Of a stretch of DNA of 64,000 nt, positions 1 to 64,000 are shown one piece after another. Numbering within the stretch: position 1 is the first letter of the stretch; each line of letters opens with the position of its first letter. The stretch is taken from NCBI GenBank assembly GCA_049287025.1, contig JBAQFA010000009.1:24802-88801 (forward strand). Direction: 5' to 3'. Origin of the DNA: Candidatus Magasanikiibacteriota bacterium. Its GTDB lineage: Bacteria; Patescibacteriota; Patescibacteriia; Magasanikbacterales; UBA922. The translations under genes were made by a program, and so were the position numbers. The notes beneath the pieces were generated by a model. The model did not search any database. It saw nothing but the letters and a program-made list of their open reading frames with translations, and was not told where the DNA came from.

Positions 1-1
1 T

Positions 2-226
2 ATTCATGTCCATGATGAAGAAACTGATGCGGAAATAAAAGTTATGGAAGCCATGTACGCTACCAACAAAGAATATTTGGACAAATTAAAACGCCCCGAA
101 GTCCGCGACACTATTGCCATGAGTTTACAAAATAGAAAAGTAATGGAATGGCTCACAGCCAAAGTAAAGGGTGAGGAAGTAGAGGAACACAAATGCGATC
201 ATGATCATAAACATGAAGACAAATAA
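2..226 (+). CDS. tig: Trigger factor, C-terminal fragment. The gene starts upstream of the window.
   Basis: The reading frame is open from base 2. The C-terminal residues (..RKVMEWLTAKVK..) and the acidic tail resemble Tig C-termini. Confidence 0.45.
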   Translation: MHVHDEETDAEIKVMEAMYATNKEYLDKLKRPEVRDTIAMSLQNRKVMEWLTAKVKGEEVEEHKCDHDHKHEDK

Positions 227-361
227 ACACTTTAACAGAACAACACCAAAACACTCCTACAAAAGGGGTGTTTTTTTACTTCCAAGCCTGCTATAATTAA
301 AATACTGTCATTTGTCATTCCTGCGAAAGCAGAAATCCACAATCACTTACACAAAAAAATT

Positions 362-592
362 ATGAAAAAAATAACTGTAAAAATTACTCCTCGTTCCAGC
401 AAAAATGAAATTGGCGAAACCATGTCTGATGGCACTATAAAAATAAAATTAAAAGCTCCCCCAGTTGATGGCGAAGCTAATAAAGAATTAATAAAATTTC
501 TAAGTGCTGAATGGAAAATCCCCAAATCAAAAATAAAAATTGTTAAAGGCCAAACTAGTAGAAATAAAATAATTGAAATTGATAAAAACTAA
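362..592 (+). CDS. DUF167/YggU family protein
   Basis: 76 aa. The KAPPVDGEAN...VKGQTSRNK pattern is typical of the YggU/UPF0235 family. Confidence 0.65.
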   Translation: MKKITVKITPRSSKNEIGETMSDGTIKIKLKAPPVDGEANKELIKFLSAEWKIPKSKIKIVKGQTSRNKIIEIDKN

Positions 593-722
593 AGTAATGA
601 AGTAATATAGTAAAAAAAATTTTGAGATTCTCTTTATTACTTCATTACTCTATTACTCTTTAATCAAAAATCCCAACAACTAGTCGGGATTATTTTTTTG
701 TTATCTGCTATCTGCACCATGA

Positions 723-1847
723 TTATTGACGAATAGGCATCACAATATACAAATACTCGTCTTTACCTTTGGGAGAAAACAAACATGGGGCGTCGCCACT
801 ATTTACTTTAAATTCTATCTCATCAGTTTCCATATGTTGGAGACCATCCAAAACATAGCGATGATTAAGTAAAATTGAATTTTCTTCGCCTTTTAGTTCA
901 ACATCAATTTCTGATGAGTGTTCACCAGTCTGAGTACTAGTAGATGAAACTCCGATTGTCCCCTCACCCACATTTAGATCAAATGAAACTGCGTTTACCC
1001 CCATAGTTGTAAAAAGACTAGCGGTTTTAATTTTATTTGTCATTTGGGCCACGGGAAAAACGGCTGTGGTTTTGAATTCACCAGGAATAATCTGGGCATA
1101 GTCTGGATATTTGCCATCAATCAATCGGGAAGTCATTTCAAAATCATCAAAGCGCAAAGCAATTTGATTTTCTGTGAGCCACAATCTTATTTTTGTTTCT
1201 CCACTCTTGGCTTTGGAAATTGTTATGAGTCTAATCATCTCATAAACTGTCCGAGCTGGTACAATAATTTTCATTTCATCACTTCCTTGTTCAATATTTA
1301 ATTTTTTTTCAGCCAAACGATAAGAATCAGTGGCTGCCATTACCAAACCTTTGTACCTATCAGCAAATAATCCAAAATAAACTCCAGCCAATTCTGGTCT
1401 GATTTCATTTTTGGCTGTGGCCACCACTACTTGACCCAAAGAATTTTTAAAATCTTCGGCATCCAAAACATAGGCATGTTGTTCTTCAATTTCTGGCATC
1501 ACTGGATATTCGTCAGCTGGTACGCCTTTTATTTTTGTGCTAGAAGAACCACAAGTAATTTTTATTTCATTTTCTACTAGTTCCATTTCTACTTGTTCGT
1601 CTGGCAAAAGATGAACAAAGTCAGTGAGAGTTTTGGCTGGCACCGTAAAACTGCCTGTATTTTCTACTTTGGCGCGCAAATTAACTTGAATGGCCATTTC
1701 CAAATTGGTTGTCATTAATTTTACTCCAGTGTCGTTTACCTGGATTAAAATATTTAACAAGATTGGTAAGTTAACTTGCTTACCCGCGACTCCACTAACC
1801 AAGTCTAGAGCATGTGATAAATTTTCTTTAGTACAAGTAAATTTCAT
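723..1847 (-). CDS. dnaN: DNA polymerase III beta sliding clamp
   Basis: About 374 aa with beta-clamp-like sequence throughout. It lies just downstream of dnaA. The start is taken at the internal MKFTC methionine. Confidence 0.9.
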   Translation of the reverse strand: MKFTCTKENLSHALDLVSGVAGKQVNLPILLNILIQVNDTGVKLMTTNLEMAIQVNLRAKVENTGSFTVPAKTLTDFVHLLPDEQVEMELVENEIKITCGSSSTKIKGVPADEYPVMPEIEEQHAYVLDAEDFKNSLGQVVVATAKNEIRPELAGVYFGLFADRYKGLVMAATDSYRLAEKKLNIEQGSDEMKIIVPARTVYEMIRLITISKAKSGETKIRLWLTENQIALRFDDFEMTSRLIDGKYPDYAQIIPGEFKTTAVFPVAQMTNKIKTASLFTTMGVNAVSFDLNVGEGTIGVSSTSTQTGEHSSEIDVELKGEENSILLNHRYVLDGLQHMETDEIEFKVNSGDAPCLFSPKGKDEYLYIVMPIRQ

Positions 1848-2144
1848 ATATTTGGACTTATGCACCTCACGTGCATTTTTTAAAATCCCCTCTGTTGTTT
1901 GTTATATATTTATATATTAAATTGATAATAGTAATAGGTGTTGTGGATAGTGTGCAAAAGTCGTTTTTTATTTTAGTTTTAGATAAATTTTGGTGTTAAT
2001 AATTTCTTAATAATTTTTTGTCTTCTTGTTGATAATTTTGGTTTTTATTTTTGCCCTGTTTATAACTCATTAATTATGAACAGTTTAAATTTTTATAATT
2101 ATATTCTTATCCCAAGCTTTATCCACCGTATTTGCAATTCTAGT

Positions 2145-3527
2145 TTAGATATTATCTACGTATAATCTTTGTTTGATCGCTTCAATTTCTTGTTTTAGTT
2201 TGGCGTCATTTTCAATCTCGGTTTTTATTTTGGTATGAGCGTGCATGGCTGTAGTGTGGTCGCGTCCGCCGAGTTCATTACCAATCGCCGGGTAAGACAT
2301 TTTTAATTCTTCACGTAGTAAGAACATAATAATTTGTCTGGGATTGGAAAGTCTTTTTTCTCGGCTCTTACCAGCAATATCATCAATCGCCACGTCATAA
2401 AATTCTGATACCACACTAGTTAACTCTTTTGGAGTAAGAGAGCGTTTCATACTTTGCGCTTCAAAACTTGATAAGACAGATTTTACGCTTTCTTTAGTTG
2501 GTTCAGTATTTTTTAATTCATGAAAAGCAATAATTTTATTTAGCGCGCCTTCTAGTTCCCGGATATTACTTTGGACAGTGGCCGCGATTAAATTTATCAG
2601 TTCATCGGACAAATTATATTTTTTCTCCTGAGCTTTTGATTTCAAAATGGCTGATCTCGTTTCCAAATCTGGCGCTGCGATATCTGCAATCATCCCCCAT
2701 TCAAATCTAGAGCGTAAACGATCTTCCAAAGCTGGGATGGCTTTTGGTGGGCGATCAGAAGTAAGCACGACTTGTTTGCCTTGTTGATGTAGTTCGTTGA
2801 AAGTGTGAAAAAATTCCTCCTGAGTTTGTTCTTTGCCACCAATGAATTGAATGTCGTCAATCAAGAGTAAATCAACATTGCGATAGCGATCTTTAAATTC
2901 TTTGGCTCGGCCTTCTTTTACTGAAGTGACAAATTCATTAGTAAATTTTTCTGAAGAAACATAGAGAATTTTTGTTTGCGGATTATTTTCTAGCATTTTG
3001 TGGCCAATCGCTTGCAGAAGATGAGTCTTGCCTAATCCGACCCCACCATAGATAAATAATGGGTTGTAGGCTTCTCCTGGTCGGTTAGCAGAGGCTTGGG
3101 CAGCAGCATGAGCGAGTTCATTGCCCTTACCAACAATAAAAGTGTCAAAAGTATATTTTATATTTAGACCAAATTTACTACCCAAAGATTGATTTTTTGG
3201 CGCCGAATAAATTGGCGTGGCTGCACTAGATACATTTGGTTCAGTGGACATGGTACATTCTTTTTCTTCAATCAATTTGGAATTTTCTACTTTATATTCT
3301 ACTTTTTTTACTGGCTTACCTGTCACTCGTTCCAAAATTTTTATAATTTCTGGATGATATTTTTTTTCCAGCCAGCTCTTGGTAAAAGTATTAGGCACAC
3401 AAATAATTACCTGACCAACTTCATATTGGCCAATACCAGTATTGCGGAACCAAGTAGTAAAATTAGCTTTGGAAACTTTTAATTCAAATTCAGCGAGAAC
3501 AGCTTGCCAGATTTCGTGATTTGTCAT
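2145..3527 (-). CDS. dnaA: Chromosomal replication initiator DnaA
   Basis: 460 aa. It has Walker A GGVGLGKTHL, the AAA+ core and a C-terminal DnaA-box binding domain (..TTAMHAHTKI..). Confidence 0.95.
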   Translation of the reverse strand: MTNHEIWQAVLAEFELKVSKANFTTWFRNTGIGQYEVGQVIICVPNTFTKSWLEKKYHPEIIKILERVTGKPVKKVEYKVENSKLIEEKECTMSTEPNVSSAATPIYSAPKNQSLGSKFGLNIKYTFDTFIVGKGNELAHAAAQASANRPGEAYNPLFIYGGVGLGKTHLLQAIGHKMLENNPQTKILYVSSEKFTNEFVTSVKEGRAKEFKDRYRNVDLLLIDDIQFIGGKEQTQEEFFHTFNELHQQGKQVVLTSDRPPKAIPALEDRLRSRFEWGMIADIAAPDLETRSAILKSKAQEKKYNLSDELINLIAATVQSNIRELEGALNKIIAFHELKNTEPTKESVKSVLSSFEAQSMKRSLTPKELTSVVSEFYDVAIDDIAGKSREKRLSNPRQIIMFLLREELKMSYPAIGNELGGRDHTTAMHAHTKIKTEIENDAKLKQEIEAIKQRLYVDNI

Positions 3528-3699
3528 AATTAGAATGATGCTAATATACGAATTGTACTAATGATACTAATAATAATTTGTATAGCATCGGTATAATTCG
3601 TATGAATTAGTATATTAGAATCGCATTATTTTTTAAAGTGAACCTATTTTAGCACATAATTATTTATTAAAAAATGGCTTAAAAAAGGCAAAAAGTGTA

Positions 3700-3730
3700 C
3701 ATAATGGGGACAAGCTGTGGATTGTGGGGA
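3700..3730. promoter_or_regulatory. DnaA-box cluster in the dnaA-rpmH divergent intergenic region
   Basis: TGTGGATtg and TGGGGATAA are each within 1-2 mismatches of TGTGGATAA. Further near-consensus boxes lie at 1938-1950 and 2117-2125. Confidence 0.5.
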
Positions 3731-3828
3731 TAAGTCATATTTGGGTGGTATGAATTGGAAGTATCTTTCTCTTGACAAAATTCCTCAAATCAATTATAAT
3801 CCTCTCACTAATTATAAATAATAATTTT

Positions 3829-4005
3829 ATGCCAAAAAGAACTTACCAACCAAAGAAACGTAAGAGAGCCAAATGTCATGGTTTTTTGTCTCGCATGGAA
3901 ACTAGCAATGGTAGAAATGTATTAAAGAGACGTAGAGACAAAGGCAGAAAAAAATTGACTGTTAGCGATGAGAAAAAAGGCAAGAGAACTAGAAAGACTC
4001 GCTAA
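3829..4005 (+). CDS. rpmH: 50S ribosomal protein L34, with an unusual ~13-aa basic C-terminal extension
   Basis: [45 protein letters not shown] is canonical L34. The ORF then continues ..[13 protein letters not shown]. Confidence 0.85.
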
Positions 4006-4026
4006 AATTAGCCAAAAATATTAATA

Positions 4027-4056
4027 AAGGCCTCGTACGTTCGAGGCTTTTGTGTT
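4027..4056 (+). terminator. Intrinsic terminator after rpmH
   Basis: GCCTCG tacgtt CGAGGC hairpin followed by TTTT. Confidence 0.55.
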
Positions 4057-4157
4057 ATACTTTAACTATACGGATATCCAGATAATCCAGATTTGCAGAT
4101 ACTGCGATCCGTCAATCTGGATTATCAGTATATCTGGATAGTAAAATCGCCCAAAAT

Positions 4158-4535
4158 ATGCTAAAACCAAATAACAGACTAACAAAAATGAAAGATTTTG
4201 AGATTCTCTTTAAAGAGGGTAAGTTTGTTAATGGCACTTTATCATCATTAAAGATTTGGAAAATTGAGCCAGAAAAGTATCCTAGACGTAAATACACCCA
4301 AGATGAATTAAGAATCGGTTTTGTGGTTAGTATTAAAATTAGTAAAAAAGCCGTAGACAGAAACAGAATCAAACGGCAAATGAGAGAAGTTGTCCGTCTT
4401 TTAATTAAGGATAATAAGATAAAATCCGGTTTTCATCTGGCTTTTATTACCAAACCAGAGGTCTTGGGTAAAGAATATAAGGAAATTGAAGACGATATTA
4501 TTAAATTATTACGCCGAGCTGATATAATGTTATGA
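4158..4535 (+). CDS. rnpA: RNase P protein component
   Basis: 125-aa basic protein in the conserved rpmH-rnpA-yidD arrangement. Confidence 0.8.
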
Positions 4536-4795
4536 AAAATTTAGTCTACAAAATAATTTATATTTTTAGATTACCATTTCTTTGGTTGATTCGTTTGTAT
4601 CAGAAAACATTTTCACCAGATCATGGACCTTTAAAACATTTTTATCCGCATGGTTATTGTAAGTATTATCCCACCTGTAGTCAGTATGGGTATGAAGTAA
4701 TAAAGAAACGTGGAATTATAGTTGGCGGTTTAAAAACAATATGGCGGATATTGCGATGTAATCCGTGGTCAAAGGGTGGAGTTGATTTACCTTAA
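4532..4795 (+). CDS. yidD: Membrane protein insertion efficiency factor YidD
   Basis: 87 aa. It has the ..[13 protein letters not shown]-terminus and the conserved Cys pattern of YidD. It overlaps the rnpA stop. Confidence 0.85.
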
Positions 4796-4814
4796 AAATG
4801 TACAGACTATTCTA

Positions 4815-4865
4815 TACAACTGTGGATAACTCTGGGGATAGAGTAACCAAAAAGTGGATAACATT
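4815..4865. promoter_or_regulatory. DnaA-box cluster. This is a candidate oriC sub-region downstream of yidD.
   Basis: It has a perfect TGTGGATAA at about 4821-4830, aGTGGATAA at about 4853-4862 and GGGGATAGA between them. Confidence 0.5.
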
Positions 4866-4970
4866 AGGTTTGAAAGCCTAATTTTTTATTTGTATAGGCT
4901 ACTCTATACATACTTATGCACAATTAAAATGGCTTATTTTAGCTAAATTTTGCTTATTTTAGCTAAACTA

Positions 4971-4999
4971 TTGACAAAAGTGGTATTTTATGCTATACT
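4971..4999 (+). promoter_or_regulatory. Consensus sigma70 promoter, TTGACA-17bp-TATACT
   Basis: Both hexamers are perfect and the spacing is 17 bp. There is no ORF downstream. Confidence 0.6.
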
Positions 5000-5005
5000 A
5001 TATTC

Positions 5006-5401
5006 AGTTCCTTCAAAATATAGATATGTTCGATTCGACTTTGTCGAATGGAGCATGTTTCCATCCACTGCTTTTTTACTAGGCTAACTCTTATGAATTT
5101 GTATAAAGTAATCTATACAAATTCCTTAAAACAAAAACAAAAGTTAAAAATGAGAGTAAAAGCTAGCCTAGACAGGTGACTCCCACCTTTCATGCATCAA
5201 GGGCTTCACAGCCACACTTGATGTCGGGAGCAAACACCGCCGAGTGGTGGAGGGAATTATACCGTCCCAGTATGACGGCTTGCCTAATCGGGCGTTCTAA
5301 GAGCTTAAAAATTTGAGATCTTGGATTGCCCGAGTGGCGCGTTTCTGGGATTTAAAGGTGGCACGCCACAAAATCACCGGGGCGATTGACCACCTTTTTT
5401 T
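5006..5401 (+). ncRNA. Candidate structured ncRNA of about 390 nt, possibly two consecutive RNAs. Identity is unresolved.
   Basis: A consensus promoter lies upstream. The GC-rich helical core at 5161-5395 contrasts with the AT-rich surroundings. A hairpin at 5036-5056 is followed by a U-run. At the 3' end is a nested stem (AAGGTGG..GTGGCacGCCAC..CCACCTT) followed by TTTTTTT. No ORF of 60 aa or more is present. Confidence 0.4.
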
Positions 5402-5560
5402 ATTGCAAAAATACAGACTTACAAATAATCCGACTTAACGGGTGCCAAGCCATATGGATTGGGTTGAGTATTTAAATGTTGACTTTTAATTAACATATGA
5501 TATAATGACGTTCTTATAAATATGTGGTAAAATAAAAGCATATTTTGATTAAATACATAT

Positions 5561-5947
5561 ATGACCAAGACTAAATTTACAAAGACTTTTTTGGATGAAA
5601 TAAAGAAAAATTTATTAGAAGAGAAAATTCATCTGGAATCAGAATTAGAAAAATTTGCCAAGAAAAATTCTCATGCTGAGAATGATTATGATACCACTTT
5701 TCCAGAGTACGGTGATGAAGAGGATGAAAATGCTCGCGAAGTAGCTGATTATACGGCCAATAAACCACTAGAAATTTCTTTGGAAAATACTTTGCGTGAT
5801 GTGGTCAAATCTTTAAAAAGATTGGAAGATAATACTTATGGTTTTTGTAAGTATTGTGATAATCCAATTGAAGAAAAAAGATTATTGGCTCGTCCGACTT
5901 CTAGCGCGTGTGTAAGTTGTAAAAAAACACTAACACAAGAGGCTTAA
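5561..5947 (+). CDS. DksA/TraR family C4-type zinc-finger protein
   Basis: 128 aa with an acidic coiled-coil N-terminus and a C-terminal CxxC-17-CxxC (CKYCDNPI...CVSCKK). Confidence 0.7.
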   Translation: MTKTKFTKTFLDEIKKNLLEEKIHLESELEKFAKKNSHAENDYDTTFPEYGDEEDENAREVADYTANKPLEISLENTLRDVVKSLKRLEDNTYGFCKYCDNPIEEKRLLARPTSSACVSCKKTLTQEA

Positions 5948-5997
5948 AGTAATCACGAATGCCATACGAATTAAACTAATTAATCACGAATTGTGAT

Positions 5998-6471
5998 TTG
6001 TATATGAAAAATAAAATCCACCTAACAATTTATATTGTAATCGGTGGATTTTTTTTATTGTTGGATCAGTTGTTAAAATATTTGGCGCGGACTAATTCTG
6101 ATTTTAGTTTTTATCTTTGGAAAAATTGGTTGGGCTGGGAATATTTCCCCAATCCTGGCATTGCTTTTTCTTTACCCGTACCAAATTGGTTAGTAGTTAT
6201 TTTTACGCCAATAATTTTATTAGGATTATTTATTTGGATAAGACGAACACATAACACATATCACATATCACATATCACAAGACAGTTATCACTATTTTTT
6301 ATTATTGCTGGGGCGGTTTCAAATTACATTGATCGCGTATTATTCGGTGTCACTATAGATTATATTCGTATTCTTACTGGGGTAATAAATTTGGCGGATG
6401 TGATGATTGTGGTGGGGGTAGGGTTGTTATTGTTGGATGAAAGATTGAAGAAAATTAATATTAAACTTTAA
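5998..6471 (+). CDS. lspA: Lipoprotein signal peptidase II
   Basis: The motifs NPGIAFSL and AVSNYIDRV and a multi-TM topology are present. An in-frame (ATCACAT)x3 micro-repeat lies at 6250-6285. Confidence 0.8.
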   Translation: MYMKNKIHLTIYIVIGGFFLLLDQLLKYLARTNSDFSFYLWKNWLGWEYFPNPGIAFSLPVPNWLVVIFTPIILLGLFIWIRRTHNTYHISHITRQLSLFFIIAGAVSNYIDRVLFGVTIDYIRILTGVINLADVMIVVGVGLLLLDERLKKINIKL

Positions 6472-6475
6472 TTAT

Positions 6476-7015
6476 ATGATAGAAAATAGTAAATTATTTT
6501 TTTTGATTTTAATTCTGTTTTTAGTTGGGGTTGGCTGCGTAAGTGTTCAGCAGAATACAATAGGTGAAGGTTCTGGTGGTAAAATGGATAACGAGATTGC
6601 AGAGACTAATGCACAGCTAGGAGGAAAAGAAGAGAGTGTTTCTTCTCTTCAAGATTATTCGTATGGTTGTAAAAAACGTTTAGGTGATAATAGTCATATG
6701 AATGAACAAACAGGAAAATGTGAGTGTGATGATGGACATGTCTTCAGTATCGAAGAACCTATTAAGTGTATATCAGCGAATGATTATTGCATATTTTTGA
6801 AAGGAAAGAATTCTATTTCTAATCTAAATGGAGAAAAATATGATTGTATGTGTAAGGATGGTTATAAGATAGATTTAAGTTTGTCACCGAAGTGTATTAT
6901 AGACTGTTCCCCAATAAATGGTGTGATTGCCACAGAAGATTTGTGTGCTTGTCCTAATAATTATGACTATGACTATGGTGTAAGCAAATGTATGCCGATT
7001 GATGATTTAAAATAG
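6476..7015 (+). CDS. Cys-rich lipoprotein, hypothetical
   Basis: Lipobox LVGVGC, followed by many paired Cys residues resembling EGF-like repeats. Confidence 0.5.
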   Translation: MIENSKLFFLILILFLVGVGCVSVQQNTIGEGSGGKMDNEIAETNAQLGGKEESVSSLQDYSYGCKKRLGDNSHMNEQTGKCECDDGHVFSIEEPIKCISANDYCIFLKGKNSISNLNGEKYDCMCKDGYKIDLSLSPKCIIDCSPINGVIATEDLCACPNNYDYDYGVSKCMPIDDLK

Positions 7016-7039
7016 GTTAATTGAGAAATTAAAAAATAA

Positions 7040-7066
7040 AATCACCTAGGTTCAGGTGATTTTTGT
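7040..7066 (+). terminator. Intrinsic terminator
   Basis: AATCACCTAGG ttc AGGTGATTTTTG. Confidence 0.5.
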
Positions 7067-7155
7067 TATCTGATATCTGCACAATGTGGTATAATAAATG
7101 TAATTTTTAATGTGGGCGAACGCAACTTGAAAAGGGATTCTTCGCTTCGCTCAGA

Positions 7156-8688
7156 ATGACAGACGATATGTTTACCAAAATAAATTCCGCGGCCACTCTG
7201 GGTTTGGAATGTGAACCAATAATTGTTGAAACAGATATTTCCCCGACTTTTCAAGGTTTCCAGATTATTGGGTTACCTGATATGGCGATCCAGGAAGCTA
7301 AAGAAAGAATTAGAACAGTATGGCGAAACAGTGGTCTTACTTTTCCCAATGGCCATCGCATTTTAGTTAATTTGGCGCCAGCGGATGTTCGCAAAGAAGG
7401 CTCGGCGTTTGATTTACCCATTGCCGTGGGTATGTTTACAGCCAAAGAAGGATTAGAAATAAATTTATCTGATTGTCTTTTTATTGGGGAATTGGCTCTA
7501 GATGGGAGTCTGCGTCATACCAATGGAATACTTCCTTTAGCAATTCACGCCAAAGATCGGGGTTATAAAAAAATCTTTGTGCCAGCGGTGAATGCGCGTG
7601 AAGCATCTCTCATAAAAGAAATTGAAGTTTATCCGGTAGAAAATTTTCAACAAATGATTGCGCATTTATTAGGTAATGAATTGATAATTAAACAAGAACC
7701 ACAACCTTTGACTGATTTATTTGTAGTTAGAGAAATAGAAATGGATATGGCTTATATCAAAGGCCAGGAATTTGCCAAGCGCGCTTTGGAAGTGGCCGCG
7801 AGTGGAGCACACAATATTTTATTAAATGGTCCGCCAGGGTCAGGCAAAACTTTATTGGCTAGAAGTTTACCATCAATTTTACCGCCCATGACAGAAGAGG
7901 AAGCCATTGAAGTGACCAAGATTTATTCGGTAGCGGGATTGTTGCCCCATGATCAGCCATTAATTACTGAACGGCCGTTTCGTTCACCGCATCATAGTGC
8001 GAGCGCCATGTCTCTGGTTGGTGGAGGAAAATTTCCTCGGCCAGGAGAAATTTCTTTGGCTCACCGCGGAGTTTTATTTCTTGATGAGTTTACCGAGTTT
8101 CCTAGAATTGTTTTGGAAAATTTACGCCAGCCGTTAGAAGATGGTTTTGTGACCATTGCTCGCGTGCAAAGTACGATTTCTTATCCCGCGCAATTTACTT
8201 TGGTGGCCTCACAAAATCCTTGTCCATGTGGTTATGCCACAGATCCAGATAAGCGGTGTATATGTAGCCCAATGCAAGTAGCCAATTATCAAAAGAAAAT
8301 TAGTGGGCCAATGCTTGATCGAATTGATCTTCATGTAGAAGTACCGCGCGTGGAATTTGAAAAGTTATCCAAAGATAGTTTAGCCGAGTCTTCGGCAGAA
8401 ATTCGCCTGCGAGTAGAAGAAGCCCGTGATCGACAAACTGTAAGGTTTAAAAATTGTTCAGCCAAGACAAATAGTGAAATGAAAAATAAAGAAATAAAAG
8501 AATTTTGTAAATTGGATGAACAATCACTTGATTTATTGCGTCAAGCAGTTCAGCATATGCATTTGTCAGCGCGGAGTTATCATCGGATTTTAAAATTAGC
8601 GCGAACGATTGCTGACCTGTCTAAAAGTGATAATATTTTACAAACGCATGTGGCCGAGGCTCTGCAATATCGGGCAAAAGTTGATTGA
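7156..8688 (+). CDS. comM: YifB/ComM family Mg-chelatase-like AAA+ ATPase
   Basis: 510 aa. It has an N-terminal Lon-like domain (GLPDMAIQEAKERI), Walker A GPPGSGKT, a C4 zinc motif and a C-terminal Mg_chelatase_C domain. Confidence 0.85.
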   Translation: MTDDMFTKINSAATLGLECEPIIVETDISPTFQGFQIIGLPDMAIQEAKERIRTVWRNSGLTFPNGHRILVNLAPADVRKEGSAFDLPIAVGMFTAKEGLEINLSDCLFIGELALDGSLRHTNGILPLAIHAKDRGYKKIFVPAVNAREASLIKEIEVYPVENFQQMIAHLLGNELIIKQEPQPLTDLFVVREIEMDMAYIKGQEFAKRALEVAASGAHNILLNGPPGSGKTLLARSLPSILPPMTEEEAIEVTKIYSVAGLLPHDQPLITERPFRSPHHSASAMSLVGGGKFPRPGEISLAHRGVLFLDEFTEFPRIVLENLRQPLEDGFVTIARVQSTISYPAQFTLVASQNPCPCGYATDPDKRCICSPMQVANYQKKISGPMLDRIDLHVEVPRVEFEKLSKDSLAESSAEIRLRVEEARDRQTVRFKNCSAKTNSEMKNKEIKEFCKLDEQSLDLLRQAVQHMHLSARSYHRILKLARTIADLSKSDNILQTHVAEALQYRAKVD

Positions 8689-8757
8689 CACATATCATGA
8701 ATCACATAACACATAACAAAAACACCAACTTGTCAGTTGGTGTTTGTTTGTAAATTA

Positions 8758-10122
8758 TTATTTTACATACTTCAATGGGTTCATTCTACTGCCGTTAATT
8801 CTCACTTCAAAGTGGATATGTGGACCAGTGGATCGGCCAGTAGAGCCCATGAGAGCAATGGTTTGTCCTTGAACAACTTCTTCACCAACAGACACAAACA
8901 ATCTAGAAGCATGTGCATAAACAGTTTGTATTCCACCGCCATTGTTTAGAATAATATAACAACCATAACCACTATTGTATCCGCATTGTGATTTTATAAC
9001 TGTACCAGCTTTGGTAGCATATAATGGTGTACCGACTGGACCAGCAATATCTAGACCAGTATGGCGCCAACTGTAGTATTGAGTAATTCTTCTGACTGAA
9101 GTTGGCCATAAGTAACCAGAGCCAATAGCCGTAGCTGAAGCAGGTGGAGCAGAAATATTACTCAATTGATTATATTGGCGAGTAGGTTGGGTGTAGGTAT
9201 AAACTGGTTGAGGCATTTTTCCTCCAGGAATCATAATTTCCTCACCAATTACCAAGTCAGATCCATCATCTTTTAATTTATTAAATTCTATAATTTTATC
9301 TGCTTCTGCACTGTAAGTTTTGGCAATTTTTGACAGAGTATCACCTTTTTTAATTTTATGAATAAGACCAGAAGTGGGTAAAATTTTTAATTTATCTCCC
9401 GGACGAATGTAAGAGCGGAGAGTTAGACTGTTTGACCATAATAAAGTATTGACATCAATATTATATTTTTCTGCGATAGTGCCAATTGTATCACCAGTTT
9501 CTACATTGTGAATAATAATTTCTTCTCGGCCAGTGTCATTACTACTATTTGTAATATTAGCGCCGGTAATGATATTTGGTTTGGTAATAGCTGTTCCACC
9601 CAAAGCAATACTCGCGATGTTAGTGGGTTGATTGGTAGTCTGTCCAGAAAGAGTTCGGGGTTGAATTTGAATAGCACCTTGTTGCCAGGAATTTTCCACT
9701 GGCTTGATTGTGACATTGGCAGAATCTATTGTTATTTCGGTCAAATCAAAATCTTGTTCTCCTGGTCCAACAATTTTATAAAGAATGGTGTCTCTGCCAG
9801 GGATTTTGGTGGTGTCACGAGCATAGAGACGAGTATGAGGAATAGCGATCACAAAAATAATAATAAAGAGAATAATTTGTAAAGTACCGCGTTTGCCAAA
9901 GAGCTCTATGGCTTTGCTGTTCCAAGGCATTTTTAAAATGCCCGCGTGTTTTTCTAGTTGAAATTTGGCTTTGTAAAAACGAAAGCCAATGGTATTACGA
10001 AACCAATTTAATATATAAAACAGACCATTGCCATTAATTCTTAAAAGCCAAAATAGGGCTTTTTTCAAATATGTTAGGCCACGTAGTATATAGAGGAGAA
10101 TTTTATAGCCAAGTCTTTGCAT
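8758..10122 (-). CDS. M23 family metallopeptidase with two LysM domains. The start is uncertain; an alternative Met lies at about 9933.
   Basis: There are two LysM repeats (GDTIGTIAEKYNI.., GDTLSKIAKTY..). The C-terminus is M23-type (GLDIAG..HIHFEVRINGSRMNPLKY). Confidence 0.8.
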   Translation of the reverse strand: MQRLGYKILLYILRGLTYLKKALFWLLRINGNGLFYILNWFRNTIGFRFYKAKFQLEKHAGILKMPWNSKAIELFGKRGTLQIILFIIIFVIAIPHTRLYARDTTKIPGRDTILYKIVGPGEQDFDLTEITIDSANVTIKPVENSWQQGAIQIQPRTLSGQTTNQPTNIASIALGGTAITKPNIITGANITNSSNDTGREEIIIHNVETGDTIGTIAEKYNIDVNTLLWSNSLTLRSYIRPGDKLKILPTSGLIHKIKKGDTLSKIAKTYSAEADKIIEFNKLKDDGSDLVIGEEIMIPGGKMPQPVYTYTQPTRQYNQLSNISAPPASATAIGSGYLWPTSVRRITQYYSWRHTGLDIAGPVGTPLYATKAGTVIKSQCGYNSGYGCYIILNNGGGIQTVYAHASRLFVSVGEEVVQGQTIALMGSTGRSTGPHIHFEVRINGSRMNPLKYVK

Positions 10123-10374
10123 AAAGTAGACAATATTATGCCTATAAAATGTGATTTTGTCAATTTTTTTATCGTTGTATAAGTGATTATTTTTGGCTAA
10201 TATAAGCTATTTTTTATTATTTTTAAGCTCGGGATAACTTTTTTAAAATATTGTTTTGGTTAGCTTTTTTTGGCTGTAGCAAAATTGACTTGTTTTGAAT
10301 TATTATATATAATAATGGCGCATAAAAAAGACGACAGAAAACGTCTTTATAATATTTATTCTTAATTATTTTCT

Positions 10375-12363
10375 ATGATTACGACATTGCTCGTACTTTT
10401 GCCAGCCTTGGCTGCCATACTTTATGGTGGAATTTTAATTGGCTGGATCAACAAACAGCCGGCCGGTTCAGAAAGAATGCAGGCCATTGCTAAGGCTATC
10501 CAAGAAGGCGCCAAAGCTTATCTCGGCAGACAATACAAGACTATTGCCATGGTGGCCGTAGTAGTATTTGTTTTGCTTTGGATTTTCTTAGGATTCAAAA
10601 CCGGTTTAGGTTTTGTGGTTGGGGCAACTTTTTCGGGAATTGCTGGTTATCTTGGTATGACTATTTCCGTCAAAGCCAATGTAAGGACAGCCGAAGCAGC
10701 CAAAAAAGGTTTTAAAGAAGCTTTGGACGTAGCCGTAAAAGGTGGTTCAATTACCGGCTTGTTAGTCGTGGGTTTGGGTTTGTTTGGAGTAGGAGCATTT
10801 TATTTAATTTTCAAAGATACTAATTCTTTAATTGGTTTAGCTTTTGGTGGTTCTCTAATTTCTATTTTTGCTCGTATTGGTGGCGGTATTTTTACCAAAG
10901 CCGCTGATGTTGGCGCTGACTTGGTCGGTAAAGTAGAAAAAGGTATTCCTGAAGATGATCCTCGCAATCCAGCGGTGATTGCTGATAATGTTGGCGACAA
11001 CGTCGGTGATTGTGCAGGTATGGCTGCTGACTTATTTGAAACTTATGCTGTGACAGCTGTAGCTGCTATGGTGCTTGGTGCCCTTACTTTTAAAGGTAAT
11101 GAAGAAGCAATTATTTTCCCATTAATCTTGGGTGGAATTTCTATTATTGGTTCAATCATCGGTACATTCTTTATTAGATTAGGCAAGACAAAAAATGTCA
11201 TGAATGCGCTTTATAAGGGTTTAGTTGTGTCGGGAGTTTTATCAATGATTGGTTTTTATTTTGCTAGTACAGTTTATAGTAAATATTTAAATTTAACAGT
11301 TAGTCAATTATTCTGGAGCGGTTTTATTGGTTTAGTTTTAACTGGTCTTATGGTTTGGATTACAGAGTATTATACCTCTACCAAATATGGTCCAGTAAAA
11401 AGTATTGCCAAAGCTTCTGAGACTGGTCATGGTACCAATGTGATTGCTGGTTTGGCTGTATCCATGAAAGCGACTGCTTTGCCAGTTCTATTCATTGCGG
11501 CTGCTATGCTTGGAGCTTATAGTTTGGCTGGTCTCTATGGTGTAGCTATTGCGGCTATGGCCATGTTGTCTATGACAGGAATTGTAGTGACAATTGATGC
11601 CTATGGTCCAATTACTGACAATGCTGGTGGTATTGCGGAAATGGCTGAGCTCGGTGATGAAGTGAGAGCAGTCACTGATCCATTAGATGCCGTTGGAAAT
11701 ACTACCAAAGCTGTGACAAAAGGTTATGCGATTGCCTCAGCTGCTCTGGCCGCTCTAGTTTTATTTGCCGATTACACTCACAAATTGGCTGAGAATGGTA
11801 TTTCTACAGTTTTTAGAATTGATGATCCAAAAGTTTTGGTTGGTTTGTTTATTGGTGGCTTACTGCCATATTTATTTGGTTCATTTTTAATGGAATCAGT
11901 TGGCAAGGTGGCGGGTAAAGTAGTAGAAGAAGTTCGTCGCCAGTTCAAAGAAATTGCGGGAATAATGGAAGGCAATGCCAAACCAGATTATGCCAAGTGT
12001 GTGGACATCGTAACCAAAGGAGCAATCGGTCAAATGGTTTTACCAGCTTTGATTCCAATAGTAGCACCGATTTTAGTTGGCCTAATTTTAGGACCAGCCG
12101 CTCTTGGTGGTTTATTGGTAGGTACAATCGTGACTGGTTTGTTTGTCGCAATTTCCATGACAGCGGGTGGTGGTGCTTGGGACAATGCCAAAAAATATAT
12201 TGAAAATGGTAATTACGGTGGCAAAGGATCTTTTGCTCACCAAGCGGCTGTTACAGGTGACACAGTTGGTGATCCATACAAAGATACTGCTGGTCCAGCC
12301 ATTAATCCGATGATTAAGGTGGCGAATATAGTTGCATTGTTGATTGTGGGGTTGTTGAAATAG
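10375..12363 (+). CDS. hppA: Membrane-bound H+/Na+-translocating pyrophosphatase
   Basis: 662 aa and polytopic. Diagnostic motifs [19 protein letters not shown] and [19 protein letters not shown] are present. Confidence 0.9.
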
Positions 12364-12424
12364 ACACGGATTATACGGAATTAAAGGATTATACGGAAAA
12401 TAAGAAAAATTAAAACACTCTGCT

Positions 12425-12458
12425 AAATTGGCAGGGTGTTTTTTTTGTTTAACACTTT
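12425..12458 (+). terminator. hppA terminator. Its tail is duplicated at 13731-13751 (see findings).
   Basis: CACtCTGC..GCAGGGTG stem followed by T8-G-TTT. Confidence 0.5.
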
Positions 12459-12616
12459 TTAAATCGTAAACTTGACTTATCATATAAAATATAGTATAAA
12501 TGTATGTCCGATAGACTTGTTGTCTGTCGTTTTGGTATATAAGGCAACTTTGCTTTGTTGTTGTGTGTGCTTGAGTGAACAACCATAATCCTTGGATGGG
12601 AGGTGAGACAGGGGAA

Positions 12617-13588
12617 ATGGCAAAGGATCTTTCGGAGAGAAAATTTCGAAGCACCGTGCGGTATGTGCGACGTCTATTGGGGGGTGGGACTGGTATTGTG
12701 ACTGCTCAACAGCTTCAGAAGGCTGGAAAACGAGCTCGCGGTCCTTTCTTTGACCCCAGAGACCATGGTCTGGTTCGTCCGTTCTTGGAGCGTGGAGCCG
12801 AAGAAGGACTCTGGGTGCTTGAGAACGGCGGTGGTCGGGCTGTCGTACCTGATGGTGTGTGGGAACAGTGGGATAGTCGTGGCGAGAGACGGCGTGAGGA
12901 ACGTCAGTCACAAGTTACGGCTCAAGCAGGAACCCGGCCAGCTTCAGTGCTGGCATCACTAGAGGAGGTCTCTATGACCGACGGTACGAAGAAGGGGGTG
13001 GGCGTATCCCCGAAAAATCCTATCTGGGTTTGGCTTCGGGCCAAGAAGGGTAGGTTGGGAGAGCTCATCGAGCTGTTCCAGGGGGTCCATGATGGTGCTC
13101 CGGTTCTCGCCAAGAAGGGTGGGGCTTTGAGTTTCCATTTTGCCCGCCCGCACCTAGTTCGGGGCCTGCAGAAGCTCGGGATGGAGCAGATCGACGATGG
13201 GTCAAAGATCCTGGCCACGGTCTTCTCCTACCTCGCCACGCCTGAGCAGGGGGTATTCGAGCGTGTGGGTTCTGGTGGGTACCCCCGCTACAAGCTCGGG
13301 CCGAAAGGGCAGAAGCTCTTGACCGAGGTCAGGAGCAGGGGCTCTGAGCCCATGCCACCGCCCGTTCCGTCCACGTCACCGACCGCTGCCCCCAGCCCGG
13401 GTGACCCGTTCGCCGAGGAGGAGGCCGCTCTCGTGGCCAAGCTCGAGGCGGTCCGTGCCAAACGCCGGCGCTTCATCGTGGTCGAGGACCTCGTGGTCAA
13501 GGCCATGAAGAAGGCCGGCATCGAGGGGACAGAGCAAGTTGAGTTCCTCAAGGCGCTCGTCAAAAAGCTCGGGGGTTCCTCCGAGTAG
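12617..13588 (+). CDS. Hypothetical protein encoded in a GC-rich foreign island
   Basis: About 323 aa. The segment is roughly 65-70% GC against roughly 38% in the flanks. A strong SD GGGAGGTGA precedes the ATG at 12617. The product has a basic N-terminus, a Pro/Ala-rich linker and a C-terminal helical domain. I recognise no domain. Confidence 0.5.
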   Translation: MAKDLSERKFRSTVRYVRRLLGGGTGIVTAQQLQKAGKRARGPFFDPRDHGLVRPFLERGAEEGLWVLENGGGRAVVPDGVWEQWDSRGERRREERQSQVTAQAGTRPASVLASLEEVSMTDGTKKGVGVSPKNPIWVWLRAKKGRLGELIELFQGVHDGAPVLAKKGGALSFHFARPHLVRGLQKLGMEQIDDGSKILATVFSYLATPEQGVFERVGSGGYPRYKLGPKGQKLLTEVRSRGSEPMPPPVPSTSPTAAPSPGDPFAEEEAALVAKLEAVRAKRRRFIVVEDLVVKAMKKAGIEGTEQVEFLKALVKKLGGSSE

Positions 13589-13795
13589 TCAAATCTCTAG
13601 GCAGTCTTGACTGCCTACGACATCGTTCTTTCAACCTGTCCCGTTCGGGACACCAAAGTCAGGGAAGTGAGTATCACTCCACATCGGAGCGTACCTTCCC
13701 TGGCGCTCCATCAAAAGAACATCTCTAGTTAGGTGTTTTTTTGTTTAACATTGATTTTACAGATTTTAAAAAAGATTTTATTTTATAAAAATTAT

Positions 13796-14527
13796 TTATT
13801 TCAAACTGTTCCACAACATCTCCCAAACAAGACGTTGGTTATCAGCATTGGCTTGGTCTTCAATAATGACTAGGATCATACTCTCCCAAGAAACAGTCAT
13901 TACTCGATTGCCATAAATAACAGTGTGACTTTTGAATGATTTACCTTCGGGTAAAAATTTTACTTCACGTAATTCTTCTGTGGCACGTCTAGCTTCTAAA
14001 ATACCGGATTTGGATTTTTCCACAATTATTTTTGCTTTAACCCCTAATGAAATTCGTTCGTTGGTTAATTTTTTATACTCTTCTGGAAAAGTTGTTAATA
14101 GTTTTTCTGATGAACCATATACCAAATTTTCTTTTAGATTTACTTTGTGTCTAATCCTGTCTAGATAAGCATTCCATACATTTTTTCTACCCTCAAAATA
14201 TAATACTTTTGGTTTGTTGGCACCTTTGTTTTGTAAAGCCTCAAGTTCTGGTATTAGATCAGCAAAAAGTTGCTCTTTGTAACGAAGTGAATCCAAAAAT
14301 TTTTCTGGTTCCATGGCCACAAAATATCTTTTTCTGCCTTTGTTAACCACATTCATTAAGCCTTTAAGAATTAATTTTTCTATAATGTCGTATGTAGTTA
14401 CTCTATGTATGCCGGCTTTTTGAGCAATTGTCTGGACTGAAGCATGACCAAGCTCTAAGGTGGCTAAGTAAATTTCGGCCTCTTTGGCATCTAGACCAAA
14501 TTGTTGTAATTGATTAGGTAAAATCAT
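13796..14527 (-). CDS. TrmB-family wHTH transcriptional regulator (paralog 1)
   Basis: The N-terminus FGLDAKEAEIYLATLELGHASVQTIAQKAGIHRVTTYDIIEKL is a canonical TrmB HTH. It is divergent from the ABC transporter operon. The start is chosen at MILPNQ. Confidence 0.75.
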   Translation of the reverse strand: MILPNQLQQFGLDAKEAEIYLATLELGHASVQTIAQKAGIHRVTTYDIIEKLILKGLMNVVNKGRKRYFVAMEPEKFLDSLRYKEQLFADLIPELEALQNKGANKPKVLYFEGRKNVWNAYLDRIRHKVNLKENLVYGSSEKLLTTFPEEYKKLTNERISLGVKAKIIVEKSKSGILEARRATEELREVKFLPEGKSFKSHTVIYGNRVMTVSWESMILVIIEDQANADNQRLVWEMLWNSLK

Positions 14528-14639
14528 AAAATGTTGTAGGAAAAGTTCTACATTTTTCATTATATCTATTTACAATAAATAAGTCAATCTGCTAATCTAA
14601 TGTAGTATATTATCGACATAATTAATTTAAAATAATACT

Positions 14640-15674
14640 ATGAGAAAAAAATATCTAATTTGGGCAGTTGTGGCAGTGGCCATAATAATGGTTGGCTATT
14701 TAACAATTAGTAGAATACAACAAAATTCAAATCAGTCCGTCAGCTCTAACCAAGAAAAAATACTAGATGTAAAATTAGGTTTAAGTATTCAGCCATCAAA
14801 TGGTTTGTTGTGGGTAGCAGTAGATAAAAATTTTTTTCTAGAAGAAGGTTTGAATGTACAAGTGCAAGAATTTGCCGCTGGAAAATTGGCTTTGCAAGCT
14901 ATGCTTGGTGGATCAGTGGATTTAACTACCCCGGCTGAATTTCCTGTGGTTTTGGCTAGCGTGAATGGAGAAAAACTTTCTATTCTAACCCAAGTCAATG
15001 AAACCAGCGGAGGGTTTCCTATGATTTTTCGCAAAGACAATGAGGAAACATTTAATACTTCTACTTATTTTATTAAAAAAAGAAAAATTGGCACGTCAGT
15101 TGGTGGTGGGCCAGAATATTTTACTCAAGATTTTTTTAATAAGTATCAGATTAAACCCAGCCAATATGAAATTGTCGGAATGAAACCTGAAGATTTACCT
15201 ATTGCTTTGGTAAATGGTAGTATAGATGCTATGGCAATTTTTGAACCCTTTACTCATTTTGCGATTGAACGCGCGGGAGCAGAAAATTTATTTGTTATTT
15301 ATGACGAAGATTTATATTCCGAAACCATTGTTTTAACAGGTAAAACTGATTGGGTCAAGACTCATAATGAAGAAGTGAACAGATTCATTCGGGCTTTAAA
15401 AAAGTCTTATGATTTTATTAAAAGTAATCCTGATGAGGCCATGACTTCAGTAGCACTTCATACCAAATTGGATTTGGCAACTGTAATAAGCATCTGGCCA
15501 ACTTTTACTTATGAACTTGGTTTACAGAAAAAATTAATTGCCTCTATGGAGAATGAAGCTAAGTGGGCTAGTGAAACAGGCAAAACAAAAAATGAGATAA
15601 GTGGCATAGATTTTCAGCAAATTTTATTTCCTGAACCTTTACAAGCATTGCTGCCAGGTTTGGTGAATTTATGA
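14640..15674 (+). CDS. ABC transporter substrate-binding protein, NMT1/SsuA-like
   Basis: It has a signal/TM segment and an SsuA/TauA/NMT1-like periplasmic binding fold. It is the first gene of a three-gene ABC operon. Confidence 0.65.
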   Translation: MRKKYLIWAVVAVAIIMVGYLTISRIQQNSNQSVSSNQEKILDVKLGLSIQPSNGLLWVAVDKNFFLEEGLNVQVQEFAAGKLALQAMLGGSVDLTTPAEFPVVLASVNGEKLSILTQVNETSGGFPMIFRKDNEETFNTSTYFIKKRKIGTSVGGGPEYFTQDFFNKYQIKPSQYEIVGMKPEDLPIALVNGSIDAMAIFEPFTHFAIERAGAENLFVIYDEDLYSETIVLTGKTDWVKTHNEEVNRFIRALKKSYDFIKSNPDEAMTSVALHTKLDLATVISIWPTFTYELGLQKKLIASMENEAKWASETGKTKNEISGIDFQQILFPEPLQALLPGLVNL

Positions 15675-16462
15675 AATTAAAGAAAATATTTTTATACATT
15701 TTACCCACTTTCATTTTTTTACTGTTTTGGGAGTGGGTCTCACGCAAAGGGCCTGTCAATCAGGTCCTTTTTCCTCCACCATCAGAAGTTGTCATTTCTT
15801 GGTTGAATTTAGTAAAAGATAATATTCTTTTACCAGATATTGAAGTAAGTTTGAAGCGTTTATTTTTTGGTTTGGTTATTGGTAGTACAGTTGCCATTAT
15901 TACTGGTTTATTAACTGGCAGAATAAAAAAAATTCATAATATTATCACACCTTTTATTCAAGCCATACGACCTTTGCCAGCCGTGGCCGTTATTCCTTTA
16001 GTAATTGTTTGGCTGGGTATTGGAGACACGGCAAAAATATTCACGATTGCCTTTGGATCATTTTTTCCTATTTGGTTAAATACTCATGTGGGTGCTGAAC
16101 AAATACCAAGGATATTTTTGTGGTCAGCCAGATTGTTAAATCTCTCCCCACTTAAACTATTTACGAAAGTGATTTTTCCAGCGGCGTTGCCCTTTATTTT
16201 AACAGGTGTTCGTACTGGGGCAGCCACAGCTTATGCTATGGTGTTTGTTTCAGAGTTGGCCGGTGCTTCCAGTGGTATTGGCTATAGAGTTGCCGTAGCT
16301 CAATTGGTTTATCGTACTGATCAGATGATGGCTGCTTTAGTTACCTTGGGAATTTTAGGAGCTTTAACTGATTTATTAATTGTTTTTATAAGCAAAAAAT
16401 TAACCCCTTGGATTAAAAATCATGAACATGAGCCAAATTATCATCAAAAATTTATCAGTTAA
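15671..16462 (+). CDS. ABC transporter permease, SsuC/TauC-like
   Basis: 263 aa with six TM segments and a binding-protein-dependent transport EAA-like loop. It overlaps its neighbours. Confidence 0.75.
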   Translation: MKLKKIFLYILPTFIFLLFWEWVSRKGPVNQVLFPPPSEVVISWLNLVKDNILLPDIEVSLKRLFFGLVIGSTVAIITGLLTGRIKKIHNIITPFIQAIRPLPAVAVIPLVIVWLGIGDTAKIFTIAFGSFFPIWLNTHVGAEQIPRIFLWSARLLNLSPLKLFTKVIFPAALPFILTGVRTGAATAYAMVFVSELAGASSGIGYRVAVAQLVYRTDQMMAALVTLGILGALTDLLIVFISKKLTPWIKNHEHEPNYHQKFIS

Positions 16463-17123
16463 ACGCGGAGAAAATTTTATTTTAAAAAATCTTGATTTGG
16501 CAATTCAAAAGGGTGAATTTGTGGCAATAGTTGGCAAGTCTGGCAGTGGCAAAACTACTTTTCTTCACACTTTGGCTGATTTTTTGCCTTTTTCTGGAGA
16601 TATTATTATCCCCTCTAATTTGGGAATGGTTTTTCAAGAGTATAGTATTTTTCCTTGGTTAACTGTGGAAAAAAATATTTCGCTTGGTTTGGATAAATAT
16701 CATCCTGATAAAAGAAAAGAAATAGTTGAAGAACATCTGGTTTTAACAGAACTGGAACACAAGCGTGATTCCTACTCAGCTGAACTTTCTGGTGGACAAA
16801 TTCAACGAGTAGCCATTGCCCGTTCACTAGCGCCCGATCCCGAGGTGTTATTAATGGATGAGCCATATAGTGCCTTAGATGCTCACACTAGATATAAAAT
16901 GCAAGAATGGCTTTTGGAAGTGTGGCAAAAGAAACAAAAAACCATAGTTTTTGTCACTCACAATATTGAGGAGGCGATATTTTTGGCTGATCGTATATTG
17001 GTTTTGAACCAGGGTAATTTTGTTCATGAATTTATTGTTCCATTTGTTAGGCCCAGGGTAGATGATATGAGATTTACAATGGAATTCAATTTACTAAATC
17101 AAAGGATTAAGTCTTTTTTGTAA
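16422..17123 (+). CDS. ABC transporter ATP-binding protein
   Basis: Walker A GKSGSGKTT, signature LSGGQIQRVAIARSL and Walker B LLMDEP. Confidence 0.85.
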   Translation: MNMSQIIIKNLSVKRGENFILKNLDLAIQKGEFVAIVGKSGSGKTTFLHTLADFLPFSGDIIIPSNLGMVFQEYSIFPWLTVEKNISLGLDKYHPDKRKEIVEEHLVLTELEHKRDSYSAELSGGQIQRVAIARSLAPDPEVLLMDEPYSALDAHTRYKMQEWLLEVWQKKQKTIVFVTHNIEEAIFLADRILVLNQGNFVHEFIVPFVRPRVDDMRFTMEFNLLNQRIKSFL

Positions 17124-17225
17124 TAAATGTAAAATGACATAAATAAACATTCTTATAAATGGGGTGTTTTTTTGTTTTCAAAAATGTGCTAGAATATAGG
17201 AGATAATTTTTATTAATCATTATAT

Positions 17226-19670
17226 ATGGGAAGACGAGGACGAGGGAGACAATCAAATTTAGACCCGGTTTTATCCCGGGGCATTTTAGCCATTGTAGTC
17301 GCGATTGCCGCCATTATTTTTGGGCTTAGTTTTTTTGGCAAAGCGGGCGCAGTGGGAATCATGCTTGATGAATATGTGTTAAGTTTTTTGTTTGGATCAA
17401 TCCGCTATACTGTACCATTTGTTATGTTGGTGCTTGCTTGGTATTTGGTGCGCGACACAGAATATAATTATCATCCTACTCACGGCATTGGCGCGATTTT
17501 ATTTTTTTTGAGTCTGGCCAGTTTTATGCATATCAAGTTTGAACCAAGTGAAATGTGGACGATGTCCCTGGATGGTTTTGGTGGTGGTATATTTGGTATG
17601 TTTGCTTGGCCACTCAAAATGTATTTGGGTGCGATTGCTGGTAAAGTAATTTTGGTCGGTATGGTGGCTGTTGGTTTCTTTTTAATTTTTAATACTTCGT
17701 TTGCGCATTTTGTTTTGATCAACAAAAAGATTTTTGCCGGCTTGGGCTGGGTTGGTAAATCAATTTTAAAATTATTTGGTTTATTTGTAGAAAAAAATAA
17801 AAAACATTTACAGGTTAACGGTGATTATGATGAAGATGGTGAAGATGTGGATGATTTGGCAGATAATGAAGACGAAGGAAACTCTTCGGCTAACGCTCAG
17901 AGTGAAGAAGAAAATATTGATGAAGATGAAAATACTAAAAAAGTTTTTGCCAAAAAAATTATTGGTTCAACTGATGATAATTCTTCTGATGAAAATAATT
18001 CTTCGGAAGACGCAAAGAGTGAAGAGGATGGTGTAGCAGCTTGGCAGAGAAATGTGGTAATAAAAAATTTACCTAATTATGATCTGTTAAATAGTAAGCG
18101 AAGTAAGCCAACGAGTGGAGACATCAAAGCTAATGCCCAAACTATTCATGATACTTTTCAAGAATTTAATATTGGCGTGGAAATGGGCGAAGTACGCGTG
18201 GGTCCGACCGTCACTCAGTATTCTCTCAAACCAGACAAAGGTATCAAACTAACTCGCATTACAACTTTGTCCAATGATTTATCTTTGGCTCTGGCCGCTC
18301 ATCCGATTAGAATTGAAGCACCAATTCCAGGCAAATCTTTAGTCGGGATTGAAGTGCCCAATTTTAAAGCTGCCATGGTGACACTCAAAGAACTTTTGGA
18401 AAGTAAAGAATTTGTAACTCGCGAACACAACTTAATGATTGCCCTGGGTAAAGATGTTTCAGGTAAAGTTTGGTTTGCGGATTTGCCCCGTATGCCTCAC
18501 CTGTTAGTAGCTGGTGCGACTGGTTCTGGTAAAACAGTATGTATCAATACAATTATCATGAGTTTACTTTATCAAAATACAGCCGAGACATTGCGTTTGA
18601 TCATGGTTGATCCAAAACGGGTAGAGTTAACACCATACAATGGTATTCCTCATTTACTTACCCCAGTCATTACCAATGTCCAAAAAACTGTTAACGCTCT
18701 CAAATGGTGTATTGGAGAAATGGATCGTCGGTTTGAATTATTTTCCAAATCCCATAGCCGTGATATTGGTTCATACAACAGCAAACATCCCAATGAAAAA
18801 ATACCTCATATTGTGTTTGTAATAGATGAACTAGCTGACTTAATGGCCTCCGCTGCGTCCGAAGTGGAAGCCGGGATTATTAGAATTGCCCAGATGGCTC
18901 GGGCAGTTGGAATTCACCTCATTGTCGCAACTCAACGCCCGTCAGTGGACATTATCACTGGTCTTATGAAGGCTAACATTCCAGCTAGAATTGCTTTTTC
19001 GGTAGCGTCTATTATTGATTCACGGACAATTTTGGATTGCCCTGGTGCAGACAAATTACTTGGCCGAGGTGATATGTTATTTTTAACTGCCGAGTTATCC
19101 AAGCCAGTGCGTGTTCAAGGAGCATTTGTTTCAGAACAAGAAGTTCATAATGTTGCGGATTATCTAAAAGGCGATGGTAAGGTAGAATATGATGAATCGA
19201 TTGTAGAAAAACCAACAGCCGGAACCATGAATATGTTTGGTGGTAGTTCTGATGACCAAGATCCTTTGTTTGAAGAATCCAGACAAGCCATTATTCAAGC
19301 TGGTAAAGCGAGTGCTTCATTTTTACAACGTCGTTTAAAAATTGGTTATGCTCGAGCCGCCAGAATTCTAGATGAATTAGAAGCAGCGGGAATTATTGGT
19401 CCAGGTGATGGCGCCAAACCACGAGAGATTTTGACCACCGAAGTTGAGGTGGAAAATAGTGATATGGGTATGGGACAAAAATTTAATGTTTTTGGTGGTA
19501 GTGAAGAAATCGTTGAAGAAACTAATAGTGATGAAGAGGTAGTTGAAGAAGAAAACAATCCAGATGAAGAAATTTTAGAAGATGGTGTTGAAAGTGAAGA
19601 AGAGAATGAAAATGATGAAGACATTGATGAGAACGAGGAAAAAAAGGAAGATGAAGTGGGGCTGTATTAA
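17226..19670 (+). CDS. ftsK: DNA translocase FtsK/SpoIIIE with an acidic low-complexity linker and an about 80-aa acidic C-terminal tail
   Basis: It has N-terminal TM segments, a motor domain (GATGSGKTVCINTII) and a gamma wHTH domain (LQRRLKIGYARAARILDELE). Confidence 0.9.
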   Translation: MGRRGRGRQSNLDPVLSRGILAIVVAIAAIIFGLSFFGKAGAVGIMLDEYVLSFLFGSIRYTVPFVMLVLAWYLVRDTEYNYHPTHGIGAILFFLSLASFMHIKFEPSEMWTMSLDGFGGGIFGMFAWPLKMYLGAIAGKVILVGMVAVGFFLIFNTSFAHFVLINKKIFAGLGWVGKSILKLFGLFVEKNKKHLQVNGDYDEDGEDVDDLADNEDEGNSSANAQSEEENIDEDENTKKVFAKKIIGSTDDNSSDENNSSEDAKSEEDGVAAWQRNVVIKNLPNYDLLNSKRSKPTSGDIKANAQTIHDTFQEFNIGVEMGEVRVGPTVTQYSLKPDKGIKLTRITTLSNDLSLALAAHPIRIEAPIPGKSLVGIEVPNFKAAMVTLKELLESKEFVTREHNLMIALGKDVSGKVWFADLPRMPHLLVAGATGSGKTVCINTIIMSLLYQNTAETLRLIMVDPKRVELTPYNGIPHLLTPVITNVQKTVNALKWCIGEMDRRFELFSKSHSRDIGSYNSKHPNEKIPHIVFVIDELADLMASAASEVEAGIIRIAQMARAVGIHLIVATQRPSVDIITGLMKANIPARIAFSVASIIDSRTILDCPGADKLLGRGDMLFLTAELSKPVRVQGAFVSEQEVHNVADYLKGDGKVEYDESIVEKPTAGTMNMFGGSSDDQDPLFEESRQAIIQAGKASASFLQRRLKIGYARAARILDELEAAGIIGPGDGAKPREILTTEVEVENSDMGMGQKFNVFGGSEEIVEETNSDEEVVEEENNPDEEILEDGVESEEENENDEDIDENEEKKEDEVGLY

Positions 19671-19689
19671 ATAAAATTGTAATTAGTAA

Positions 19690-19790
19690 TTAGTAAATAG
19701 TAATTGTGGTGTATTCGTATAGATTTTGGATTATATATAATAATTTGGAAATATAAAATTACTATTTACAATTTACTAATTACAAAACAA
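19690..19790. repeat. Large imperfect inverted repeat with arms of about 30 bp
   Basis: TTGTAATTAGTAATTAGTAAATAGTAATTGT ... AATTACTATTTACAATTTACTAATTACAA. Confidence 0.6.
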
Positions 19791-19818
19791 CTTCAATATA
19801 GAATTTTGTTTTGTAATT

Positions 19819-20493
19819 ATGACTTCAGTTTTTCACAAAAAGAAATTAACAACACCTCGTCGGGTGTGTTTGCGTTTAAAAGAAGCGAGAATAAAAGCTG
19901 ATATTAGTTTGGAAGAAATTTCTAGAAAAACAAAAATTGATAAAAAACATTTACAAGCTTTGGAAGAGTGTCGGTTTAGAGATTTACCAGAAGCAGTTAT
20001 TTACCAAAAGAATTTTGTAAAAAAATATATTGAAGCACTCGGATTAGATTCAACTCCTTTTTTGTCCCAATATGATAGTGAAGAAAAAGTTAATAAAAAG
20101 AAAAAACATCCTCACTGTGCTATTAAAGAAAATTTTTTATCGCAACTGCCAATGCTTGGAAAATATTTTGTTATGATTTTGGTGGTGGCGATTTTGGCAA
20201 TTTATTTAATTTTTCAAGTGCGAAATATTATTGAACCACCTTTGCTCGAAGTTTTTTCACCACAAGATGGCTATGTGACTAGTGACTCGGTACTACCTGT
20301 TCGAGGTAAGACTGATAAAGGAGTAGAAATTTACGTTAACGGTAAAATGATTGGAGTAAATGAACAGGGAAATTTTGAGGAAAAAATTGATTTGAATTTA
20401 GGTGTGAATACTTTTATTATTTCGGCAAAAAAGAAACATGGTAAAGTGACAGAAATAACTCGGTATGTGGTTTATAAAGATACAGGTAATTAA
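19819..20493 (+). CDS. RodZ-like HTH membrane protein
   Basis: It has an N-terminal XRE-type HTH (RLKEARIKADISLEEISRKTKI), one TM helix and a C-terminal beta-rich domain. Confidence 0.5.
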   Translation: MTSVFHKKKLTTPRRVCLRLKEARIKADISLEEISRKTKIDKKHLQALEECRFRDLPEAVIYQKNFVKKYIEALGLDSTPFLSQYDSEEKVNKKKKHPHCAIKENFLSQLPMLGKYFVMILVVAILAIYLIFQVRNIIEPPLLEVFSPQDGYVTSDSVLPVRGKTDKGVEIYVNGKMIGVNEQGNFEEKIDLNLGVNTFIISAKKKHGKVTEITRYVVYKDTGN

Positions 20494-20600
20494 TTATTGT
20501 TTGTTGAAGTGAATTAAAATGTAGAGGAGTAAGGAATTAGGATAAGAAGCGGGAAAATTTTCTCGCCTCTAATTCCCAATTCCTAAATCCTGGTAGTTGT

Positions 20601-20629
20601 TGACACTTGTTTTACAAACCGGTATTATA
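20601..20629 (+). promoter_or_regulatory. Consensus sigma70 promoter TTGACA-17-TATTAT upstream of recA
   Basis: Both hexamers and the spacing are consensus. Confidence 0.6.
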
Positions 20630-20632
20630 TAG

Positions 20633-20662
20633 GGTGAGGGAGGAAAAAACCTCACTTTTTTA
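20633..20662 (+). promoter_or_regulatory. Terminator-like hairpin plus T-run inside the recA 5' UTR. It could be an attenuator.
   Basis: GTGAGG gaggaaaaaa CCTCAC TTTTTT lies 5 nt before the recA ATG. Confidence 0.4.
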
Positions 20663-20666
20663 ATCA

Positions 20667-21737
20667 ATGAATAATAAAAATATGCCAAAAAAAGAAGAAG
20701 ATATTAAATTAGGGGCGGCTCAGACTGCGATTGACCAAATTAAAGAAAAATATGGTGATGGAGCGATTATGAGATTTAGTGAATCACGCGCTATGGATGT
20801 GCCAGCTGTCTCCACTGGTTCAATCTCTCTTGATATTGCTCTTGGTGTCGGTGGTATGCCTAGAGGTAGAATTATAGAAGTATTTGGTCCAGAAGCCAGT
20901 GGTAAGACTACACTAGCACAACACATTGTATCTGAAGTACAAAAATTGGGGGGAATTGCTGCTTTTGTGGATGCCGAACACGCTCTAGACCCAGATTATG
21001 CTAGAAAGATTGGGGTGGATGTGGATAATTTATTAATTTCCCAACCTGACACTGGTGAACAAGCTCTGGAAATCGTGGAAACATTGGTTCGTTCTAATGC
21101 TGTGGATATTGTGGTGATTGACTCTGTCGCCGCTCTTGTACCAAAAGCAGAAATAGAAGGAGAAATGGGAGACTCACACATGGGTTTACAAGCTCGTTTG
21201 ATGAGTCAAGCTTTGCGCAAGTTGACTGGGATTGTTAGTAAAACAAAAACAATTGTGATTTTTATTAATCAGATCAGACATAAGATTGGTGTGTTTTTTG
21301 GCAATCCAGAAACGACAACTGGTGGTAATGCTCTAAAATTTTATTGTTCTGTACGGGTAGAAGTGCGTCGAGCTGCTCAGATTAAACAAGGTGATAAAAT
21401 TATTGGCAATCGGGTAAAAGTAAAAGTCGTAAAAAATAAAGTAGCCGCTCCATTCCGCACCACTGAATTTGATATCATGTATAATGAAGGCATCTCTCTA
21501 TCTGGAGATTTATTAGATACTGGTGTATTGCACAGAGTGATTAGTAAATCTGGTAATAGTTATGCTTATGGTGAAGAAAAACTTGGTGTTGGTAGAGAAA
21601 AAGCTAAACAATATTTACGAGAAAAGCCAGAATTGATGACAGAGGTTAAAGCCAAGATTTGGGAAGTGGTAAAAGCTGGTGAAGCTCCAGATGAGGAACA
21701 AGGTAATATTACTGATGATGTGAGTGTGGAAGAATAA
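20667..21737 (+). CDS. recA: Recombinase RecA
   Basis: Walker [12 protein letters not shown], the L1/L2 loops and an acidic C-terminal tail. Confidence 0.95.
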
Positions 21738-21783
21738 ATTCATGAAGCATGAAGTATATAACATGTAACATAAAATAATTAAA

Positions 21784-21808
21784 AAGCGGGCTTAAACCCG
21801 CTTTTTGT
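21784..21808. terminator. Bidirectional terminator between recA and ychF
   Basis: AAAAAGCGGGCTTAAACCCGCTTTTT. Confidence 0.6.
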
Positions 21809-21836
21809 TATGTGATATGTGTCTCGTGTTATGTGT

Positions 21837-22913
21837 TTAAGTCGCCACATGGAAATATACCGTATCACCATCCTTAACAATATAATCTTTTCCTTCCAAT
21901 CTTAATTTTCCAGAAGTTTTGATTCCACTCCAACCACCATGTTCAACAAAATCTTTCCAATCACACACATCAGCTTTGATATAACCTTTTATAAAATCAG
22001 TATGAATCACCCCAGCCGCTTCTGGACCTTTGGCGCCAGACTTCACTGTCCAAGCTCTAGTTTCTGGTTCGCCACTGGTTAAAAATGTGACAAGGTTTAG
22101 TAATTTATAACTTTCAGTAATCAATTTATCCAAACCACTTTTTTCCATACCTAGCTCTTTCATATATTCTTTTAATTCTTCGCCATTCAGATCAGCTAGT
22201 TCTGCTTCCAATTTAGCACAGACAATAATTTGTGGAATACCTTCTTCTATCTGCGGAATTTGGGCATTCAAATTTGAAGTTTCATCTACATTTATTACAT
22301 AGAGCATGGGTTTCATAGTGAGCAAGTGCATGTCTTTCATTATGAGCATCTCATCTTCAGTGTATTCAAGCGCGCGCGCTGGTTTGCCAGCTTCTAGTTG
22401 TTTAAAAACTTTTTCTAAAACATCAATTTCTTTTTGCGCATCTTTCAAAGCTGTCCCCTTGGCGTTCTTTTTCGTTTTATCTAGGCGCTTACTCACAGTT
22501 TGCCAGTCGGCTAGGACTAATTCAAGATTTATTACCCCAGCATCTTCAGTTGGATCTACTTTGCCCGCCACGTGAATAATATTGTTATCAGTAAAATTTC
22601 TTACTACCTGAACAATAGCATCAGTTTCCCGAATGTGAGACAAAAATTGATTACCTAGGCCTTCACCTTCACTAGCGCCTTTGACTAGACCAGCAATATC
22701 ATAAAATTCTATGGCTGTTGGGATAATTTTTTTTGATTTAGAAACTTGAGCCAGTTTTTCCAACCGTTCATCTGGTACCTCAACAATCCCGATATTTGGT
22801 TCAATCGTACAAAAAGGATAATTTTGAGCATCAGCTTGTTTGCTACGAGTGAGAGCGTTGAATAGAGTAGATTTTCCTACATTGGGTAGGCCGACGATTC
22901 CAAGTGATAACAT
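21837..22913 (-). CDS. ychF: Ribosome-binding ATPase YchF
   Basis: G1 motif GLPNVGKST and a TGS domain at the C-terminus. Confidence 0.9.
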   Translation of the reverse strand: MLSLGIVGLPNVGKSTLFNALTRSKQADAQNYPFCTIEPNIGIVEVPDERLEKLAQVSKSKKIIPTAIEFYDIAGLVKGASEGEGLGNQFLSHIRETDAIVQVVRNFTDNNIIHVAGKVDPTEDAGVINLELVLADWQTVSKRLDKTKKNAKGTALKDAQKEIDVLEKVFKQLEAGKPARALEYTEDEMLIMKDMHLLTMKPMLYVINVDETSNLNAQIPQIEEGIPQIIVCAKLEAELADLNGEELKEYMKELGMEKSGLDKLITESYKLLNLVTFLTSGEPETRAWTVKSGAKGPEAAGVIHTDFIKGYIKADVCDWKDFVEHGGWSGIKTSGKLRLEGKDYIVKDGDTVYFHVAT

Positions 22914-22940
22914 AAATTTTATAATTATTTAAAAAATTTT

Positions 22941-23834
22941 TTATTTAGTTTTTGTAAGATAGTATTGCAATGGTGCTAGAATTACATTGGTAGCGACAAT
23001 ATATGCCACGACACCAAGCAAAGCCGTTGAATCAAAACTATTTAGGGCAAGTACCGTTGCCAAACCAGTATTTTTATAAAAATTAGTGATTGACCAGGTA
23101 ATTTTTTCTTCTTTGCTTCGGCCAAATAAATTTCCCAAAATGATTTGGATAATTGCAATCAATAAAATAATTAGTAATGCTATTAAAAAAGAATGATTTT
23201 GCCAGGAAATTAAATAAGCTACTGGCGCTATTCCACCCCAATTAAGCATCGCTACAAAAATGGTATTGGATGATGTAATATATTTTTCCAAAAATTTATT
23301 CCATTTAAAATATTTAATAATTTCTGCCAAAATAATCGGAATAATCACTAACTTAAACACCAACCAAAACATTGATAAAATATTTATATCAATTACTTTG
23401 TGCACAAAAAGCCAGACAGTTGCTGGTATCAAAATTGGTGCTAGTAAATGTGCCAATGTAGTCGTGATTAATGCTTTGGTTGGTTGACCTTTGAAGATTA
23501 TAGAAAAAGCGACTACCGAAATTCCACAAGGTAGAGCAGCCGTTAATATCAGACCGAGATAAATATCTGAATTAAGATGAAGAAATTTTTGACAGAGAAA
23601 AATTAAAAAAGTTGAAAATAAATAAATATTTATTAAAACTAAGACATAACGCCACCAATCATGTTTAAAATTTTTTAGTTCCTTCAAATCAATTTTAAGT
23701 GAACTTAAGGTCATCATGACCATAAGAATTATTGTCAGCCAATTTTTAAATATTAGACCCGGAGCCTGCCAAACATAGCCCAAAATTATTGAGAATAAAA
23801 TTATCAGCCAAAAATATTTTTGTGTAAAATTCAT
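22941..23834 (-). CDS. Polytopic membrane transporter, possibly of the BASS/SBF family
   Basis: 297 aa with about 9-10 TM helices. The family assignment is tentative. Confidence 0.4.
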   Translation of the reverse strand: MNFTQKYFWLIILFSIILGYVWQAPGLIFKNWLTIILMVMMTLSSLKIDLKELKNFKHDWWRYVLVLINIYLFSTFLIFLCQKFLHLNSDIYLGLILTAALPCGISVVAFSIIFKGQPTKALITTTLAHLLAPILIPATVWLFVHKVIDINILSMFWLVFKLVIIPIILAEIIKYFKWNKFLEKYITSSNTIFVAMLNWGGIAPVAYLISWQNHSFLIALLIILLIAIIQIILGNLFGRSKEEKITWSITNFYKNTGLATVLALNSFDSTALLGVVAYIVATNVILAPLQYYLTKTK

Positions 23835-23884
23835 AAGATAATAATATGGGCATATTTTAGGTCTTTTTTAATTAAAAGTCAAAC

Positions 23885-23925
23885 AAAAATCCCCCTCTTT
23901 TTTAAAAAAAGAGGGGGATTTAGGT
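23885..23925. terminator. Bidirectional terminator
   Basis: AAATCCCCCTCTTTTTTAAAAAAAGAGGGGGATTT. Confidence 0.6.
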
Positions 23926-23932
23926 AATATAA

Positions 23933-26299
23933 TTATTTTTCTAAGACGGGGTGTTGGCCAAACTGACCACGTAGAGCCGAGACTATTTGGCCAGTATAAT
24001 CTGGATTTTTCTGAGATTGCTTTCTAAATTTGAGTGATTCTTCAATTACTTTGGTCTTTATTTTCATGGCCTTGGCAGTTTTAATGGTCCACTCGCCTTC
24101 TCCAGAATGAGATACTTTACCACTAATTTTTTCTAAATTAGTACCGTAAGTATGAAAGGCTTCATGGAGCCAACCAACCAGACGGGATTCAATTACACTA
24201 CCCTCATTATATATGTCAGCAATGCGGTGTAGATCTAGTTTATAATCAGACTTTTTTAGAACATTAAATCCCTCGCCAATGGCTTGCATCATGCCATACT
24301 CAATTCCATTGTGAATCATTTTTACAAAGTGGCCAGCACCAGCGCCAGAAAAAAACTGATAACCATTCACTTGAGACATGTCTTTAAAAATTGGTTCACA
24401 ATGTTCAAATAATTTTTTCTCCCCGCCGATCATAATGCAGGCGCCATTTCTCGCTCCACCTGGACCACCCGATACCCCAGCATCGAGAAATTTAATACCC
24501 AGCTTTTTTAATTTATTGGCTCGAACAGTCGTATCTTTAAAATATGAATTACCGCCGTCAATAATGATGTCGCCTTTATCTAATTTTTTTACTATTCCTT
24601 CTTTACCAAACAAAGTCTCATCAATTGGTTTGCCATTGGGAAGCATGAGCCAGATAATGCGTGGGCTAGGTAATTTTTTTATCATGTCTTCTAATGAATA
24701 TACCGCGTTCAAATTTTCTTTGGCCATTTGTCTGGTCACTTCAGCGGTGCGATTATAACCAACTACATACCAACCCTTGTCAATTAATCTTCTGGCAAGA
24801 TTGCCACCCATTTTTCCTAAACCAATAATACCAATGCGTTTATTTAGTTTATGTTTTTCTTCTTCTAGAAAATTTTTCGCAGTTTTCGTAATTTCAAAAG
24901 TATCTGGTTTGTAAGTATGGAGTGGAGTTAAATTATTTTTCCAAGCATTAATAATTGGATCAACCACACGCCACATTTGAGCAATTTCGGCATTTCTCAT
25001 AAACCAAGTTTGATTACCAGCAATAGTGTCATGGAGTAATTTGGCGTATTCTTCTACATAGGGCAATTTGGTTTTATTTTTATGCAACATAAAAACAAAT
25101 TCTCGTTTTTCCAATTGCATATCAAAACCAGGTTTTCTTTGCCAAAATTGAATTTTTATTTCTTGCGTGGGGTGAAGTTTAAAAATTATTTTATTTTGCA
25201 CTGGACCAGCCGGTGGGCAAATGCAGGGTTCTGGGTGGCGGAAAGTGACGACAATTTCTTTTTTCACTTGTCCCATCCGTTTGCCACTTTCAATTGTAAT
25301 GGGTACGCCAGTCCAACGCGGTGAATCAAGTTCGGTCTGCCAACGGAAATATGTTTCCACATTAGAATTTTTATTTACCCCAGTAATATTTTTATAACCA
25401 TCATATTGGGCGCGGAAAGTTTTGGTTTTTATATCTTGCAAGCTAGGTTTAATTAATTGTTTCAAAACTTCTGCCCGAGCATTGCGCACTTCTTTGTCAG
25501 TATAGTTAATTGGATGCTCCATAGTTAAGAGCGCGAGAATAGACAGCAAATGGTTTTGTCCGACATCACGCAAAGCCCCGACACTTTCATAAAACGATCC
25601 TCTGGTTTCTACTCCAATTTCCTCCCACAGTTTCATACTAATTCTTTCAATATGCTTGTTGTTCCAAGCGTTTTCAAATAAGCCATTAGAAAAACGGAAA
25701 TTTAATATTCCCTGAACCATTTCTTTACCAAAATAGTGATCAATTCTATAAATTTGTTCACGTTTAAAAACTGATAAAGTTTTTTCTAATTCTTTGGCAG
25801 AGGCACCATCATCACCAAACGGTTTTTCTACAATCACTCTAGCCCAACCAGTACTGTCATCACAGGGCAGATTTAATTTGGTTTCTTTCAATCCCTTGGC
25901 AATCGGTTTGATCATGGCTGGTGGAACAGCTAAGTAATACAATTTGTTAGCACAAATCCCCCATTGATCCTGAATATTTTGAATGTGGCTTTTTAATTCA
26001 GTATAATCTTGCAATTGGGAAAAATCGCCTTGTTCATAATGAAAGAGTTTTAAAAATTTTTCAATTGGTTGTCGGGTTTTAACAAATTCTTTTTCTTTTA
26101 AAATATTAAAAACATGGGTTCTAAATTCTTCATCACTCATTGCTCGGCGGGCAAATCCTAAGACATCAAAATGAACTGGAAGTTTTTTTTGTTTGTATAA
26201 AAAATATAATGAAGGGACAATTTTTTTTGTCATAAGGTCGCCAGTGGCACCAAAAACAGTAAAAATTGTTGGAACATTATCAAAGTATGGTTGTTTCAT
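23933..26299 (-). CDS. Fused glucose-6-phosphate dehydrogenase (N-terminal) and short-type 6-phosphogluconate dehydrogenase (C-terminal)
   Basis: The N-terminal ~480 aa carry G6PD motifs (GATGDL..K, EKPFG, RIDHYFGKE). The C-terminal ~300 aa carry GIIGLGKMGGNLARRL and a GndA-like decarboxylating 6PGDH domain. This is a single uninterrupted 788-aa ORF. Confidence 0.8.
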   Translation of the reverse strand: MKQPYFDNVPTIFTVFGATGDLMTKKIVPSLYFLYKQKKLPVHFDVLGFARRAMSDEEFRTHVFNILKEKEFVKTRQPIEKFLKLFHYEQGDFSQLQDYTELKSHIQNIQDQWGICANKLYYLAVPPAMIKPIAKGLKETKLNLPCDDSTGWARVIVEKPFGDDGASAKELEKTLSVFKREQIYRIDHYFGKEMVQGILNFRFSNGLFENAWNNKHIERISMKLWEEIGVETRGSFYESVGALRDVGQNHLLSILALLTMEHPINYTDKEVRNARAEVLKQLIKPSLQDIKTKTFRAQYDGYKNITGVNKNSNVETYFRWQTELDSPRWTGVPITIESGKRMGQVKKEIVVTFRHPEPCICPPAGPVQNKIIFKLHPTQEIKIQFWQRKPGFDMQLEKREFVFMLHKNKTKLPYVEEYAKLLHDTIAGNQTWFMRNAEIAQMWRVVDPIINAWKNNLTPLHTYKPDTFEITKTAKNFLEEEKHKLNKRIGIIGLGKMGGNLARRLIDKGWYVVGYNRTAEVTRQMAKENLNAVYSLEDMIKKLPSPRIIWLMLPNGKPIDETLFGKEGIVKKLDKGDIIIDGGNSYFKDTTVRANKLKKLGIKFLDAGVSGGPGGARNGACIMIGGEKKLFEHCEPIFKDMSQVNGYQFFSGAGAGHFVKMIHNGIEYGMMQAIGEGFNVLKKSDYKLDLHRIADIYNEGSVIESRLVGWLHEAFHTYGTNLEKISGKVSHSGEGEWTIKTAKAMKIKTKVIEESLKFRKQSQKNPDYTGQIVSALRGQFGQHPVLEK

Positions 26300-26542
26300 A
26301 AATTAGTAATTAGGTTTTAGTAAAACATTCTAATATGGTATGTAATATTATACTTTTATTTTTATCTACAATCAATATGTGGATATGGCATTAGTTGTCC
26401 TTACTTTTTGTAACCAATCCCGATTTTATCGGGACAAACAGTTTCGCCCCCGGACCCCCTTGGTGAGTTTGCTTGGTTTTAATTAATAATAAACCTTACA
26501 AGGTTTATTATGTGTTTCGTGGTTTGTGGTTTGTGGTTTGTG

Positions 26543-27505
26543 TTATTCTACAATTGCTTTCATTTCTTTATTAAATACAGCACTAGCTCGTTTCATGTAA
26601 TCTTCTATATTATCAGCAAAGTATGGTGGATATTGACTTTGAATTTTTCCAATTACATAATAGACTACTGCCATGAGAGTGGCATAGTTGGCATTATTTG
26701 GTAATGGGAAATACAGACGATTTTTTTCTAAGCCGTAATGTTTGTTTTCAATACCAAAACTAATAAATAATTCCGTGTCAGACATAACAACATTTTTGGC
26801 GTGCATACTTTGATCTATAGTAAAAACCCTGCCAGACACTTTTGGTTGAAGGAGTTCATCAAACTTGGTTAAAAACATGTCGCGTATAGCATCAAACCTA
26901 CTCTCAACTAAAATATAGTAAGAATCAAACTTGGAAAAATTGTTAGGGATTAAAGGGTTAATTTTTGTTTTTAAAAAATTATAAATATCTTCAGCGCTTT
27001 CTCCAGTATGTCCTATGATCATCCCCATATAAGTGCTCGTGTTGTAAGTATAAGGTTCTTTGTTTTTCGGAAAGACAAATACTTTGTCGTCATCCAAATA
27101 TTCTTTGGCTGGAGCTTTTGGATTGTTTGTTAGGAGTCTGGTTTCAATATTTTTTTCTTTAAAAAATCTGGCCATCTCAATGGCATGTTTGTCACCAGAA
27201 GCCGAAATCAAAATTATTCCATCAATTCCTTTTATATTCTCAAATTTTTGTTTATAGTCACTCTCATTGGCAAGTATGGCATCACTATTTTCAAATAATA
27301 TTTTGCCAGTAAAAAAAGCATTCACACTACCCACTACCATTGGTCTTTTGTAATTACCCAGATTAAGCTTTGGTACACCTTGAGAGATGAATAATTCTAG
27401 TGCTCCCATGACTGCTACATCTAAATTCGGAATATTTTTTAAAGTAAAATTTTGCATGGTTTGTAAATTTGTCATATTTCTATATTTATTATTTAACCCT
27501 ACCAT
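26543..27505 (-). CDS. Hypothetical protein, possibly a SIS-domain sugar-phosphate isomerase
   Basis: A ..GIILISASGDKHAIEMA.. SIS-like segment is present, in a pentose-phosphate context. The call is weak. Confidence 0.3.
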   Translation of the reverse strand: MVGLNNKYRNMTNLQTMQNFTLKNIPNLDVAVMGALELFISQGVPKLNLGNYKRPMVVGSVNAFFTGKILFENSDAILANESDYKQKFENIKGIDGIILISASGDKHAIEMARFFKEKNIETRLLTNNPKAPAKEYLDDDKVFVFPKNKEPYTYNTSTYMGMIIGHTGESAEDIYNFLKTKINPLIPNNFSKFDSYYILVESRFDAIRDMFLTKFDELLQPKVSGRVFTIDQSMHAKNVVMSDTELFISFGIENKHYGLEKNRLYFPLPNNANYATLMAVVYYVIGKIQSQYPPYFADNIEDYMKRASAVFNKEMKAIVE

Positions 27506-27584
27506 TATATATCTTATAACTATATATGAAAAGTGTGGATACTTGATTTATTTTTTTATATATGGTATTATGTTTGTGATTTAT

Positions 27585-27661
27585 GGGCCGTTAGCTCAGC
27601 TGGCTAGAGCGCTTCCATGGCATGGAAGAGGTCGCAGGTTCAATTCCTGTACGGTCCACAA
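27585..27661 (+). tRNA. tRNA-Ala(GGC)
   Basis: The cloverleaf was folded by hand. The anticodon loop is ATGGCAT with the G3:U70 Ala identity pair. The T-loop is GGTTCAATTCC. CCA is not encoded. Confidence 0.75.
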
Positions 27662-28099
27662 TATGAGGGGGTATCTTTACTTTATTAGGAGCTGTAATTG
27701 TAAAAGACCTTTACTATCCACTAAATCACTTTTTATAGTGATTTTTTATTTAGGTTTATATATATTATTGTACGACGCATATATATAGCTTTAATTAGTG
27801 TAATAAAACTAAAATTACTACTTAACTACCTATTTTATCCCCTATTTGTTCTTTGTGGAACAATTTCAGTGAACAGTGGCCAGTATGCAGTATTCATAAA
27901 ATACTAAATTATAAAAAATACGTTAGTTTTATTGTAGACTGAAAATTTGGTGTTGTTGTTCTTGCGATCTGATTTGTTGGGAAGCATATTTATAATTAAT
28001 ATGTTCTATGTGGAACAATTATTTATGGTTTATACACAGATAGTGGCACTTATACACAAAAATATCCACTTTTGTGGATATTTGTATAGGATATTGTAG

Positions 28100-28176
28100 A
28101 CAATAATACAAAATACAATATACACGGAGCAAAATACAAAATCTATGTTGTTGTTTGTATATTGTATTTTGTTTTT
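28100..28176. repeat. Palindromic AT-rich element. A second copy lies at 53548-53628.
   Basis: AATACAAAATACAATATA ... TATATTGTATTTTGTTTTTGTGGAC. Its 24-nt right arm is nearly identical to 53603-53628. Confidence 0.55.
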
Positions 28177-28177
28177 G

Positions 28178-28249
28178 TGGACCTAGGCAGAATCGAACTG
28201 CCGTCTCAGCAATGCGAATGCTATATATTACCACTATACTATAGGCCCG
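28178..28249 (-). tRNA. tRNA-Ala(CGC)
   Basis: Anticodon loop TTCGCAT, G3:U70, T-arm GGCAGTTCGATTCTGCC. Confidence 0.7.
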
Positions 28250-28254
28250 CTTAG

Positions 28255-28326
28255 TGCCCCCAGCATGAATTGAACACACATCTTGTCCTTAGGACGGACC
28301 TGTTCTATCCGTTGAACTATGGGGGC
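28255..28326 (-). tRNA. tRNA-Arg(CCT)
   Basis: Acceptor GCCCCCA/TGGGGGC, anticodon loop GTCCTAA, T-loop TTCAATT. Confidence 0.65.
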
Positions 28327-28373
28327 ATAATTTGTTAGACAATCTTATCACTTCTTTTTCTTTTTGGCAAGCC

Positions 28374-29123
28374 TTATTTTATCTCTGGGCAATGATCCCA
28401 CATAAATTTAAACCAGGTTTTATAGCTAGTGGCCAGTGGACGACTAATATTTACAAAAATGGTAATATCGTCACTAATCTTTGTTATTCCGGCGCCAGTA
28501 AAAGACACAACATGATCACCAAAAATGTCTACCATTGAAGGCGTAGAATATTCTTTAGGTAGGTATTTGTAAGGTTTACCTACGGCTTTTGGTACATGAG
28601 GAGCTTGTTTTAGTACTTCAAAATCAAATAAATGTTTATATTTAATACCTCGACGATCCGCATCAACTAAAAATTTATCCAAAAAGGTATTGAGTCTTGG
28701 GTCGAACCAGGCTCCCTTGGCGCCAATACAATAAACATCTTCTTTAGTAGATAATACATCACGAAGAAAATTTTTAAATCCTTCCAGACCTTTATATATG
28801 TAGGCAGCCTCTAAAACAGGATGTTTTTGGTATTCGTGCATCAAGTGTGGCATTTCTTTTTCTAGCCTAGTACGTTTTTCATCAACCAGTTCCATTAGCT
28901 TGGCTGGTTCCACTGGTTTAAATAAAGTGTCGCCATGCCCAATAACTTGAAACACTAAACCTTTTTCAATTAAGCGATTCATTGAGTCATAAATATTCCG
29001 GCGATGAATTTTACTTTTTTTTGAAATATTAGAAACCGTAGTTTGTTTTTCTTGTAAAAGTGTTTCGTAAATTTTGGCTTCGTTTATTGACAATCCTAGT
29101 TCTGTTAAAATTTGGCTATACAT
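28374..29123 (-). CDS. TrmB-family regulator paralog A. Its C-terminus is divergent or truncated.
   Basis: N-terminus LGLSINEAKIYETLLQEKQTTVSNISKKSKIHRRNIYDSMNRLIEKGLV. The Lys-rich tail seen in paralogs B and C lies after an in-frame TAA stop. The gene is immediately adjacent to tRNA-Arg. Confidence 0.7.
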   Translation of the reverse strand: MYSQILTELGLSINEAKIYETLLQEKQTTVSNISKKSKIHRRNIYDSMNRLIEKGLVFQVIGHGDTLFKPVEPAKLMELVDEKRTRLEKEMPHLMHEYQKHPVLEAAYIYKGLEGFKNFLRDVLSTKEDVYCIGAKGAWFDPRLNTFLDKFLVDADRRGIKYKHLFDFEVLKQAPHVPKAVGKPYKYLPKEYSTPSMVDIFGDHVVSFTGAGITKISDDITIFVNISRPLATSYKTWFKFMWDHCPEIK

Positions 29124-29139
29124 AGCAAAAATATATTAA

Positions 29140-29170
29140 AGTGGTGTGAAGCCACACCACGTGGTGGTAT
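29140..29170. promoter_or_regulatory. Perfect palindrome in the TrmB-A/cassette-1 divergent region. It is a candidate operator.
   Basis: TGGTGTG aagc CACACCA. Confidence 0.4.
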
Positions 29171-29296
29171 TTGCCACTCTTTATATATTATATATAATGC
29201 CTTGTTACTTTGCAAGCCGCTGCTGTGCATAAAAGCTAGATGGTGAGCGGGTAATAAGGGGTTCTTTGATAAAACAATTTGAGAAGCGAGGGACAA

Positions 29297-29479
29297 ATGG
29301 AAACTGGAGAAAGGCAAGATGAAGTTACTTGTTTGAAGAAAGAGTTGGAACATGACAAAGATGAGATATATTATTTGCGTTTGGCTATCCTTAATTTGAA
29401 TAGGAAAAAGGAGTATGTCAGAATGCAAAGGATGTTCCGTGGTGGAGAAGCTGTTCTCGACATGTGGGCGCGCTATTAA
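29297..29479 (+). CDS. GC-rich cassette 1a: small helical hypothetical protein
   Basis: About 61 aa, GC-rich, same strand as 1b. Confidence 0.35.
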   Translation: METGERQDEVTCLKKELEHDKDEIYYLRLAILNLNRKKEYVRMQRMFRGGEAVLDMWARY

Positions 29480-29515
29480 CACGGGAGAGGGCTGAAAAAG
29501 CCTAAGGAGGACCTC

Positions 29516-30103
29516 ATGCGTACAATGTTAGTCGCGTTGCTGTCGCTGGTGCTGTTTTCAAGTATTGCTCAGGCCGAAACCTACAACACCAGGTTGCTCC
29601 TGCACGGTCACAAGACCGTCGGTGAGGGATTCGGAGTCGCGGGTTGGGTGATTGCGCCCAACATCACAAGCGTACCGAACAAGTGGGTAACCCTCGTCGG
29701 CCCGTGCTACGATGGACAGGGGTGGGGTGTAGAATTGTTGGCAGGAGCGGTTGTTTCTGGTGGCGAGAGCAAGTTTCTTGTAGATGTCAGAATAACGTTC
29801 ACTCCAAAATTCTTCGGCATCCCCTTGAACACCTGGCACAACTTCCAGTGGATTCGAACCGGAGGCTCTGGCACGGGTTACTGGTATGGACAGGTTGACT
29901 GGGTGTTGCCACTCGGACTTGGACTTCTCGGTACAGAAACCGAGAACACGTTCAACGTGAGTGGCAATGACTGGTCAGTCGCGCCTCACGTCGTGATCTC
30001 TTTCGGTGATCACTTCGCGCTAGTGTTCGCTCCACAAGCTCATTTCAATGCACGTGGCTACACTGGCACGCAAGCGTGGGTTCGTACGGTCGTGAGTCAC
30101 TAG
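29516..30103 (+). CDS. GC-rich cassette 1b: secreted beta-rich protein with a signal peptide
   Basis: A strong SD AAGGAGG precedes the ATG. The signal peptide is MRTMLVALLSLVLFSSIAQA. The rest shows alternating hydrophobic Gly/Trp-rich strands, like a small OMP or beta-barrel. The segment is about 60% GC or more. Confidence 0.6.
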   Translation: MRTMLVALLSLVLFSSIAQAETYNTRLLLHGHKTVGEGFGVAGWVIAPNITSVPNKWVTLVGPCYDGQGWGVELLAGAVVSGGESKFLVDVRITFTPKFFGIPLNTWHNFQWIRTGGSGTGYWYGQVDWVLPLGLGLLGTETENTFNVSGNDWSVAPHVVISFGDHFALVFAPQAHFNARGYTGTQAWVRTVVSH

Positions 30104-30175
30104 TCGTTCTTTTATAGGGGGGAGGACTTACTTGAGACTAGTCATCTCACGTGGACCGGCACGTAAAAATCCGGG

Positions 30176-30236
30176 ATTCTAGTTAGTACTAAGTAGATAT
30201 CAAAAAACCACGCCTCATCGGCGGGTTTTTTGTTTA
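30176..30236 (+). terminator. Conserved element T1 (copy a): ATTCTAGTTAGTACTAAGTAGATA box plus an intrinsic terminator
   Basis: AAAAAACCACGCC tcatc GGCGGGTTTTTTGTTT. A near-identical copy lies at 31839-31902. Confidence 0.65.
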
Positions 30237-30254
30237 CTTTGGGTAATTTATGAT

Positions 30255-31049
30255 TTATTTTTTCTTTTTGGCAAGTTGAGAGAGTGGTACGGCCGTATTC
30301 CAAGCTAGTTCATATAGCGCTTTTAGAATTTTTACCAAAGATGTACTTTCTATCATTACACCAATTTTGTGTGGTTTATGAGTGACGAAGACAATTTTTG
30401 ATTCAAAAATATTAATTTCACCAAAAAAGTCCTCAATTCCTGGTAGTTGATTAGGTTTAAGCCATTTAATATGAGTATAAGTCATTGATCCTTTATAATT
30501 CGTCATCCAAGTTCTAGCTGTAGGTGTATCCAAAGCAATAATACGTTCATGAATTTTACGTTTACTGCGTTCACGATTATAGCCTTCACCCCAAGTTTTG
30601 AATTCCGGCCAACTCCAGCCTTCAAAATCGGCAATAGAAAGAATTTCGGTTTTTGAATCTAAGCTCTCCCAATAAATATTTTTTAAACCCTGGGTACCTT
30701 CTTGATATTTGATAACTGGCTTTTCGGCAAACTTATAAATCGAAAATAATTTTGGTAAAACTTTTTCTACATTTAATAATTTATCTTCCCATTGCTTTTT
30801 TTTGTTTTTAATATGTTGAACCAGACGCCCTGGATTTTCCGAAGTATAAATCATTTTCGATCCTTTGCCAGTCGCGCGATCTACCAAACCATACCAACCT
30901 AACTTTTCCAAAGCATAATAACCAAGCGTTCGGTTGATACCAGCTTTTTTGGTTATCTCGGCTACAGTAGCAGGACCAAGTTCGAGCAAGGCTAAATATA
31001 CTTTGCCTTCGGTTTCATCTAAACCTAATTGACTGATTAAATCTTTCAT
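30255..31049 (-). CDS. TrmB-family regulator paralog B
   Basis: N-terminus LGLDETEGKVYLALLELGPATVAEITKKAGINRTLGYYALEKLGWYGLV. The C-terminus is ..ILKALYELAWNTA..LAKKKK. Confidence 0.75.
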   Translation of the reverse strand: MKDLISQLGLDETEGKVYLALLELGPATVAEITKKAGINRTLGYYALEKLGWYGLVDRATGKGSKMIYTSENPGRLVQHIKNKKKQWEDKLLNVEKVLPKLFSIYKFAEKPVIKYQEGTQGLKNIYWESLDSKTEILSIADFEGWSWPEFKTWGEGYNRERSKRKIHERIIALDTPTARTWMTNYKGSMTYTHIKWLKPNQLPGIEDFFGEINIFESKIVFVTHKPHKIGVMIESTSLVKILKALYELAWNTAVPLSQLAKKKK

Positions 31050-31164
31050 GTTTTTATTCTACTATATATTTGGAAATGTGTCAAATCTATTTAACAGAAA
31101 ATTATTTATATAGCAAAATACTTTATAATTAGCCAAATATTAATAATTAACTAATAAAACAATA

Positions 31165-31193
31165 TTGACAGTTATTGTAAAATGTGGAATAAT
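31165..31193 (+). promoter_or_regulatory. Sigma70 promoter TTGACA-17-AATAAT for cassette 2. Palindromes lie downstream.
   Basis: The hexamers and spacing fit sigma70. GTTCTAGAAtgaaaaTTCTgGAAC and GAGTGTctgaACACTC lie between the promoter and the SD. Confidence 0.5.
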
Positions 31194-31301
31194 AAGTAGT
31201 TCTAGAATGAAAATTCTGGAACCAAATTGATTGGGAGTGTCTGAACACTCTGTATATATGGTCTGGCGTTCTTTACACACGTGCTAGTTGGAGGGAACAT
31301 C

Positions 31302-31727
31302 ATGAAAAGGTGCATCAAGGCTCCGGGAATTAACGCTTTCAGTGGCGAGGGTGAAGTGGGGAAGTTAGAAGATGTCCCCGGAAAACAAGGTTGCCTTCCA
31401 TTTGATCCTAGTCCGGCCGTAGGGGGTTGGATGAAGGACGACAATTGTAAAGTGGAGGCACCACCAGAGGGGTGCACGCTCGAAGTGCCCGAAACGATCC
31501 TATGCCCCAATGGAAAAAACATCCCAGCTGGAAAGTACAAGGTGGGAAAACTGCCTGATGACAAGATTCTGCATCGCTATCATGATCACGTTCTGCCCCT
31601 CACCGATGAGAAGGGGGTCACCCGGCATTATTGCATTGAAAGTTCCGGTAGGCATGTCGACTGGTCGGGATGCGTCTGCATCTTGATTCGTGTGGAGACG
31701 CGCGAAGAGCGACTGCTGATTCAGTAG
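31302..31727 (+). CDS. GC-rich cassette 2: Cys-rich hypothetical protein
   Basis: SD GGAGGG. About 141 aa with about 11 Cys. The segment is GC-rich. Confidence 0.5.
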   Translation: MKRCIKAPGINAFSGEGEVGKLEDVPGKQGCLPFDPSPAVGGWMKDDNCKVEAPPEGCTLEVPETILCPNGKNIPAGKYKVGKLPDDKILHRYHDHVLPLTDEKGVTRHYCIESSGRHVDWSGCVCILIRVETREERLLIQ

Positions 31728-31781
31728 CCATAAATTAAGGGGGGCAAGACGTAGTCTGGATTCGTCAACCAGTCCACCTGC

Positions 31782-31808
31782 CGGAGAGGTAGGCGTAGGC
31801 CGGCGCGT
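31782..31808 (+). repeat. Box A, GGCGTAGGCCGGCGCGTGAGCTCGGCA, copy 1
   Basis: This 27-mer appears five times in the window, always 20-60 nt downstream of a GC-rich cassette. Confidence 0.7.
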
Positions 31809-31838
31809 GAGCTCGGCACCGTGCGCCCGACACATTCA

Positions 31839-31902
31839 AAACGGGCAAATTCTAGTTAGTACTAAGTAGATAACAAAAAACCACGCCCTATCAGCGCGGT
31901 TT
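31839..31902 (+). terminator. Conserved element T1 (copy b)
   Basis: ATTCTAGTTAGTACTAAGTAGATAACAAAAAACCACGCC ctatcagc GCGGTTTTTTGTTT. Confidence 0.65.
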
Positions 31903-31928
31903 TTTGTTTGTTTTGAATAATTTATAAA

Positions 31929-32732
31929 TTATTTTTTCTTTTTACTAGTTTTAGCAAGCGGTGTAGCTGTAATCCACGCCAGTTCAAAAATCGCTTTTAA
32001 AATATTAGATAAAGCCGTGCTTTCTATAATTATGCCAATAGGGATTGGTTTCTTGAATAAAGCCATCATTACTTTATTATCATAAATATTAATTTCACCA
32101 CCTAAATCTTTGATAGTTGGTACTTGTTCGGGTTTTATCCAGCGATAATTAATATATTTTTTTGATCCTTGATAATGTTTCATCCAATCTCTTCCTTCGG
32201 GTGTATCTAAAACCAAAACGCGTTCAGAAATTTTTCTTTTACTACGTTCGCGGGTATATTCTTTGCCCCATTTAAAAAGATTAAACTCTGGTGTATACCA
32301 AGCTTGCAAATCCAAGACTGATAAAATTTCTGATTTGGCTTCTAAAGTTTCCCAATAAATATTTTTGGCACCCTCAACACCTTCTTGAAATCTAACGCTG
32401 GGTTTTTCGGCCACGGTATAGAGTAAATAAAAATCTGGCAATTGTGATTCTAATTCTTTTTCTTTTCTTTCCCAAGTATTAATTTTTGATTTTACAAAAT
32501 GTTTTAAATTTTTGGGATCTTTGGCTACAAATTGAATGCGTTTCTTTTGTCCAGAAGAACGATTGACTAGGCCAAACCAACCAAGTTTTTCTAGGGCATG
32601 ATAACAAAGGGTGTGACCAATGCCAGCTTTGCGGGCAATGGCGCTGGCGCCAGAAGGTCCAAGTTGTAAAAGGGCAATATAGACTTTGGCTTCTGTTTCT
32701 TCAAAGCCAATGCTTTTAAGAATTTCTAACAT
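31929..32732 (-). CDS. TrmB-family regulator paralog C
   Basis: N-terminus IGFEETEAKVYIALLQLGPSGASAIARKAGIGHTLCYHALEKLGWFGLV. The C-terminus is ..ILKAIFELAWITA..KKKK. Confidence 0.75.
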   Translation of the reverse strand: MLEILKSIGFEETEAKVYIALLQLGPSGASAIARKAGIGHTLCYHALEKLGWFGLVNRSSGQKKRIQFVAKDPKNLKHFVKSKINTWERKEKELESQLPDFYLLYTVAEKPSVRFQEGVEGAKNIYWETLEAKSEILSVLDLQAWYTPEFNLFKWGKEYTRERSKRKISERVLVLDTPEGRDWMKHYQGSKKYINYRWIKPEQVPTIKDLGGEINIYDNKVMMALFKKPIPIGIIIESTALSNILKAIFELAWITATPLAKTSKKKK

Positions 32733-32865
32733 AGAATTTTATTTTAGAATTTATTAGATATATTTATTATAACACAAAAATAAATTTATTTCAATATCAA
32801 ATTGAAAATAATTACTAGATTGTAAATTTTTATTTAAAATAAGCCAAAAATGGTTTATTTATTTT

Positions 32866-32895
32866 AAATTGAGTATTGACATACTCCATAATCTA
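32866..32895 (+). promoter_or_regulatory. Sigma70 promoter for the cassette 3-5 array
   Basis: TTGACA, a 17-18 bp spacer, then cATAATt. Confidence 0.5.
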
Positions 32896-32896
32896 A

Positions 32897-32963
32897 TGCA
32901 TAATTACTTGTTCTGACGATCGAGGATTGGCCTTGAGAGTTGGACGCTAACTGGGAGGGCATC
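32897..32963 (+). promoter_or_regulatory. Conserved cassette leader, CTTGTTCTGACGATCGAGGATTGGCCTTGAGAGTTGGACG, with an SD
   Basis: The same leader, 34 of 39 nt identical, follows the minus-strand array promoter at 48712-48660. Diverged copies precede cassettes 4 and 7. Confidence 0.65.
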
Positions 32964-33311
32964 ATGGCCGAAGAGCACGAGGTACGGTGTGATAACTGCG
33001 CCCACCACCACGTAGGAAGCGGGGGTTGTTTCGGCAAAGTAGAGAGCAGGTTCCCCATGTACGATTTTCATAGAGGAGTAAAATACTGCATGTGGGGGGG
33101 GACCCCCAGCCGAATTGTGACCTTTTCTAGATTGAAGGGGTGCCCGCTGGGTGTGGAGTTTGTGCCACTCCGCTGGTGTGGTACCTGTGGCAACTTGGTC
33201 CAAACGGACCAAGGGTGTGCTCACCGGTTGGAGGGTTGCGAGGACCCCAGCTACAGGTGCTGGAAGATTCACCCCGACCTCAAGGAGGGTATGAGACAAC
33301 AGTACCTCTAG
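32964..33311 (+). CDS. GC-rich cassette 3: Cys/His-rich hypothetical protein
   Basis: SD GGGAGG. About 115 aa with CxxC pairs (CDNC, CGTC). Confidence 0.5.
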   Translation: MAEEHEVRCDNCAHHHVGSGGCFGKVESRFPMYDFHRGVKYCMWGGTPSRIVTFSRLKGCPLGVEFVPLRWCGTCGNLVQTDQGCAHRLEGCEDPSYRCWKIHPDLKEGMRQQYL

Positions 33312-33334
33312 ACTACCCACCTATGGGTTAAACA

Positions 33335-33480
33335 GGCGTAGGCCGACGCGTGAGCTCGGCATTCCATTTTTGTCCAAAATATTATTTTTTGCATAAAGAT
33401 GGAGGCGCTCTTTAAAAACAAACAATCCGCACTGGTGGTGTTGGTTGAAGAGATATAGTTCTGACTTAACGGAGGCTAGA
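33335..33480 (+). repeat. Inter-cassette element R, copy 1: box A, hairpin 1, box C, hairpin 2, leader-like with SD
   Basis: Box A spans 33335-33361. Hairpin 1 is CCATTTTTG..CATAAAGATGG at 33364-33402. Box C is GCGCTCTTTAAAAACAAACAA. Hairpin 2 is CaCTGGTGGTGttG. It is more than 85% identical to copy 2 at 34177-34339. Confidence 0.7.
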
Positions 33481-34149
33481 ATGGGATACGACCCAAACCA
33501 AATGGCCCAAAGGTATTTGAGGGTCGACTGGGCCGACGTGAAGGGCTATGCCGCTTACGCGGTAGAGTCCACGTTCGGGGACCAAGTACCACCACCCATA
33601 AAAAGGAGACTCGAGGTATTGGACGGTATAAGGGACAAGGAAGGTCCCGAAGCCGCCTGTCTCGAGGCAGCAAGGATCGAATGTGAATGCCAAGTCGTTC
33701 AGGAGAAAAGAACTGAACGACGGCAGTGGAGAACGGGAGACGACCCATACAAATATGGGTCTTCGTTCTCTTCGAAGTTTGTCATCATAGATTATAATGG
33801 TGAAAAAAGATTCTACATCGCTCATAATTGGCATATGCAGGCCGTTTTCGTTTTCGCCAAAATTCTGGTGGATAGAAATAAAAAAGTCGATTTTCACGTT
33901 CTGGGTGGGGGGTGGTTCCGTGCTAATCATCCCCTAACTGTTGGCGGTTTTAGCGGTGATTTTAGCTCGTTCAAAATCTCTGACTTGAGTGAGGCGTTGG
34001 GTGGGCTTGAATTCACCGACAAAGATCCCGGTGATTGGCGCACGAATTCCATGCGTGCCACCCATATTGATTGGGCTTTTATCGAAAAAGCCCGTGACTC
34101 CTCTGAGAAATACAGGGAGGTATGGAAACGGATCTTTGAGGAGGAATAA
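33481..34149 (+). CDS. GC-rich cassette 4: hypothetical protein
   Basis: SD GGAGG 7 nt upstream of the ATG (MGYDPNQ). About 222 aa, GC-rich, no recognised domain. Confidence 0.5.
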   Translation: MGYDPNQMAQRYLRVDWADVKGYAAYAVESTFGDQVPPPIKRRLEVLDGIRDKEGPEAACLEAARIECECQVVQEKRTERRQWRTGDDPYKYGSSFSSKFVIIDYNGEKRFYIAHNWHMQAVFVFAKILVDRNKKVDFHVLGGGWFRANHPLTVGGFSGDFSSFKISDLSEALGGLEFTDKDPGDWRTNSMRATHIDWAFIEKARDSSEKYREVWKRIFEEE

Positions 34150-34176
34150 TAGACGTAATCTGATTTCGTCAATCAG

Positions 34177-34339
34177 CGTAGGCCGGCGCGTTAGCTCGGC
34201 ATTCCATCTTTGTATAAAAATAATTTTATATAAAGATGGTTGTCGCTCTTTAAAAACAAACAACTAACACTGGTGGTGTTGGTTGGTGATATATAAAAAG
34301 GACTGGTGGCGGACACAACCCTTGGAGAAGGAGTTGAAA
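34177..34339 (+). repeat. Inter-cassette element R, copy 2
   Basis: Box A spans 34177-34202. Hairpin 1 is the perfect palindrome CCATCTTTGTATAAAAATAATTTTATATAAAGATGG at 34205-34240. Box C, hairpin 2 (CAACtAACACtggtgGTGTTgGTTG) and the SD GAAGGAG follow. Confidence 0.7.
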
Positions 34340-34759
34340 ATGAGTACTGTCAAGATACTCATCATCGACGACGGTGATGAGAAAGTCGATCGACTGAAAG
34401 GTTATGATCGACTTGGCCACCTCCATGGTGTGGAGGTGGTACGCCGATGGAATTTTAATTCGGCTCTTAAGGAAGGGCCGTACGCGTTTAATGATTTGGA
34501 GCAAACAAAGTTTGACGTGATTATTTTGGACTTTACACTGCCAATGGACAGATTCGGTCATGAGATCTTGGATAAAATTAGACACAGTCCCAGGTTTATT
34601 ATTAACGAAAGAACGGTAGTAATTGGCATTTCCACAGAGTGGAAACGTCTATTACAATATGATTTCGGTTTGAATCTTGCGATCTACAAGGAGGAAACGA
34701 TGGCTGACGAACTGGAAACAGCCATCAAGTCCTTCGTCGCCACTGGCAAAGTCAAATAA
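34340..34759 (+). CDS. GC-rich cassette 5: orphan CheY-like receiver-domain protein
   Basis: VKILIIDDGDEKVDRL...FDVIILDFTLPMDRFGHEILDKIR...T...K fits a receiver fold with an acidic pocket and a phospho-acceptor Asp. There is no output domain and no partner kinase nearby. Confidence 0.55.
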   Translation: MSTVKILIIDDGDEKVDRLKGYDRLGHLHGVEVVRRWNFNSALKEGPYAFNDLEQTKFDVIILDFTLPMDRFGHEILDKIRHSPRFIINERTVVIGISTEWKRLLQYDFGLNLAIYKEETMADELETAIKSFVATGKVK

Positions 34760-34799
34760 TTTGGGGAGGGAAAGACGAAGCTTGGGATTTGTCACCCAA

Positions 34800-34890
34800 C
34801 GTAGGCCGGCGCGTGAGCTCGGCAATCTCCTTTTTCGCGAAAGAAAGAGCAAAAAAGATCCAGTAAAACTGGGCTTTTTTGTTTGTGGAT
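34800..34890 (+). terminator. Box A (copy 4) followed by an intrinsic terminator. This is the end of the cassette array.
   Basis: CGTAGGCCGGCGCGTGAGCTCGGCA, then AAAACTGGGCTTTTTTGTTTG. Confidence 0.6.
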
Positions 34891-34897
34891 AAAATAG

Positions 34898-34926
34898 TTG
34901 ACAATGTGTCTAATATCGTGTATAGT
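34898..34926 (+). promoter_or_regulatory. Sigma70 promoter TTGACA-17-TATAGT
   Basis: Consensus hexamers upstream of the 34960 gene. Confidence 0.5.
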
Positions 34927-34959
34927 ATATAATATATTATAAACTATATACTATAAACT

Positions 34960-35460
34960 ATGAAAACAGACACTACTGACAAAATTTTAGAGTATATTAA
35001 AGAAAAAGGACAGGTTAAACCAAAAGATATAATTAATTATATTGGTTTTGGTGCGCCTGCTGTTTTTAGACAATTAAAAAAACTCATAAGTGAAGGTAAG
35101 ATAGAAAAAAGTGGCACTCCACCAATGGTTTATTATCATTTTCCGATTGACATAAAAGATATAGAGGTTAACGAAAAGAAAATTTTTGATATAAAAATAA
35201 ATTTAAAAGAATTTGGTATTCATCTTTCAGATAGAGAATCAGCCAAAAGATCGTTATTGTTTATTAAGATGAGGTATAAGAAAATTATTGATAATGTCAA
35301 TAAAATTGAAATTAATTTTGAGGATATAAAAGTACTAGGACCTGGCTGGGCTGACGAATTTATTTCTAATTTATCAAAAGAGTATCCAGGAAAGATAGTT
35401 TTGTTGCCTAGTAATAATGCTAGCATAAAAGCTTCGTTACAATTTATTAATATAAAATAA
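34960..35460 (+). CDS. Hypothetical wHTH protein with a possible STAS-like C-terminal domain
   Basis: 166 aa, AT-rich with native-like composition. The N-terminus is a winged-helix-like segment (ILEYIKEKGQVKPKDIINYIG). Confidence 0.35.
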   Translation: MKTDTTDKILEYIKEKGQVKPKDIINYIGFGAPAVFRQLKKLISEGKIEKSGTPPMVYYHFPIDIKDIEVNEKKIFDIKINLKEFGIHLSDRESAKRSLLFIKMRYKKIIDNVNKIEINFEDIKVLGPGWADEFISNLSKEYPGKIVLLPSNNASIKASLQFINIK

Positions 35461-35484
35461 TTTAACATAATTAATTGTTATTTT

Positions 35485-35799
35485 ATGAGCATTGTTTTTC
35501 TTGATGATGATGTGGAAAATTTTATTTATAGTCTAGAAAATAAAACAAAAGCTAAGGTTTTGCGAACGTTGGATTTGCTAGAAGAGTTTGGTTATAATCT
35601 GGGCATGCCACATACAAAAAAGATTAAAAATAATCTTTTTGAATTGAGAGTATTGGGTAGAAATCAGGTGCGATTATTTTATACATTTTTAAAACCAAAT
35701 ATAATTGTTTTGTGTGGCTTTAGAAAGAAGACTCAGAAAATTCCTAGTCATGAATTGGAGAAAGCCCTGCATAAATTAAAGTTGCTTGACAAGATATAA
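35485..35799 (+). CDS. higB: Type II toxin, RelE/HigB-like (Gp49/DUF891 type)
   Basis: 104 aa. ..LFELRV..RLFYTF..IVLCGFRKKTQKIPSHELEKA is typical of phage-derived HigB-like killers. An HTH antitoxin gene lies immediately downstream. Confidence 0.6.
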   Translation: MSIVFLDDDVENFIYSLENKTKAKVLRTLDLLEEFGYNLGMPHTKKIKNNLFELRVLGRNQVRLFYTFLKPNIIVLCGFRKKTQKIPSHELEKALHKLKLLDKI

Positions 35800-35822
35800 C
35801 ATATATGTTATATTATAAATGT

Positions 35823-36095
35823 ATGAAAAATTACAATAAAATTAAATCAGAAATATTAAAAGACCCTAAGTTCAAAAAAGTCTATGACGATCTTGAGCCA
35901 GAATTTGAATTGGCTCGGCAAATTATTAAAAAGCGTTTGGAATTAGGTTGGTCTCAGTCAGAATTGGCTAGAAAAATGGGTACCAAGCAGTCGGCTATTG
36001 CCAGGTTGGAGTCTGGCGGATATAATCCAAGTATGGCTTTTTTGCAAAAAACAGTTAAGGCATTAAAGGCCGATTTACAGATAATTATTAGTTAA
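35823..36095 (+). CDS. higA: HTH XRE-family antitoxin, HigA-like
   Basis: ..RLELGWSQSELARKMGTKQSAIARLESG.. is an XRE HTH. The gene is about 90 aa and positioned downstream of its toxin, as in higBA. Confidence 0.6.
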   Translation: MKNYNKIKSEILKDPKFKKVYDDLEPEFELARQIIKKRLELGWSQSELARKMGTKQSAIARLESGGYNPSMAFLQKTVKALKADLQIIIS

Positions 36096-36098
36096 ATT

Positions 36099-37187
36099 AT
36101 GCAAAATACATTACTTATAATCCTGGCTTTTTTATTACTCGGAGCCATTGCTCTAATATTTTTGTTATACAGAAAAATGGAAAAAGTTGGTCAGCCAAAA
36201 GAAGGTGAACAAAATATGTTCTTACTTTTGCAACAACAAATGCAAGAGCTGAACAAAACCATGGATCAGAAAATGTCTGACACTCACAAGGTCTTGGGAG
36301 AAAATCAGTTGAATATAAATAAAACAATGCAGACCCAATTTGCCCAAAGTAGCAAAATCATTACTGATATCACAGAAAAATTAACTAGTCTAGATAAAAC
36401 TAATCAACAAGTGATTGGATTTTCGGCACAACTATCAAATTTGGAAAAAGTTTTGAAATCACAAAAGCAAAGAGGAAATTTAGGTGAGGCAGGATTAAAA
36501 ATGGTTTTGGAAAATATGATGCCACCAGGCAGTTTTCAACTGCAATATGAATTTCCCGATGGTGATACAGTTGATGCCCTGATAATAACCAAGGAAGGGA
36601 ATATTCCAATAGATGCTAAGTTTTCTTTGGAAAATTATCAACGACTGATAGATTTGGTGGATGAATCTCAACGTGAAAAATTGGAAACAGAATTTAAAAA
36701 TGATTTGAAAAAAAGAATTGATGAAACTTCTAAATATATTAAACCAAAAGATGGCACTTTGGAATTTGCATTTATGTTTATCCCGAGTGAAGCCATATAT
36801 TATGACTTACTTGTTAATGAAGTGGGGGCGGTAAAAGTAAATACGCGAAATTTAATTGATTATGCTTTTAATGAACGCAAGGTCATTATTGTTTCACCCA
36901 CAACTTTTGCTGCTTATCTCCAAACAGTCTTACAAGGTCTGCGGGCTTTCAAAATAGAAGAAGGAGCCAAGGAAATTAAAAAGAATGTAGAAGTCTTAGG
37001 CAAGCATTTACTGGCTTATGAAGATTTTATGAAGAAATTGGGTGTAAGCATGACCACGACAGTTAATCATTATAATACGGCTTATAAAGAATTGGGGAAG
37101 ATTGACAAAGACGTGGTGAGGATTACTGAGGGTGAGAAAAAGATGGAGCCAGTATTACTTGATAAACCAAAGATTGAAAATGATTAA
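36099..37187 (+). CDS. rmuC: DNA recombination protein RmuC
   Basis: It has an N-terminal TM helix, coiled coils and the RmuC core (FAFMFIPSEAIYYDLL..RKVIIVSPTTFAAYLQTV). Confidence 0.75.
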   Translation: MQNTLLIILAFLLLGAIALIFLLYRKMEKVGQPKEGEQNMFLLLQQQMQELNKTMDQKMSDTHKVLGENQLNINKTMQTQFAQSSKIITDITEKLTSLDKTNQQVIGFSAQLSNLEKVLKSQKQRGNLGEAGLKMVLENMMPPGSFQLQYEFPDGDTVDALIITKEGNIPIDAKFSLENYQRLIDLVDESQREKLETEFKNDLKKRIDETSKYIKPKDGTLEFAFMFIPSEAIYYDLLVNEVGAVKVNTRNLIDYAFNERKVIIVSPTTFAAYLQTVLQGLRAFKIEEGAKEIKKNVEVLGKHLLAYEDFMKKLGVSMTTTVNHYNTAYKELGKIDKDVVRITEGEKKMEPVLLDKPKIEND

Positions 37188-37204
37188 TATTTAATTAATT
37201 TTTT

Positions 37205-37753
37205 ATGTCAGAAGAAAACAATCTTGAAGAAAAAAAAGAAGAAATTATAGTTCCACCAGTCGTGGTAGCTACAGAACAAAAAGTAGAGGAGAAAATTAAA
37301 AGTGGTGGTTTTTTAAATAGCGGTTGGTGGCCGTTTTTTAGTTGGTTATTATTTTTTGGAATTTTTTGGGGAGTATTTATTTATTTAAAACCAGTGGCCA
37401 GTGATATTGTAAATAGTAAGGCCTTGGAAATTTTTACAAAATATAGCCAATATGTCGGTGTCGTGTTTGGTTTATTATCCATGGTGATTATTTATATTTT
37501 ATTTGGTTTAAAAAAATTGATTTTAAAAGCCAGATTAAATTTTATTAATGCGATAATTTTGGCTTTGGCTTATTTACCTTGGTATTTATTTGCGCGATAT
37601 TTAATTTTATACGAAAAACGCTATACTGATATTGGTCGCGGAGTAATTACGTATGTGGCTGGACCATTAAAAATGGCAGTACTGGTTGTGTTCGTGTTGG
37701 CCGGGGTGTGGTTGATTATTAGTTTGTTATTAAATTTAAAAAAAAGTAAATAA
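37205..37753 (+). CDS. Hypothetical membrane protein
   Basis: 182 aa with four predicted TM helices. Confidence 0.4.
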   Translation: MSEENNLEEKKEEIIVPPVVVATEQKVEEKIKSGGFLNSGWWPFFSWLLFFGIFWGVFIYLKPVASDIVNSKALEIFTKYSQYVGVVFGLLSMVIIYILFGLKKLILKARLNFINAIILALAYLPWYLFARYLILYEKRYTDIGRGVITYVAGPLKMAVLVVFVLAGVWLIISLLLNLKKSK

Positions 37754-37754
37754 T

Positions 37755-39149
37755 ATGAAAAAAATATTTTTATATACCTTCATAATTATTGCGCCATTAT
37801 TTTTAACGGGGTGTGTAGGAGATTTACAATCACTGTTGTGTGATTTTTTACCAGATTCTGATCATTGTTTTCAATCGGCCGCGATTCAAGAAGGGCAAGT
37901 AGAAGAATGTGAAAAAGTATCAGGTGAAAATTTTAAAGACACTGGTTCTAATCCACCACGCGACAAATGTTATTTATTAATTGCTGAAAATACGGGCAAT
38001 CTTGATGCTTGTAAACAAATAAAAGGCGGACCAATGTCGTATACTCAAGAGGAATGTATCTTGGGTGCGAGTATAAAGAATGAAGATCCAGCTGGGTGTA
38101 AAATGTTGACTGGTTCTGCGGCGGCACAGTGTAGAAAAGAGCTTGGGGTTAAAATTGATGCTGTCAAAGTAATTGAAGTAGACAAACAAATTGAAGAAAT
38201 AAAAAATTATTTGAAAGATGGTTCGGATCCAGATTTGGAAAAACAACTTAAAGGTTTGGAACAAAGACGCGAAGATATGTTGGGGGTGTTAACCAAGGCC
38301 AATAAGGATGAGTATGAAAAATTATCAGACCCGATTAGTCAAGAAATAATTGGGGACTTTGCCGTGGGTGATATTGACTCAGCGACTAAAAATAAATTAT
38401 TAGAATTTAACAAAAAATTAAAAGATAGTGGGGTGAAAATGAGCACTGAACAATATGAATCTATTCGCGATTATTTGGCTTATGTAAATAATCCAGATAA
38501 TGATATTGAAAATATGGATGGTAGTGGTATGACGAAAGATCGTTGGAATGAAAAAGTGGGGAATGCGGTAGACAAATTAAAATTTTGGAAAACTAATCCC
38601 AGTGAAGCCGAGAAGGGTTGGGATGAACAATTGCGTTTTTATGAAAGAATGCTAGAAAGACAGGCTGCTATAAATCAAGGTATGACAGAGTTGCAGGAAG
38701 ATTTTAATCGTAATATGGGTATGGTGTATGACGCGGCTGGAAATAAAATAGTGGATGTGGCCAAGGATGCTTTTATTGAAAAGTTTTTTGGAGAAATTAC
38801 GGGCAAGACTGTAGGTTGGACAACAATGGTTGTGGGAGAAGCGATTGATACGGTGAAGGCCGAAGCCAAATCAATGGAATTTCGTGGTTTAGCCAGAGCC
38901 TATGATTTGGGCATGGCTGAAGAAGTTGGTAAATTTGGTGGTGATGTAGAAAAAGCTCATGCGGAAGTGGTAAAGAAAATGATGGCTAATCCATATGAAT
39001 ACGAAGATGGCAATCCTTATGCCAAATATGGTAATATTTTGGAAAACAAAGATTGTGATGGATCAAATCCTCATTGTGTGAATAAAGAAGTGTTTTGGAA
39101 AGCTATGAAGAAATCATATAAATATCAACATCAGAGTAGTGGTAGTTAA
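37755..39149 (+). CDS. Hypothetical lipoprotein
   Basis: Lipobox LTGCVG. The mature part is Cys-rich at its N-terminus and then a charged helical domain. Confidence 0.45.
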   Translation: MKKIFLYTFIIIAPLFLTGCVGDLQSLLCDFLPDSDHCFQSAAIQEGQVEECEKVSGENFKDTGSNPPRDKCYLLIAENTGNLDACKQIKGGPMSYTQEECILGASIKNEDPAGCKMLTGSAAAQCRKELGVKIDAVKVIEVDKQIEEIKNYLKDGSDPDLEKQLKGLEQRREDMLGVLTKANKDEYEKLSDPISQEIIGDFAVGDIDSATKNKLLEFNKKLKDSGVKMSTEQYESIRDYLAYVNNPDNDIENMDGSGMTKDRWNEKVGNAVDKLKFWKTNPSEAEKGWDEQLRFYERMLERQAAINQGMTELQEDFNRNMGMVYDAAGNKIVDVAKDAFIEKFFGEITGKTVGWTTMVVGEAIDTVKAEAKSMEFRGLARAYDLGMAEEVGKFGGDVEKAHAEVVKKMMANPYEYEDGNPYAKYGNILENKDCDGSNPHCVNKEVFWKAMKKSYKYQHQSSGS

Positions 39150-39279
39150 TTACCCAAACTTGACAATTAGCCTAGAATAATATATAATCCGAGCAATCTT
39201 AAATTATGGTTCTCAGCTGTAATTTAGGAAGGCTCTCAAATAATTAAAATTTATAATTTAAAATTGAAAATTTACAAGT

Positions 39280-39540
39280 ATGCCTAATAAACAATCAGCC
39301 AAAAAGGCTTTACGTCAAACAAAAAAGAGAACAGAATTGAATCTTAAAGTAAAAGATACTTATAAGAAAGCAGTCAAAACTATTAACAAAGCAGTGGAAG
39401 CTGGAGAAAAAGAATTGAAAGAACAATTGAGATTAGCGCAAAAAGCTCTTGATAAAGCAGCTAAACGTGGAGTGATTAAGAAAAATACCGCTGGTCGGAA
39501 ATTGAGTCGTTTGGCAAAGAAGGTAAAGAATGTAAAATAA
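39280..39540 (+). CDS. rpsT: 30S ribosomal protein S20
   Basis: MPNKQSAKKALRQTKKRTELN.. is canonical S20. Confidence 0.9.
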   Translation: MPNKQSAKKALRQTKKRTELNLKVKDTYKKAVKTINKAVEAGEKELKEQLRLAQKALDKAAKRGVIKKNTAGRKLSRLAKKVKNVK

Positions 39541-39544
39541 AACA

Positions 39545-39590
39545 TTAAAAAACAGTAGAGCCGTAGCAATGCTACGGCTCTACTGTTTTT
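39545..39590. terminator. Bidirectional terminator between rpsT and holA
   Basis: AAACAGTAGAGCCGTAGCAATGCTACGGCTCTACTGTTTTTT. Confidence 0.6.
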
Positions 39591-39602
39591 TAAATGGTTT
39601 GA

Positions 39603-40574
39603 TTAAATAGATAATCTTCCAACAAACAAATCTAATAATAAGTCTGCCTGACCCTGACCAGTTTTTATTTTTTTATCAAAATCTAATAGAGACTGGTAAA
39701 TATTTTTTAGGGTTTGAAGATTATATTTTTTTACAAATGGCAGAGATTTTTTTACTACAAACGGATGCAATTCTAATTTACTGGCCATAATATTGCTACC
39801 AATATTATCCTCGCGGTCAAACAAATCACGCATTTCCAAAAGAATTCTAAACTGACGTAAGACCATAGAAAAAACATAATGGGGATCTTTGCCAATTTTG
39901 TATTGCTCGCGAATCATTTTGTAAACTTGCTTGGATTGGCCAGCGACAATTGCATCTACTAGATTAAATATATTGTCATCAGCACTGGCTTCTAAAAATA
40001 AGTTGACATCTTCAGTTTGAATTTCTTCATTACCTTTGTAAGCTAGCAGTTGTTCAATTAGAGAATTTATTAGCCAAATGTCGCCTTTGGTATTTTGGAC
40101 TAAGAGTTGCAAAGCATGAGAACTGATTTTTCCATTTTTTTCTTTAATTTCAGTGTCAATCCAGGCAGATAATTTGGCGCCAATAAGAGCAGGAAATTCT
40201 TGAGCATATTTTTCTTTTTCTAAACGTTCATAAAATTCCTTGGCCACTTTAGTTTTTGGTTTGCCTTCACCTTCCCAAAAAATATAAACATTATCTTCGG
40301 GTAAGTTTTTTTCTTCCACTCGTTTGAGAATTTGTTCTTGTAGATCACCTTTTTTGGTAGCCGATAACAAATTTTCTAATACTACCATACGTTTTTCGGC
40401 CAAGAATGGCATGGACAAAATTTGTTCCATAATCAAACCCGGTTCTTCTTTTTCACAATCCAAAATTGTCACATTCAAACCTTGGGGGTCGCGATCAATT
40501 TTAAATTTTTCAATCATTTTTTTTAATTGTTTGCGACTGCGAAAAGTGTCAGCGCCGTACAAGAAGATTATCAT
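39603..40574 (-). CDS. holA: DNA polymerase III delta subunit
   Basis: 323 aa with HolA-like N-terminal and C-terminal domains. The start is MIIFLYGAD. Confidence 0.7.
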   Translation of the reverse strand: MIIFLYGADTFRSRKQLKKMIEKFKIDRDPQGLNVTILDCEKEEPGLIMEQILSMPFLAEKRMVVLENLLSATKKGDLQEQILKRVEEKNLPEDNVYIFWEGEGKPKTKVAKEFYERLEKEKYAQEFPALIGAKLSAWIDTEIKEKNGKISSHALQLLVQNTKGDIWLINSLIEQLLAYKGNEEIQTEDVNLFLEASADDNIFNLVDAIVAGQSKQVYKMIREQYKIGKDPHYVFSMVLRQFRILLEMRDLFDREDNIGSNIMASKLELHPFVVKKSLPFVKKYNLQTLKNIYQSLLDFDKKIKTGQGQADLLLDLFVGRLSI

Positions 40575-40753
40575 ATTTTTTTTGTAATCCCGATCCCGAC
40601 TAAGTCGGGAGAGGGATCCCTTTTTAATGCATTTTAACTTGTAATATAAAGAATTTTATTTAGTTAGATGTTTTTTGTTTTGAAAAGGGATTCTTCACTT
40701 CCTCTTCCACTTCATTTCACTCAGTGTCAGAGTCCGTTCAGAATGACAGACGG

Positions 40754-43429
40754 TTATTTAAGTTCTCCCCACCTAGTACCAATATCCACATGGACTTCGA
40801 CTGGGACATTTAATTTTACCACATTTTCCATAGCTTCTTTTACAATTTTACCTACATCTTCAGCCAAACTTTTTTCTACTTCCAAAACAATTTCATCATG
40901 AACTTGTAATATCATTTTTACCTTGTCTTTGGGAAACTGTGTACTTTGAGCGGTTAACTGTGAATCAATTTCTATCATGGCCATTTTCATCAAATCAGCG
41001 GCTGTACCCTGGATAGGCATATTAATAGCCATGCGTTCGCCAGCATTTCGCAATTGAAAATTATCTGATTGTAATTCTGGTACGTATCTTTTTCTGCCAA
41101 ACAAAGTCTCTACATAACCATCTTTATGAGCAAGTTTTAGAGTATCATCAAGATATTTTTTTACACCACTAAAATTTTCAAAATATTTTTTTATAAAATC
41201 TTTGGCTTCCCAATTGGTAATACCAGTCCGAGAAGCGAGACCAAACGCACCCATACCATAGAGAACACCAAAATTTACTTCCTTTGCTGCTCTCCTCATT
41301 TCTTTGGTCACTTTTTCCAGTTTAACTCCGTTGATAACAGCGGCGGTGGCAGTATGAATATCTTTGTTTTGTTTGAAAATTTCAATCATTTTTTCATCTC
41401 TGGCGAGTGAAGCCACAATACGAAGTTCAATTTGAGAATAATCAGCCACGACCAAGACATTGCCAGGCTCAGCAATAAAAGCATTGCGAATTTCTTTGCC
41501 AAGTTCGGTTCTAATCGGAATGTTTTGCAAATTTGGATCAGAACTAGATAGTCTGCCAGTAGTAGTGACAGCTTGATTAAAAGTAGTGTGGATGCGATTA
41601 GTTTTTGGATTGATTAATTTTGGTAAAACATCTACATAAGTACTCTGTAATTTGGCTAACTCGCGATGTTCACGAATCATATCAATAATGGGATGGATAC
41701 CAGATAATTTATCTAGTTCTGACTCGGCTGTGGAATAACCAGTCTTACCTTTTTTTATACCCTCAGCCGGTAGGCCCATTTTTTCAAACAAAATATCTCT
41801 GAGTTGAGTTGATGAGGCGACATTGAATTCTTCGCCAGCTTCCTTATAGATTTTTTTGGTGACTTTATCAATCGCTTTGGCCACGTCTTTGGAAAGTTGA
41901 TTTAAAACCGGGACATCAACGGCTATACCATTTAATTCCATGTCTGCTAATATGGGAATTAGTTTCATTTCTACGTTGTTAAATAAACCAATGTCACTTT
42001 CTTCTTCTAAAGCTTTTTTTTGTTTAGAATAAATTTGTAAAATAATATCTAGCTCTCTAGCTACTAGATTTGGATCCACTCCAAACAAACTGCTTTGGTC
42101 TGAACCAGTCGGTAAATCAATCCCAAGTTCACGTAGAGCAATGGAACGTAAATCATGATTGCGGTTGCTGGAGTTGATTAGATAGGAGGCGATCATGACA
42201 TCGAACAACACAGAAAACACATCAACAGAACAACACCTCAACACTTTAACCAATTGCTTCAAATCATGTCCAACTATAATTTTATTTTTATCTTGAAAAA
42301 TTTTAAAAATATCTCTGCTTGGTTTTTCTATATAATAATTATTTTTGGCAGTAGAAAAAACTATACCAACCAATTCTCCATCCAGAATATTTTTTCCATT
42401 CAAGACCTCTTTACAAGCAATAATATTTTCGTTTTCTAATTCTTTAATTATATTCTCAATATTATTCTTGTCAGCAACTACAAGCTTCTTGGCTTTTGTT
42501 TTTTTTATGTTGGTCTGTTGTTCTGTTGACGTGTCTTTTTGTGTATATCCAGGAATCCTTTTTAACATGGAAAAGAACTCAAACTTTTTGAATAAGTCAG
42601 CTACAGTATTGATATCAAATTCATGAGTAATACAGTTTTCTAATTTAAAATCTAGATCAGGGACGTCGCGGATAATTGTAGCTAATTCATGGCTCATAAA
42701 GGCGTTTGTTTCGTCTTCTTCTAATTTTTTTACCACACCAGGTTTTAGAGTGGAATCTTCTTTATAATTTTTGTAAATTTCATTTATTCCACCAAATTTG
42801 GTAATAAGTTCAACCGCGGTTTTTTCACCAATGCCATTAACCCCAGGGATATTATCTGAAGTGTCTCCGCGCAAAGCTTTATAATCTACAATTCTTTCCG
42901 GTCCAAAGCCATATTTTTTCTTTACTTCTTCACTGTCATACATAACAATGTCGCTCATACCTTTTCTCAAAGCATATACCTTTGTATTTTTACCAACAAT
43001 TTGTAACAAGTCCATGTCGCCAGTGACCACAATGTTTTCTATATCTGGATTTTTGTTTTCCAGGATTTTTGTAACCGTGCCTATTACATCATCAGCTTCA
43101 TAGCCTGGTTTAACATAAATAGGGATATTAAAAGCCTCAACGATTTTATAACAAAGCGGAATTTGGTCGTAAAGTTCTTGATCAGCTCTGACACGAGTTG
43201 CTTTATAATCTTTGTAAACCTTGTCACGAAAAGTGCCACCAGCCACATCAAAACTAACCGCGATATAATCTGGTTTCAAATCAGCCATGACTTTTAGAAG
43301 CATGGAAGTAAAACCATAAACAGCGTTGATCATAGTACCATCTTTGGCAGTCAATGGTGGTAGGGCGTGATAAGCACGGTGGACTATGGCGTTGCCGTCT
43401 ATTATTACAAATTTTTTTTCTCCGGACAT
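40754..43429 (-). CDS. polA: DNA polymerase I, full length
   Basis: 5'-3' exonuclease, 3'-5' exonuclease-like and polymerase domains are present. Motif A is DYSQIELR and motif B is RRAAKEVNFGVLYGMGAFGL. Confidence 0.95.
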   Translation of the reverse strand: MSGEKKFVIIDGNAIVHRAYHALPPLTAKDGTMINAVYGFTSMLLKVMADLKPDYIAVSFDVAGGTFRDKVYKDYKATRVRADQELYDQIPLCYKIVEAFNIPIYVKPGYEADDVIGTVTKILENKNPDIENIVVTGDMDLLQIVGKNTKVYALRKGMSDIVMYDSEEVKKKYGFGPERIVDYKALRGDTSDNIPGVNGIGEKTAVELITKFGGINEIYKNYKEDSTLKPGVVKKLEEDETNAFMSHELATIIRDVPDLDFKLENCITHEFDINTVADLFKKFEFFSMLKRIPGYTQKDTSTEQQTNIKKTKAKKLVVADKNNIENIIKELENENIIACKEVLNGKNILDGELVGIVFSTAKNNYYIEKPSRDIFKIFQDKNKIIVGHDLKQLVKVLRCCSVDVFSVLFDVMIASYLINSSNRNHDLRSIALRELGIDLPTGSDQSSLFGVDPNLVARELDIILQIYSKQKKALEEESDIGLFNNVEMKLIPILADMELNGIAVDVPVLNQLSKDVAKAIDKVTKKIYKEAGEEFNVASSTQLRDILFEKMGLPAEGIKKGKTGYSTAESELDKLSGIHPIIDMIREHRELAKLQSTYVDVLPKLINPKTNRIHTTFNQAVTTTGRLSSSDPNLQNIPIRTELGKEIRNAFIAEPGNVLVVADYSQIELRIVASLARDEKMIEIFKQNKDIHTATAAVINGVKLEKVTKEMRRAAKEVNFGVLYGMGAFGLASRTGITNWEAKDFIKKYFENFSGVKKYLDDTLKLAHKDGYVETLFGRKRYVPELQSDNFQLRNAGERMAINMPIQGTAADLMKMAMIEIDSQLTAQSTQFPKDKVKMILQVHDEIVLEVEKSLAEDVGKIVKEAMENVVKLNVPVEVHVDIGTRWGELK

Positions 43430-43616
43430 AAGAAGTAAGACTTAGGACATAGGATTATTATGGGAGTATTGTAGCATTAAAAGAGTAAGGAATAAAGAGT
43501 AAGGAATAAGGAATAAAAATTAAAGGCTTACTGGGCTCACAAAGCTGACAAGGCTTACTAAAATTAAACTAAAATGTGATATAAATTTAACAAAAATCCG
43601 CCGAAGAGGCGGATTG

Positions 43617-43688
43617 AGGTACCGGTGGGAATCGCACCCACGCATAGAGGTTTTGCAGACCTCTGCCTTACTGCTTGGCTACGGTACC
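43617..43688 (-). tRNA. tRNA-Cys(GCA)
   Basis: Acceptor GGTACCG/CGGTACC, anticodon loop CTGCAAA, T-arm GGGTGCGATTCCCAC, discriminator U. Confidence 0.75.
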
Positions 43689-43796
43689 GTATGTAAATTT
43701 TCAAAATGATTATAACAGGGTTTGTATTTTTTTTCAAGGGGTTAAAAACCCGCCTGTTGGCGGGTTGTTTAATGTTATTTGTTATCTGAATTCTGA

Positions 43797-44390
43797 TTAG
43801 AAGATTTCCATTTCAATTCTTTTCACGCCAAATTGTTTGGCTTCACTATATTCTGGTAACCAGACATCAACACGACCATGGCCATAGCGGGCGTTCATTC
43901 TATCGCGAACAATAAAAATTTTGTCGCCATAGATTTCAGGAAATTTGACCTGAGTACCCATAGGTAGGAAGTTGGCAGCAATTGTATTGCCAAAACCCTG
44001 TTCTTCGTATTGTTTACACAAATTATGACCATTGGCAGTAATACAAGGAGTTGAGTCAGTTTGTCCAACCAAACTATTATAAGCAGTGGCGACGACTTCT
44101 ACTGTTTTTACTGGTTTTTTGTCTTCAGCTATTGGAAAATTGACTGGTTCAGTAGAAGTATCAGACCTGAATATATCTATAAAAGGAGTAAGAATAGATT
44201 GAGCTTCTACAGTTTGAATAGGTAAAGCAGAGACAAAGACTGATATAGCTACCGCCACGGAGATTGACATCTTCAAAGTCTTATGATAAATTGTACTTTT
44301 GAAAATATTCATACTTGGATTAAAAAATCCTGAGGTTAACTCAGGAATTGAATTACGCGATATATTACCATGTTTTTGGTTATTTGTCAA
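43797..44390 (-). CDS. 3D-domain protein, with a YocH/MltA-like cell-wall-associated double-psi beta-barrel
   Basis: It has a signal/TM segment and a C-terminal 3D motif (..RYGHGRVDVWLPEYSEAKQFG). Confidence 0.6.
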   Translation of the reverse strand: MTNNQKHGNISRNSIPELTSGFFNPSMNIFKSTIYHKTLKMSISVAVAISVFVSALPIQTVEAQSILTPFIDIFRSDTSTEPVNFPIAEDKKPVKTVEVVATAYNSLVGQTDSTPCITANGHNLCKQYEEQGFGNTIAANFLPMGTQVKFPEIYGDKIFIVRDRMNARYGHGRVDVWLPEYSEAKQFGVKRIEMEIF

Positions 44391-44488
44391 CCCTATGAAT
44401 GGTGGGGTAAAATGTGGTATAATGTATTTAGACTTGTTTTTTTGCTAAAATAAGGTAAATTTATCATAAAAAGTTATACACACTAATT

Positions 44489-47476
44489 ATGTCTGAAATC
44501 AAACCAAAACGTCGAGTTTATGGTTATACCAATAATCATGATGAAAAAATTAACAAAATAGTTCATGGTTATAACAAACCTGTACAGACTAAAATTAATC
44601 ATCCTAATAATAAAAAATGGCTAAAAATAGCAGTTTTACCTTTTCTTGTTATTGGATGGATATTCAAATTTTTGTGGTTTTTGTGGACAAAAAGACCAAG
44701 ATTGTCTCAATCAATAAAGAAAAAACTGCGCGCTAAATTGGGCTGGGTGATTTTAACATGTATAGTAATAGGATTTTTATTAGCGACTATTTTGGTAGCT
44801 TGGGCAAGTAAAGATTTACCTGACCCAGACAAATTGACCGACAGAAAAGTGGCCCAGAGTACCAAAATTTATGATCGAACGGGGGAACATATCCTCTATG
44901 AGGTGTTTGCTGATCAAAAAAGAACCATGGTGACATTGGATAAGATTCCTAAAAATTTAGTTAATGGTGTAATTGCTACTGAAGACAGTCAATTTTATGA
45001 GCACCATGGCGTTAGAATTACTAGTTTTATTCGCGCAGTTGTATACGGTGTGTTTACTAGCAAACAAATTGGTGGGACTTCTACTCTTACTCAACAATTG
45101 GTAAAGAACGCGATTTTAACCACAGAAAGAAGTTATATAAGAAAGTTAAAAGAAATAATTTTGTCTTTGCGTTTGGAACAAAAATATAGTAAAGACCAAA
45201 TTTTACAGATTTATTTTAATGAAATTCCTTATGGTTCTACCAACTATGGTGTACAGTCAGCGGCGCATAGTTATTTTGGTAAAGATGTTTCAGAATTAAA
45301 TCTCCAAGAATGTGCTACTTTGGCTGGTTTGCCACAAGCCCCCTCTCGTTTTCTTGGTGATCCAGAAGCTTTAAAACAACGTCGAGATTTTGTTTTGGGT
45401 AGAATGTTTGCCGAAGGCTATATTACCGAAGAAGAAAAAAACAAGGCTCAAGCTGAACCAATAACTTTGGAAAAAAGATTTGGAGAAATTAAAGCGCCAC
45501 ATTTTGTTTTGTATGTACGTCAACAATTGGTAGATATGTATGGTGAACAGACCGTAGATACTGGTGGATTAAAAGTTTATACCACTTTGGATTGGGGAAA
45601 ACAAGAATCAGCCGAAAAAGCGGTGAAAGAACAATCAGAAAAATTATTTGAAGCGGCTAAAGCTAATAATGCGTCTTTGGTAGCACTAGATCCAAAGACT
45701 GGTCAAGTATTGGCCATGGTGGGCTCGCGTGATTTTTATGATGACAGTATTAGTGGACAGTTCAATGTTGCCACTTTGGGCAAGCGTCAGCCTGGGTCTT
45801 CATTCAAACCAATTATTTATACGGCCGCTTTTGAAAAAGGTTATACTCCAGATACTTTGTTGTGGGATGTAAAAACTAATTTTGCGGTGTCAGGTAATTC
45901 TTATGAACCACAAAATTATGATTTGAAAGAACGTGGACCAGTGAGAATGCGCGAAGCTTTGCAAGGTTCTTTGAACATCCCCGCTGTTCAAACCTTATAT
46001 TTAGTTGGCGCAAAAAAAGGCGTAGAGTTTGCCGAACGATTGGGTTACACCACCCTTAGTGAAGGTGAATTTGGTTTGTCTCTAGTCTTGGGTGGTGGTG
46101 AAGTAAAATTGATTGAACATACCAATGCTTTTGCTGTGTTTGCTAATAATGGTGTAAAACAGAATTATAATAGTATTATGAAAGTGGAGGACAATGACGG
46201 AGGAATTTTGTATGAATGGAAACAAAAAAAAGGTGAGCGGATTTTGGATGAAAAAATTTCAGCGACAATTTCTAATGTACTTAGTGATGATGAAGCTAGA
46301 GCATCTGTTTTTGGTGCGGGCGGAGTTCTTACTTTACCCGATAGAAAAGTAGCCGTAAAAACTGGTACGACAAATAACTATGTGGATGCTTGGACAGTTG
46401 GGTATACGCCAAATTTGGTTGCCGGAGTTTGGGTGGGTAGAACAGACAATAAACCAATGAATAAAGGTGATGGTGGTAGTAGATTGGCGGCGCCGATTTG
46501 GAAACAATTTATGGTGGATGCTTTGAAAGATATGCCTATAGAAAATTTTCCTGACATGCCAGCCAATGATGCCCAAAAACCAATTTTGCGTGGTTCAATT
46601 GGCGGGGGTATTACTTTGCCGATTGATAAAATTACGGGCAAGATTGCCACTAGTTCAACACCACAACAATATATTGTAGAGAGAAAATATTTACCAGCTC
46701 ATTCTATACTATATTATGTAAATAAAGATGACCCACGCGGAGATCCACCACAAAACCCTAGTGATGATCCACAATATGCCATTTGGGAACAGGCAATTCA
46801 AGATTGGGTAGCGAGAAAAAAAGCTGAGAATCCAGATTGGAGTATTAGTTTTGAAGAACCACCGACTGAATATGATGATCTTCATTCTTTGGAACAAGCG
46901 CCGACTTTGGAAATTATTTATCCACAAGTTAGTAGCACACTTTATTCTCGACAATTGGATACAGATATACGAGCGACAGCGGAGCGCGGAGTAAGTAAAG
47001 TGAGTTATAAAATTGATGATAAAAATATTGCCACGATAAAAGATTATCCATTTAATCTTAGTTATAATTTGCGCGAGTTTGCCCCGGGTTGGCATACTTT
47101 GACTGTGACAGTGGAAGATGATATTGGTAATCGACGACAAGAACAGGTGCCATTCAATCTAGATGCCGAAGAAGAACCACCAGCAATTTATTTTTCTGAA
47201 AAAGATATAACACTCCAGGCCAGTGATTTTCCTCGGACATTTTTTATGAACCATTTTCGGATTAATGAAATTAGCGCCGTGGCAATTTACAAAAGACAAA
47301 ATGACAATAATACTCTGATTGCTAGTGTAAATGATTTTTCTAATTTGTTTAATAATCAAGTAATGTTTAGATGGGACGAAACGCCAGCGCCAGGGGAGTA
47401 TGAATTAATTGCGGAAATAAAATTGAAAGATGGAAGTGTGAGGGAGAGTGGAAGACTCCACGTTGTTATTGAATAA
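44489..47476 (+). CDS. Class A penicillin-binding protein (bifunctional transglycosylase/transpeptidase) with a long C-terminal extension
   Basis: The GT51 motif is IATEDSQFYEHHGV. The transpeptidase motifs are GSSFKP, SGN and KTGTT. The extra C-terminal ~250 aa form a beta-rich domain. Confidence 0.9.
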   Translation: MSEIKPKRRVYGYTNNHDEKINKIVHGYNKPVQTKINHPNNKKWLKIAVLPFLVIGWIFKFLWFLWTKRPRLSQSIKKKLRAKLGWVILTCIVIGFLLATILVAWASKDLPDPDKLTDRKVAQSTKIYDRTGEHILYEVFADQKRTMVTLDKIPKNLVNGVIATEDSQFYEHHGVRITSFIRAVVYGVFTSKQIGGTSTLTQQLVKNAILTTERSYIRKLKEIILSLRLEQKYSKDQILQIYFNEIPYGSTNYGVQSAAHSYFGKDVSELNLQECATLAGLPQAPSRFLGDPEALKQRRDFVLGRMFAEGYITEEEKNKAQAEPITLEKRFGEIKAPHFVLYVRQQLVDMYGEQTVDTGGLKVYTTLDWGKQESAEKAVKEQSEKLFEAAKANNASLVALDPKTGQVLAMVGSRDFYDDSISGQFNVATLGKRQPGSSFKPIIYTAAFEKGYTPDTLLWDVKTNFAVSGNSYEPQNYDLKERGPVRMREALQGSLNIPAVQTLYLVGAKKGVEFAERLGYTTLSEGEFGLSLVLGGGEVKLIEHTNAFAVFANNGVKQNYNSIMKVEDNDGGILYEWKQKKGERILDEKISATISNVLSDDEARASVFGAGGVLTLPDRKVAVKTGTTNNYVDAWTVGYTPNLVAGVWVGRTDNKPMNKGDGGSRLAAPIWKQFMVDALKDMPIENFPDMPANDAQKPILRGSIGGGITLPIDKITGKIATSSTPQQYIVERKYLPAHSILYYVNKDDPRGDPPQNPSDDPQYAIWEQAIQDWVARKKAENPDWSISFEEPPTEYDDLHSLEQAPTLEIIYPQVSSTLYSRQLDTDIRATAERGVSKVSYKIDDKNIATIKDYPFNLSYNLREFAPGWHTLTVTVEDDIGNRRQEQVPFNLDAEEEPPAIYFSEKDITLQASDFPRTFFMNHFRINEISAVAIYKRQNDNNTLIASVNDFSNLFNNQVMFRWDETPAPGEYELIAEIKLKDGSVRESGRLHVVIE

Positions 47477-47596
47477 TTTTTGGTTTGATGACTGTTTACG
47501 TACTAATTACGAAACTTACGAATCTACGAAACTACCATTGTTAAATTGCCACATTGTTAAATTGTTAATGATACACACAGAAGAAAGTCTGTTAAT

Positions 47597-47625
47597 GTAA
47601 ATTTTACGGAAATTAAACAAAAAAT
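47597..47625. repeat. Left 27-bp direct repeat flanking the 47.6-49.8 kb module
   Basis: AAATTTTACGGAAATTAAACAAAAAAT. Its partner at 49779-49807 is AAATTTTACGAAAATTAAACAAAAATT, 26 of 27 nt identical. Confidence 0.65.
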
Positions 47626-47656
47626 CCCTTCCTAAATGGTTGGGATTTTTTTGTCT
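47620..47656. terminator. Bidirectional terminator
   Basis: AAAATCCCttcctaaatggttGGGATTTTTTT. Confidence 0.55.
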
Positions 47657-47677
47657 CGTTTGTCGACAAGTCGAGAT

Positions 47678-47704
47678 GCCGAGCTCACGCGCCGGCCTAC
47701 GCCT
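47678..47704 (-). repeat. Box A copy 5, on the minus strand, downstream of cassette 7
   Basis: The reverse complement reads GGCGTAGGCCGGCGCGTGAGCTCGGCA. A GTCGAC..GTCGAG mini-hairpin sits next to it. Confidence 0.7.
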
Positions 47705-47784
47705 ATTTAATCCATAGATGGAGTGCCACTTTTGAATGTGTGTGGCGCACAGTGAAGAGGTGTGGAACAAGCCGGCCATGTTTA

Positions 47785-48231
47785 TCAGATTTTGAATTCC
47801 TGATAAATCCTGGCCAGCACCTTTGCAGCCGTATGAACTCGTTCCAGGATGTTCGTGAGTGCGTCGGAGAATTCGTGCCACTCCCAGACAGTCTCTTCCC
47901 CGTCACTTTTCAGGTTGTAGCTACCCATCATGGCGGCAAACACTTGGTAGGCGTTAACGCTTCGGCCTGTTTTTTCCCCACGCAGTATACTGCCGTGTAT
48001 GTGTTGCGCGTAGTTTTCAAGCCACTCAACCAAATCTTCGTTCCCCTCTATTTTCTGTAGAAGCTGGTCTGCGATTTGATCAACGCTTTCCTTACAACAC
48101 TCTTCATCTGCGTCAAGTCGTAAGTACAGGCAAACGATGGCGATCAGATTGGGTGGAAGGTCATAGCATCCCTCAGGATAAGTCCTGAGCATAGGCTCGC
48201 CTTCTCCCCAGCTAGAAAGGTAGAGCATCAC
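47785..48231 (-). CDS. GC-rich cassette 7: hypothetical acidic protein
   Basis: SD AAGGAGGTGA. About 148 aa, GC-rich. Confidence 0.5.
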   Translation of the reverse strand: MMLYLSSWGEGEPMLRTYPEGCYDLPPNLIAIVCLYLRLDADEECCKESVDQIADQLLQKIEGNEDLVEWLENYAQHIHGSILRGEKTGRSVNAYQVFAAMMGSYNLKSDGEETVWEWHEFSDALTNILERVHTAAKVLARIYQEFKI

Positions 48232-48255
48232 TCACCTCCTTGTTTACAAAGAACG

Positions 48256-48370
48256 TTGTCCAACTTTCGAGGTACATCCTCGATTGTCAGAACTTCCTCC
48301 ATCTTTATACAAAAAATATTTTGGACAAAGATGGAAGGCCCGGCGCTTTGTTGACGCGCGGCCGGGCGAA
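48256..48370 (-). repeat. Inter-cassette element on the minus strand: diverged box A, hairpin 1, leader-like
   Basis: In reverse complement it reads ..GCCCGGCCGCGCGTCAAC.. (diverged box A), then CCATCTTTGTCCAAAATATTTTTTGTATAAAGATGG (hairpin 1), then TTCTGACAATCGAGGATGTACCTCGAAAGTTGGACAAC (leader-like). Confidence 0.65.
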
Positions 48371-48385
48371 GCGTGGCGGAGTGTG

Positions 48386-48652
48386 TTACTCCTTGGGTGT
48401 GGAGAGGTGGAGAAAGTGGCGGATTTTTTGCCAGAAGATTTTGTTGGCTTCTATTCCGGCTTCCTTTTTCGCTCGAGCCTCCCTGATGCCCTTGTTCCTT
48501 TCGAGGCCACACTGGGGGCAGTAGGACATGTGAGGTAAGAGTTCATTTCCACACAGGCATTGTGGAAGAGCAACTCTCTTTACACCACAATATTGACAGA
48601 ACTCTGAGTATCCCACGTGACTACACATCGGGCACAGCCTACTCTCAAGCAT
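48386..48652 (-). CDS. GC-rich cassette 6: double zinc-ribbon protein
   Basis: SD GGAGG 5 nt before the ATG (MLESRLCPMCS). It has CPMC..CQYC and CPQC motifs. About 88 aa. Confidence 0.5.
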   Translation of the reverse strand: MLESRLCPMCSHVGYSEFCQYCGVKRVALPQCLCGNELLPHMSYCPQCGLERNKGIREARAKKEAGIEANKIFWQKIRHFLHLSTPKE

Positions 48653-48659
48653 TTCTTCC

Positions 48660-48749
48660 TCCAGAGTGTAAGGAATTTCGTCCAACTTTCGAGGCCCATC
48701 CTCGATCGTCAGAACAAGGAATTGTAGATTATTTATGAGTAATTGTCAA
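48660..48749 (-). promoter_or_regulatory. Sigma70 promoter TTGACA-17-TACAAT plus the conserved cassette leader, on the minus strand
   Basis: The reverse complement of 48721-48749 is TTGACAattactcataaataatcTACAAT, followed by tCCTTGTTCTGACGATCGAGGATGGGCCTCGAAAGTTGGACG. Confidence 0.6.
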
Positions 48750-48974
48750 GATTAAGTAGTTCAAAAATGTATATAAAATAGGCTAAAATAAGCTAAATAA
48801 TTATTAACACATATAATTTTGTCGGGATGATTTGACATATATTGTTATATATGTTATATTAGTTATGGTTTAAAACATTATTTTGTTTGCTAAAGTGGTT
48901 AATTGTAGGAAAGATTCACCCTTCGGGTATCTTCGACCTCTCCGCCAGTCGGCGGATCGGAATGAACTAAAAAA

Positions 48975-49763
48975 ATGGAAAAAAATAATTTAGAAAAATT
49001 AATAGATTTGGGTCTACAAGAAAATGAAGCCAAAATATATTTGGCTTTGTTGGAATTGGGAAAAGGCAATGTGACCGAAATTAGTCGGCGCGCAGGATTG
49101 AACCGGACGACGGGTTATGATATTTTGGAACGTCTTGGTTTACATGGTATGGTGAACCGCGCCAGAGTGGGTAGTAAAAAAATTATTTATGTGGCCGAAC
49201 CGCCATCACATTTGCGTCAGTACTTGGAAGACAAAAAACGCGCCATGGAAAGACGGATGGAAGAATTAAATGATTTGTTGCCAGATTTGCAATCACTTTA
49301 TAAAACTGATATTAAACCAGTTATAAAATTTGCCGAAGGGAAAAGTGAAATGCAAAAATTGTATTTGAATGTTTTGGATGCGAAGAGTGAAGTTTATTCA
49401 ATTCTTAATTTAAAAGGTTATGCCGAAGTTTTTGATGAACTGGGTGCTTATCAATCCAAAGAACGACATAAAAAAGGCATAAAAGAAAAAGTTTTGGCTA
49501 TAAAAAATGATACCGCTCTGTGGTGGTATAATAAAACTTATAAAAATAAAACTGCCAAGGATAAAAAGTTAACCGAATATCGCTGGCTAGAAGATGCGGA
49601 AAAGTATTCTACCGCCGGAGAAGTAAATATTTTTGATGATAAAGTAATTGGTGTATTATCCAAACCAAGTGAAAATGTGGCATTTGAAATTCAATCACAG
49701 ACATTTGCGGATTTTTTGAAATTAGTTTTTGAAATGGCGTGGAAGAATAGTGAACAAAAATAA
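48975..49763 (+). CDS. TrmB-family regulator paralog D
   Basis: N-terminus LGLQENEAKIYLALLELGKGNVTEISRRAGLNRTTGYDILERLGLHGMV. The C-terminus is ..FLKLVFEMAWKNS. It is divergent from cassettes 6-7. Confidence 0.75.
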   Translation: MEKNNLEKLIDLGLQENEAKIYLALLELGKGNVTEISRRAGLNRTTGYDILERLGLHGMVNRARVGSKKIIYVAEPPSHLRQYLEDKKRAMERRMEELNDLLPDLQSLYKTDIKPVIKFAEGKSEMQKLYLNVLDAKSEVYSILNLKGYAEVFDELGAYQSKERHKKGIKEKVLAIKNDTALWWYNKTYKNKTAKDKKLTEYRWLEDAEKYSTAGEVNIFDDKVIGVLSKPSENVAFEIQSQTFADFLKLVFEMAWKNSEQK

Positions 49764-49778
49764 AATAATAATTGTACA

Positions 49779-49807
49779 TAAATTTTACGAAAATTAAACA
49801 AAAATTT
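49779..49807. repeat. Right 27-bp direct repeat of the 47.6-49.8 kb module
   Basis: See 47597-47625. Confidence 0.65.
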
Positions 49808-49908
49808 TACAAATCATTTTAACAAATTTATAAAATATTAATACAATTCTAAATATAAAAAAGATTAATTTGTTTTGTTAAATTTATTTTATTTTTAATT
49901 TAGGGGGT

Positions 49909-52900
49909 ATGAAATATAAAATGCCTGTCCGCAATGTATTTCGCATTTTAGCGAATAAAGGCGGGTCTGTCATAATATCCATATTTTTTGTTATGGGTAT
50001 TTTTTTAATTATCAATTTAGCACGATCGGAAAATACTGATATTGTGATAAATGAAATTTGCCCCACCGGTTGTGCCGTGTCTGGTCACCAGTGGATTGAA
50101 ATATATAATAAAGGGGATGTTGCGGTTGATTTGAGTGGTTGGAAATTTTGGGAAGGAGAAACAAACCATGGATTAGATATTTCATCATCTAGTTTGGAAC
50201 AAGATTTTTTAATTGAACCAGGAGAATATGCCATTATTGCCCAAAATGATTTGTATTTTTTTGAGGATCATCCAGATGTTACATCCACTATATTTGATAG
50301 TTCGTGGGGAACATTGAATAAGGGTGGGGAATTGATTGGAATGAAAGATAATAATGGTGATTTGTTAGAAGAATTTATATATAAAGCAATTAATAATTTT
50401 TCTTTAGAAAGAAAAGATGCTAATGAATTAATTACAGATGAAAATAATTGGCTAGAACATCCAGATAGTAATTCTGTGGGCCAAGTAAATTATTGGAGTG
50501 GGTACACGGATGACACAGGACACGGAGATACGGAAGATGAGGAGGACACGGAAGATGATGGAGATACAGAGGGCGATGATGAAACAACGACATCTACTCC
50601 ACCCATTGCCACTTCAACTGATGCGGTTTTAGTTATAAATGAATTTGTCAGTGATCCAGATGAAGGACAAAATGAGTGGATTGAATTATATAATATTGGC
50701 ACTTCTACTATTGATTTGGATGGTTGGACATTGTCTGATGGAGTTGGAGTGATATCTTCACCAACTGGTACGATTGATGCTAATGGATTTTTTGTGATTG
50801 AATTATCTTCAACCAAACTAAATAATTCTGGAGATATTATAATTTTAAAAAATTTAAATGAAGAAACAGTTGATCAGGTGTGTTTTGGTAATTGGATTGA
50901 AGGTTGTTTACCCGAAGCGACCAGTGCTCCAGACAAAGGCAATTCTATTGCTAGAATTGTTGACGGCGGGGATACAAATAATGATAAAAATGATTGGCAA
51001 GAAACAACTACGCTGACAAAGGGTTTAATTAATATAATTACTGCACCAGTGGTCAATCCACCGCCATCGGGTGGTGGTGGCGGAGGAGGTGGAACAGAAA
51101 TTGTTTATTATAATGCCGGGGAAATTATTATTAATGAAATTAATTCTGATCCAGGCGATGGTGAAGATGAATTTGTTGAATTGTATAATAAAACTAGTGA
51201 TAGTATTAGTTTGGACAATTGGTGGCTAGAAGATGGGAGCGAAACCAAAACAAAATTAAGTGGCAGTATTAATGCTCGTGGTTTTTTTGTAATAGAAAAA
51301 CCGAGTGGCAATCTAAACAATGCTGGAGATTTGTTAGCCTTATTTTCTCCAGATGGTAAAGAAATTGACAAAGTATCTTATGGTACATGGGATGATGGTA
51401 ATATAAATGATAACGCCCCAGCCCCAGAAGATCCATTAAGTCTAGTGCGTAAAGTGGATGGTCAGGATTCGGATAATGATTACTATGATTTTGTTTTAAC
51501 TTCATCTATTACCAAAGGCAAGAGTAATAAAATTTCTGCCGTGTTGGAAGATGGAGAAATTTTGGAACAAATAATTGGTTCTAGTAAAATTATTCTTAAT
51601 GAAATTTTTCCCAATCCAAAAGCGAGTGACAATGATGAAGAATTTATTGAATTAAAAAATATTGGAGAAGAAACAGTGAATCTAAAAGATTGGCAATTGA
51701 GTGATTCAACCGCTAGAAAATATAAAATTACCCAAGGCAGTATTCCGGCTGGTGGTTATATAGTTTTTAAACGCATTATGACGGGTATTGCTCTTAATAA
51801 TACTGGCGGGGAAGAAATAAAATTATTTTTACCTAGTGGTAGTTTGGTTGATAGTGTAAAATATTCTGGTAGTGCAGATGATAATATTTCTTATGCGCAA
51901 CTGGAAGATGGTGGTTGGAAATGGACTACAAAATTAACTCCAGGCAAGGATAATATTATTGAAGGTAAAGCAGCTTTGCCAATAATTTCGATTGATGTAG
52001 ATACAGAAGTGGCTGTAGGTGAGTCAGTGGTTTTTGATGCGTCAGACACGACTGATCCAGATGGTGAGAAGATGACTTTTGTTTGGAATTTTGGTGATGG
52101 CGAAGACGATACTGGTGATGTGGTGGAACATAGTTTTAATACCGAGGGAGTCTATACTGTAATTTTAAATGTGACAAATAAAAATGGAGCAATAGCAGAA
52201 AAGAAAATAATTATTACGGTAAAAAATAAATTAAGTTTTGTGGGTGGTTATTATCAAGCTGATGATGTAAGTAAGATTGAAATTTCAGAAATTTTACCCA
52301 ATCCTATAGGCAGTGATACTACGGAATTTGTTGAATTGTATAATCCGACTGATAAGGATATTGATTTGGGTGGAATAAAAATTGATGATGAAGAAGGTGG
52401 TTCACGTGCTTATACTATTCCAGATAAGACAATTATTCCTGCCGGTGTTTATCTAGTATTCGGTCGACAAGATACAAAACTAGCCTTGAATAATACGAGT
52501 GATTCAGTTCGTTTATTATATCCAGATGGGACAATTTTTAAAGAAGTAAGATTTGATGATGTGTCTGAAGGGGCAAGTTATATCCAAGATGAGAATGATA
52601 GTTGGCAATGGACAAGCGCAATTACTCCTGGTGAAGAAAATATTGATACTTTGGTAGTGGAAAAGGCAACTACTAGAACACTGAGTAAATCAAAAGGAAT
52701 AAAACCAATAATTAATACCACTTTGGAAAAATTGCGCGATGAAGATATTGGTGACAAAGTAAGAGTGACTGGGGTCGTGGCTGTAGAACCAGGAGTTTTG
52801 GCTTCACAGTATTTTTACATTGTCGGTTCACCAGGCGTACAGGTGTATATGTACAAAAAAGATTTCCCTGATTTAAAAGTGGGAGATAGGATTGAAATTA

Positions 52901-53469
52901 GTGGAGAAATTTCCGAGAGTTATGGTAATACCAGAATAAAATTAGCCAGCAAAGATGATATTAAAAAGATTGATCACCCGGGTGATCCAGAGCCATTGAT
53001 AGTGGAAGTGGCCGATGTGCAAGAACAGATGGAAGGCTGGCTCGTGCAAGTGAGTGGAGAAGTTACAGAAATAAAAGGTTCATATATGTATGTGGACGAT
53101 GGGACTGAGGAGGTACAAGTTTATTTTAAACGTGGAGCCAATATTAATAAAAAGATTTATCAAGTGGGGGATATAGTAAATGTAAAAGGTTTGGTGGCAC
53201 AAACAAAAGCGGGGTATCAGATTTTACCACGGTCGCAAAGTGATATAGAAAAAACAGGCGTAGCCGAAGATGCTGTGATCCAGATTGCGGCGAGTGAAGA
53301 AGAAGGAAAAAAAGAAGTAGCGGAAAAATATTTAACAGCTACGGCTGGTGGATTGACTTCACTTTTGTTTGGTTTGTTTGCCAAAGCACGAGGAAAAATG
53401 GCTTTGGGTTTTGTAAAAAAAGTTGGCGTGGTGGCAGTGGATGTCATAAAGAGGAGGACGAAAGGGTAA
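49909..53469 (+). CDS. Giant surface protein with an N-terminal TM anchor, about five lamin-tail-domain (LTD) repeats, a PKD domain, an OB-fold and a C-terminal TM anchor
   Basis: The repeated unit is INEI.P....EFIELYN.....DLSGW.L.D (LTD). The PKD segment is VVFDASDTTDPDGEKMTFVWNFGDG. An OB-fold-like region (KVRVTGVVAVEPGV) sits near the C-terminus. There is a poly-Gly run and an acidic TEDEEDTEDDGDTEGDDETT spacer. Confidence 0.75.
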   Translation: MKYKMPVRNVFRILANKGGSVIISIFFVMGIFLIINLARSENTDIVINEICPTGCAVSGHQWIEIYNKGDVAVDLSGWKFWEGETNHGLDISSSSLEQDFLIEPGEYAIIAQNDLYFFEDHPDVTSTIFDSSWGTLNKGGELIGMKDNNGDLLEEFIYKAINNFSLERKDANELITDENNWLEHPDSNSVGQVNYWSGYTDDTGHGDTEDEEDTEDDGDTEGDDETTTSTPPIATSTDAVLVINEFVSDPDEGQNEWIELYNIGTSTIDLDGWTLSDGVGVISSPTGTIDANGFFVIELSSTKLNNSGDIIILKNLNEETVDQVCFGNWIEGCLPEATSAPDKGNSIARIVDGGDTNNDKNDWQETTTLTKGLINIITAPVVNPPPSGGGGGGGGTEIVYYNAGEIIINEINSDPGDGEDEFVELYNKTSDSISLDNWWLEDGSETKTKLSGSINARGFFVIEKPSGNLNNAGDLLALFSPDGKEIDKVSYGTWDDGNINDNAPAPEDPLSLVRKVDGQDSDNDYYDFVLTSSITKGKSNKISAVLEDGEILEQIIGSSKIILNEIFPNPKASDNDEEFIELKNIGEETVNLKDWQLSDSTARKYKITQGSIPAGGYIVFKRIMTGIALNNTGGEEIKLFLPSGSLVDSVKYSGSADDNISYAQLEDGGWKWTTKLTPGKDNIIEGKAALPIISIDVDTEVAVGESVVFDASDTTDPDGEKMTFVWNFGDGEDDTGDVVEHSFNTEGVYTVILNVTNKNGAIAEKKIIITVKNKLSFVGGYYQADDVSKIEISEILPNPIGSDTTEFVELYNPTDKDIDLGGIKIDDEEGGSRAYTIPDKTIIPAGVYLVFGRQDTKLALNNTSDSVRLLYPDGTIFKEVRFDDVSEGASYIQDENDSWQWTSAITPGEENIDTLVVEKATTRTLSKSKGIKPIINTTLEKLRDEDIGDKVRVTGVVAVEPGVLASQYFYIVGSPGVQVYMYKKDFPDLKVGDRIEISGEISESYGNTRIKLASKDDIKKIDHPGDPEPLIVEVADVQEQMEGWLVQVSGEVTEIKGSYMYVDDGTEEVQVYFKRGANINKKIYQVGDIVNVKGLVAQTKAGYQILPRSQSDIEKTGVAEDAVIQIAASEEEGKKEVAEKYLTATAGGLTSLLFGLFAKARGKMALGFVKKVGVVAVDVIKRRTKG

Positions 53470-53547
53470 AAAACTCACCCCCTAACCCCCTCTCTTAAAA
53501 ATAGAGGGGGGAAAAAGACAAAATCAAAAAAATTTGCTATAATGTAA

Positions 53548-53628
53548 ACAATATACAAAATACAAATAATAATATTAAAAAATATTTTGTATTTTGTTAC
53601 GTGTATATTGTATTTTGTTTTTATGGAC
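53548..53628. repeat. Palindromic AT-rich element, copy 2, upstream of the kef start
   Basis: ATATACAAAATACAAATA ... GTGTATATTGTATTTTGTTTTTATGGAC. Confidence 0.55.
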
Positions 53629-55317
53629 AACATTTTTCTCCAAATTTCAGTCTTAATGGGAATCACAGTTAGTATTGCACTCATAATGCGTCTGCTTCGT
53701 CAGCCATTAATTGTCGCCTATATTATAGCTGGTCTAGTAGCTGGACCATTATTTTTAAATTTGCTTGGCCACAGTGAAGAATTTTTTAATACCTTTGCCA
53801 AGTTTGGGATTGTTCTCTTGTTGTTTTTGGTAGGTTTGAGTTTGAATTTTACTTATATAAAAAGAATGGGAAAGAAAGTTGTAATTGGTGGTGGTGTTCA
53901 ATTTATTTTGACTTCAATCATTGGAGTAGGGGTGGTAATGTTGTTAGGTTTTAGTTTTCAATCATCATTATTTTTATCAATCGCAGTCGCTTTTTCTAGC
54001 ACGATTATTGTAACCAAATTGTTGGCTGACAAAAAAGATTTGGAAACAGTTTATGGTCGCTATACTATTGGCGTGTTGTTGGTCCAAGACATTATTGCGG
54101 TTTTGTTAATGGTATTTTTTAATACTCCTGATGTCCAAGGCGATATTTGGTATAAGACTTTATTTATTATTTTGAGTAAGGGCTTTATTTTGTTGAGCGT
54201 GGTTTATATCATGGCAAAATTTTTATTACCAAAATTAATGGATCGAGTGGCGCGTAATGGTGAGTTATTATTTATTTTTACGATTGCTTGGTGTTTTGGG
54301 GTGGCGAGTATAGTTTATCTGGGTGGATTTAGTATAGAGATTGGAGCGATTATTGCGGGTATTTCTCTTGGCACTTCACCATATCAACCAGAGATTAGCA
54401 GTCGACTTCGTCCTTTGCGAGATTTTTTCTTAGTATTATTTTTTATTGTGCTTGGTAGCGAATTACAATTTAGTGATATTGGTCGGGCAATTTTTCCAGC
54501 GATTATTTTATCAATGTTTATTTTAATTATTGATCCGATTATTTTATTTTTTGCCATGAGGCGGATTAATTATACTAGACGCAATTCTTTTTTGGCCAGT
54601 ATTACGGCGGCTCAGGTAAGTGAGTTTGGATTTATTATAATTTTTACGGCTAGTGGACTAGGTTATTTACAAGGGGTAGAATTGGCAGTATTAACTTTGA
54701 CCGCTCTAATCACGATTATTGTTTCTTCATATCTTATTACTTACAATGAAAAAATTTATCAATGGCTTTTACCATTTTTTATTCTTTTTGGAAAAGATAA
54801 AGCCACTATGCAAGAAGAAGTAAAAGAAACTTACCAAGTATTTGTTTTTGGTTATCATCGGATTGGTTGGAAAGTATGTGAAGCTTTGGCACGTAAAAAA
54901 ATAAAATATGCGGTGATTGATTATAACCCAGACGCGATCACTCGACTCAAACAGCGTAATATTCCAGCTTTTTTTGGTGATGTGGCTGATGTAGAATTTT
55001 TATCAGAATTGCCATTAGAAAAAGCCGATATGATTATTTCTACTATTCCTACAGCCGATGATCAAATGACTATGATAAAACATATAAGAAAGATGACTAA
55101 TAAAACGGTTATTATTGCTAATCTATATTATAATGATCATTTGGATGATTTGTATGAAGCTGGGGCTAATTATGTGATGATGCCCCACCTACTTGGTGGA
55201 CAATGGATAGCCGAAGTTTTGCATAATCATGCTTGGAGCAAATCAACTTTTGAAAAATTAAAAAAAGAACAACGAGAGGAAATGAAGTTGAGATTTACAG
55301 TAGGGGTGCATGAATAG
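53623..55317 (+). CDS. CPA2-family cation:proton antiporter with a C-terminal RCK/TrkA-N domain (Kef-like)
   Basis: It has about 12 TM helices. The RCK segment is VFGYHRIGWKVCEALARKKIKYAVIDYNPDAI. The start is taken at MDNIFLQ. Confidence 0.8.
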   Translation: MDNIFLQISVLMGITVSIALIMRLLRQPLIVAYIIAGLVAGPLFLNLLGHSEEFFNTFAKFGIVLLLFLVGLSLNFTYIKRMGKKVVIGGGVQFILTSIIGVGVVMLLGFSFQSSLFLSIAVAFSSTIIVTKLLADKKDLETVYGRYTIGVLLVQDIIAVLLMVFFNTPDVQGDIWYKTLFIILSKGFILLSVVYIMAKFLLPKLMDRVARNGELLFIFTIAWCFGVASIVYLGGFSIEIGAIIAGISLGTSPYQPEISSRLRPLRDFFLVLFFIVLGSELQFSDIGRAIFPAIILSMFILIIDPIILFFAMRRINYTRRNSFLASITAAQVSEFGFIIIFTASGLGYLQGVELAVLTLTALITIIVSSYLITYNEKIYQWLLPFFILFGKDKATMQEEVKETYQVFVFGYHRIGWKVCEALARKKIKYAVIDYNPDAITRLKQRNIPAFFGDVADVEFLSELPLEKADMIISTIPTADDQMTMIKHIRKMTNKTVIIANLYYNDHLDDLYEAGANYVMMPHLLGGQWIAEVLHNHAWSKSTFEKLKKEQREEMKLRFTVGVHE

Positions 55318-55354
55318 AAAAGTTGTAAAGTTAAAAGTTATAAAGTTTCTAAAG

Positions 55355-55392
55355 TAAAAAAATTACCTCTAAACATAGAGGTAATTTTTTAT
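55355..55392 (+). terminator. Intrinsic terminator after kef
   Basis: AAAAAAATTACCTCTAAACATAGAGGTAATTTTTT. Confidence 0.6.
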
Positions 55393-55578
55393 TGACATTG
55401 TCGACCTGTAGATACTATACTTGAACTATATAATAATGTACTAAATAACTTGGAGTTGGTGACTAAATGGAATACTTCAGTTAAAGATTTTTGCAAACAA
55501 GAGATCAGGACTAACACACTTGCTTTTAGATAAAAAGTGGCTTAAAATAGGGTTATATAATGTTTAATCACTTAAAAT

Positions 55579-55761
55579 ATGAACTCACAAGACACTTATA
55601 GCCAAAAAGACAACCACACAGATGTTGCCGAAACACTACCAAATACTAACAACACACCAAGTGATAACCAACCAACAAACAGCCCAAACCAGCAAGTGGT
55701 GGCAAATGACGGAACTACTGTAACTTTAGGCCAAAATGGCCATTCTCATAAGACCAAATAA
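55579..55761 (+). CDS. Small hypothetical protein rich in Thr/Asn/Gln/Pro
   Basis: 60-aa ORF. Its A/C-rich codon composition is unlike its neighbours. Coding status is uncertain. Confidence 0.25.
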   Translation: MNSQDTYSQKDNHTDVAETLPNTNNTPSDNQPTNSPNQQVVANDGTTVTLGQNGHSHKTK

Positions 55762-55813
55762 CTATAGGGCGATTTTCATTGAACTGTAGTTAATATAATA
55801 ATACTATAGTTCT

Positions 55814-56224
55814 ATGATTGATAATCAAACAAAAGAGAAATTCATCGAATTAAGAGCACAAGGAAAAAGTTATAACACAATCTCTAAAGAGATTGGTGTA
55901 AGCAAACCCACACTTATTCAGTGGAGTAGAGAGTTTGTGGACGAAATTTCCAATCTTAAAGCAATAGAATTTGAAGATTTACAAGAAAAGTATTATATAC
56001 ACAAAAGAAAAAGAATAGAAATTTTTGGCACACAACTGGAAGCCATAAAGCAGGAACTTTCTTCAAGAGATCTAAAAACAATTTCAACTGAAAGGCTTTT
56101 GGATTTATTGGCTAAATTTACGACGGTATTGAAAGCAGAAGAAACAACTATAAACTTTACTACAAAAGTCAGTCCCGTTGATGATTATTTAGATCTATCA
56201 GTTGTAAAAAATTGGATTGGATAA
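55814..56224 (+). CDS. HTH protein, either transposase/terminase-small-subunit-like or a regulator
   Basis: ..GKSYNTISKEIGVSKPTLIQWSRE.. is an HTH_23-like motif. Confidence 0.4.
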   Translation: MIDNQTKEKFIELRAQGKSYNTISKEIGVSKPTLIQWSREFVDEISNLKAIEFEDLQEKYYIHKRKRIEIFGTQLEAIKQELSSRDLKTISTERLLDLLAKFTTVLKAEETTINFTTKVSPVDDYLDLSVVKNWIG

Positions 56225-56341
56225 AATATTACCAAAACTTTACTATTTTTTGACCGAGATATTCAAAGAAAGTATATATTGCTTTTATCTCGTTTTTATG
56301 ATAATATAGCGGTACTAAACATTCAGTAGACTTATAATTTT

Positions 56342-57085
56342 ATGAGTAATAAATATAACAAAAATTTCATTGGAAAGGTTGCTTTTCGTTTAGATTTCTC
56401 CGAAAATGTTGCAATTGGTTCATTGAAAGATCTTCATGAAGAAATAAATGATGTTTTTTCAATAAAAGAAGAAAAAGAGAGTGTGACAGGGTTTGTTCAA
56501 TTAGATTTTAAGAGCGGTGAAATGAGAAATGAAACTGAAAAAATGGCTTCTTGGTTATTTAGCAATACAGAAAAAAATAAAAGAATGGAAATAAATTCGA
56601 GATTTTTGTATTTAGAATATGATAAATACAATGAAAAAACTGAACTATTTGACGATATAAAAAATGTAGTTCAAAAATTCATATCAAAATATAATATAAA
56701 AACTTTTAATCGTATTGGTTTAAGATTTATAAACGAAATAAAGTTACAAGAAAGTGAGCAACTGGATTGGACTAAATATATTGACAAAAACCTAATTGCT
56801 AATCTTATTTTTGTTAAAGATCAAAATAAAAAATTAGCTCGTGCAATGAGTGCCTTAGTTTTCAAAGAAGAAAAAGGTGATATAAATTTTAATTTTGGTA
56901 TTTGGAATAGTGAGTATCCAAACGAGGTTAACAGAAAGGAATTTGTATTAGACTATGATTGTTTTTCAAATTTAGGAATTTCTGATGATGAAGTTTTAGA
57001 ACGCACAGAGCAGTTTCATTCATATATTGAAAAACTATTTGAAGCAAGTATAACGGAAGAATTTAGAGGATTGTTAAATAAATAA
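56342..57085 (+). CDS. Hypothetical protein
   Basis: 247-aa ORF with no recognised motif. Confidence 0.4.
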   Translation: MSNKYNKNFIGKVAFRLDFSENVAIGSLKDLHEEINDVFSIKEEKESVTGFVQLDFKSGEMRNETEKMASWLFSNTEKNKRMEINSRFLYLEYDKYNEKTELFDDIKNVVQKFISKYNIKTFNRIGLRFINEIKLQESEQLDWTKYIDKNLIANLIFVKDQNKKLARAMSALVFKEEKGDINFNFGIWNSEYPNEVNRKEFVLDYDCFSNLGISDDEVLERTEQFHSYIEKLFEASITEEFRGLLNK

Positions 57086-57088
57086 AAT

Positions 57089-57289
57089 ATGAATAATAAT
57101 TACTCGCAACAGTCTGCCCAGACAGCAGGTTCAAATGACTCTGGTTATTTTGCAAAACAAAATAATTCTACAGTAACGAGTGATTATATAACTAAAACCA
57201 AGGAAACAGCTGAATTTGTAGTTGTTAATGGTTCAGGTTATTCACAAAGACAGGCAAGAATTGTGAAAAGTAAATATGTTAGAAAGTAA
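57089..57289 (+). CDS. Small hypothetical protein
   Basis: 66 aa, tightly spaced with neighbours on both sides. Confidence 0.3.
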   Translation: MNNNYSQQSAQTAGSNDSGYFAKQNNSTVTSDYITKTKETAEFVVVNGSGYSQRQARIVKSKYVRK

Positions 57290-57854
57290 TATTAAATCTT
57301 TTTATAAAAAACACAGCAAGGAGCGATTTTGCCAAGGTGATATTTTGAGAGATGTAAAAGTTTCAATTGACATTCCAATCGAATGGCAACAATCAGAGGG
57401 TAATACCACAGATTATGATTTACCGTATTGTGTTATTATGACACAAGATTGTGACTTGGATAGAGATTTCGAAAGTAAAAAAGGTGAAAAACTCACAAAC
57501 AACGACAAACATTTACCGACAATTTTAGTTTGTCCAGCATATCGTGATCTTCCTTTTTATGAGGGTAAACATCTTGTAGGCTGGAAAATGCAGGAATACA
57601 AAGGCAAGGCATTAGAAAAAATACAAAAAAACGATGAAATAAACAGGTGCCACTTTCTAAAAGGTGACAGTACCTTACAAATACCAAATCTTGTAATTGA
57701 CTTCAAACATTTCTACACATTGCCAACAAGTATACTTTATGAACAATACAACGATATTTATTTAGCAACTATAAATGAATTATTCAGAGAGAGGCTATCA
57801 CAACGTTTCGCTAATTATTTATCGAGATTTGGTTTGCCAGAATTAAAATCATAG
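57276..57854 (+). CDS. Hypothetical protein
   Basis: 192 aa. It overlaps the upstream ORF, which suggests a three-gene operon. Confidence 0.4.
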   Translation: MLESNIKSFYKKHSKERFCQGDILRDVKVSIDIPIEWQQSEGNTTDYDLPYCVIMTQDCDLDRDFESKKGEKLTNNDKHLPTILVCPAYRDLPFYEGKHLVGWKMQEYKGKALEKIQKNDEINRCHFLKGDSTLQIPNLVIDFKHFYTLPTSILYEQYNDIYLATINELFRERLSQRFANYLSRFGLPELKS

Positions 57855-57910
57855 ATAAAGATTTTATAAAATACGATAATATATAACCAGCTGATAAAGC
57901 TGGTTTATTA

Positions 57911-58100
57911 TTGCTAAATAAACATCAGTATGGTAAAATCATAATGCTAACCCACAACTTAATATACACAAGAATGAATGAGGTTCTCCTCATCTTTTGT
58001 CCGTTTGCGACCAGAGATGGGGTAGCAACCTTCCACAAACGGGCATTCTTGTGTTCGCAAAGTGGGTTAGCAGGTATGCTATCCCTTTTTTGTTTTTAAT
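57911..58100 (+). ncRNA. Candidate small RNA inside the integrative element
   Basis: A TTGCTA-17-TAAAAT promoter spans 57911-57945. The downstream region is structured (CCGTTTG..CAAACGG) and ends in GTATGCTATCCCTTTTTTGTTTTT. The only ORF here (57911-58099) looks spurious. Confidence 0.3.
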
Positions 58101-58228
58101 TTAATAAAAGATTACACAGTCTTTTACAATTTTACACAAAAATTGGACAAAATTGGACAAAAATCATTCAAGTTCATACACAAATTACGGGTTTCACATT
58201 AACCCGACTAATTATTAACATAGATTAT

Positions 58229-58744
58229 ATGAAAAAATGTCAGTTTTGTGCTGAAGAAGTGCAAGATGAAGCCATAGTATGTAAACACTGTGGCAAAGAA
58301 TTAAATAAGCAGGCTGTAAAAAAGAAGGAGTATAATTGGACATTTCGCAAAATTAGTTGTGCGGTTATATTAGTCCCAGTAGTCTTGATTTTTGTAATTA
58401 CCATGGCGGGCGGATGCAATAATTCTAAATCAACCCCAACAGATAGTGCATTATCAAACGTGGGCGTTGGACAGGAAGGTTTCTTACGTACGAGTGATAC
58501 TGGTGCGGATGTTTTGTTAGCTACTTCAGAAAAATCATTTGATGATTTAATTAATGCATCGGTTGCAAAAGATACAATTGGTATGGCACAAATTGTCCTT
58601 AATGGTAATGCTTTTTACATCCCTTATAACACAAAAGTATTAGTGATCGAGTCTTCTTTTGCTAAAAGAAAAGTACGTATTTTGGAAGGTGAGAAAGTAG
58701 GCGAAACTGGTTGGATACCCTATGAGTTTGTTGTTGCAAAATAA
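58229..58744 (+). CDS. Zinc-ribbon membrane protein, hypothetical
   Basis: N-terminal CxxC-16-CxxC, one TM helix, and a C-terminal beta domain. Confidence 0.45.
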   Translation: MKKCQFCAEEVQDEAIVCKHCGKELNKQAVKKKEYNWTFRKISCAVILVPVVLIFVITMAGGCNNSKSTPTDSALSNVGVGQEGFLRTSDTGADVLLATSEKSFDDLINASVAKDTIGMAQIVLNGNAFYIPYNTKVLVIESSFAKRKVRILEGEKVGETGWIPYEFVVAK

Positions 58745-58804
58745 TGGAAAACAAACAAAAAACCTGCTATATTAATAGTAGGTTTTTTTATTAAAATAAA
58801 TATT

Positions 58805-60442
58805 ATGACAACCACACAAGATTTGTACAAAATGATCGGAACTGCACAACAGCAGGAAGAAGATAAGGATGACGTTTCAAAATATCGATACGTTATTTAT
58901 GCTCGAAAATCTACAGATGATAAAGAAAAACAAATCAGATCATTAGGTGATCAAATTAAAGAATGTAAGGATTATGCTGAAAGAAATGGACTTAGATGTT
59001 TACCGAAACCAATAACGGAGTCAGAGTCTGCCAAGGAACCAGACATAAGGCCAGAGTTTAAGAAATTAATTGATGACATTAAAAAAGCTAAATATGATGG
59101 TATTTTGGCTTGGCATCCAGACCGTTTGGCCAGAAATATGAAGGATGCTGGAGAGATAATAGATCTGTTGGATAAAAAGATAGTGAAAGACCTAAAATTC
59201 GTAACATTTACGTTTGAGAACAATACAATGGGTAAAATGTTGTTAGGGATGGCTTTCGTGCTGTCTAAGCAGTATTCTGACGCTTTAAGTGATAATGTAA
59301 AACGAGGAACAAGTAGAAGTATTGAAGAAGGTAGATGGTTGAACAAAGCTAAACATGGTTATTATAAAGATCGTAATCAAATACTGCATCCAGATGGTAG
59401 ATTTTTTAATCTGATTGAGAATATTTTTAGGATGAGAATAGATAATAAAAGTTTGGATGATATAGCTGATTATTTGAATGAAAATAGATATTGTTGTGCC
59501 CCACCTTCTAAGAATGAAGCTGACCGTAGCCCATTTCAAATGACCAAACAGATCGTCTCTAAAATTGTGAGAGACCCATTTTACACTGGCATTCTTAAGT
59601 ATGGAGAAAACAAGGTTGATTTAACTGAAATTTATGACTTTACTCCTGCTGTAAGTGTGGATGATTTTCTGAAAATAAACAACTTTTCTGATATTGAAAA
59701 AGCTCTAAAATTAACTGGAAAAATTTATAAAGACAACGCAATCAAGGCAGATTTGATGAGAGGAATGATAATTTGTGGTGAATGTGATGGAAGTATGACA
59801 TCTGGAATTACTCCTAAAAAAACAAAAAATGGTAAAACTAATTATTTTTATTACAGATGTGATAACCCTGTTTGTAAAAATAAAGGTAAGTCTATAAGGG
59901 CAAAAGTAATTATTGACTTTGCCTGTCAATATTTGGAAAAAAACAAATTTACCTCTCATTCTATATATGGGCATTATATCCAAGAAATGAAAAAAGTTGT
60001 AATGGAAAAAGAGAGGTCTCTCATACAAAAAATTCGTTCATTGACGGAGACCAGAGTACACAAAAAAAATCAATTTGAAAAGACAAAAAAATCTCTTATA
60101 CAAGAGACTGACGAAGACATCAAGGGTTTTTTTAAGGAAGATTTGAAACAATTAGAAAAGGACATCAATAATTTAGAAACCGAAATAGATGAATTGAAAG
60201 ATGAGAAAGAAAGAAATAATAGCGTCACGCTGACTTACTCAGAATACCTTGAACTGTTCAATAATTTAGCTGAGCGTATTAAAAAAATAGGCGTTATGGA
60301 AGACCTAAATTTTATAATGAAAAAAATCTTCTTGAACTTTACTATAAAAGAGGGAAAAGTGGCTCTATATACACTAAACTCCCCATTCGGGGAGTTCGTG
60401 AAAGACCGTATTGTCTTGACATGTCGGGGTGAAAGGACTTGA
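58805..60442 (+). CDS. Large serine recombinase with resolvase N-terminus, recombinase domain, zinc ribbon and coiled coil
   Basis: YVIYARKSTDDKEKQIRSLGDQI places the catalytic Ser in a resolvase-type N-terminal domain. The central recombinase domain has a Cys cluster (CGECDG..C..C). The C-terminal coiled coil is typical of phiC31/TnpX-type integrases. Confidence 0.85.
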   Translation: MTTTQDLYKMIGTAQQQEEDKDDVSKYRYVIYARKSTDDKEKQIRSLGDQIKECKDYAERNGLRCLPKPITESESAKEPDIRPEFKKLIDDIKKAKYDGILAWHPDRLARNMKDAGEIIDLLDKKIVKDLKFVTFTFENNTMGKMLLGMAFVLSKQYSDALSDNVKRGTSRSIEEGRWLNKAKHGYYKDRNQILHPDGRFFNLIENIFRMRIDNKSLDDIADYLNENRYCCAPPSKNEADRSPFQMTKQIVSKIVRDPFYTGILKYGENKVDLTEIYDFTPAVSVDDFLKINNFSDIEKALKLTGKIYKDNAIKADLMRGMIICGECDGSMTSGITPKKTKNGKTNYFYYRCDNPVCKNKGKSIRAKVIIDFACQYLEKNKFTSHSIYGHYIQEMKKVVMEKERSLIQKIRSLTETRVHKKNQFEKTKKSLIQETDEDIKGFFKEDLKQLEKDINNLETEIDELKDEKERNNSVTLTYSEYLELFNNLAERIKKIGVMEDLNFIMKKIFLNFTIKEGKVALYTLNSPFGEFVKDRIVLTCRGERT

Positions 60443-60497
60443 ACCTTCGGCCTCCTGGTCCCAAACCAGGCGCTCTAGCCAACTGAGCTACACCCCG
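60424..60497 (-). tRNA. tRNA-Pro(TGG)
   Basis: Acceptor CGGGGTG/CACCCCG, anticodon loop TTTGGGA, T-loop GGTTCAAGTCC. Its 3' end overlaps the recombinase stop region. Confidence 0.75.
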
Positions 60498-60542
60498 TTA
60501 AAGTTATAAAGTTGAAAGTTTTAAAGTTCAAAAAAATAACTT

Positions 60543-60616
60543 GGTGCCGAGGGCCAGGATCGAACTGGCGACACGTGGATTTTCAGTCCACTGCTCTACC
60601 ACTGAGCTACCTCGGC
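60543..60616 (-). tRNA. tRNA-Phe(GAA) with CCA encoded
   Basis: GCCGAGGTAGCTCAGTGGTAGAGC.., anticodon loop CTGAAAA, ..GTTCGATCCTGGCCCTCGGCACCA. Confidence 0.8.
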
Positions 60617-60624
60617 TTGTTTTG

Positions 60625-60698
60625 TGGACCTGAGGAGATTCGAACTCCTGACCCCCTGCTTGCAAAGCAGGTGCTCTAGCCAGCTGAGCTACAGGCCC
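60625..60698 (-). tRNA. tRNA-Ala(TGC)
   Basis: GGGCCTGTAGCTCAGCTGG.., anticodon loop TTTGCAA, G3:U70, discriminator A. Confidence 0.8.
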
Positions 60699-60825
60699 TT
60701 TTTTAAAAACCCAAAACAAAAGTGGGGATATTATAGCAACTAGTGATATTTTTGTCAATCTTATTCTCATTTATCAGTTTTTATGGTAAAATATAAACAA
60801 TTATTAATAAATTATAAAAATAATT

Positions 60826-61239
60826 ATGGAATATTTATATTTTACTTTACAGATTTTATTAGCCATAGTTTTGGGTGGAGTATTAGGTTGGCAAAGAGAA
60901 AAAATTGGTAAGCCTGCTGGTCCACGTACTTATGCTTTGGTGGCTGCTGGGTCAGCTTTGTTTACTCTTTTATCTCTTTCGGCTTTTGGCACAGTCAATA
61001 CAGTACAGGTGGCCGCACAAATTGTGACAGGTGTGGGTTTTCTTGGGGCGGGAATAATCATTCATCGCGATGGTGGAATTGTAGAGGGTCTCACTACAGC
61101 AGCTGGTTTTTGGGCAGCCGCTGCTATTGGTATGGCAGTGGGGGCTGGTTGGTTGATTCAAGCGGGGATAGCTACTTTATTATTACTAATTATTTTATCT
61201 ATTGATGATCATAAATTTTTAAGAAAGAAAAAGAGATAG
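60826..61239 (+). CDS. mgtC: MgtC/SapB family membrane protein
   Basis: ..LGGVLGWQREKIGKPAGPRTYALVAAGSALFTL.. is the conserved MgtC N-terminal domain. About 137 aa. Confidence 0.75.
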   Translation: MEYLYFTLQILLAIVLGGVLGWQREKIGKPAGPRTYALVAAGSALFTLLSLSAFGTVNTVQVAAQIVTGVGFLGAGIIIHRDGGIVEGLTTAAGFWAAAAIGMAVGAGWLIQAGIATLLLLIILSIDDHKFLRKKKR

Positions 61240-61312
61240 ATTTTAGCTTATTGACAAAAAGTGAACTTATTGTTAAAATAAATTCACTTTTTTATTTAAA
61301 CAAGCGGGTATC

Positions 61313-61586
61313 ACCCTCCTTCGTCCATCCTTCGCTAATGCTTCGGAGGACTACGGATGGGCAAGTATAACGGTTATTACCTGCCCGACATGCCTGATGG
61401 CAATCAAGGTAGGTGGGTCCGAGTTTTCTCCCGCCCCGAGGGCGGGATCCCTCTGTGGAGGGACAAACTCATGAAAGAAAATTAATTTTACAATTTAACA
61501 CGCGGGTATCATATATGTTCCATATATAATACTCCTCGTTCGGAAGAGCGAAAATAAATTTTCTCTCTTCACTCACTGCGGGTATC
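61313..61586 (+). repeat. Fragmentary duplications of the tRNA-Gly 5' half, interleaved with GC-rich hairpins
   Basis: GCGGGTATCA recurs at 61313, 61511 and 61587. ATAACGGTTATTA recurs at 61366 and 61601. TCCGAGTTTTC recurs at 61427 and 61611. Hairpins between them include CCATCC..GGATGG and CCCGCCCCGAGGGCGGG. Confidence 0.55.
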
Positions 61587-61658
61587 ATATAACGGTTATT
61601 ATCCGAGTTTTCCAAACTCGTGAAAGGAGTTCGACTCTCCTTACCCGCTCATTGTCAA
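61587..61658 (+). tRNA. tRNA-Gly(TCC)
   Basis: Acceptor GCGGGTA/TACCCGC, D-arm ATAT-AACGGTTA-TTAT, anticodon stem CGAGT/ACTCG, loop TTTCCAA, T-arm AGGAG-TTCGACT-CTCCT, discriminator U. Confidence 0.7.
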
Positions 61659-61706
61659 ACTTCGCTTAAACAGCGGAGTTTTTATATTTTTATCTATATG
61701 ATATAA

Positions 61707-62006
61707 TTGAATCAAATTAGTTTTATAAATATGAAAAAAATAATTTTACCAGTTTTTATCGTTATAATAATGCTTTCAGCAGTGGTAATATTAAACATTC
61801 ACGTAATTAAATATAATCGACACTTAGTTCCGGAACCACTATATAAATATTTTACAGATAGTAAACTTCGTGTAGAATATAAAAAATATAAAATTTGTGA
61901 TTCATATACCAGTAAAGAAATTTGCACCTCTCAGCCGAGTTGTACATGGGCCAATTTTTGGTTTGATGGAATGGAAAAAGCAGAAGAATATTGTTCGACC
62001 AAATAG
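61707..62006 (+). CDS. Small secreted or membrane Cys-containing hypothetical protein
   Basis: N-terminal TM/signal segment. The C-terminus has four Cys. Confidence 0.4.
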   Translation: MNQISFINMKKIILPVFIVIIMLSAVVILNIHVIKYNRHLVPEPLYKYFTDSKLRVEYKKYKICDSYTSKEICTSQPSCTWANFWFDGMEKAEEYCSTK

Positions 62007-62117
62007 ATTAAGTAACCATCATATAGGTTCTAACATCTTCTACCAAGGAACTTAAAAACAAAACAGGGTATTACTCCTGTTTTGTTGATTTTATAAATAA
62101 CTAAACCAATTATTTTT

Positions 62118-62651
62118 TTAAGCTGAGACAAAGAACACATCTTCATTTTTTTCAATTGTTTTTTCACAAACCAATGTTAGTGAATCAATTACTTTATCTA
62201 GGTCATTTAAGAATGTTTTATCCAGATTATTTAATAATTCTTTTAGTTTTTTTATTTCTTCTACTGTCCAATAACCAACCGTTGTTTCATATTGATCACC
62301 CATTTGGTGAAAGCGTTCGCCATCAGTCACGCGTCGGCCTTCTGTAATGTAACTTAGTAAATCAGTTAATTCTTGATCCACGTTTGGGTTAGAAATCAAT
62401 TTTTCTATTAGATCCCAATAAGCTTGGTTAGTCCAATTATCATCAATATTTTCATGATCTATAAATTCCAATAAATACGCTGGATAATAATCAATTCCGT
62501 CAATATTGCCCTCATCAATAATTTGGTCAATAAATTGACTACCTTCTGGATCATCGCCAATTAGTTTGTCCTTTACATCTTCTCTTTTTGAACCAATTAA
62601 AGATTTTAAATCATCTAATTTGAGAGAATAGAAACTAACGCTTGAGCTCAT
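62118..62651 (-). CDS. Acidic hypothetical protein
   Basis: 177 aa, very acidic, no recognised domain. Confidence 0.4.
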   Translation of the reverse strand: MSSSVSFYSLKLDDLKSLIGSKREDVKDKLIGDDPEGSQFIDQIIDEGNIDGIDYYPAYLLEFIDHENIDDNWTNQAYWDLIEKLISNPNVDQELTDLLSYITEGRRVTDGERFHQMGDQYETTVGYWTVEEIKKLKELLNNLDKTFLNDLDKVIDSLTLVCEKTIEKNEDVFFVSA

Positions 62652-62972
62652 ATGAATTAGTATTAAGAATAATATAGAATTATTATAACTTTTTAATGTA
62701 ATGTCGTCAATTTAGCGTAATTTTTTACTGTATAAAAATATCCCCTTTTAGATTGACAGGATATTTTTGTGGTCATATACTATTAATATATACTAAATTG
62801 GTATGAATTTAATCAATAATCTTTGTTTTGAAAAATGCTTATCATTTTTTAGGCCAAAGGTCGATGATAATTAACTAGACCGCTATATATCTAAAAATAA
62901 TAGAATAATTGTAATTTTTAATAAAACATGAGTAATAGAATATGGCGGTCTAAAATTAATAAATATAAACAT

Positions 62973-64000
62973 ATGAAAACAGAATTATTCAGGAAAGCCA
63001 AATTTTCCAGCTCATTGCTAAAAGTAGTTATGTCTCTTGTTTTAGTGGCATCTCCCTTTTCGTTAGTGGGTTCAGCTCTAGCCGCTCCAGTAGATAGCTC
63101 GGTGCCAGCCACATCAATAACAACGCCAACTAATAATAGTACGGTTTCTGGTGTAGTTGCTGTTTCAGCTTCAGCTACAGATGTTTATTCATCTTGTGTT
63201 GTTACGGTTTCTGGGCAATCGTACGATGTGTCATCATTAAAATCTGACCATTCTGGTGGTGATATTTTTGTTTGTGGAACAGATATGACAGCTGTTTACC
63301 AGGCAGTTCATGGTACAAGTGTAAGTCGTATAGCATCATTTTTGATTCCGTCAACCTATAATGGTGTTACACAAGTTGAGTTATATGTTGATAATAGTTT
63401 AGTATCAACTGATGTTTCTACCCCATACTCATTTTCTTTGGACACAACATCACTATCCAATGGCGTTCACGTACTTACCGCCAAGGCTTATGACCAGGCT
63501 GGTAATGTTGGTACTTCAACCAATGTTTCTGTCACAGTTAATAATGCAGTAGTCACACCAGTTTTAACAAGTGTTAGTTTGAATCCAGCAACATCATCGG
63601 TTGTAGTGGGAGGCACTCAACAATATACAGCTGTAGCTAAGGATCAAAATGGCGTAGCTTTATCACCTCAACCTACAATTACCTATACTTCTAGCGATAC
63701 AGCCAAAGCTACTGTTAATGCGAGTGGCTTAGCAACAGGCGTAGCAACTGGTACTGTGACTGTGATGGCTACTAGTGGTTCAGTTTCAAGTACAGCGAGT
63801 TTGACAGTGACATCTGCGCCACCAAATCGAGTTTTGACTACTGTTGTGGTGACACCAACAACTACAGGTTTATCAGTTGGAGATAGTCAACAATTGACAG
63901 TCACTGCACTTGATCAGTTTGGTGAACCAATTACGGTTGCTTTGTTATGGAGTTCAAGTAATCCTTCCGTAGCTACAGTTGATTCTAATGGTAGGGTGAC
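62973..64000 (+). CDS. Secreted protein with tandem bacterial Ig-like (Big_2-type) domains. It is 5'-partial and runs off the window end.
   Basis: The ATG at 62973 is followed by a signal peptide (..LVASPFSLVGSALAAP). Repeated ..LTSVSLNPATSSVVVGGTQQYTAVAKDQNG.. and ..VVVTPTTTGLSVGDSQQLTVTALDQFG.. units are Big_2-like. Confidence 0.65.
   Translation, partial: MKTELFRKAKFSSSLLKVVMSLVLVASPFSLVGSALAAPVDSSVPATSITTPTNNSTVSGVVAVSASATDVYSSCVVTVSGQSYDVSSLKSDHSGGDIFVCGTDMTAVYQAVHGTSVSRIASFLIPSTYNGVTQVELYVDNSLVSTDVSTPYSFSLDTTSLSNGVHVLTAKAYDQAGNVGTSTNVSVTVNNAVVTPVLTSVSLNPATSSVVVGGTQQYTAVAKDQNGVALSPQPTITYTSSDTAKATVNASGLATGVATGTVTVMATSGSVSSTASLTVTSAPPNRVLTTVVVTPTTTGLSVGDSQQLTVTALDQFGEPITVALLWSSSNPSVATVDSNGRV

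Follow-up and report, generated by a model that had tools for sequence, protein, structure and literature searches.

The window considered here, a 64,000-nucleotide stretch of a Candidatus Magasanikiibacteriota contig, belongs to a host chromosome of about 36% GC and contains a set of transcription units at 43-60% GC, whose neighbours are housekeeping genes. GC3 in these cassette units lies between 0.49 and 0.68, compared with 0.25-0.30 in host genes, and most of the GC-rich units are adjoined by a divergent gene for a TrmB-family regulator. The TrmB genes match Pfam PF01978 with E values of 1e-13 to 1e-16. The winged-helix regulator gene at 31929-32732 (-) is divergent from the operon that carries the cassettes C3, C4 and C5, three paralogues at 28374-29123 (-), 30255-31049 (-) and 48975-49763 (+) are each divergent from a GC-rich unit, and a fifth, at 13796-14560 (-), is convergent to the cassette C0.

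C3, C4 and C5 are predicted to be co-transcribed, with one promoter upstream of C3 and one terminator after C5, and no strong promoter or terminator was found at internal junctions. The promoter (32876-32904, +) is of the sigma-70 type (TTGACA-17-CATAAT, an 11/12 match to the consensus) and divergent from the TrmB gene. The C3 ORF (32964-33311, +) encodes a Cys-rich protein of 115 aa (GC 0.56, GC3 0.68), the C4 ORF (33481-34149, +) a protein of 222 aa (GC 0.49) and the C5 ORF (34340-34759, +) one of 139 aa with a weak receiver-domain match (Pfam Response_reg, E=3e-4, under the curated cut-off). C2 forms a single-cassette unit (31165-31912, +) with a promoter at 31165-31193, a 5'-terminal hairpin leader at 31199-31222 and an ORF at 31302-31727, after which come the stems S1/S2 (31748-31772), box A (31792-31818), the box D hairpin (31821-31848), another hairpin (31850-31872) and a bidirectional terminator (31874-31912). 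On the minus strand, the two-cassette unit C6-C7 (47618-48749) runs from a promoter at 48749-48721 through leader A (48715-48680), the C6 ORF (48652-48386), a diverged box A-type hairpin (48367-48338) and a junction consisting of an AU-rich palindrome (48334-48299) and a further leader A (48293-48258), to the C7 ORF (48228-47785), box D (47750-47724), a type II hairpin (47718-47702), box A (47703-47677), another hairpin (47676-47654) and the terminator (47646-47618).

C3 has one true homologue among 1.8 billion cluster representatives, apart from repeat-protein noise, and C2 has one relative (68%); C4 is an orphan with zero homologues among 5.8 billion clusters, for which AlphaFold2 run without an alignment gave a mean pLDDT of 46.6. 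Searches of the cassette proteins with Pfam, PHROGs and PADLOC returned a zinc-ribbon just below the Pfam cut-off, the receiver domain under threshold and some marginal matches without annotation. Nothing meaningful came from PHROGs, in which C5 and C6 marginally match families of unknown function, and the cassettes had no match in viral contigs.

The preliminary description of this DNA reported a conserved repeat between cassettes, made of box A, a palindrome, box C with a second hairpin, and a leader, and these components are indeed present. Box A (GGCGTAGGCCGGCGCGTGAGCTCGGCA, at most two mismatches) occurs five times in the window against none expected from shuffles, at 31792-31818, 33335-33361, 34175-34201 and 34798-34824 on the plus strand and at 47677-47703 on the minus strand; the five copies reported earlier are thus real, with the first starting at 31792 and not 31782. 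A covariance model run with filters off recovered exactly these five copies across the 64 kb and missed the diverged C6 hairpin. All five share the strand of a GC-rich ORF and follow it on the 3' side, 23-81 nt after the stop codon (earlier given as 20-60 nt), and the claim that every GC-rich cassette is followed by box A does not hold for C0 (12617-13588) and C1 (29516-30103). The copy that follows C3 consists of a single-stranded CGUAG and the hairpin GCCGR-C-GC-[GUGA]-GC-YCGGC (33342-33360), which has 7 bp, a bulged C and a GUGA loop, and whose fifth pair is G·U, G-C or A-U among the copies. In the C4 copy the hairpin (34182-34200) has a GUUA loop. The hairpin after C6, which had been noted as a diverged copy, is built like box A, with stem, bulged C, GC/GC and loop, on a stem of different sequence.

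Box A is one component of a larger 3' element. Directly 5' of it, the C3 element carries a type II hairpin (33320-33336, YYURU-GGGUUAA-AYARR), in which three of five pairs show changes on both sides across five copies and 98% of cells are paired. The C4 element has a type I start instead (34152-34176), with overlapping stems S1 (GACG/CGUC) and S2 (CUGA/UCAG); both sides have changed at three of the four S2 pairs and at one S1 pair, every cell is paired, and the covariation score was equalled in 1 of 500 shuffles, a control that ignores kinship. S1 and S2 could be either a small pseudoknot or alternative folds, and the very short loops may make the pseudoknot sterically impossible. Across the helices of the 3' element 98-100% of cells are paired, as opposed to 20-43% when the partners are slid, in alignments of four to five sequences each from closely related genomes. 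At the end of the operon, the C5 element (34774-34885, +) comprises S1/S2, box A, the hairpin CTCCTTTTTCGCGAAAGAAAGAG (34827-34849), an A-run and an intrinsic terminator (34857-34885), and terminal copies of box A in general are followed by another hairpin and then by an A-run and intrinsic terminator. The 3' modules are mosaic: the order of S1/S2, the type II hairpin, box A and box D varies, as does that of the third hairpin, of which there are three kinds. A search of related genomes added nine further copies of box A (in L003, L007, L010, L023 and L026), all at cassettes, so that 14 are known; 14 of 14 stand 3' of an ORF, on the sense strand and within a promoter-to-terminator unit, and neither the window nor about 140 kb of loci showed a copy outside cassettes.

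The repeat had been taken as one unit of about 120 bp. Its components show that it is not a single element: the 3' element of one cassette stands directly against the 5' leader of the next. At internal junctions box A is followed by the AU-rich palindrome, which forms a long hairpin at 33364-33402 (C3-C4), at 34204-34239 (C4-C5; 16 bp including one G·U) and in the C6-C7 unit. The outer two positions are as first reported and the middle copy starts one base earlier, at 34204 and not 34205. The palindrome is not perfect as had been stated, since a G9·U28 wobble (G9·T28 in DNA), which pairs only on the sense strand, is kept in all three window copies. It occurs after four of four internal box A-type hairpins (three in the window and one in L026) and after none of 11 terminal ones.

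Box C, which is A-rich and single-stranded, and hairpin 2 form leader B of C4 (33406-33447), where no U-tract follows on the plus strand, and leader B of C5 (34244-34285), and are missing from the C6-C7 junction. In L026 the pair follows a promoter and also precedes an ORF with neither box A nor the palindrome upstream, and because it can be a leader without an upstream box A we assign it to the downstream cassette; for the same reason, we dropped the idea that it is a bidirectional-terminator remnant of a deleted TrmB gene. On the minus strand, the C5 leader B reads as a hairpin plus TTTGTTTTT, a terminator-like shape found in the antisense direction only. Leader A of C3 (32910-32946, +) has an outer stem UCUGAC/GUUGGA around the hairpin UCGAGG/CCUUGA and begins at the predicted transcription start. 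The GTTCTGAC..CGAGG leader occurs three times (32910-32946, +; 48715-48680 and 48293-48258, -) against none expected by chance; it is truncated at 33458-33465, where GTTCTGAC and the C4 Shine-Dalgarno GGAGG together span 33458-33480 (+), and is missing from the C4-C5 junction, so that the earlier account of this leader stands in part. In L023 the inner stem changes from CGAGG/CCUCG to GGAGA/UCUCC and the outer stem becomes perfect. The first G of the leader lies 6 nt past the -10 hexamer at the C1, C2, C3 and C6 promoters, and almost all of the predicted leaders have a stem-loop beginning at nt 1-3. Internal leaders start exactly at GTTCTGAC at two independent junctions, the base at which the transcripts of first cassettes are predicted to begin.

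The strand on which these structures form best is the transcribed one. G·U wobbles in the AU-rich hairpin, box A, the C3 leader and hairpin 2 are found on the sense strand only, and folding is stronger for the sense strand in 7 of 11 segments and for the antisense strand in 2 of 11. No U-tract follows the AU-rich hairpin or hairpin 2 on the sense strand at any internal junction, and these hairpins therefore lack the form of an intrinsic terminator. We also considered a weak promoter (TCGGCA-17/18-AATAAT) across box A and the AU-rich hairpin as the rationale of the element, and rejected it since it is found at two junctions and missing from the other two.

Comparison with related genomes agrees with the intuition behind the preliminary description, that these are discrete, exchangeable cassettes. 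In five related genomes, orthologous TrmB slots (TrmB identity 77-91% across the genomes that bear them) enclose unrelated ORFs, with a conserved leader on one side and box A on the other, and we therefore regard the exchange of cassettes between these brackets as real on comparative grounds. The slot between the TrmB and RmuC genes holds C3-C4-C5 in the window, C8 in L007/L005, C3h in L010, C9 in L023, another ORF in L026, and a C3-like and a C5-like ORF in L025. C3h, from UBA11710, is 48% identical to C3, C8 of L007 has a BLASTP E of 0.15 and C9 has a GC3 of 0.81; in L007, L023 and L026, C3 has been replaced by unrelated ORFs. Homology between the window and L007 is lost just past GTTRGAC and regained at the type II hairpin. 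The L025 operon, whose second ORF is 30% identical to C5, has no C4, and relative to it C4 and one junction are an insertion with junction copies on both sides. The order of modules varies between genomes, and the window, L023 and L026 differ in the sets of 3' modules on their orthologous C2 cassettes. Divergence in place is also seen between orthologous cassettes (dN/dS about 0.3), and TrmB identity follows the family of the first cassette (96% with the C2 type, 79% with the C3 type), from which we conclude that whole modules are inherited vertically. The ends of the cassettes are conserved throughout: identity to relatives is 87-95% for the leader and 87-92% for the 3' element, as against 65% for third codon positions of TrmB (dS about 0.7-1.2). 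Between non-orthologous modules of one genome, leaders and 3' elements are 87-91% identical over 46-53 nt while the TrmB genes are 36% identical.

An attC/VCR-like site had been suggested for the repeat, and neither partner genes nor sequence and fold support membership of the attC family. The arrays do resemble those of integrons, such as the Vibrio cholerae repeats, in having a repeat after each ORF of a same-orientation array, mostly orphan cassettes of atypical composition, and a content that differs between relatives at one locus, here the TrmB-to-RmuC slot. An attC site is 57-141 nt long and bounded by the complementary core sites R'' (RYYYAAC) and R' (GTTRRRY), and a cluster of attC sites without an integrase is known as a CALIN. 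A regular-expression search of the whole window on both strands for RYYYAAC...GTTRRRY gave eight pairs at 47-167 nt, none of which was at least 6/7 complementary and none of which lay at a junction, and no R''/L''/L'/R' boxes are seen. DNA folds of three junctions on both strands gave chains of three to four short independent hairpins rather than a single bipartite stem with extrahelical bases, and the top (mRNA) strand, equally or more stable in these folds, is preferred. When about 40 ORFs of the window were scanned with Pfam, neither an integron integrase nor any other tyrosine recombinase came up (no Phage_integrase match), and no attI was found; the only recombinase in that scan is a large serine recombinase at 58805-60442, 24 kb away and adjoining tRNAs. 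Unlike integrons, the arrays consist of one to three cassettes, every array has a strong promoter and a TrmB-family regulator of its own, there is a conserved 5' leader on the cassettes, and the AU-rich junction hairpin is missing after the last cassette.

Other classes of repeat and cassette share some of these features. REP/BIME elements of enterobacteria and BOX elements of Streptococcus pneumoniae are short mosaic palindromes at the 3' ends of operons or between their genes, which are transcribed and can stabilise upstream mRNA. The modules described here have the same short, mosaic and palindromic make-up and similar positions, but they are not dispersed in both orientations: in the available sequence, box A is limited to cassettes, as the description of a module-specific rather than genome-wide REP-like repeat had implied (five copies in 64 kb, all in cassettes, and 14 of 14 sense), and the modules occur in a single class of transcription unit, where a conserved 5' leader accompanies them. 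No transposase was seen in association with them, and neither a RAYT (Y1_Tnp) match among the scanned ORFs nor a reverse transcriptase was found in the window. Phage morons are autonomous promoter-gene-terminator units of deviating base composition. The cassette units similarly have a sigma-70-type promoter and an intrinsic terminator of their own, and their GC content departs strongly from that of the genes around them; they differ in standing on the chromosome among housekeeping genes rather than in a prophage, and in having a dedicated divergent regulator and shared UTRs. Box A had no match in IMG/VR contigs, and the leader 18-mer had four, a chance number, all in unrelated coding sequences. 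In Neisseria pilin loci a conserved 3' Sma/Cla repeat flanks the variable expression locus; as there, variable coding sequence lies between short flanks that mark the limits of replacement, but no silent donor copies were seen here and the ORFs are mutually unrelated rather than variants of one gene. CRISPR repeats, tRNA-like 3' ends, group II intron domain 5, the IMH of diversity-generating retroelements (DGR), retrons and IS200/IS605 ends were each set aside on spacing, sequence or partner genes. Rfam 15 at gathering threshold gave only eight tRNAs in the window, a permissive scan of 29100-35000 gave sub-threshold matches at terminators only, and the literature on TrmB in Patescibacteria, on CPR gene cassettes and on Magasanikbacteria contained no description of such an element.

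The preliminary description had also considered an RNA element, and this is supported by the sequence. The compensatory changes, the sense-strand G·U pairs and flanks that remain 87-95% identical between genomes with nearly saturated synonymous sites all point to a transcribed RNA structure, as do the sense orientation within transcription units and the choice of hairpin at internal as opposed to terminal positions. The reading that we favour, with a little over even confidence, is that the repeat represents transcribed, folded UTR modules that bound a lineage-specific family of GC-rich cassettes and act in intercistronic processing and stabilisation, with protection of both 3' and 5' ends as a probable part of this function. 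Each unit would be read from a strong host-type promoter, divergent from a TrmB-family gene and putatively under its control, and the RNA would open with a stem-loop at its extreme 5' end (leader A, leader B or variants), the predicted primary 5' end being the G of GTTCTGAC or GTTCTAGA, 6 nt downstream of the -10 hexamer. The same RNA would end in a stack of hairpins, namely type I/II, box A (with its bulged C and GUGA loop) and a further hairpin, followed at the end of the unit by an A-run and the intrinsic terminator. At an internal junction the long AU-rich hairpin would take the place of the third hairpin and terminator, with the next leader, made of box C and hairpin 2 and/or GTTCTGAC and its hairpin, directly after it. 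Because there is no U-tract, RNA polymerase should read through the junction, and an endonuclease may then cut between the two blocks, either RNase III on the AU-rich stem or an RNase Y/E-type enzyme in box C. The upstream mRNA would thereby end in protective 3' hairpins and the downstream mRNA begin with a protective 5' stem-loop. Genes for RNase Y and PNPase are present in related CPR loci; at 16-17 bp, the AU-rich stem is shorter than classical RNase III substrates, which counts against this reading.

A precedent for such an arrangement is found in the cip-cel operon, in which intergenic stem-loops (selective RNA processing and stabilisation, SRPS) are cleavage signals that stabilise the processed transcripts at both ends (PMC10311766). 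The junctions studied here likewise place hairpins without a U-tract in the intergenic regions of an operon predicted to be co-transcribed, where transcription would continue and cleavage would leave a hairpin-protected 3' end upstream and a stem-loop-protected 5' end downstream. They differ in belonging to a repeated sequence family common to unrelated genes at several loci, in having a conserved 27-nt box with a GNRA-type loop and in their tie to GC-rich orphan cassettes, and cleavage is here a prediction. The RNase III sites of the phage T7 early region and the RNase Y processing of B. subtilis cggR-gapA are analogues of SRPS. Against the RNA reading, the same hairpins form in single-stranded DNA, in which G·T is tolerated. 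RNA function alone does not explain the GC-richness of the coding regions, the start of internal leaders exactly at GTTCTGAC or the presence of unrelated ORFs between identical flanks.

These features could instead reflect events at the level of DNA. One doubtful possibility is a non-integron recombination site, in which a putative recombinase, transposase or RT-linked machinery would insert, excise and exchange cassettes in TrmB-controlled slots, recognising box A and the AU-rich palindrome as the 3' limit and GTTCTGAC as the 5' limit, whether in folded single-stranded or in double-stranded DNA. The occupation of orthologous slots by C3, C3h, C8, C9 or the L026 ORF between leader and box A argues for this, as do the insertion of C4 with flanking junction copies relative to L025, the two independent internal leaders that begin at GTTCTGAC, the restriction of the palindrome to places where two cassettes join, the compositionally foreign, orphan nature of the cassettes and the differing order of modules among genomes. 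However, the window yielded no tyrosine recombinase, Y1 transposase or reverse transcriptase, the large serine recombinase is 24 kb off, the attC core boxes and bipartite stem are missing, and there is no palindrome after the last or before the first cassette, unlike attC and attI. The wobble pairs moreover favour the transcribed strand, TrmB identity tracks the family of the first cassette, as vertical inheritance of modules would have it, and orthologous cassettes diverge in place. It also seems improbable to us that the flanks lack an RNA function of their own and are kept by gene conversion as short homology arms for ORF swaps via natural transformation and RecA, akin to conserved flanks around variable loci. 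The abrupt limits of window-L007 homology, the 87-91% flank identity (46-53 nt) of non-orthologous modules despite 36% TrmB identity, and a recA gene in the window are in its favour. Conversion alone, however, predicts neither compensation that keeps helices, nor a C6 structure maintained with diverged sequence, nor the choice of third hairpin, and it leaves the origin of the flanks on foreign ORFs unexplained; in addition, RecA-dependent exchange would be close to its lower length limit with arms of 27-50 nt. The conserved flanks do coincide with the breakpoints of cassette replacement among relatives, and within the RNA reading that we favour the simplest view of this is that they double as short homology arms, as a by-product and not as their primary function.

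Two further explanations were weighed. That the modules are selfish, REP/BIME- or BOX-like mosaics (miniature mobile elements) accumulated by chance in these intergenic spaces is very unlikely, even if the reshuffled make-up (S1/S2, type II, box A, box D and three third hairpins) and the unlike 3' module sets of orthologous C2 cassettes would fit, since the modules are confined to GC-rich cassettes in one orientation, show no visible target-site duplications and have no RAYT-type gene in the window, whose other intergenic regions carry a different AT-rich repeat family and none of these modules. Least probable of all, we think, is an operator function, in which the TrmB paralogues or some other dimeric regulator would bind the palindromes as double-stranded DNA. 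A TrmB-family gene adjoins almost every unit, and both the inner stem of leader A (TCGAGG-N5-CCTCGA) and the AU-rich element are palindromic, yet asymmetric G·T positions are conserved within the palindromes, loops vary while stems are kept, the elements are remote from promoters, at 3' ends and internal junctions, and leader A is common to modules whose TrmB paralogues are just 36% identical. A broader proposal, which we regard as unlikely but worth stating, is an integrase-independent and hitherto undescribed cassette system of CPR bacteria, in which TrmB-controlled slots by the tRNA cluster would capture and exchange foreign GC-rich ORFs, the fixed 5' end (GTTCTGAC) and 3' end (box A, with the palindrome at joints) serving as recognition sites for recombination or RNA-templated (reverse-transcription) insertion rather than only stabilising mRNA. 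The more distant Patescibacteria L014 and L018, in which a TrmB gene is paired with a GC-rich orphan operon, would then represent the same phenomenon with other end sequences.

CPR bacteria have tiny genomes, presumed poor in regulatory and mobile complexity, and their post-transcriptional control is essentially unstudied. The locus described here is a compact, repeated design for foreign-looking genes, comprising regulator, promoter, 5' stem-loop, GC-rich orphan ORF, 3' hairpins and terminator or joint, in which the bracketed gene has been replaced repeatedly among close relatives and the ends are better conserved than synonymous sites. If the RNA reading that we favour is true, then box A and its partners would be a new family of structured UTR motifs, and the cassettes naturally insulated, processable cistrons of use in operon design; if it is the DNA reading that is true, they would represent a second, integron-independent route to bacterial cassette arrays. 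On either reading, the hypervariable Cys-rich orphan proteins are candidates for host or phage interaction in these episymbiotic bacteria. A scan of genome contigs returned one related genome, UBA11710, and a scan of metagenomes returned four chance matches in GC-rich DNA and three true loci.

The window comes from the chromosome of a Candidatus Magasanikiibacteriota MAG; its overall GC content is 0.36, and it holds dnaA, dnaN, recA, ftsK, polA, a membrane pyrophosphatase gene and eight tRNAs. Set into it are five GC-rich islands (12.55-13.75, 29.4-30.25, 31.25-31.9, 32.85-34.5 and 47.65-48.7 kb), in which ORFs with Shine-Dalgarno sequences form the cassette units C0, C1a/C1, C2, C3-C4-C5 and, on the minus strand, C6-C7. 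Apart from C1a, a short upstream ORF (GC 0.39, GC3 0.43), the cassette ORFs have a GC content of 0.43-0.60 and a GC3 of 0.49-0.68, against a GC3 of 0.25-0.30 in host genes. Every unit but C0 is divergent from a gene of the TrmB winged-helix family, at 28374-29123(-), 30255-31049(-), 31929-32732(-) or 48975-49763(+), and a fifth TrmB gene, at 13796-14560(-), is convergent to C0. The promoters upstream of C1, C2, C3 and C6 match the consensus at 11 of 12 positions, and each is followed, 6 nt past its -10 hexamer, by the first G of the conserved leader. Matches of the cassette proteins at NCBI are entries with locus tags WAV48_, and GCA_049304355.1 also holds the TrmB protein of 31929-32732.

Box A, the 27-nt repeat 3' of the cassettes, is real, with five copies in the window at up to two mismatches where none is expected by chance. 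A covariance model run with filters off found the same five copies and no other in the window, and on related loci it found nine further copies, all nine behind cassettes. The preliminary description had placed box A behind every GC-rich cassette, which does not hold for C0 and C1. The AU-rich palindrome, box C with hairpin 2, and the GTTCTGAC leader do lie where it put them, to within 1-10 nt, but the palindrome is not perfect, having a conserved G·T wobble inside, and box C with hairpin 2, said to separate consecutive cassettes, is found at two of three junctions and is missing from the remaining one.

The 3' element begins 0-30 nt past the stop codon and opens with one of two hairpins, either type I (GACG..CUGG..CGUC..CCAG, two overlapping stems) or type II (YYURU-GGGUUAA-AYARR). 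A single-stranded CGUAG follows, then the box A hairpin (GCCGR-C-GC-[GUGA or GUUA]-GC-YCGGC) and, directly, a third hairpin. In the 11 terminal copies this is usually CUCCUUUUUCGCGAAAGAAAGAG or UCUCGACUUGUCGACAAACGAGA (3 have a different hairpin), it is preceded in some by a further hairpin, box D, and an A-run and an intrinsic terminator come after it. In the four internal cases (three in the window, at C3-C4, C4-C5 and C6-C7, and one behind the C2 orthologue of related locus L026, with a small ORF downstream) the third hairpin is the long AU-rich ATpal, and no terminator is present at any of these four junctions. The 3' region of C0 (12617-13588, region 12470-13750), a 323-aa orphan of 60% GC with its own promoter, is multi-hairpin, different from the others and without box A. 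In relative L003 (3250-4900) the corresponding site behind the pyrophosphatase gene is taken by a TrmB gene and a different cassette, one that does have box A along with box D and a type I hairpin.

ATpal is followed by leader A (GTTCTGAC plus a hairpin) before C7, by A-rich box C, hairpin 2 and GTTCTGAC before C4, and, ahead of C5, by box C and hairpin 2. The same pair recurs in L026 upstream of an ORF without any box A or ATpal before it, and a promoter there leads into a hairpin 2 variant; because of these placements we assign box C and hairpin 2 to the 5' leader of the downstream cassette (leader B) and not to the upstream 3' end. Folding gives a stem-loop that begins within 1-3 nt of the predicted transcript start in almost all predicted leaders. 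Read on the minus strand, 34244-34285 and 33406-33447 show hairpin 2 and then TTTGTTTTTAAAG, resembling an intrinsic terminator, so that the junctions could block antisense transcription and pass sense transcription. Six otherwise different cassette leaders carry GTTCTTTACAA (variants GTTCTTTGTAAACAA and GTTCTTTGATAAAAC) 10-25 nt upstream of the Shine-Dalgarno, with sites at 31285, 29264 and 48250(-) and in the leaders of UBA11710 and L023; the motif is similar to the TGTTCTTTGTGGAACA palindromes near the tRNAs and could be a site for a regulator or for translation control.

That selection maintains structure on the transcribed strand is supported by good, though not conclusive, evidence from a small sample of related sequences. 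In the four type I copies every one of the 60 pair cells is a standard pair, and four pairs have changed on both sides (three of the four in stem S2, one in S1), a score matched by 1 of 500 shuffles; pairing with slid partners is 20-43%. Type II, with five copies, has 98% of its cells paired and double changes in three of the five stem pairs. The fifth pair of box A is G·U, G-C or A-U depending on the copy, and the diverged copy of C6 has another stem sequence, yet keeps the stem, bulged C, GC/GC and loop. The inner stem of leader A has gone from CGAGG/CCUCG to GGAGA/UCUCC in L023, where the outer stem has become a perfect UCUGAC/GUCAGA. Sense-strand G·U pairs, which are A·C mismatches on the opposite strand, recur, G9·U28 being found in all three ATpal copies, and folding by segment favoured the sense strand in 7 of 11 cases, with two equal and two worse. 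Between the window and its relatives leader A is 87-95% and the 3' element 87-92% identical, even though the TrmB genes have diverged at 35% of third codon positions (dS 0.9-1.15). Single-stranded DNA is predicted to form the same hairpins.

An attC-like recombination site, one of the two readings in the preliminary description, failed on every structural criterion tested. Either strand folds into a chain of local hairpins, not one bipartite stem, no complementary R''/R' pair occurs anywhere in the window, and whereas attC would be expected after the last cassette, ATpal is absent there. No tyrosine recombinase was found among the scanned ORFs. The sole recombinase seen in the window is a large serine recombinase (58805-60442; Resolvase, Recombinase and Zn_ribbon_recom domains) whose gene ends inside or adjoining a tRNA-Pro/Phe/Ala cluster (60423-60698), a site that may mark the boundary of an integrated element.

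Cassette turnover in the TrmB slot is real. Downstream of the orthologue of 31929-32732 the ORF content varies by genome, C3-C4-C5 being that of the window. L007/L005 have a single unrelated Cys-rich ORF, C8 (BLASTP between ORFs, E=0.15), with TrmB 90%, promoter and leader about 87% and 3' element 91% identical to the window's. UBA11710 has C3h, 48% identical to C3, and L023 has C9, an unrelated 84-aa ORF (GC3 0.81), yet its TrmB is 91% identical to UBA11710's; L026 has still another ORF. In L025 a C3-like ORF has a C5-like ORF 36 nt downstream, which makes C4 and one junction an insertion in the window. TrmB 30255 and its UBA11710 orthologue share 96% identity, against 33% for the linked C2 proteins, and between the tRNA cluster and rmuC module number and order also vary among genomes. 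The cassettes encode orphan proteins. A search of 5.8 billion clusters gave no homologue of C4, a single true homologue of C3 turned up among 1.8 billion representatives, and PHROG and PADLOC gave no meaningful match, C5 and C6 being marginal only. In the more distant Patescibacteria L014 and L018 (TrmB 57% and 54% identical) GC-rich orphan operons adjoin a TrmB homologue and have multi-hairpin 3' regions with end sequences unrelated to the window's, a pairing that other sampled lineages did not show. TrmB homologues (54-74% identical) of other Patescibacteria are divergent from such operons in L014 (6900-8000), L018 (3300-5000), L024 (3000-3450) and L025 (1500-2400), where the operons have a GC of 0.46-0.61 vs about 0.37-0.42 in the surrounding locus, 5' hairpin leaders, multi-hairpin 3' regions and in no case box A; the pairing seems to extend beyond the box A family.

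Judged from sequence, the best-supported reading of the repeat is that it acts as RNA. The upstream cistron's message would end in a protective 3' hairpin stack, the junction-specific long hairpin with its A-rich single strand would be a place where an endonuclease could cut, and the downstream cistron's message would begin with a 5' stem-loop. The logic is that of selective RNA processing and stabilisation by intergenic stem-loops, shown experimentally for the cip-cel operon (PMC10311766), with the difference that here we infer the cleavage; RNase Y and PNPase genes are present in related CPR loci. Mechanistically this is a variation on hairpin systems already known from untranslated regions and from between cistrons. 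No Rfam family matches the repeat, and no description of it was found in Rfam or the searchable literature; the novelty lies in the repeat family, in its association with TrmB-linked GC-rich orphan cassettes, and in conserved ends between which the cassettes turn over.

An RNA function leaves unexplained why the ORFs are so rich in GC, why internal leaders start precisely at GTTCTGAC and how identical flanks were gained by unrelated ORFs, and for this reason we retain two DNA-level explanations at lower probability, namely an undescribed site-specific or RNA-templated cassette mechanism, and ordinary homologous exchange by way of the flanks. The proposal that these are REP-like repeats is weakened by modules that are strictly confined and strictly oriented, as is that of palindromes serving as operators by their strand asymmetry and position.

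Adjoining the cassette array (27585-28326) are tRNA-Ala(GGC), tRNA-Ala(CGC) and tRNA-Arg(CCT), which decode G/C-ending or rare codons enriched in GC-rich cassettes; the UBA11710 and L005 arrays are likewise flanked by a tRNA cluster. Between tRNA-Ala(GGC) and the other two, next to the first TrmB module and 24 kb from dnaA (2145-3527), lies a cluster of DnaA-box-like 9-mers (27660-28176), with TTATACACA twice, inverted ATATCCAC/GTGGATAT at 28060-28083 and the palindromes TGTTCTTTGTGGAACA and TGTTCTATGTGGAACA; it is kept in UBA11710 (also L001, about 5900-6230). Host genes (dnaN, a 179-aa ORF, the Mg-chelatase-like gene and recA) have at their 3' ends a separate AT-rich family, made up of TTTTTGTTATCTG[C/A]TATCTGCAC and related ACACATAACACATA units (695-717, 7060-7082; 6246-6280, 8688-8722, 21802-21837), and the candidate for an intergenic repeat spread through the host genome is this family rather than box A. 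Directly 3' of the C3-C5 operon (34960-36095) are a winged-helix plus DUF4325 (STAS-like) gene, split into two genes in UBA11710, and a Gp49/HTH (HigB/HigA-like) toxin-antitoxin pair; L007 has neither, rmuC coming directly after the cassette. A 788-aa fusion of glucose-6-phosphate and 6-phosphogluconate dehydrogenase domains (23933-26299, minus strand) has the identical arrangement in UBA11710 (L010 13388-15754), and a 1186-aa protein (49909-53469) has five lamin-tail domains, a PKD domain and an OB-fold, the DNA repeats D3, D6 and D8 inside its gene mirroring the repeated domains.

Follow-up and report, generated by a model that had tools for sequence, protein, structure and literature searches.

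A 5-kb element with a large serine recombinase inserted between kef and the 3' end of a tRNA-Pro gene

The window, a 64-kb stretch of DNA from a Candidatus Magasanikiibacteriota genome, contains a run of mostly short genes between kef and a cluster of three tRNA genes (Table 1). The last of them encodes a large serine recombinase (LSR). Its Resolvase (E 9.5e-25), Recombinase (E 1.8e-10) and Zn_ribbon_recom (E 6.3e-7) domains all score above the Pfam cut-offs, and the architecture also includes a coiled coil. Residues R34, S36, D106, R107 and R110 and the four zinc-ligand cysteines are invariant across 28 homologues. S36 aligns with the catalytic serine region of the TP901-1 integrase; identity to the solved integrases is confined to the catalytic domain. 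The sequence-only reading had raised inactivation through loss of the catalytic serine, and Ser36 is in place. Judged from its sequence, the LSR is intact and functional-looking, and it may be active at present. The 3' end of its gene runs into tRNA-Pro(UGG) on the opposite strand. The overlap, stop codon included, is 20 nt with the ARAGORN end of the tRNA and 19 nt with the Rfam end, which bears out the 19 nt given originally. The stop codon TGA (60440-60442) is within the T-loop, whose antisense GAAC occupies 60441-60444. The tRNA gene, whose 3' end had been marked for checking, is intact.

Table 1. Features of the kef/tRNA-Pro locus (window coordinates)
Feature	Position	Strand	Evidence or remark
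AAAGTT array after the kef stop	55319-55355	+	Chromosomal, outside the element; L007 and L023, both free of this element, have it behind kef too
Bidirectional intrinsic-terminator hairpin, A7-TTACCTCT-AAACAT-AGAGGTAA-T6	55356-55390	.	Read from sequence
attL inner B arm, ATTGACATTG	55391-55400	+	Chromosomal; common to L007
Putative sigma-70-like promoter, TTGACA-N18-TATACT	55392-55421	+	Consensus scan, 11 of 12 positions
Left core TGTCG, attL crossover region	55399-55403	+	Identical to 60422-60426; in the same register as related cores
Integrated element, 5,023 bp	55401-60423	+	If the crossover is put at the GT dinucleotide; L007 homology break, L029 empty site, attP/attB reconstruction
attL P' arm	55404-55430	+	ACTTGAACT at 55419-55427
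60-aa core gene of the family	55579-55761	+	In 16 of 80 related loci a tblastn match precedes the LSR
136-aa helix-turn-helix core gene	55814-56224	+	Homologues (37-55% identity) precede the LSR in 15 loci
Cargo gene 1, TIGR04255-family protein, 247 aa	56342-57085	+	
Cargo gene 2, 66-aa protein	57089-57289	+	Overlaps cargo gene 3 by 14 nt
Cargo gene 3, 192-aa protein, MazF/CcdB/ToxN fold	57276-57854	+	
Strongly folding conserved non-coding segment	57960-58100	+	3' of the cassette; T-run at its end
Zinc-ribbon membrane protein, 171 aa	58229-58744	+	Variable accessory gene; matches in 1-3 related loci only
LSR (integrase), 545 aa	58805-60442	+	Last six codons and stop from the tRNA side
attR P arm	60380-60421	+	Within the 3'-terminal part of the LSR gene; attP reconstruction
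Right core TGTCG	60422-60426	+	Antisense of tRNA C71, G72, A73 and two trailer nucleotides
tRNA-Pro(tgg)	60423-60497 (ARAGORN); 60424-60497 (Rfam)	-	Rfam 71.1 bits, full length, like its neighbours
Second AAAGTT array, the tRNA-Phe/tRNA-Pro spacer	60500-60527	+	Chromosomal; also between Phe and Pro in the element-free L011 and L040
tRNA-Phe	60542-60616	-	ARAGORN
tRNA-Ala	60624-60698	-	ARAGORN

The 60-aa and 136-aa core genes are kept across the family of related elements described below, and the cargo genes are not. The 60-aa protein is a candidate directionality factor. The 136-aa protein contains the helix-turn-helix motif noticed earlier, which resembles HTH_23 (E 1.5e-4, below the Pfam cut-off), and it matches phrog_4102 terS (E 6e-5). 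It is a candidate regulator, excision factor or small-terminase-like protein, and the excision factor of the element could be one of these two products. No gene of the element was identified as a directionality factor or as a replication, transfer or packaging gene. The zinc-ribbon membrane protein of the earlier description is present as the 171-aa product, in which an N-terminal Zn_ribbon_3 (E 7e-5, below the Pfam cut-off) is followed by a hydrophobic stretch. The conserved non-coding segment folds with an MFE of -53.3 kcal/mol (z -6.1), is 82% identical over 102 nt to the equivalent position in locus L156 and has no match in Rfam.

The three cargo genes form a cassette that stays together in a CPR-like contig, in a Methanosarcinaceae archaeon and in Sulfuriflexus. 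Neighbours of these copies include tyrosine integrases, genes for restriction-modification, Fic and RHS/HNH genes. The cassette recurs on mobile islands of bacteria and archaea. An ORF of 55-66 aa occupies the position of cargo gene 2 in every copy examined. The 192-aa protein is a candidate toxin and the 66-aa protein a candidate antitoxin. The 192-aa product differs from the MazF/Kid/CcdB and ToxN/AbiQ superfamily in being about 80 aa longer and in its conserved motifs (QGD, QDCDL, DFKH and FRExLSQRF), which are not those of MazF; no cargo protein matches MazF at the sequence level, and the cassette always has a third, larger protein of the TIGR04255 family. The cassette probably acts as a module of the toxin-antitoxin or abortive-infection type, which would stabilise the element or protect the host. 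As to the earlier suggestion of a defence or accessory function, PADLOC gave no match for the cargo, but one protein has the MazF/ToxN toxin fold.

Both the kef terminator and the tRNA cluster belong to the chromosome. In 30 kef relatives the distance from kef to tRNA-Pro(tgg) is at most 4.5 kb, and the LSR is missing from all of these 30 loci. An empty site with kef directly beside tRNA-Pro, as had been suggested for a check, exists in relative L029. The order there (kef, Pro, Phe, Ala, MgtC, with the three tRNA genes on the minus strand) is that of the window, and the gap between kef and tRNA-Pro is 55 nt, compared with 5,105 nt in the window. At the position of the hairpin that follows kef, the empty sites of L029 and L011 also have a hairpin, and 7 of the 11 attB sites that were reconstructed show, like empty sites, a tRNA that adjoins a terminator hairpin directly. 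As read from the sequence, the hairpin of the window is the original terminator common to kef and the tRNA operon, and would form the outer B arm of attB. In the closest relative, L007, whose Kef is 90% identical, the sequence matches the window through ATTGACATTGTCG and is identical up to position 55403, beyond which the DNA is wholly different. This divergence, together with a GAAC motif at the +25 position discussed below, indicates that a different family member occupies the same site in L007.

The element was therefore delimited to 55401-60423. The only sequence shared by the two junctions is the core TGTCG (55399-55403 and 60422-60426), located at tRNA position 73/74. The left junction lies between 55403 and 55404, the right one at about 60422-60426. 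Since the shared core has only 5 nt, the placement is based mainly on how the window compares with L007 and L029 and on the pattern across the family. With the empty site and an intact Ser36, the original claim of a small integrated element whose LSR abuts tRNA-Pro is upheld; its limits of 55330-60700 were too wide at both ends. Neither an empty site from the same population nor an excised circle was seen; the contigs of the source samples break within the tRNA cluster, and no related contig has the terminal overlaps of a circular form.

Very probably, the element was inserted by its own LSR through recombination of attP with attB. The element's attP would consist of the last codons of the LSR gene and the left end of the element, and the chromosomal attB of the 3' half of tRNA-Pro(UGG), as the B' arm, and the terminator flank, as the B arm. 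The crossover would fall at A73, the discriminator base, and the next nucleotide, most likely at 5'-GT-3' on the plus strand; in that case the tRNA stays whole, yet is parted from its terminator. The B' arm presents the universal T-loop sequence G53-T54-Psi55-C56, the antisense of which is GAAC, 20 nt from position 0 (55398), and the P' arm holds a copy, GAAC(T), at 25 nt. An offset of 5 bp is the published hallmark by which serine integrases distinguish attP and attB, depending on where their zinc-ribbon domain is placed; in the LSR of the window this domain would read GAAC. A 5-bp shift of the zinc-ribbon-domain motif between attP and attB is known for the LI integrase (PMC3783163). Integration would also alter the C-terminus of the LSR, from 583 aa in the excised form to 545 aa, with a stop from the T-loop, in the integrated one. 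The dyad symmetry of the reconstructed attP sites is weak (best centre 2.0-4.5, 0.35 complementary, compared with a background of about 0.25), the P arm has no clear mirror GTTC motif, and the B arms are not conserved from element to element.

The same arrangement recurs in related loci. Among the 62 with enough downstream sequence, 54 have an antisense tRNA overlapping the 3' end of the LSR gene, with 17 tRNA species represented and the tRNA starting 26-66 nt past the conserved F528 codon. In nine loci the 3' tip of the tRNA is repeated, over 8-13 nt, at a point 2.6-4.9 kb upstream. GAAC stands at exactly +25 in all nine of these left ends, as well as in L140, the window and L007; the remaining repeat matches of at least 8 nt either lack GAAC or are real tRNAs with GAAC at +21. 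A position-weight-matrix scan found 13 further left ends with cores of 5-8 nt. About two dozen elements with both ends mapped measure 2.6-6.7 kb. The element of the window belongs to this large family of small elements in candidate-phyla-radiation bacteria, which have many tRNA targets and whose docking site includes the T-loop, a universally conserved part of tRNAs.

The LSR and its adjacent ORFs might instead be immobile leftovers of a larger element such as a decayed prophage. This is improbable. Replication, transfer and capsid genes are indeed absent, a circular form was not seen and the helix-turn-helix protein weakly matches a small terminase; against this, the LSR is not truncated and retains every catalytic and zinc residue, and the two dozen mapped relatives are of similarly small size, with common core genes and intact att-like arms. 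The LSR clade is also missing from 2.9 million IMG/VR viral contigs, and the window and L007 hold two different family members at one site. Less probable still is the reading that the LSR has been domesticated by the host, like XisF, SpoIVCA or an invertase, and rearranges the tRNA locus, for instance by flipping the cluster, instead of moving an element. The best NCBIfam match of the LSR is XisF (E 1.4e-26, far below the cut-off), and the Ala-Phe-Pro cluster does vary in orientation relative to kef (24 plus, 6 minus). However, no inverted repeats were found flanking the cluster, the gene is missing from all syntenic relatives, inverted clusters included, and elsewhere it moves with variable cargo beside different tRNAs; the junctions are of the attL/attR type rather than the inversion type.

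The sequence-only reading had placed attL and attR in AAAGTT segments at 55329-55366 and 60498-60540, so that tRNA-Pro would be part of the element itself. These are the only two AAAGTT arrays in the window and align at 72% over 43 nt, but the proposal is refuted: equivalent arrays occupy equivalent positions in relatives free of the element (Table 1), the tRNA-Pro wrongly placed inside the element is syntenic within the Ala-Phe-Pro cluster of the 30 relatives, and L007 matches the window until 50 nt beyond the left array. Serine integrases, moreover, do not generate long direct repeats. A loosely targeting serine transposon of the IS607, TnpX or TndX type that landed by the tRNA by chance can likewise be dismissed, since the weak, sub-cut-off IS607 match to the LSR catalytic domain (E 1.3e-9) is outweighed by an architecture other than the helix-turn-helix and small catalytic domain of IS607, by the single register at the tRNA 3' end in the 54 relatives and by the presence of one copy only in the window.

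The integrated element is of a known kind, and the family of tiny elements is apparently undescribed to date. Serine integrases of the Listeria A118/LI, TP901-1, Bxb1 and phiC31 types share the protein layout of three domains and a coiled coil, as well as short att sites with very short core identity; their outer recognition motif is also set 5 bp farther out in attP half-sites than in those of attB (Rutherford et al. 2013, PMC3783163). Unlike these integrases, the LSR of the window targets a tRNA gene at its extreme 3' end and has the universal T-loop as the outer attB motif. Its attP extends over the region of the integrase stop codon, so that integration swaps the C-terminal tail, and the element that hosts it measures about 5 kb and is no phage. 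Group 1 proviruses of Thermotogota also have a serine recombinase beside a tRNA gene, with related recombinases at different tRNAs, but they are full-size, have structural genes and reside in another host phylum; the part of the source available describes neither an att architecture nor an overlap with the integrase gene. The Prochlorococcus tycheposons and cryptic tRNA-island elements are likewise small, with variable cargo and tandem arrays at tRNA genes, and 27 of 937 have an LSR (Hackl et al., bioRxiv 10.1101/2020.12.28.424599). They differ in that 97% use tyrosine recombinases, with partial tRNA repeats of about 40 nt and, in many, replication genes; the element of the window has no replication module and a core of 5 nt only. 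In Islander-type tRNA islands the integrase gene also abuts the tRNA 3' end, one tRNA may be occupied in tandem and the tRNA is functional after integration (PMC4383910). Their tyrosine integrases are unrelated in family and mechanism and split the tRNA, which is restored from island DNA and leaves a displaced fragment, whereas a crossover at 73/74 needs no restoration. SCCmec, mobilised by CcrAB or CcrC, is comparable as an LSR-driven, non-phage and non-conjugative cassette with variable cargo at the 3' end of a housekeeping gene, but it targets rlmH (orfX), measures 20-60 kb and often has paired recombinases; the NCBIfam CcrB and CcrC scores of the LSR are far below the cut-off. The GC content of the element, 31.5%, differs slightly from the 36.1% of the host, and the putative promoter spans attL and would be directed into the element genes.

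The block of seven genes between kef and tRNA-Pro(UGG) is very probably an element integrated by its own large serine recombinase (LSR) and extending from 55401 to 60423. A scan for Kef relatives yielded 69 loci, mostly from Magasanikbacteria. In 30 of these tRNA-Pro(UGG) lies at most 4.5 kb from kef, usually within an Ala-Phe-Pro cluster, and a terminator hairpin normally follows directly after it. Neither the LSR nor any other gene of the block is present in any of the 30 syntenic loci. The related locus L029 has the gene order of the window, kef(+), Pro(-), Phe(-), Ala(-), MgtC(+), and a kef-to-tRNA gap of 55 nt, occupied by a bidirectional terminator, versus 5,105 nt in the window. It is the empty site, kef directly beside tRNA-Pro, for which the sequence-only reading proposed to look; L022, L011 and others are also empty, and L007 carries a different insert. 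The locus L007 is the closest relative (Kef 90% identical). Its match to the window covers the kef stop, the AAAGTT array, the terminator hairpin and ATTGACATTGTCG, and unrelated DNA lies beyond; the left boundary is therefore set after 55403, where L007 diverges.

The genes, the recombinase and the tRNA cluster were described accurately in the sequence-only reading, and the ORFs, the domains and an overlap of 19-20 nt between the LSR ORF and the antisense 3' end of tRNA-Pro are all present. The genome belongs to a Candidatus Magasanikiibacteriota bacterium (Patescibacteria/CPR), and an identical copy of the locus is found in GCA_049304355.1. The LSR stop codon TGA (60440-60442) falls within the T-loop of tRNA-Pro. 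All three tRNAs are full-length by Rfam score, and the 3' end of tRNA-Pro, the integrity of which had been questioned, is intact.

Genes, attachment sites and recurrent sequences of the element and of related loci (a slash marks the junction)
Feature	Position or sequence	Strand	Remark
kef, Kef-type K+/H+ antiporter	53623-55317	+	upstream of seven + strand ORFs
60-aa ORF		+	first of the seven ORFs after kef
136-aa helix-turn-helix (HTH) protein		+	HTH_23, E 1.5e-4, under cut-off
247-aa TIGR04255-family protein		+	E 4.8e-28
66-aa ORF		+	no Pfam, NCBIfam or PADLOC match
192-aa protein		+	no family; no Pfam, NCBIfam or PADLOC match
171-aa zinc-ribbon membrane protein		+	between the 192-aa gene and the LSR
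545-aa LSR		+	Resolvase, Recombinase and Zn_ribbon_recom domains
tRNA-Pro(UGG), tRNA-Phe, tRNA-Ala		-	after the LSR
attL	...GGTAATTTTTTATTGACATTGTCG / ACCTGTAGATACTATACTTGAACT...		true left junction
attR	...GTATTGTCTTGACATGTCG / GGGTGAAAGGACTTGAACC...		true right junction
attP	...GACCGTATTGTCTTGACATG / TCGACCTGTAGATACTATACTTGAACT...		predicted, synthetic junction
attB	...GAGGTAATTTTTTATTGACATTG / TCGGGGTGAAAGGACTTGAACC...		predicted, synthetic junction
Cargo cassette	56342-57854		window
Cassette-bearing loci	L156, L157, L159, L160, L161, L162		
AAAGTT arrays elsewhere	L011 2385-2413; L040 12043-12111; L023 5120-5150; L019 9931-9958		related loci

The recombinase combines a catalytic domain of the resolvase type (PF00239, E 9.5e-25), which includes the nucleophilic serine and the conserved arginines, a Recombinase domain (PF07508, E 1.8e-10) and a zinc-ribbon domain (PF13408, 30.1 bits against a cut-off of 25.3) with an embedded coiled coil, seen as weak coiled-coil-type matches at residues ~390-480. 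In an alignment with homologues of 46-57% identity (27-28 sequences), R34, S36, D106, R107 and R110 are invariant, as are the four zinc-ligand cysteines C324, C327, C352 and C357; in the catalytic domain of TP901-1 integrase, YTRVST aligns with YARKST of the LSR. Judged from its sequence, the LSR looks functional. The sequence-only reading had held that it would fail if the gene order were conserved in all relatives or the recombinase inactivated; the presence/absence polymorphism at the syntenic site is clear and the catalytic serine, S36, is intact.

The element is a serine-integrase integrative element, a kind already known. PICI- or PICMI-like phage satellites combine an integrase and a regulator with a replication module and a packaging-redirection gene. 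Present here are the integrase and an HTH protein whose match to a terS profile is weak (E 6e-5); Pfam and PHROGs revealed no gene for a primase, replication or capsid interference. An island of the Islander type would have a tyrosine recombinase and a tRNA gene split and restored, with a displaced 3' fragment; here the recombinase is of the serine type, and the left end holds nothing of tRNA-Pro beyond GTCG (4 nt). A prophage is dismissed, as the PHROGs search for capsid, tail, terminase and lysis genes returned just the integrase and the terS-like HTH match, and Pfam and PHROGs profile searches found no replication, conjugation or packaging genes. Serine recombinases have also been noted beside tRNA genes in Thermotogota proviruses and in 27 of 937 Prochlorococcus island elements (bioRxiv 10.1101/2020.12.28.424599). 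The large LSR survey of Durrant et al. does not mention tRNA, and no description of this LSR clade in candidate-phyla-radiation (CPR) bacteria was found in the literature searched. What appears to be new is the combination of very small non-viral elements, an attP embedded in the stop region of the integrase, crossover at the tRNA discriminator and the T-loop as a shifted outer motif, with many tRNA targets.

The association with tRNA genes extends to the LSR family. Its members end in peptides such as SRGAGN*, GRGERTRTSDL and GTRTRDL, which are translated antisense tRNA 3' ends. When metagenomes were scanned with the LSR alignment, 80 loci of 39-61% identity were retrieved. Among the 62 with at least 125 nt past the conserved F528 codon, an antisense tRNA 3' end starts 26-66 nt (median 33) past that codon in 54. 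The targets comprise 17 tRNA species, with Pro (22 loci), Glu (9), Val (6), Leu (6), Ala (5) and Arg (2) as well as Asp, Gly, Ile and Lys in one locus each. The 60-aa and HTH genes stand upstream of the LSR in about 16 of the 80 loci each and are candidate directionality factors; the three cargo genes are never found there. The clade has no member among the IMG/VR viral contigs.

The AAAGTT arrays at 55319-55355 and 60500-60527, which had been put forward as possible attL and attR, are real and unique in the window. They are not att sites, because relatives without the element carry equal arrays at the same positions, in the Phe/Pro spacer (L011, L040) or just after kef (L023, L007). The earlier interpretation was right about the element and its integrase and wrong about its att sites and extent. 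The arrays are a lineage-typical spacer motif; tandem (N)AAAGTT(N) arrays recur between genes around the kef/tRNA-Pro locus in several Magasanikbacteria.

The true junctions have just TGTCG in common (55399-55403 and 60422-60426), in which GTCG is the antisense of the nucleotide after the tRNA, followed by A73, G72 and C71. Wherever within this core the crossover is drawn, the element measures 5,023 bp. When the + strand is numbered from the first base of the antisense CCA as 0, A73 falls at position 3, and the universal T-loop nucleotides G53-T54-Psi55-C56 appear in antisense as GAAC at positions 20-23. In nine LSR loci a direct repeat of the tRNA tip, 8-13 nt long (positions ~-6 to +10), lies 2.6-4.9 kb upstream, and GAAC follows it at exactly +25 in all nine. 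The remaining in-register matches of at least 8 nt either have no GAAC or are another real tRNA with GAAC at +21. The +25 GAAC likewise occurs in the family locus L140, at the L007 junction and in the window (55423-55426; position 0 is 55398). A weight-matrix scan found 13 more left ends with cores of 5-8 nt, among which the tRNA-Pro elements share the core (T/A)GTCG with the window. The core is 5 nt long in the window and 5-13 nt in relatives, and the elements of the family measure 2.6-6.7 kb.

In the window, L007 and 10 relatives, GAAC stands at +20 in the chromosomal arm B', the 3' half of the tRNA gene, versus +25 in the element arm P'. A displaced tRNA-Pro fragment had been considered for the left end; since ACTTGAAC at 55419 is out of the tRNA register by +5, the left end is read as an attP arm. 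The P' arm thus carries a mimic of the T-loop, and its distance from the core exceeds that of the tRNA's own T-loop in B' by 5 bp. In the LI integrase the zinc-ribbon-domain motif is 5 bp nearer the centre in attB than in attP, and this offset underlies discrimination between the two sites (Rutherford et al., PMC3783163). Because the 5-bp GAAC offset matches this rule, there is strong sequence-level support for what would be a canonical serine-integrase attP x attB reaction; the shift is clear for the P'/B' pair alone, and not for the P and B arms. We infer that the zinc-ribbon domain reads GAAC, and recognition of the T-loop by this domain is a reasonably probable mechanism.

When attB is rebuilt from the outer flanks, the tRNA abuts a terminator hairpin in 7 of 11 elements. 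As this attB resembles the natural empty sites, the junction calls are independently validated. The in-register identity runs of all elements overlap at positions 1-3, and all attL/attR pairs examined, as well as nearly all tRNA flanks, have GT at positions 2-3; for these reasons the putative crossover is placed at A73/N74. The dyad symmetry of the rebuilt attP sites, scanned to fix the crossover, was too weak to decide.

The integrase tail would depend on the state of the element: it ends in CRGERT* at 545 aa in the integrated form and would reach 583 aa in the excised form. Look-ups of the exact proteins in the source samples for an empty site or a circle returned no more than the integrated form and contigs that break off within the tRNA cluster, and none of the 80 related loci has the terminal overlaps that mark circular contigs. 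In four of them (L104, L116, L118 and L121), which have no tRNA, an attP-like junction directly follows the LSR, in which a P'-type arm that has its GAAC at +25 adjoins the 3' end of the LSR gene. In L140, family members stand in a tandem array (~500-560), an arrangement that can create such junctions. Tandem arrays explain the four junctions equally well as an excised form, and the junctions are therefore no proof of free circles. Tandem integration is not expected of canonical attP x attB chemistry.

The cargo is most likely a three-component module of the toxin-antitoxin or abortive-infection type, to judge from its fold, gene order and genomic company. The 192-aa protein has the SH3-like barrel fold of MazF/CcdB; Pfam, NCBIfam and PADLOC searches did not place it in the PemK/MazF sequence families and recognized no cognate antitoxin. 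It has 556 detectable homologues, in bacteria and archaea, without a Pfam domain. The model of the TIGR04255 protein (pLDDT 83) is a duplicated alpha/beta sandwich with generic matches only, and no mention of TIGR04255 was found in the literature searched. PADLOC, Pfam and PHROGs gave nothing useful for the cargo except TIGR04255, PADLOC-DB 2.0 no meaningful match for any of the seven element proteins, and profile searches against the PDB no significant match for the two cargo proteins searched. All contexts examined, in Sulfuriflexus (L159), a Methanosarcinaceae archaeon, a CPR-like contig and two more contigs from metagenomes, have overlapping genes in the order TIGR04255 gene (247-252 aa), small gene (55-66 aa) and third gene (187-224 aa). 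From this order the 66-aa protein is a candidate antitoxin. Frequent neighbours are tyrosine integrases, a methyltransferase/helicase pair, a Fic protein and RHS/HNH genes; the cassette is typically carried on integrase-flanked islands beside restriction-modification, Fic or RHS/HNH genes. It has the appearance of a toxin-antitoxin or defence-type system not yet catalogued.

After the cassette, at 57960-58100 on the + strand, comes a GC-richer non-coding segment with a very stable fold (MFE -53.3 kcal/mol; z -6.1) and a T-run at its end. In the nearest homologous cassette the corresponding stretch (L156 8731-8832) is 82% identical, versus 72% for the coding DNA, and the differences include apparent compensatory changes. 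No Rfam family matches it. The segment was rejected as a part of the cassette, being common to L156 only and absent from the more distant cassettes (L157-L164).

Large DNA is inserted into genomes chiefly with serine integrases, which in nature usually target a unique site in a protein-coding or intergenic sequence. For this whole LSR clade, attB is half a tRNA gene and the outer recognition motif the invariant T-loop, which suggests ready landing pads in almost any organism, and the 17 tRNA species offer a natural series of retargeted integrases for studying the evolution of att specificity. Very few genetic tools exist for CPR bacteria, and a self-integrating element of 3-5 kb with defined att sites lends itself to the design of integration vectors. 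The family shows that very small elements, neither replicative nor conjugative, commonly carry toxin-like cassettes in these reduced genomes. More tentatively, CPR bacteria might harbour a large family, as yet undescribed, of minimal 'tRNA-tail' cassettes, in which the zinc-ribbon domain would read the T-loop (G53-C56) and the recombinase domain the acceptor end, small changes would retarget the integrase between tRNAs, and the integrase with one or two small control genes would carry one exchangeable cargo module, here the hitherto uncharacterized three-gene MazF-fold cassette of bacteria and archaea. If so, these elements would shuttle defence or addiction modules in organisms with tiny genomes and would spread through natural transformation or as hitch-hikers on phages, and their integrases would have as natural landing pads sequences conserved in all cellular life.

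Several features of the kef neighbourhood were observed besides. The Ala-Phe-Pro cluster is co-oriented with kef in 24 relatives (L007-L075 set) and inverted in six and in the window (compare L011 2114-2498 with L029 11751-12234). Since both orientations occur, the lineage has seen one or more inversions of the cluster; neither a recombinase nor an inverted repeat was tied to them. Between tRNA-Phe and tRNA-Ala of L029 (12040-12140), a GC-rich hairpin-like insert is followed by 22 nt that duplicate the 5' end and flank of tRNA-Phe, which looks like a small insertion with target duplication. Three loci, L042 (11680-14916), L014 and L035 (~820-nt gaps), have 0.8-3.2 kb without an LSR between kef and tRNA-Pro(-); this DNA might represent further insertions at the hotspot, or remnants.

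TTGACA lies just left of the core at both junctions (at 60416-60421 in the right one). As a longer core, TTGACAT was rejected, because its copies in attL and attR are out of register by 1 nt. TTGACA-N18-TATACT (55392-55421, with TATACT at 55416-55421) is promoter-like and near the consensus, straddles attL and is directed into the element genes; other family members do not have this arrangement. A near-identical one with N17 would exist in the predicted attP, and a promoter straddling the site in both forms, with TTGACAT as the -35 box, may explain the out-of-register repeat. Integration would have left tRNA-Pro unsplit yet severed from its terminator. The strong tRNA-operon promoter (60758-60730) agrees with the consensus at 12 of 12 positions and should now drive transcription antisense into the integrase gene. 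The motif TTGGACAAA occurs seven times in the window (77, 18266, 33369, 44060, 48321, 58143 and 58153; 1.5 expected); two of the copies stand in tandem upstream of the zinc-ribbon gene, and the L007 insert has similar ones. Because its enrichment extends over the entire window, the motif was rejected as element-specific; it may serve this organism as a promoter or operator.

Follow-up and report, generated by a model that had tools for sequence, protein, structure and literature searches.

Degenerate partial copies of tRNA-Gly(UCC) and GC-rich palindromic repeats in the leader of a tRNA-Gly gene of Candidatus Magasanikbacteria

Rickettsia palindromic elements (RPE) are dispersed palindromes of about 100-150 bp in an AT-rich reduced genome; they occur between genes, in RNA genes and in-frame in proteins, where they form a surface loop, and they have no recognisable transposase. 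They were reportedly described by Ogata et al. in 2000. The REP/BIME elements and the GC clusters of yeast mitochondria are short GC-rich hairpins, often paired and dispersed, with complementary arms; the GC clusters stand out against the AT-rich genome, while REPs are extragenic and linked to the RAYT transposase. Repeats of the E. coli tyrT/rtT type are 3'-end tRNA fragments downstream of the gene, for which unequal recombination is held responsible. When an element integrates into a tRNA gene, it is as a rule the 3' part of the gene that is restored, not the 5' part, and Williams is said to have pointed out in 2002 that some tyrosine integrases cross over at the anticodon loop. Self-splicing group I introns are located at positions 35/36 of tRNA-Asn and tRNA-Asp in Patescibacteria (PMC13011429).

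The window (the whole stretch of 64,000 nucleotides that was analysed) contained a tRNA-Gly(UCC) transcription unit with partial tRNA copies and GC-rich hairpins ahead of the gene. On balance, the locus probably consists of decayed tandem tRNA-Gly duplicates in the leader that were colonised by small selfish palindromic repeats. The hairpin module of these repeats resembled RPE in being dispersed in an AT-rich reduced genome, in its intergenic, RNA-gene and in-frame sites and in having no recognisable transposase among the 10 ORFs of the window that were scanned; however, the CPR module measured 30-50 nt (two GC-rich hairpins of 15-25 nt), compared with about 100-150 bp, and its host phylum was Patescibacteria. 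Like REP/BIME elements and yeast mitochondrial GC clusters, it was made of short, paired, dispersed GC-rich hairpins with complementary arms; unlike the extragenic REPs, it also lay inside ORFs, and no RAYT was seen. The likeness to RPE and REP is one of behaviour only. The literature search returned no description of palindromic repeats in CPR genomes, the one pertinent paper being that on group I introns (PMC13011429); this is absence of evidence only, and RPE-like palindromic repeat families of Patescibacteria are apparently undescribed.

The tRNA copies resembled the E. coli tRNA-linked repeats in being partial tandem repeats within a tRNA transcription unit that are ascribed to unequal recombination; however, they were 5' parts with the leader, they lay upstream of the gene, and one of them carried foreign inserts. 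Duplications at the att sites of tRNA islands likewise leave a tRNA gene accompanied by partial copies of itself, but in islands the 3' part is duplicated and kilobases of cargo and an integrase lie between the copies, and neither holds at the window locus. The group I introns of Patescibacteria (PMC13011429) share with insert I3 of this locus the phylum and the anticodon-loop point, and both escape standard annotation; I3, in contrast, measures 35 nt, forms a double hairpin within a tRNA-Gly copy that is truncated, and gave no match to an intron model.

Organisation of the tRNA-Gly(UCC) transcription unit

A single promoter-to-terminator unit (61251-61691) contained three head-to-tail units, each composed of a leader and a tRNA 5' end (Table 1). 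The promoter listed was the only strong one upstream of all three units, and the sole terminator was located 3' of tRNA-Gly(UCC). A similar leader of about 28 nt preceded each unit: leader 1 recurred with 76% identity at 61474-61501 and partially at 61551-61569. The three units would be transcribed as one RNA, from which RNase P would remove the whole leader at +1 of the true tRNA-Gly.

Table 1. Features of the tRNA-Gly(UCC) locus and related elements of the window
Feature	Position	Strand	Basis or description
GC-rich hairpin TCCCGATTTTATCGGGA, single, of the I3 family, followed by CAAAC	26418-26434		intergenic; structure-aware search
Palindromes CGTAGGCCGGCGCGTGAGCTCGGCA	31794-31818, 33337-33361, 34177-34201, 34800-34824	+	
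Palindrome CGTAGGCCGGCGCGTGAGCTCGGCA	47677-47701	-	
I3 family: TCCCGA, TCCCGACTAAGTCGGGA and GAGGGATCCC	40588-40622		intergenic; structure-aware search
Serine recombinase	58805-60442	+	Resolvase, Recombinase and Zn-ribbon domains (Pfam)
Sigma-70-type promoter TTGACA-17-TAAAAT	61251-61279	+	11/12 consensus positions; TG extension
Leader 1	61276-61303	+	repeat comparison with 61474-61501 and 61551-61569
Unit 1, pseudo-tRNA-Gly	61304-61477	+	tRNA positions 1-10, 11-24, 25-35, 36-49
Insert I1, 52 nt	61314-61365	+	between tRNA positions 10/11
Insert I2, 38 nt	61380-61417	+	between tRNA positions 24/25
Insert I3, 35 nt	61429-61463	+	between anticodon-loop positions 35/36
Unit 2	61502-61577	+	tRNA 5' end and its own complement, then a second hairpin
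tRNA-Gly(UCC), functional	61578-61650	+	ARAGORN and Rfam, 53.5 bits
Intrinsic terminator	61657-61691	+	terminator prediction

The initial annotation had placed a tRNA-Gly gene at 61587-61658, with recurrences of its 5' end, D arm and anticodon-stem start and with GC-rich hairpins upstream. All of these features were present, but its coordinates were 9 nt too high, the gene itself being placed at 61578-61650 by both ARAGORN and Rfam. The 5' end recurred as GCGGGTATCA at 61304-61313 and as GCGGGTATCATATA at 61502-61515, the D arm as TATAACGGTTATTA at 61366-61379, and the start of the anticodon stem as TCCGAGTTTTC at 61418-61428. Its hairpins corresponded to CCATCC..GGATGG inside I1 and to TCCCGCCCCGAGGGCGGGA and TCCCTCTGTGGAGGGA, which make up the stretch of I3.

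In unit 1, the pieces GCGGGTATCA, TATAACGGTTATTA and TCCGAGTTTTC represented tRNA positions 1-10, 11-24 and 25-35. A fourth colinear piece, CAAACTCATGAAAG at 61464-61477, which was absent from the initial annotation, matched positions 36-49 in 13 of 14 bases. Since the four pieces stand in order, unit 1 is one interrupted copy of positions 1-48 and not a set of scattered fragments. It ended at position 48/49, just before the T stem, and had neither the T arm nor the 3' acceptor strand. Of the two forms of a disrupted second tRNA copy that had been envisaged, a pseudo-tRNA was thus supported for unit 1, with its colinear positions 1-48, its missing T arm and its three inserts. No target duplication was found at I1, I2 or I3, and a BLAST search for further copies of the three inserts in the 64-kb window returned only short chance words. 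Unit 1 is presumed to have no function, and the stretch 61304-61577 should be labelled in annotation as pseudo-tRNA and repeat, not as a gene.

The fragment matches, for which the initial annotation had considered a chance origin, far exceeded what chance would give. When identical stretches of 9 nt or longer were counted, 49 upstream bases were covered by matches to the tRNA; 2000 dinucleotide shuffles gave 0.7 on average and never more than 19. By the same score, five of the seven other tRNAs of the window gave 0, tRNA-Phe gave 9 and tRNA-Pro gave 30, the last through similarity to the D arm of tRNA-Ala, its neighbour.

Unit 2 was composed of two hairpins. In hairpin 1, the tRNA 5' end at 61504-61516 paired with its complement at 61522-61534, 5 nt later; in hairpin 2, 61543-61555 paired with 61558-61570 over 13 bp. 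The spacer between them was CTCGTTCG, and CACTCACT followed hairpin 2.

Rfam scans of the window and seven related loci, at the gathering score and at E up to 10, returned tRNAs only and otherwise noise, and no curated covariance model of a cis-regulatory leader or a small RNA matched. The group I intron and tmRNA models that had been suggested for this region were among those without a match. tmRNA, RNase P RNA, SRP RNA and hammerhead (judged by eye) were rejected as candidates, having no model match or conserved core sequence, and so was a T-box, which had neither.

Families of the hairpin inserts

I3 consisted of TCCCGCC-CCGAG-GGCGGGA followed by TCCCTC-TGTG-GAGGGA, so that the module could be written as TCCCGnn..nnCGGGA twice. 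JGI metagenomes were searched for the module with the pattern TTCTCCCG..CGGGATCCC..GGGACAAA, the TTC and CAAA flanks being imposed, and 25 loci were obtained. Four of these were tRNA-Gly loci (L115, L119, L122 and L126), and the others were unrelated places. The module lay in long ORFs at 14 of the 25 loci (8 sense, 6 antisense), all of them on other CPR contigs and not in this window, and the genes with the module inside included those of UvrD, Mur ligases, triosephosphate isomerase (TIM), RNase R, KsgA and glycosyltransferases. The core length was a multiple of 3 in 12 of the 14 ORF copies, compared with one of six tRNA copies. In TIM and KsgA, comparison with solved structures showed that the module formed an extra loop of 9-11 residues; TIM homologues that had diverged to the same degree (66-70% identity to the query) included some with the loop and some that lacked it. 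Being in-frame, in either orientation, inside CPR housekeeping genes, the I3 module behaves in an RPE-like manner, as an element selfish at the DNA level.

Among 52 hairpins of the family, stems of 5-9 bp were found in nearly all; the arms were complementary and the arm sequences differed. The tRNA-associated copies were more alike than the remaining copies. In the tRNA-Gly(UCC) copy, I3 was placed between the TTC and the CAAA of the anticodon loop. About 10 of the non-tRNA copies were embedded in (AAATTCC)n arrays, which contain the TTC/CAAA join, as does the UUCCAAA anticodon loop. Since the TTC and CAAA flanks were set by the search pattern, no target preference can be derived from the 25 loci; among five unselected single hairpins, CAAAC was found 3' of two, and TTC directly 5' of none.

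Members of the I3 family were located at three places in the window: unit 1 and the two intergenic sites at 26418 and 40588 (Table 1). The last two were detectable by structure-aware search only and were missed by BLAST. None of the GC-rich spikes within ORFs of the window was palindromic, and these are therefore probably ordinary coding sequence. Neither the split-tRNA pattern nor the tRNA 3' end nor the I3 module was matched in viral contigs.

In two RNase R genes that have diverged from each other (L112, 972-1013, and L127), the double hairpin occupied the same site, with identical stems and different loops. The shared site and stems point to an old, retained insertion, and suggest a constraint on either the peptide or the hairpin.

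The I1 family was defined by the core CCTTCGC-loop-CTACGG..GG.CAAG and by shared ends. Relatives of I1 were found in L104, L114 (two), L126 and L128 (two), which gave a family of five contigs including the window. One of the L114 copies stood after the first 12-14 nt of a 5' fragment of tRNA-Asn.

On the minus strand of L114 (5469-5890), tRNA-Asn was preceded by two copies of the leader and its first 12-13 nt. The fragments were separated by I1-type and I3-type elements and by about 150 nt of moderately GC-rich sequence, and the promoter-like heptad region was duplicated too. In L091 (2555-2625), a 5' fragment of tRNA-Met, CGCGGGATAG, lay 68 nt upstream of the real tRNA-Met; it was followed by the hairpin TCCCGACTTAGTCGGGA (TCCCGAC..GTCGGGA), in place of the D arm, and by CGTTGGG, the start of the anticodon stem. 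The tRNA-Asn and tRNA-Met cases showed that the association of a dead 5' copy with a hairpin is not peculiar to tRNA-Gly.

The I2 hairpin was formed by CCTGCC..GGTAGG around TGCC-TGAT-GGCA. No clear relative of I2 was present in about 850 kb of sequence compared; its arm CCTGCC appears to bear a weak resemblance to the palindrome CCTGCCTGCCGGCAGGCAGG of L104 and L110. In L110, the TIM gene had a second extra loop at codons ~224-240 (LLDSSRQAGG, encoded by CCAGGCAGGCAGGCGG), and the palindrome CCTGCCTGCCGGTAGG was located just upstream of the gene (2258-2274). Both resembled the 20-nt insert in the D loop of the L104 pseudo-tRNA, and, judging from these similarities, the palindromes of L110 and L104 may be a third repeat family.

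Related loci and alternative explanations

A scan of GTDB species genomes for MgtC gave distant relatives only, at most 60% identical; close relatives were gathered from a protein database and contig look-ups, and 12 lineages were sampled via MgtC synteny. The MgtC protein encoded upstream in the window was identical to one that NCBI assigns to a Candidatus Magasanikiibacteriota MAG. The order MgtC, promoter, tRNA-Gly(UCC) was conserved in Candidatus Magasanikbacteria, with the promoter at the same position after MgtC. Units were present in five of the 12 lineages, and in seven the tRNA came straight after the promoter. The closest relative, L083, had an MgtC 96% identical and an identical tRNA, and it had no units. 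The tRNA-Gly was identical in the window, L083 and L088.

The content of the leader differed between lineages. L088 had two unit 2-type units, L132 had one, and in L122 the order was unit 2, unit 1 and then the tRNA. Unit 1-type copies were also found in L099, L115, L104 and L122, and I3 relatives occupied positions 35/36 in those of L099, L104 and L122. The L099 copy was composed of positions 1-35, an I3 relative, positions 36-49 and T7, with no other insert, and matched its own tRNA in 49 of 49 bases; L115 was the same as L099. In L104, positions 1-12 were followed by another 20-nt GC insert at 12/13, positions 13-35, an I3 relative and positions 36-41, and a separate upstream fragment carried the 3' part of I1. 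In L119 and L126, a full tRNA-Gly stood ahead of a 3' fragment that derived from another allele and held an I3 relative in its anticodon loop. The tRNA-like parts matched the local tRNA in each genome, though the tRNAs differed between genomes, and truncation just before the T stem was common to the window, L099 and L122. The comparison of related genomes that the initial annotation had recommended thus showed modules that are shared and recur in shuffled form, with number, order and inserts not shared, and a closest relative without any of them.

According to the preferred explanation, decayed duplicates colonised by palindromic repeats, a tandem partial duplication of the leader and the 5' part of the tRNA would have produced two degenerate head-to-tail copies between promoter and gene. 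Copy 1, with positions 1-48 and no T arm, would have been dead and hence unprotected by selection, so that small GC-rich palindromic repeats could settle there: I1 after position 10, I2 after position 24 and I3 at 35/36. Insertion is a more probable origin of these inserts than formation on the spot. Because the repeated tRNA 5' ends permit recombination, units could be gained, lost and reshuffled between lineages. The variable inserts of the window, L104 and L099, the unit-free L083, the ORF copies on either strand and the frame constraint are more in keeping with an element that acts at the DNA level than with a conserved RNA. No site was found both empty and filled among near-identical strains, and Pfam revealed no transposase among 10 ORFs of the window; the hairpin repeats are presumed to be mobile.

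Core enzymes would gain peptide loops from such repeat families, which would also settle in tRNA pseudo-copies. The families would account for part of the unexplained protein insertions of CPR and for mis-annotation around tRNA genes, and would give markers of strain-level genome dynamics. CPR genomes are tiny and streamlined, so retained junk is unexpected in them. For unit 1, the shared truncation, the near-perfect match to the local tRNA and the likeness of the tRNA-associated I3 copies could mean long-term retention and hence function.

A broader account is possible, and we offer it tentatively: the GC-rich hairpins would be undescribed 30-50-nt palindromic mobile families, Patescibacteria-wide, and unit 2 would be a decoy/anti-5'-strand leader that gates the folding of pre-tRNA-Gly. 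The repeats would then enter sites such as the TTC/CAAA join with no duplication of the target, would mark dead tRNA copies, and would be tolerated in-frame in the essential genes of TIM, KsgA, RNase R, Mur ligases and UvrD.

Unit 2 itself is probably more than debris, as it recurs in six lineages with compensatory changes. Unit 2-type units were found in the window, L088 (two), L119, L122, L126 (two) and L132, directly before tRNA-Gly in the six lineages and, within the sequence compared, solely ahead of tRNA-Gly. In an alignment of seven units, 98% of cells in the hairpins were paired and nine pairs were changed on both sides; none of 500 shuffles reached the observed pairing, and slid controls were 43-71% paired. 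A pyrimidine-pyrimidine mismatch occupied the same place of hairpin 2 in four of the seven units. In L132, where the local tRNA has the variant C6, the decoy had followed it, with a compensating change in the arm opposite. A CUCGY that follows the complementary arm could pair with the GCGGG of the tRNA, and RNAalifold likewise paired CUCGY with the next GCGGG. The co-transcribed structured leader proposed as a third reading in the initial annotation is plausible in this light, with a promoter ahead of all three units, a terminator after the tRNA and covarying hairpins in unit 2.

That unit 2 or the whole leader is a cis-acting RNA controlling the folding, processing or stability of pre-tRNA-Gly is nevertheless doubtful. 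The arm 61522-61534 is complementary both to the decoy copy and to positions 3-15 of the true tRNA, so that a switch is conceivable in which it would pair with either and thereby set the correctly folded fraction. The whole-transcript fold (z = -7.6), in which the first GCGGGUA pairs with the 3' acceptor strand of the tRNA, would also agree with a leader acting on the tRNA; however, the minimum-free-energy and centroid structures differed for unit 1 and for the whole transcript, and single-sequence folds were therefore not used as support. Units were absent in seven of the 12 synteny-sampled lineages, the closest relative included, where the tRNA was identical or similar. The copy number of unit 2 varied from 0 to 2, and its order relative to unit 1 was reversed in L122. 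The covariation was drawn from seven or eight related unit 2 sequences, complementary arms are also maintained by palindromic DNA elements, and Rfam gave no match to a known regulatory family. If unit 2 were a regulator, it would be one of the rare structured leaders that act on the precursor of a bacterial tRNA.

It is very unlikely that the fragments are att-site scars left by repeated integration and excision of elements targeting tRNA-Gly, which was the first reading of the initial annotation. In its favour, L119 and L126 have a full tRNA-Gly with a 3' fragment of a different allele that carries I3 precisely in the anticodon loop, L088 has a second copy of the last 15 nt of the tRNA 154 nt downstream, and a large serine recombinase lies 1.1 kb upstream of the window locus. 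However, the repeats of the window were 5' pieces, colinear parts of one copy, and no ORF or cargo lay between them from 61304 to 61578. The 3' 21 nt of the tRNA had no second copy in 64 kb, even with three mismatches, and the recombinase was located beyond MgtC and a tRNA cluster and was also present in the unit-free L083. For this window, the att-scar reading has thus been refuted to a large extent. Mobile DNA probably had a part in the locus all the same: I3 and I1, and hence two or more of the inserts, are members of dispersed palindromic families.

It is hardly credible that unit 1 is a split tRNA gene or one that contains introns, with inserts that would be spliced out and 5' two-thirds that would be joined to a 3' part: I3 lies at 35/36, the position of the Patescibacteria group I introns (PMC13011429), and every insert is a self-contained hairpin, but the 3' third (T arm and 3' acceptor strand) is missing from unit 1 and does not occur elsewhere in the window, the inserts (35-52 nt) are far below group I size, the Rfam intron models gave no match at E up to 10, position 35 is C whereas the P1 G-U pair requires U, unit 1 is followed at a distance of 100 nt by a complete tRNA-Gly(UCC), and the I3 module keeps the reading frame inside ORFs, which splicing would not demand. 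The placement of I3 at the intron position is put down to coincidence, in position or in the accessibility of the loop.

Other elements of the window and of related contigs

The 3' end of the serine recombinase gene overlapped the 3' end of the convergent tRNA-Pro (60423-60497, minus strand), and the same arrangement was present in L083. The recombinase and tRNA-Pro are probably the edge of an integrated element that reaches leftwards and includes an HTH protein (55814) and ORFs of unknown function (56342-58744). In L088, tRNA-Gly was located at 3662-3734 and the repeat of its last 15 nt at about 3888-3902, followed by a small ORF and a Fic-domain gene; this is an att-like 3' repeat of the conventional kind, and it may mark the border of a small island.

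A 25-nt GC-rich imperfect palindrome, CGTAGGCCGGCGCGTGAGCTCGGCA, with a GTAG head as in REP elements, was present in five copies with 0-1 mismatch (Table 1). The region holding these copies also contained three TrmB-like paralogues (30255-31049, 31929-32732 and 48975-49763), and the palindrome might serve as a shared operator or belong to the REP-type repeats.

The ORF at 12575-13588, which encodes 337 aa and had no Pfam match, contained many windows of at least 70% GC at 12811-13493, while the GC content of the whole 64-kb window was 36%; the ORF may be foreign DNA or encode a low-complexity protein. Tandem arrays of 7-nt units were located at 6248-6279, 19675-19705, 26511-26542, 39244-39274 and 43486-43516. 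These arrays were mostly intergenic and had about 4.4-4.6 copies each, with a unit that differed per array. On other CPR contigs, (AAATTCC)n heptad arrays flanked I3-type hairpins, also within ORFs, and the arrays of the window may be a related phenomenon.
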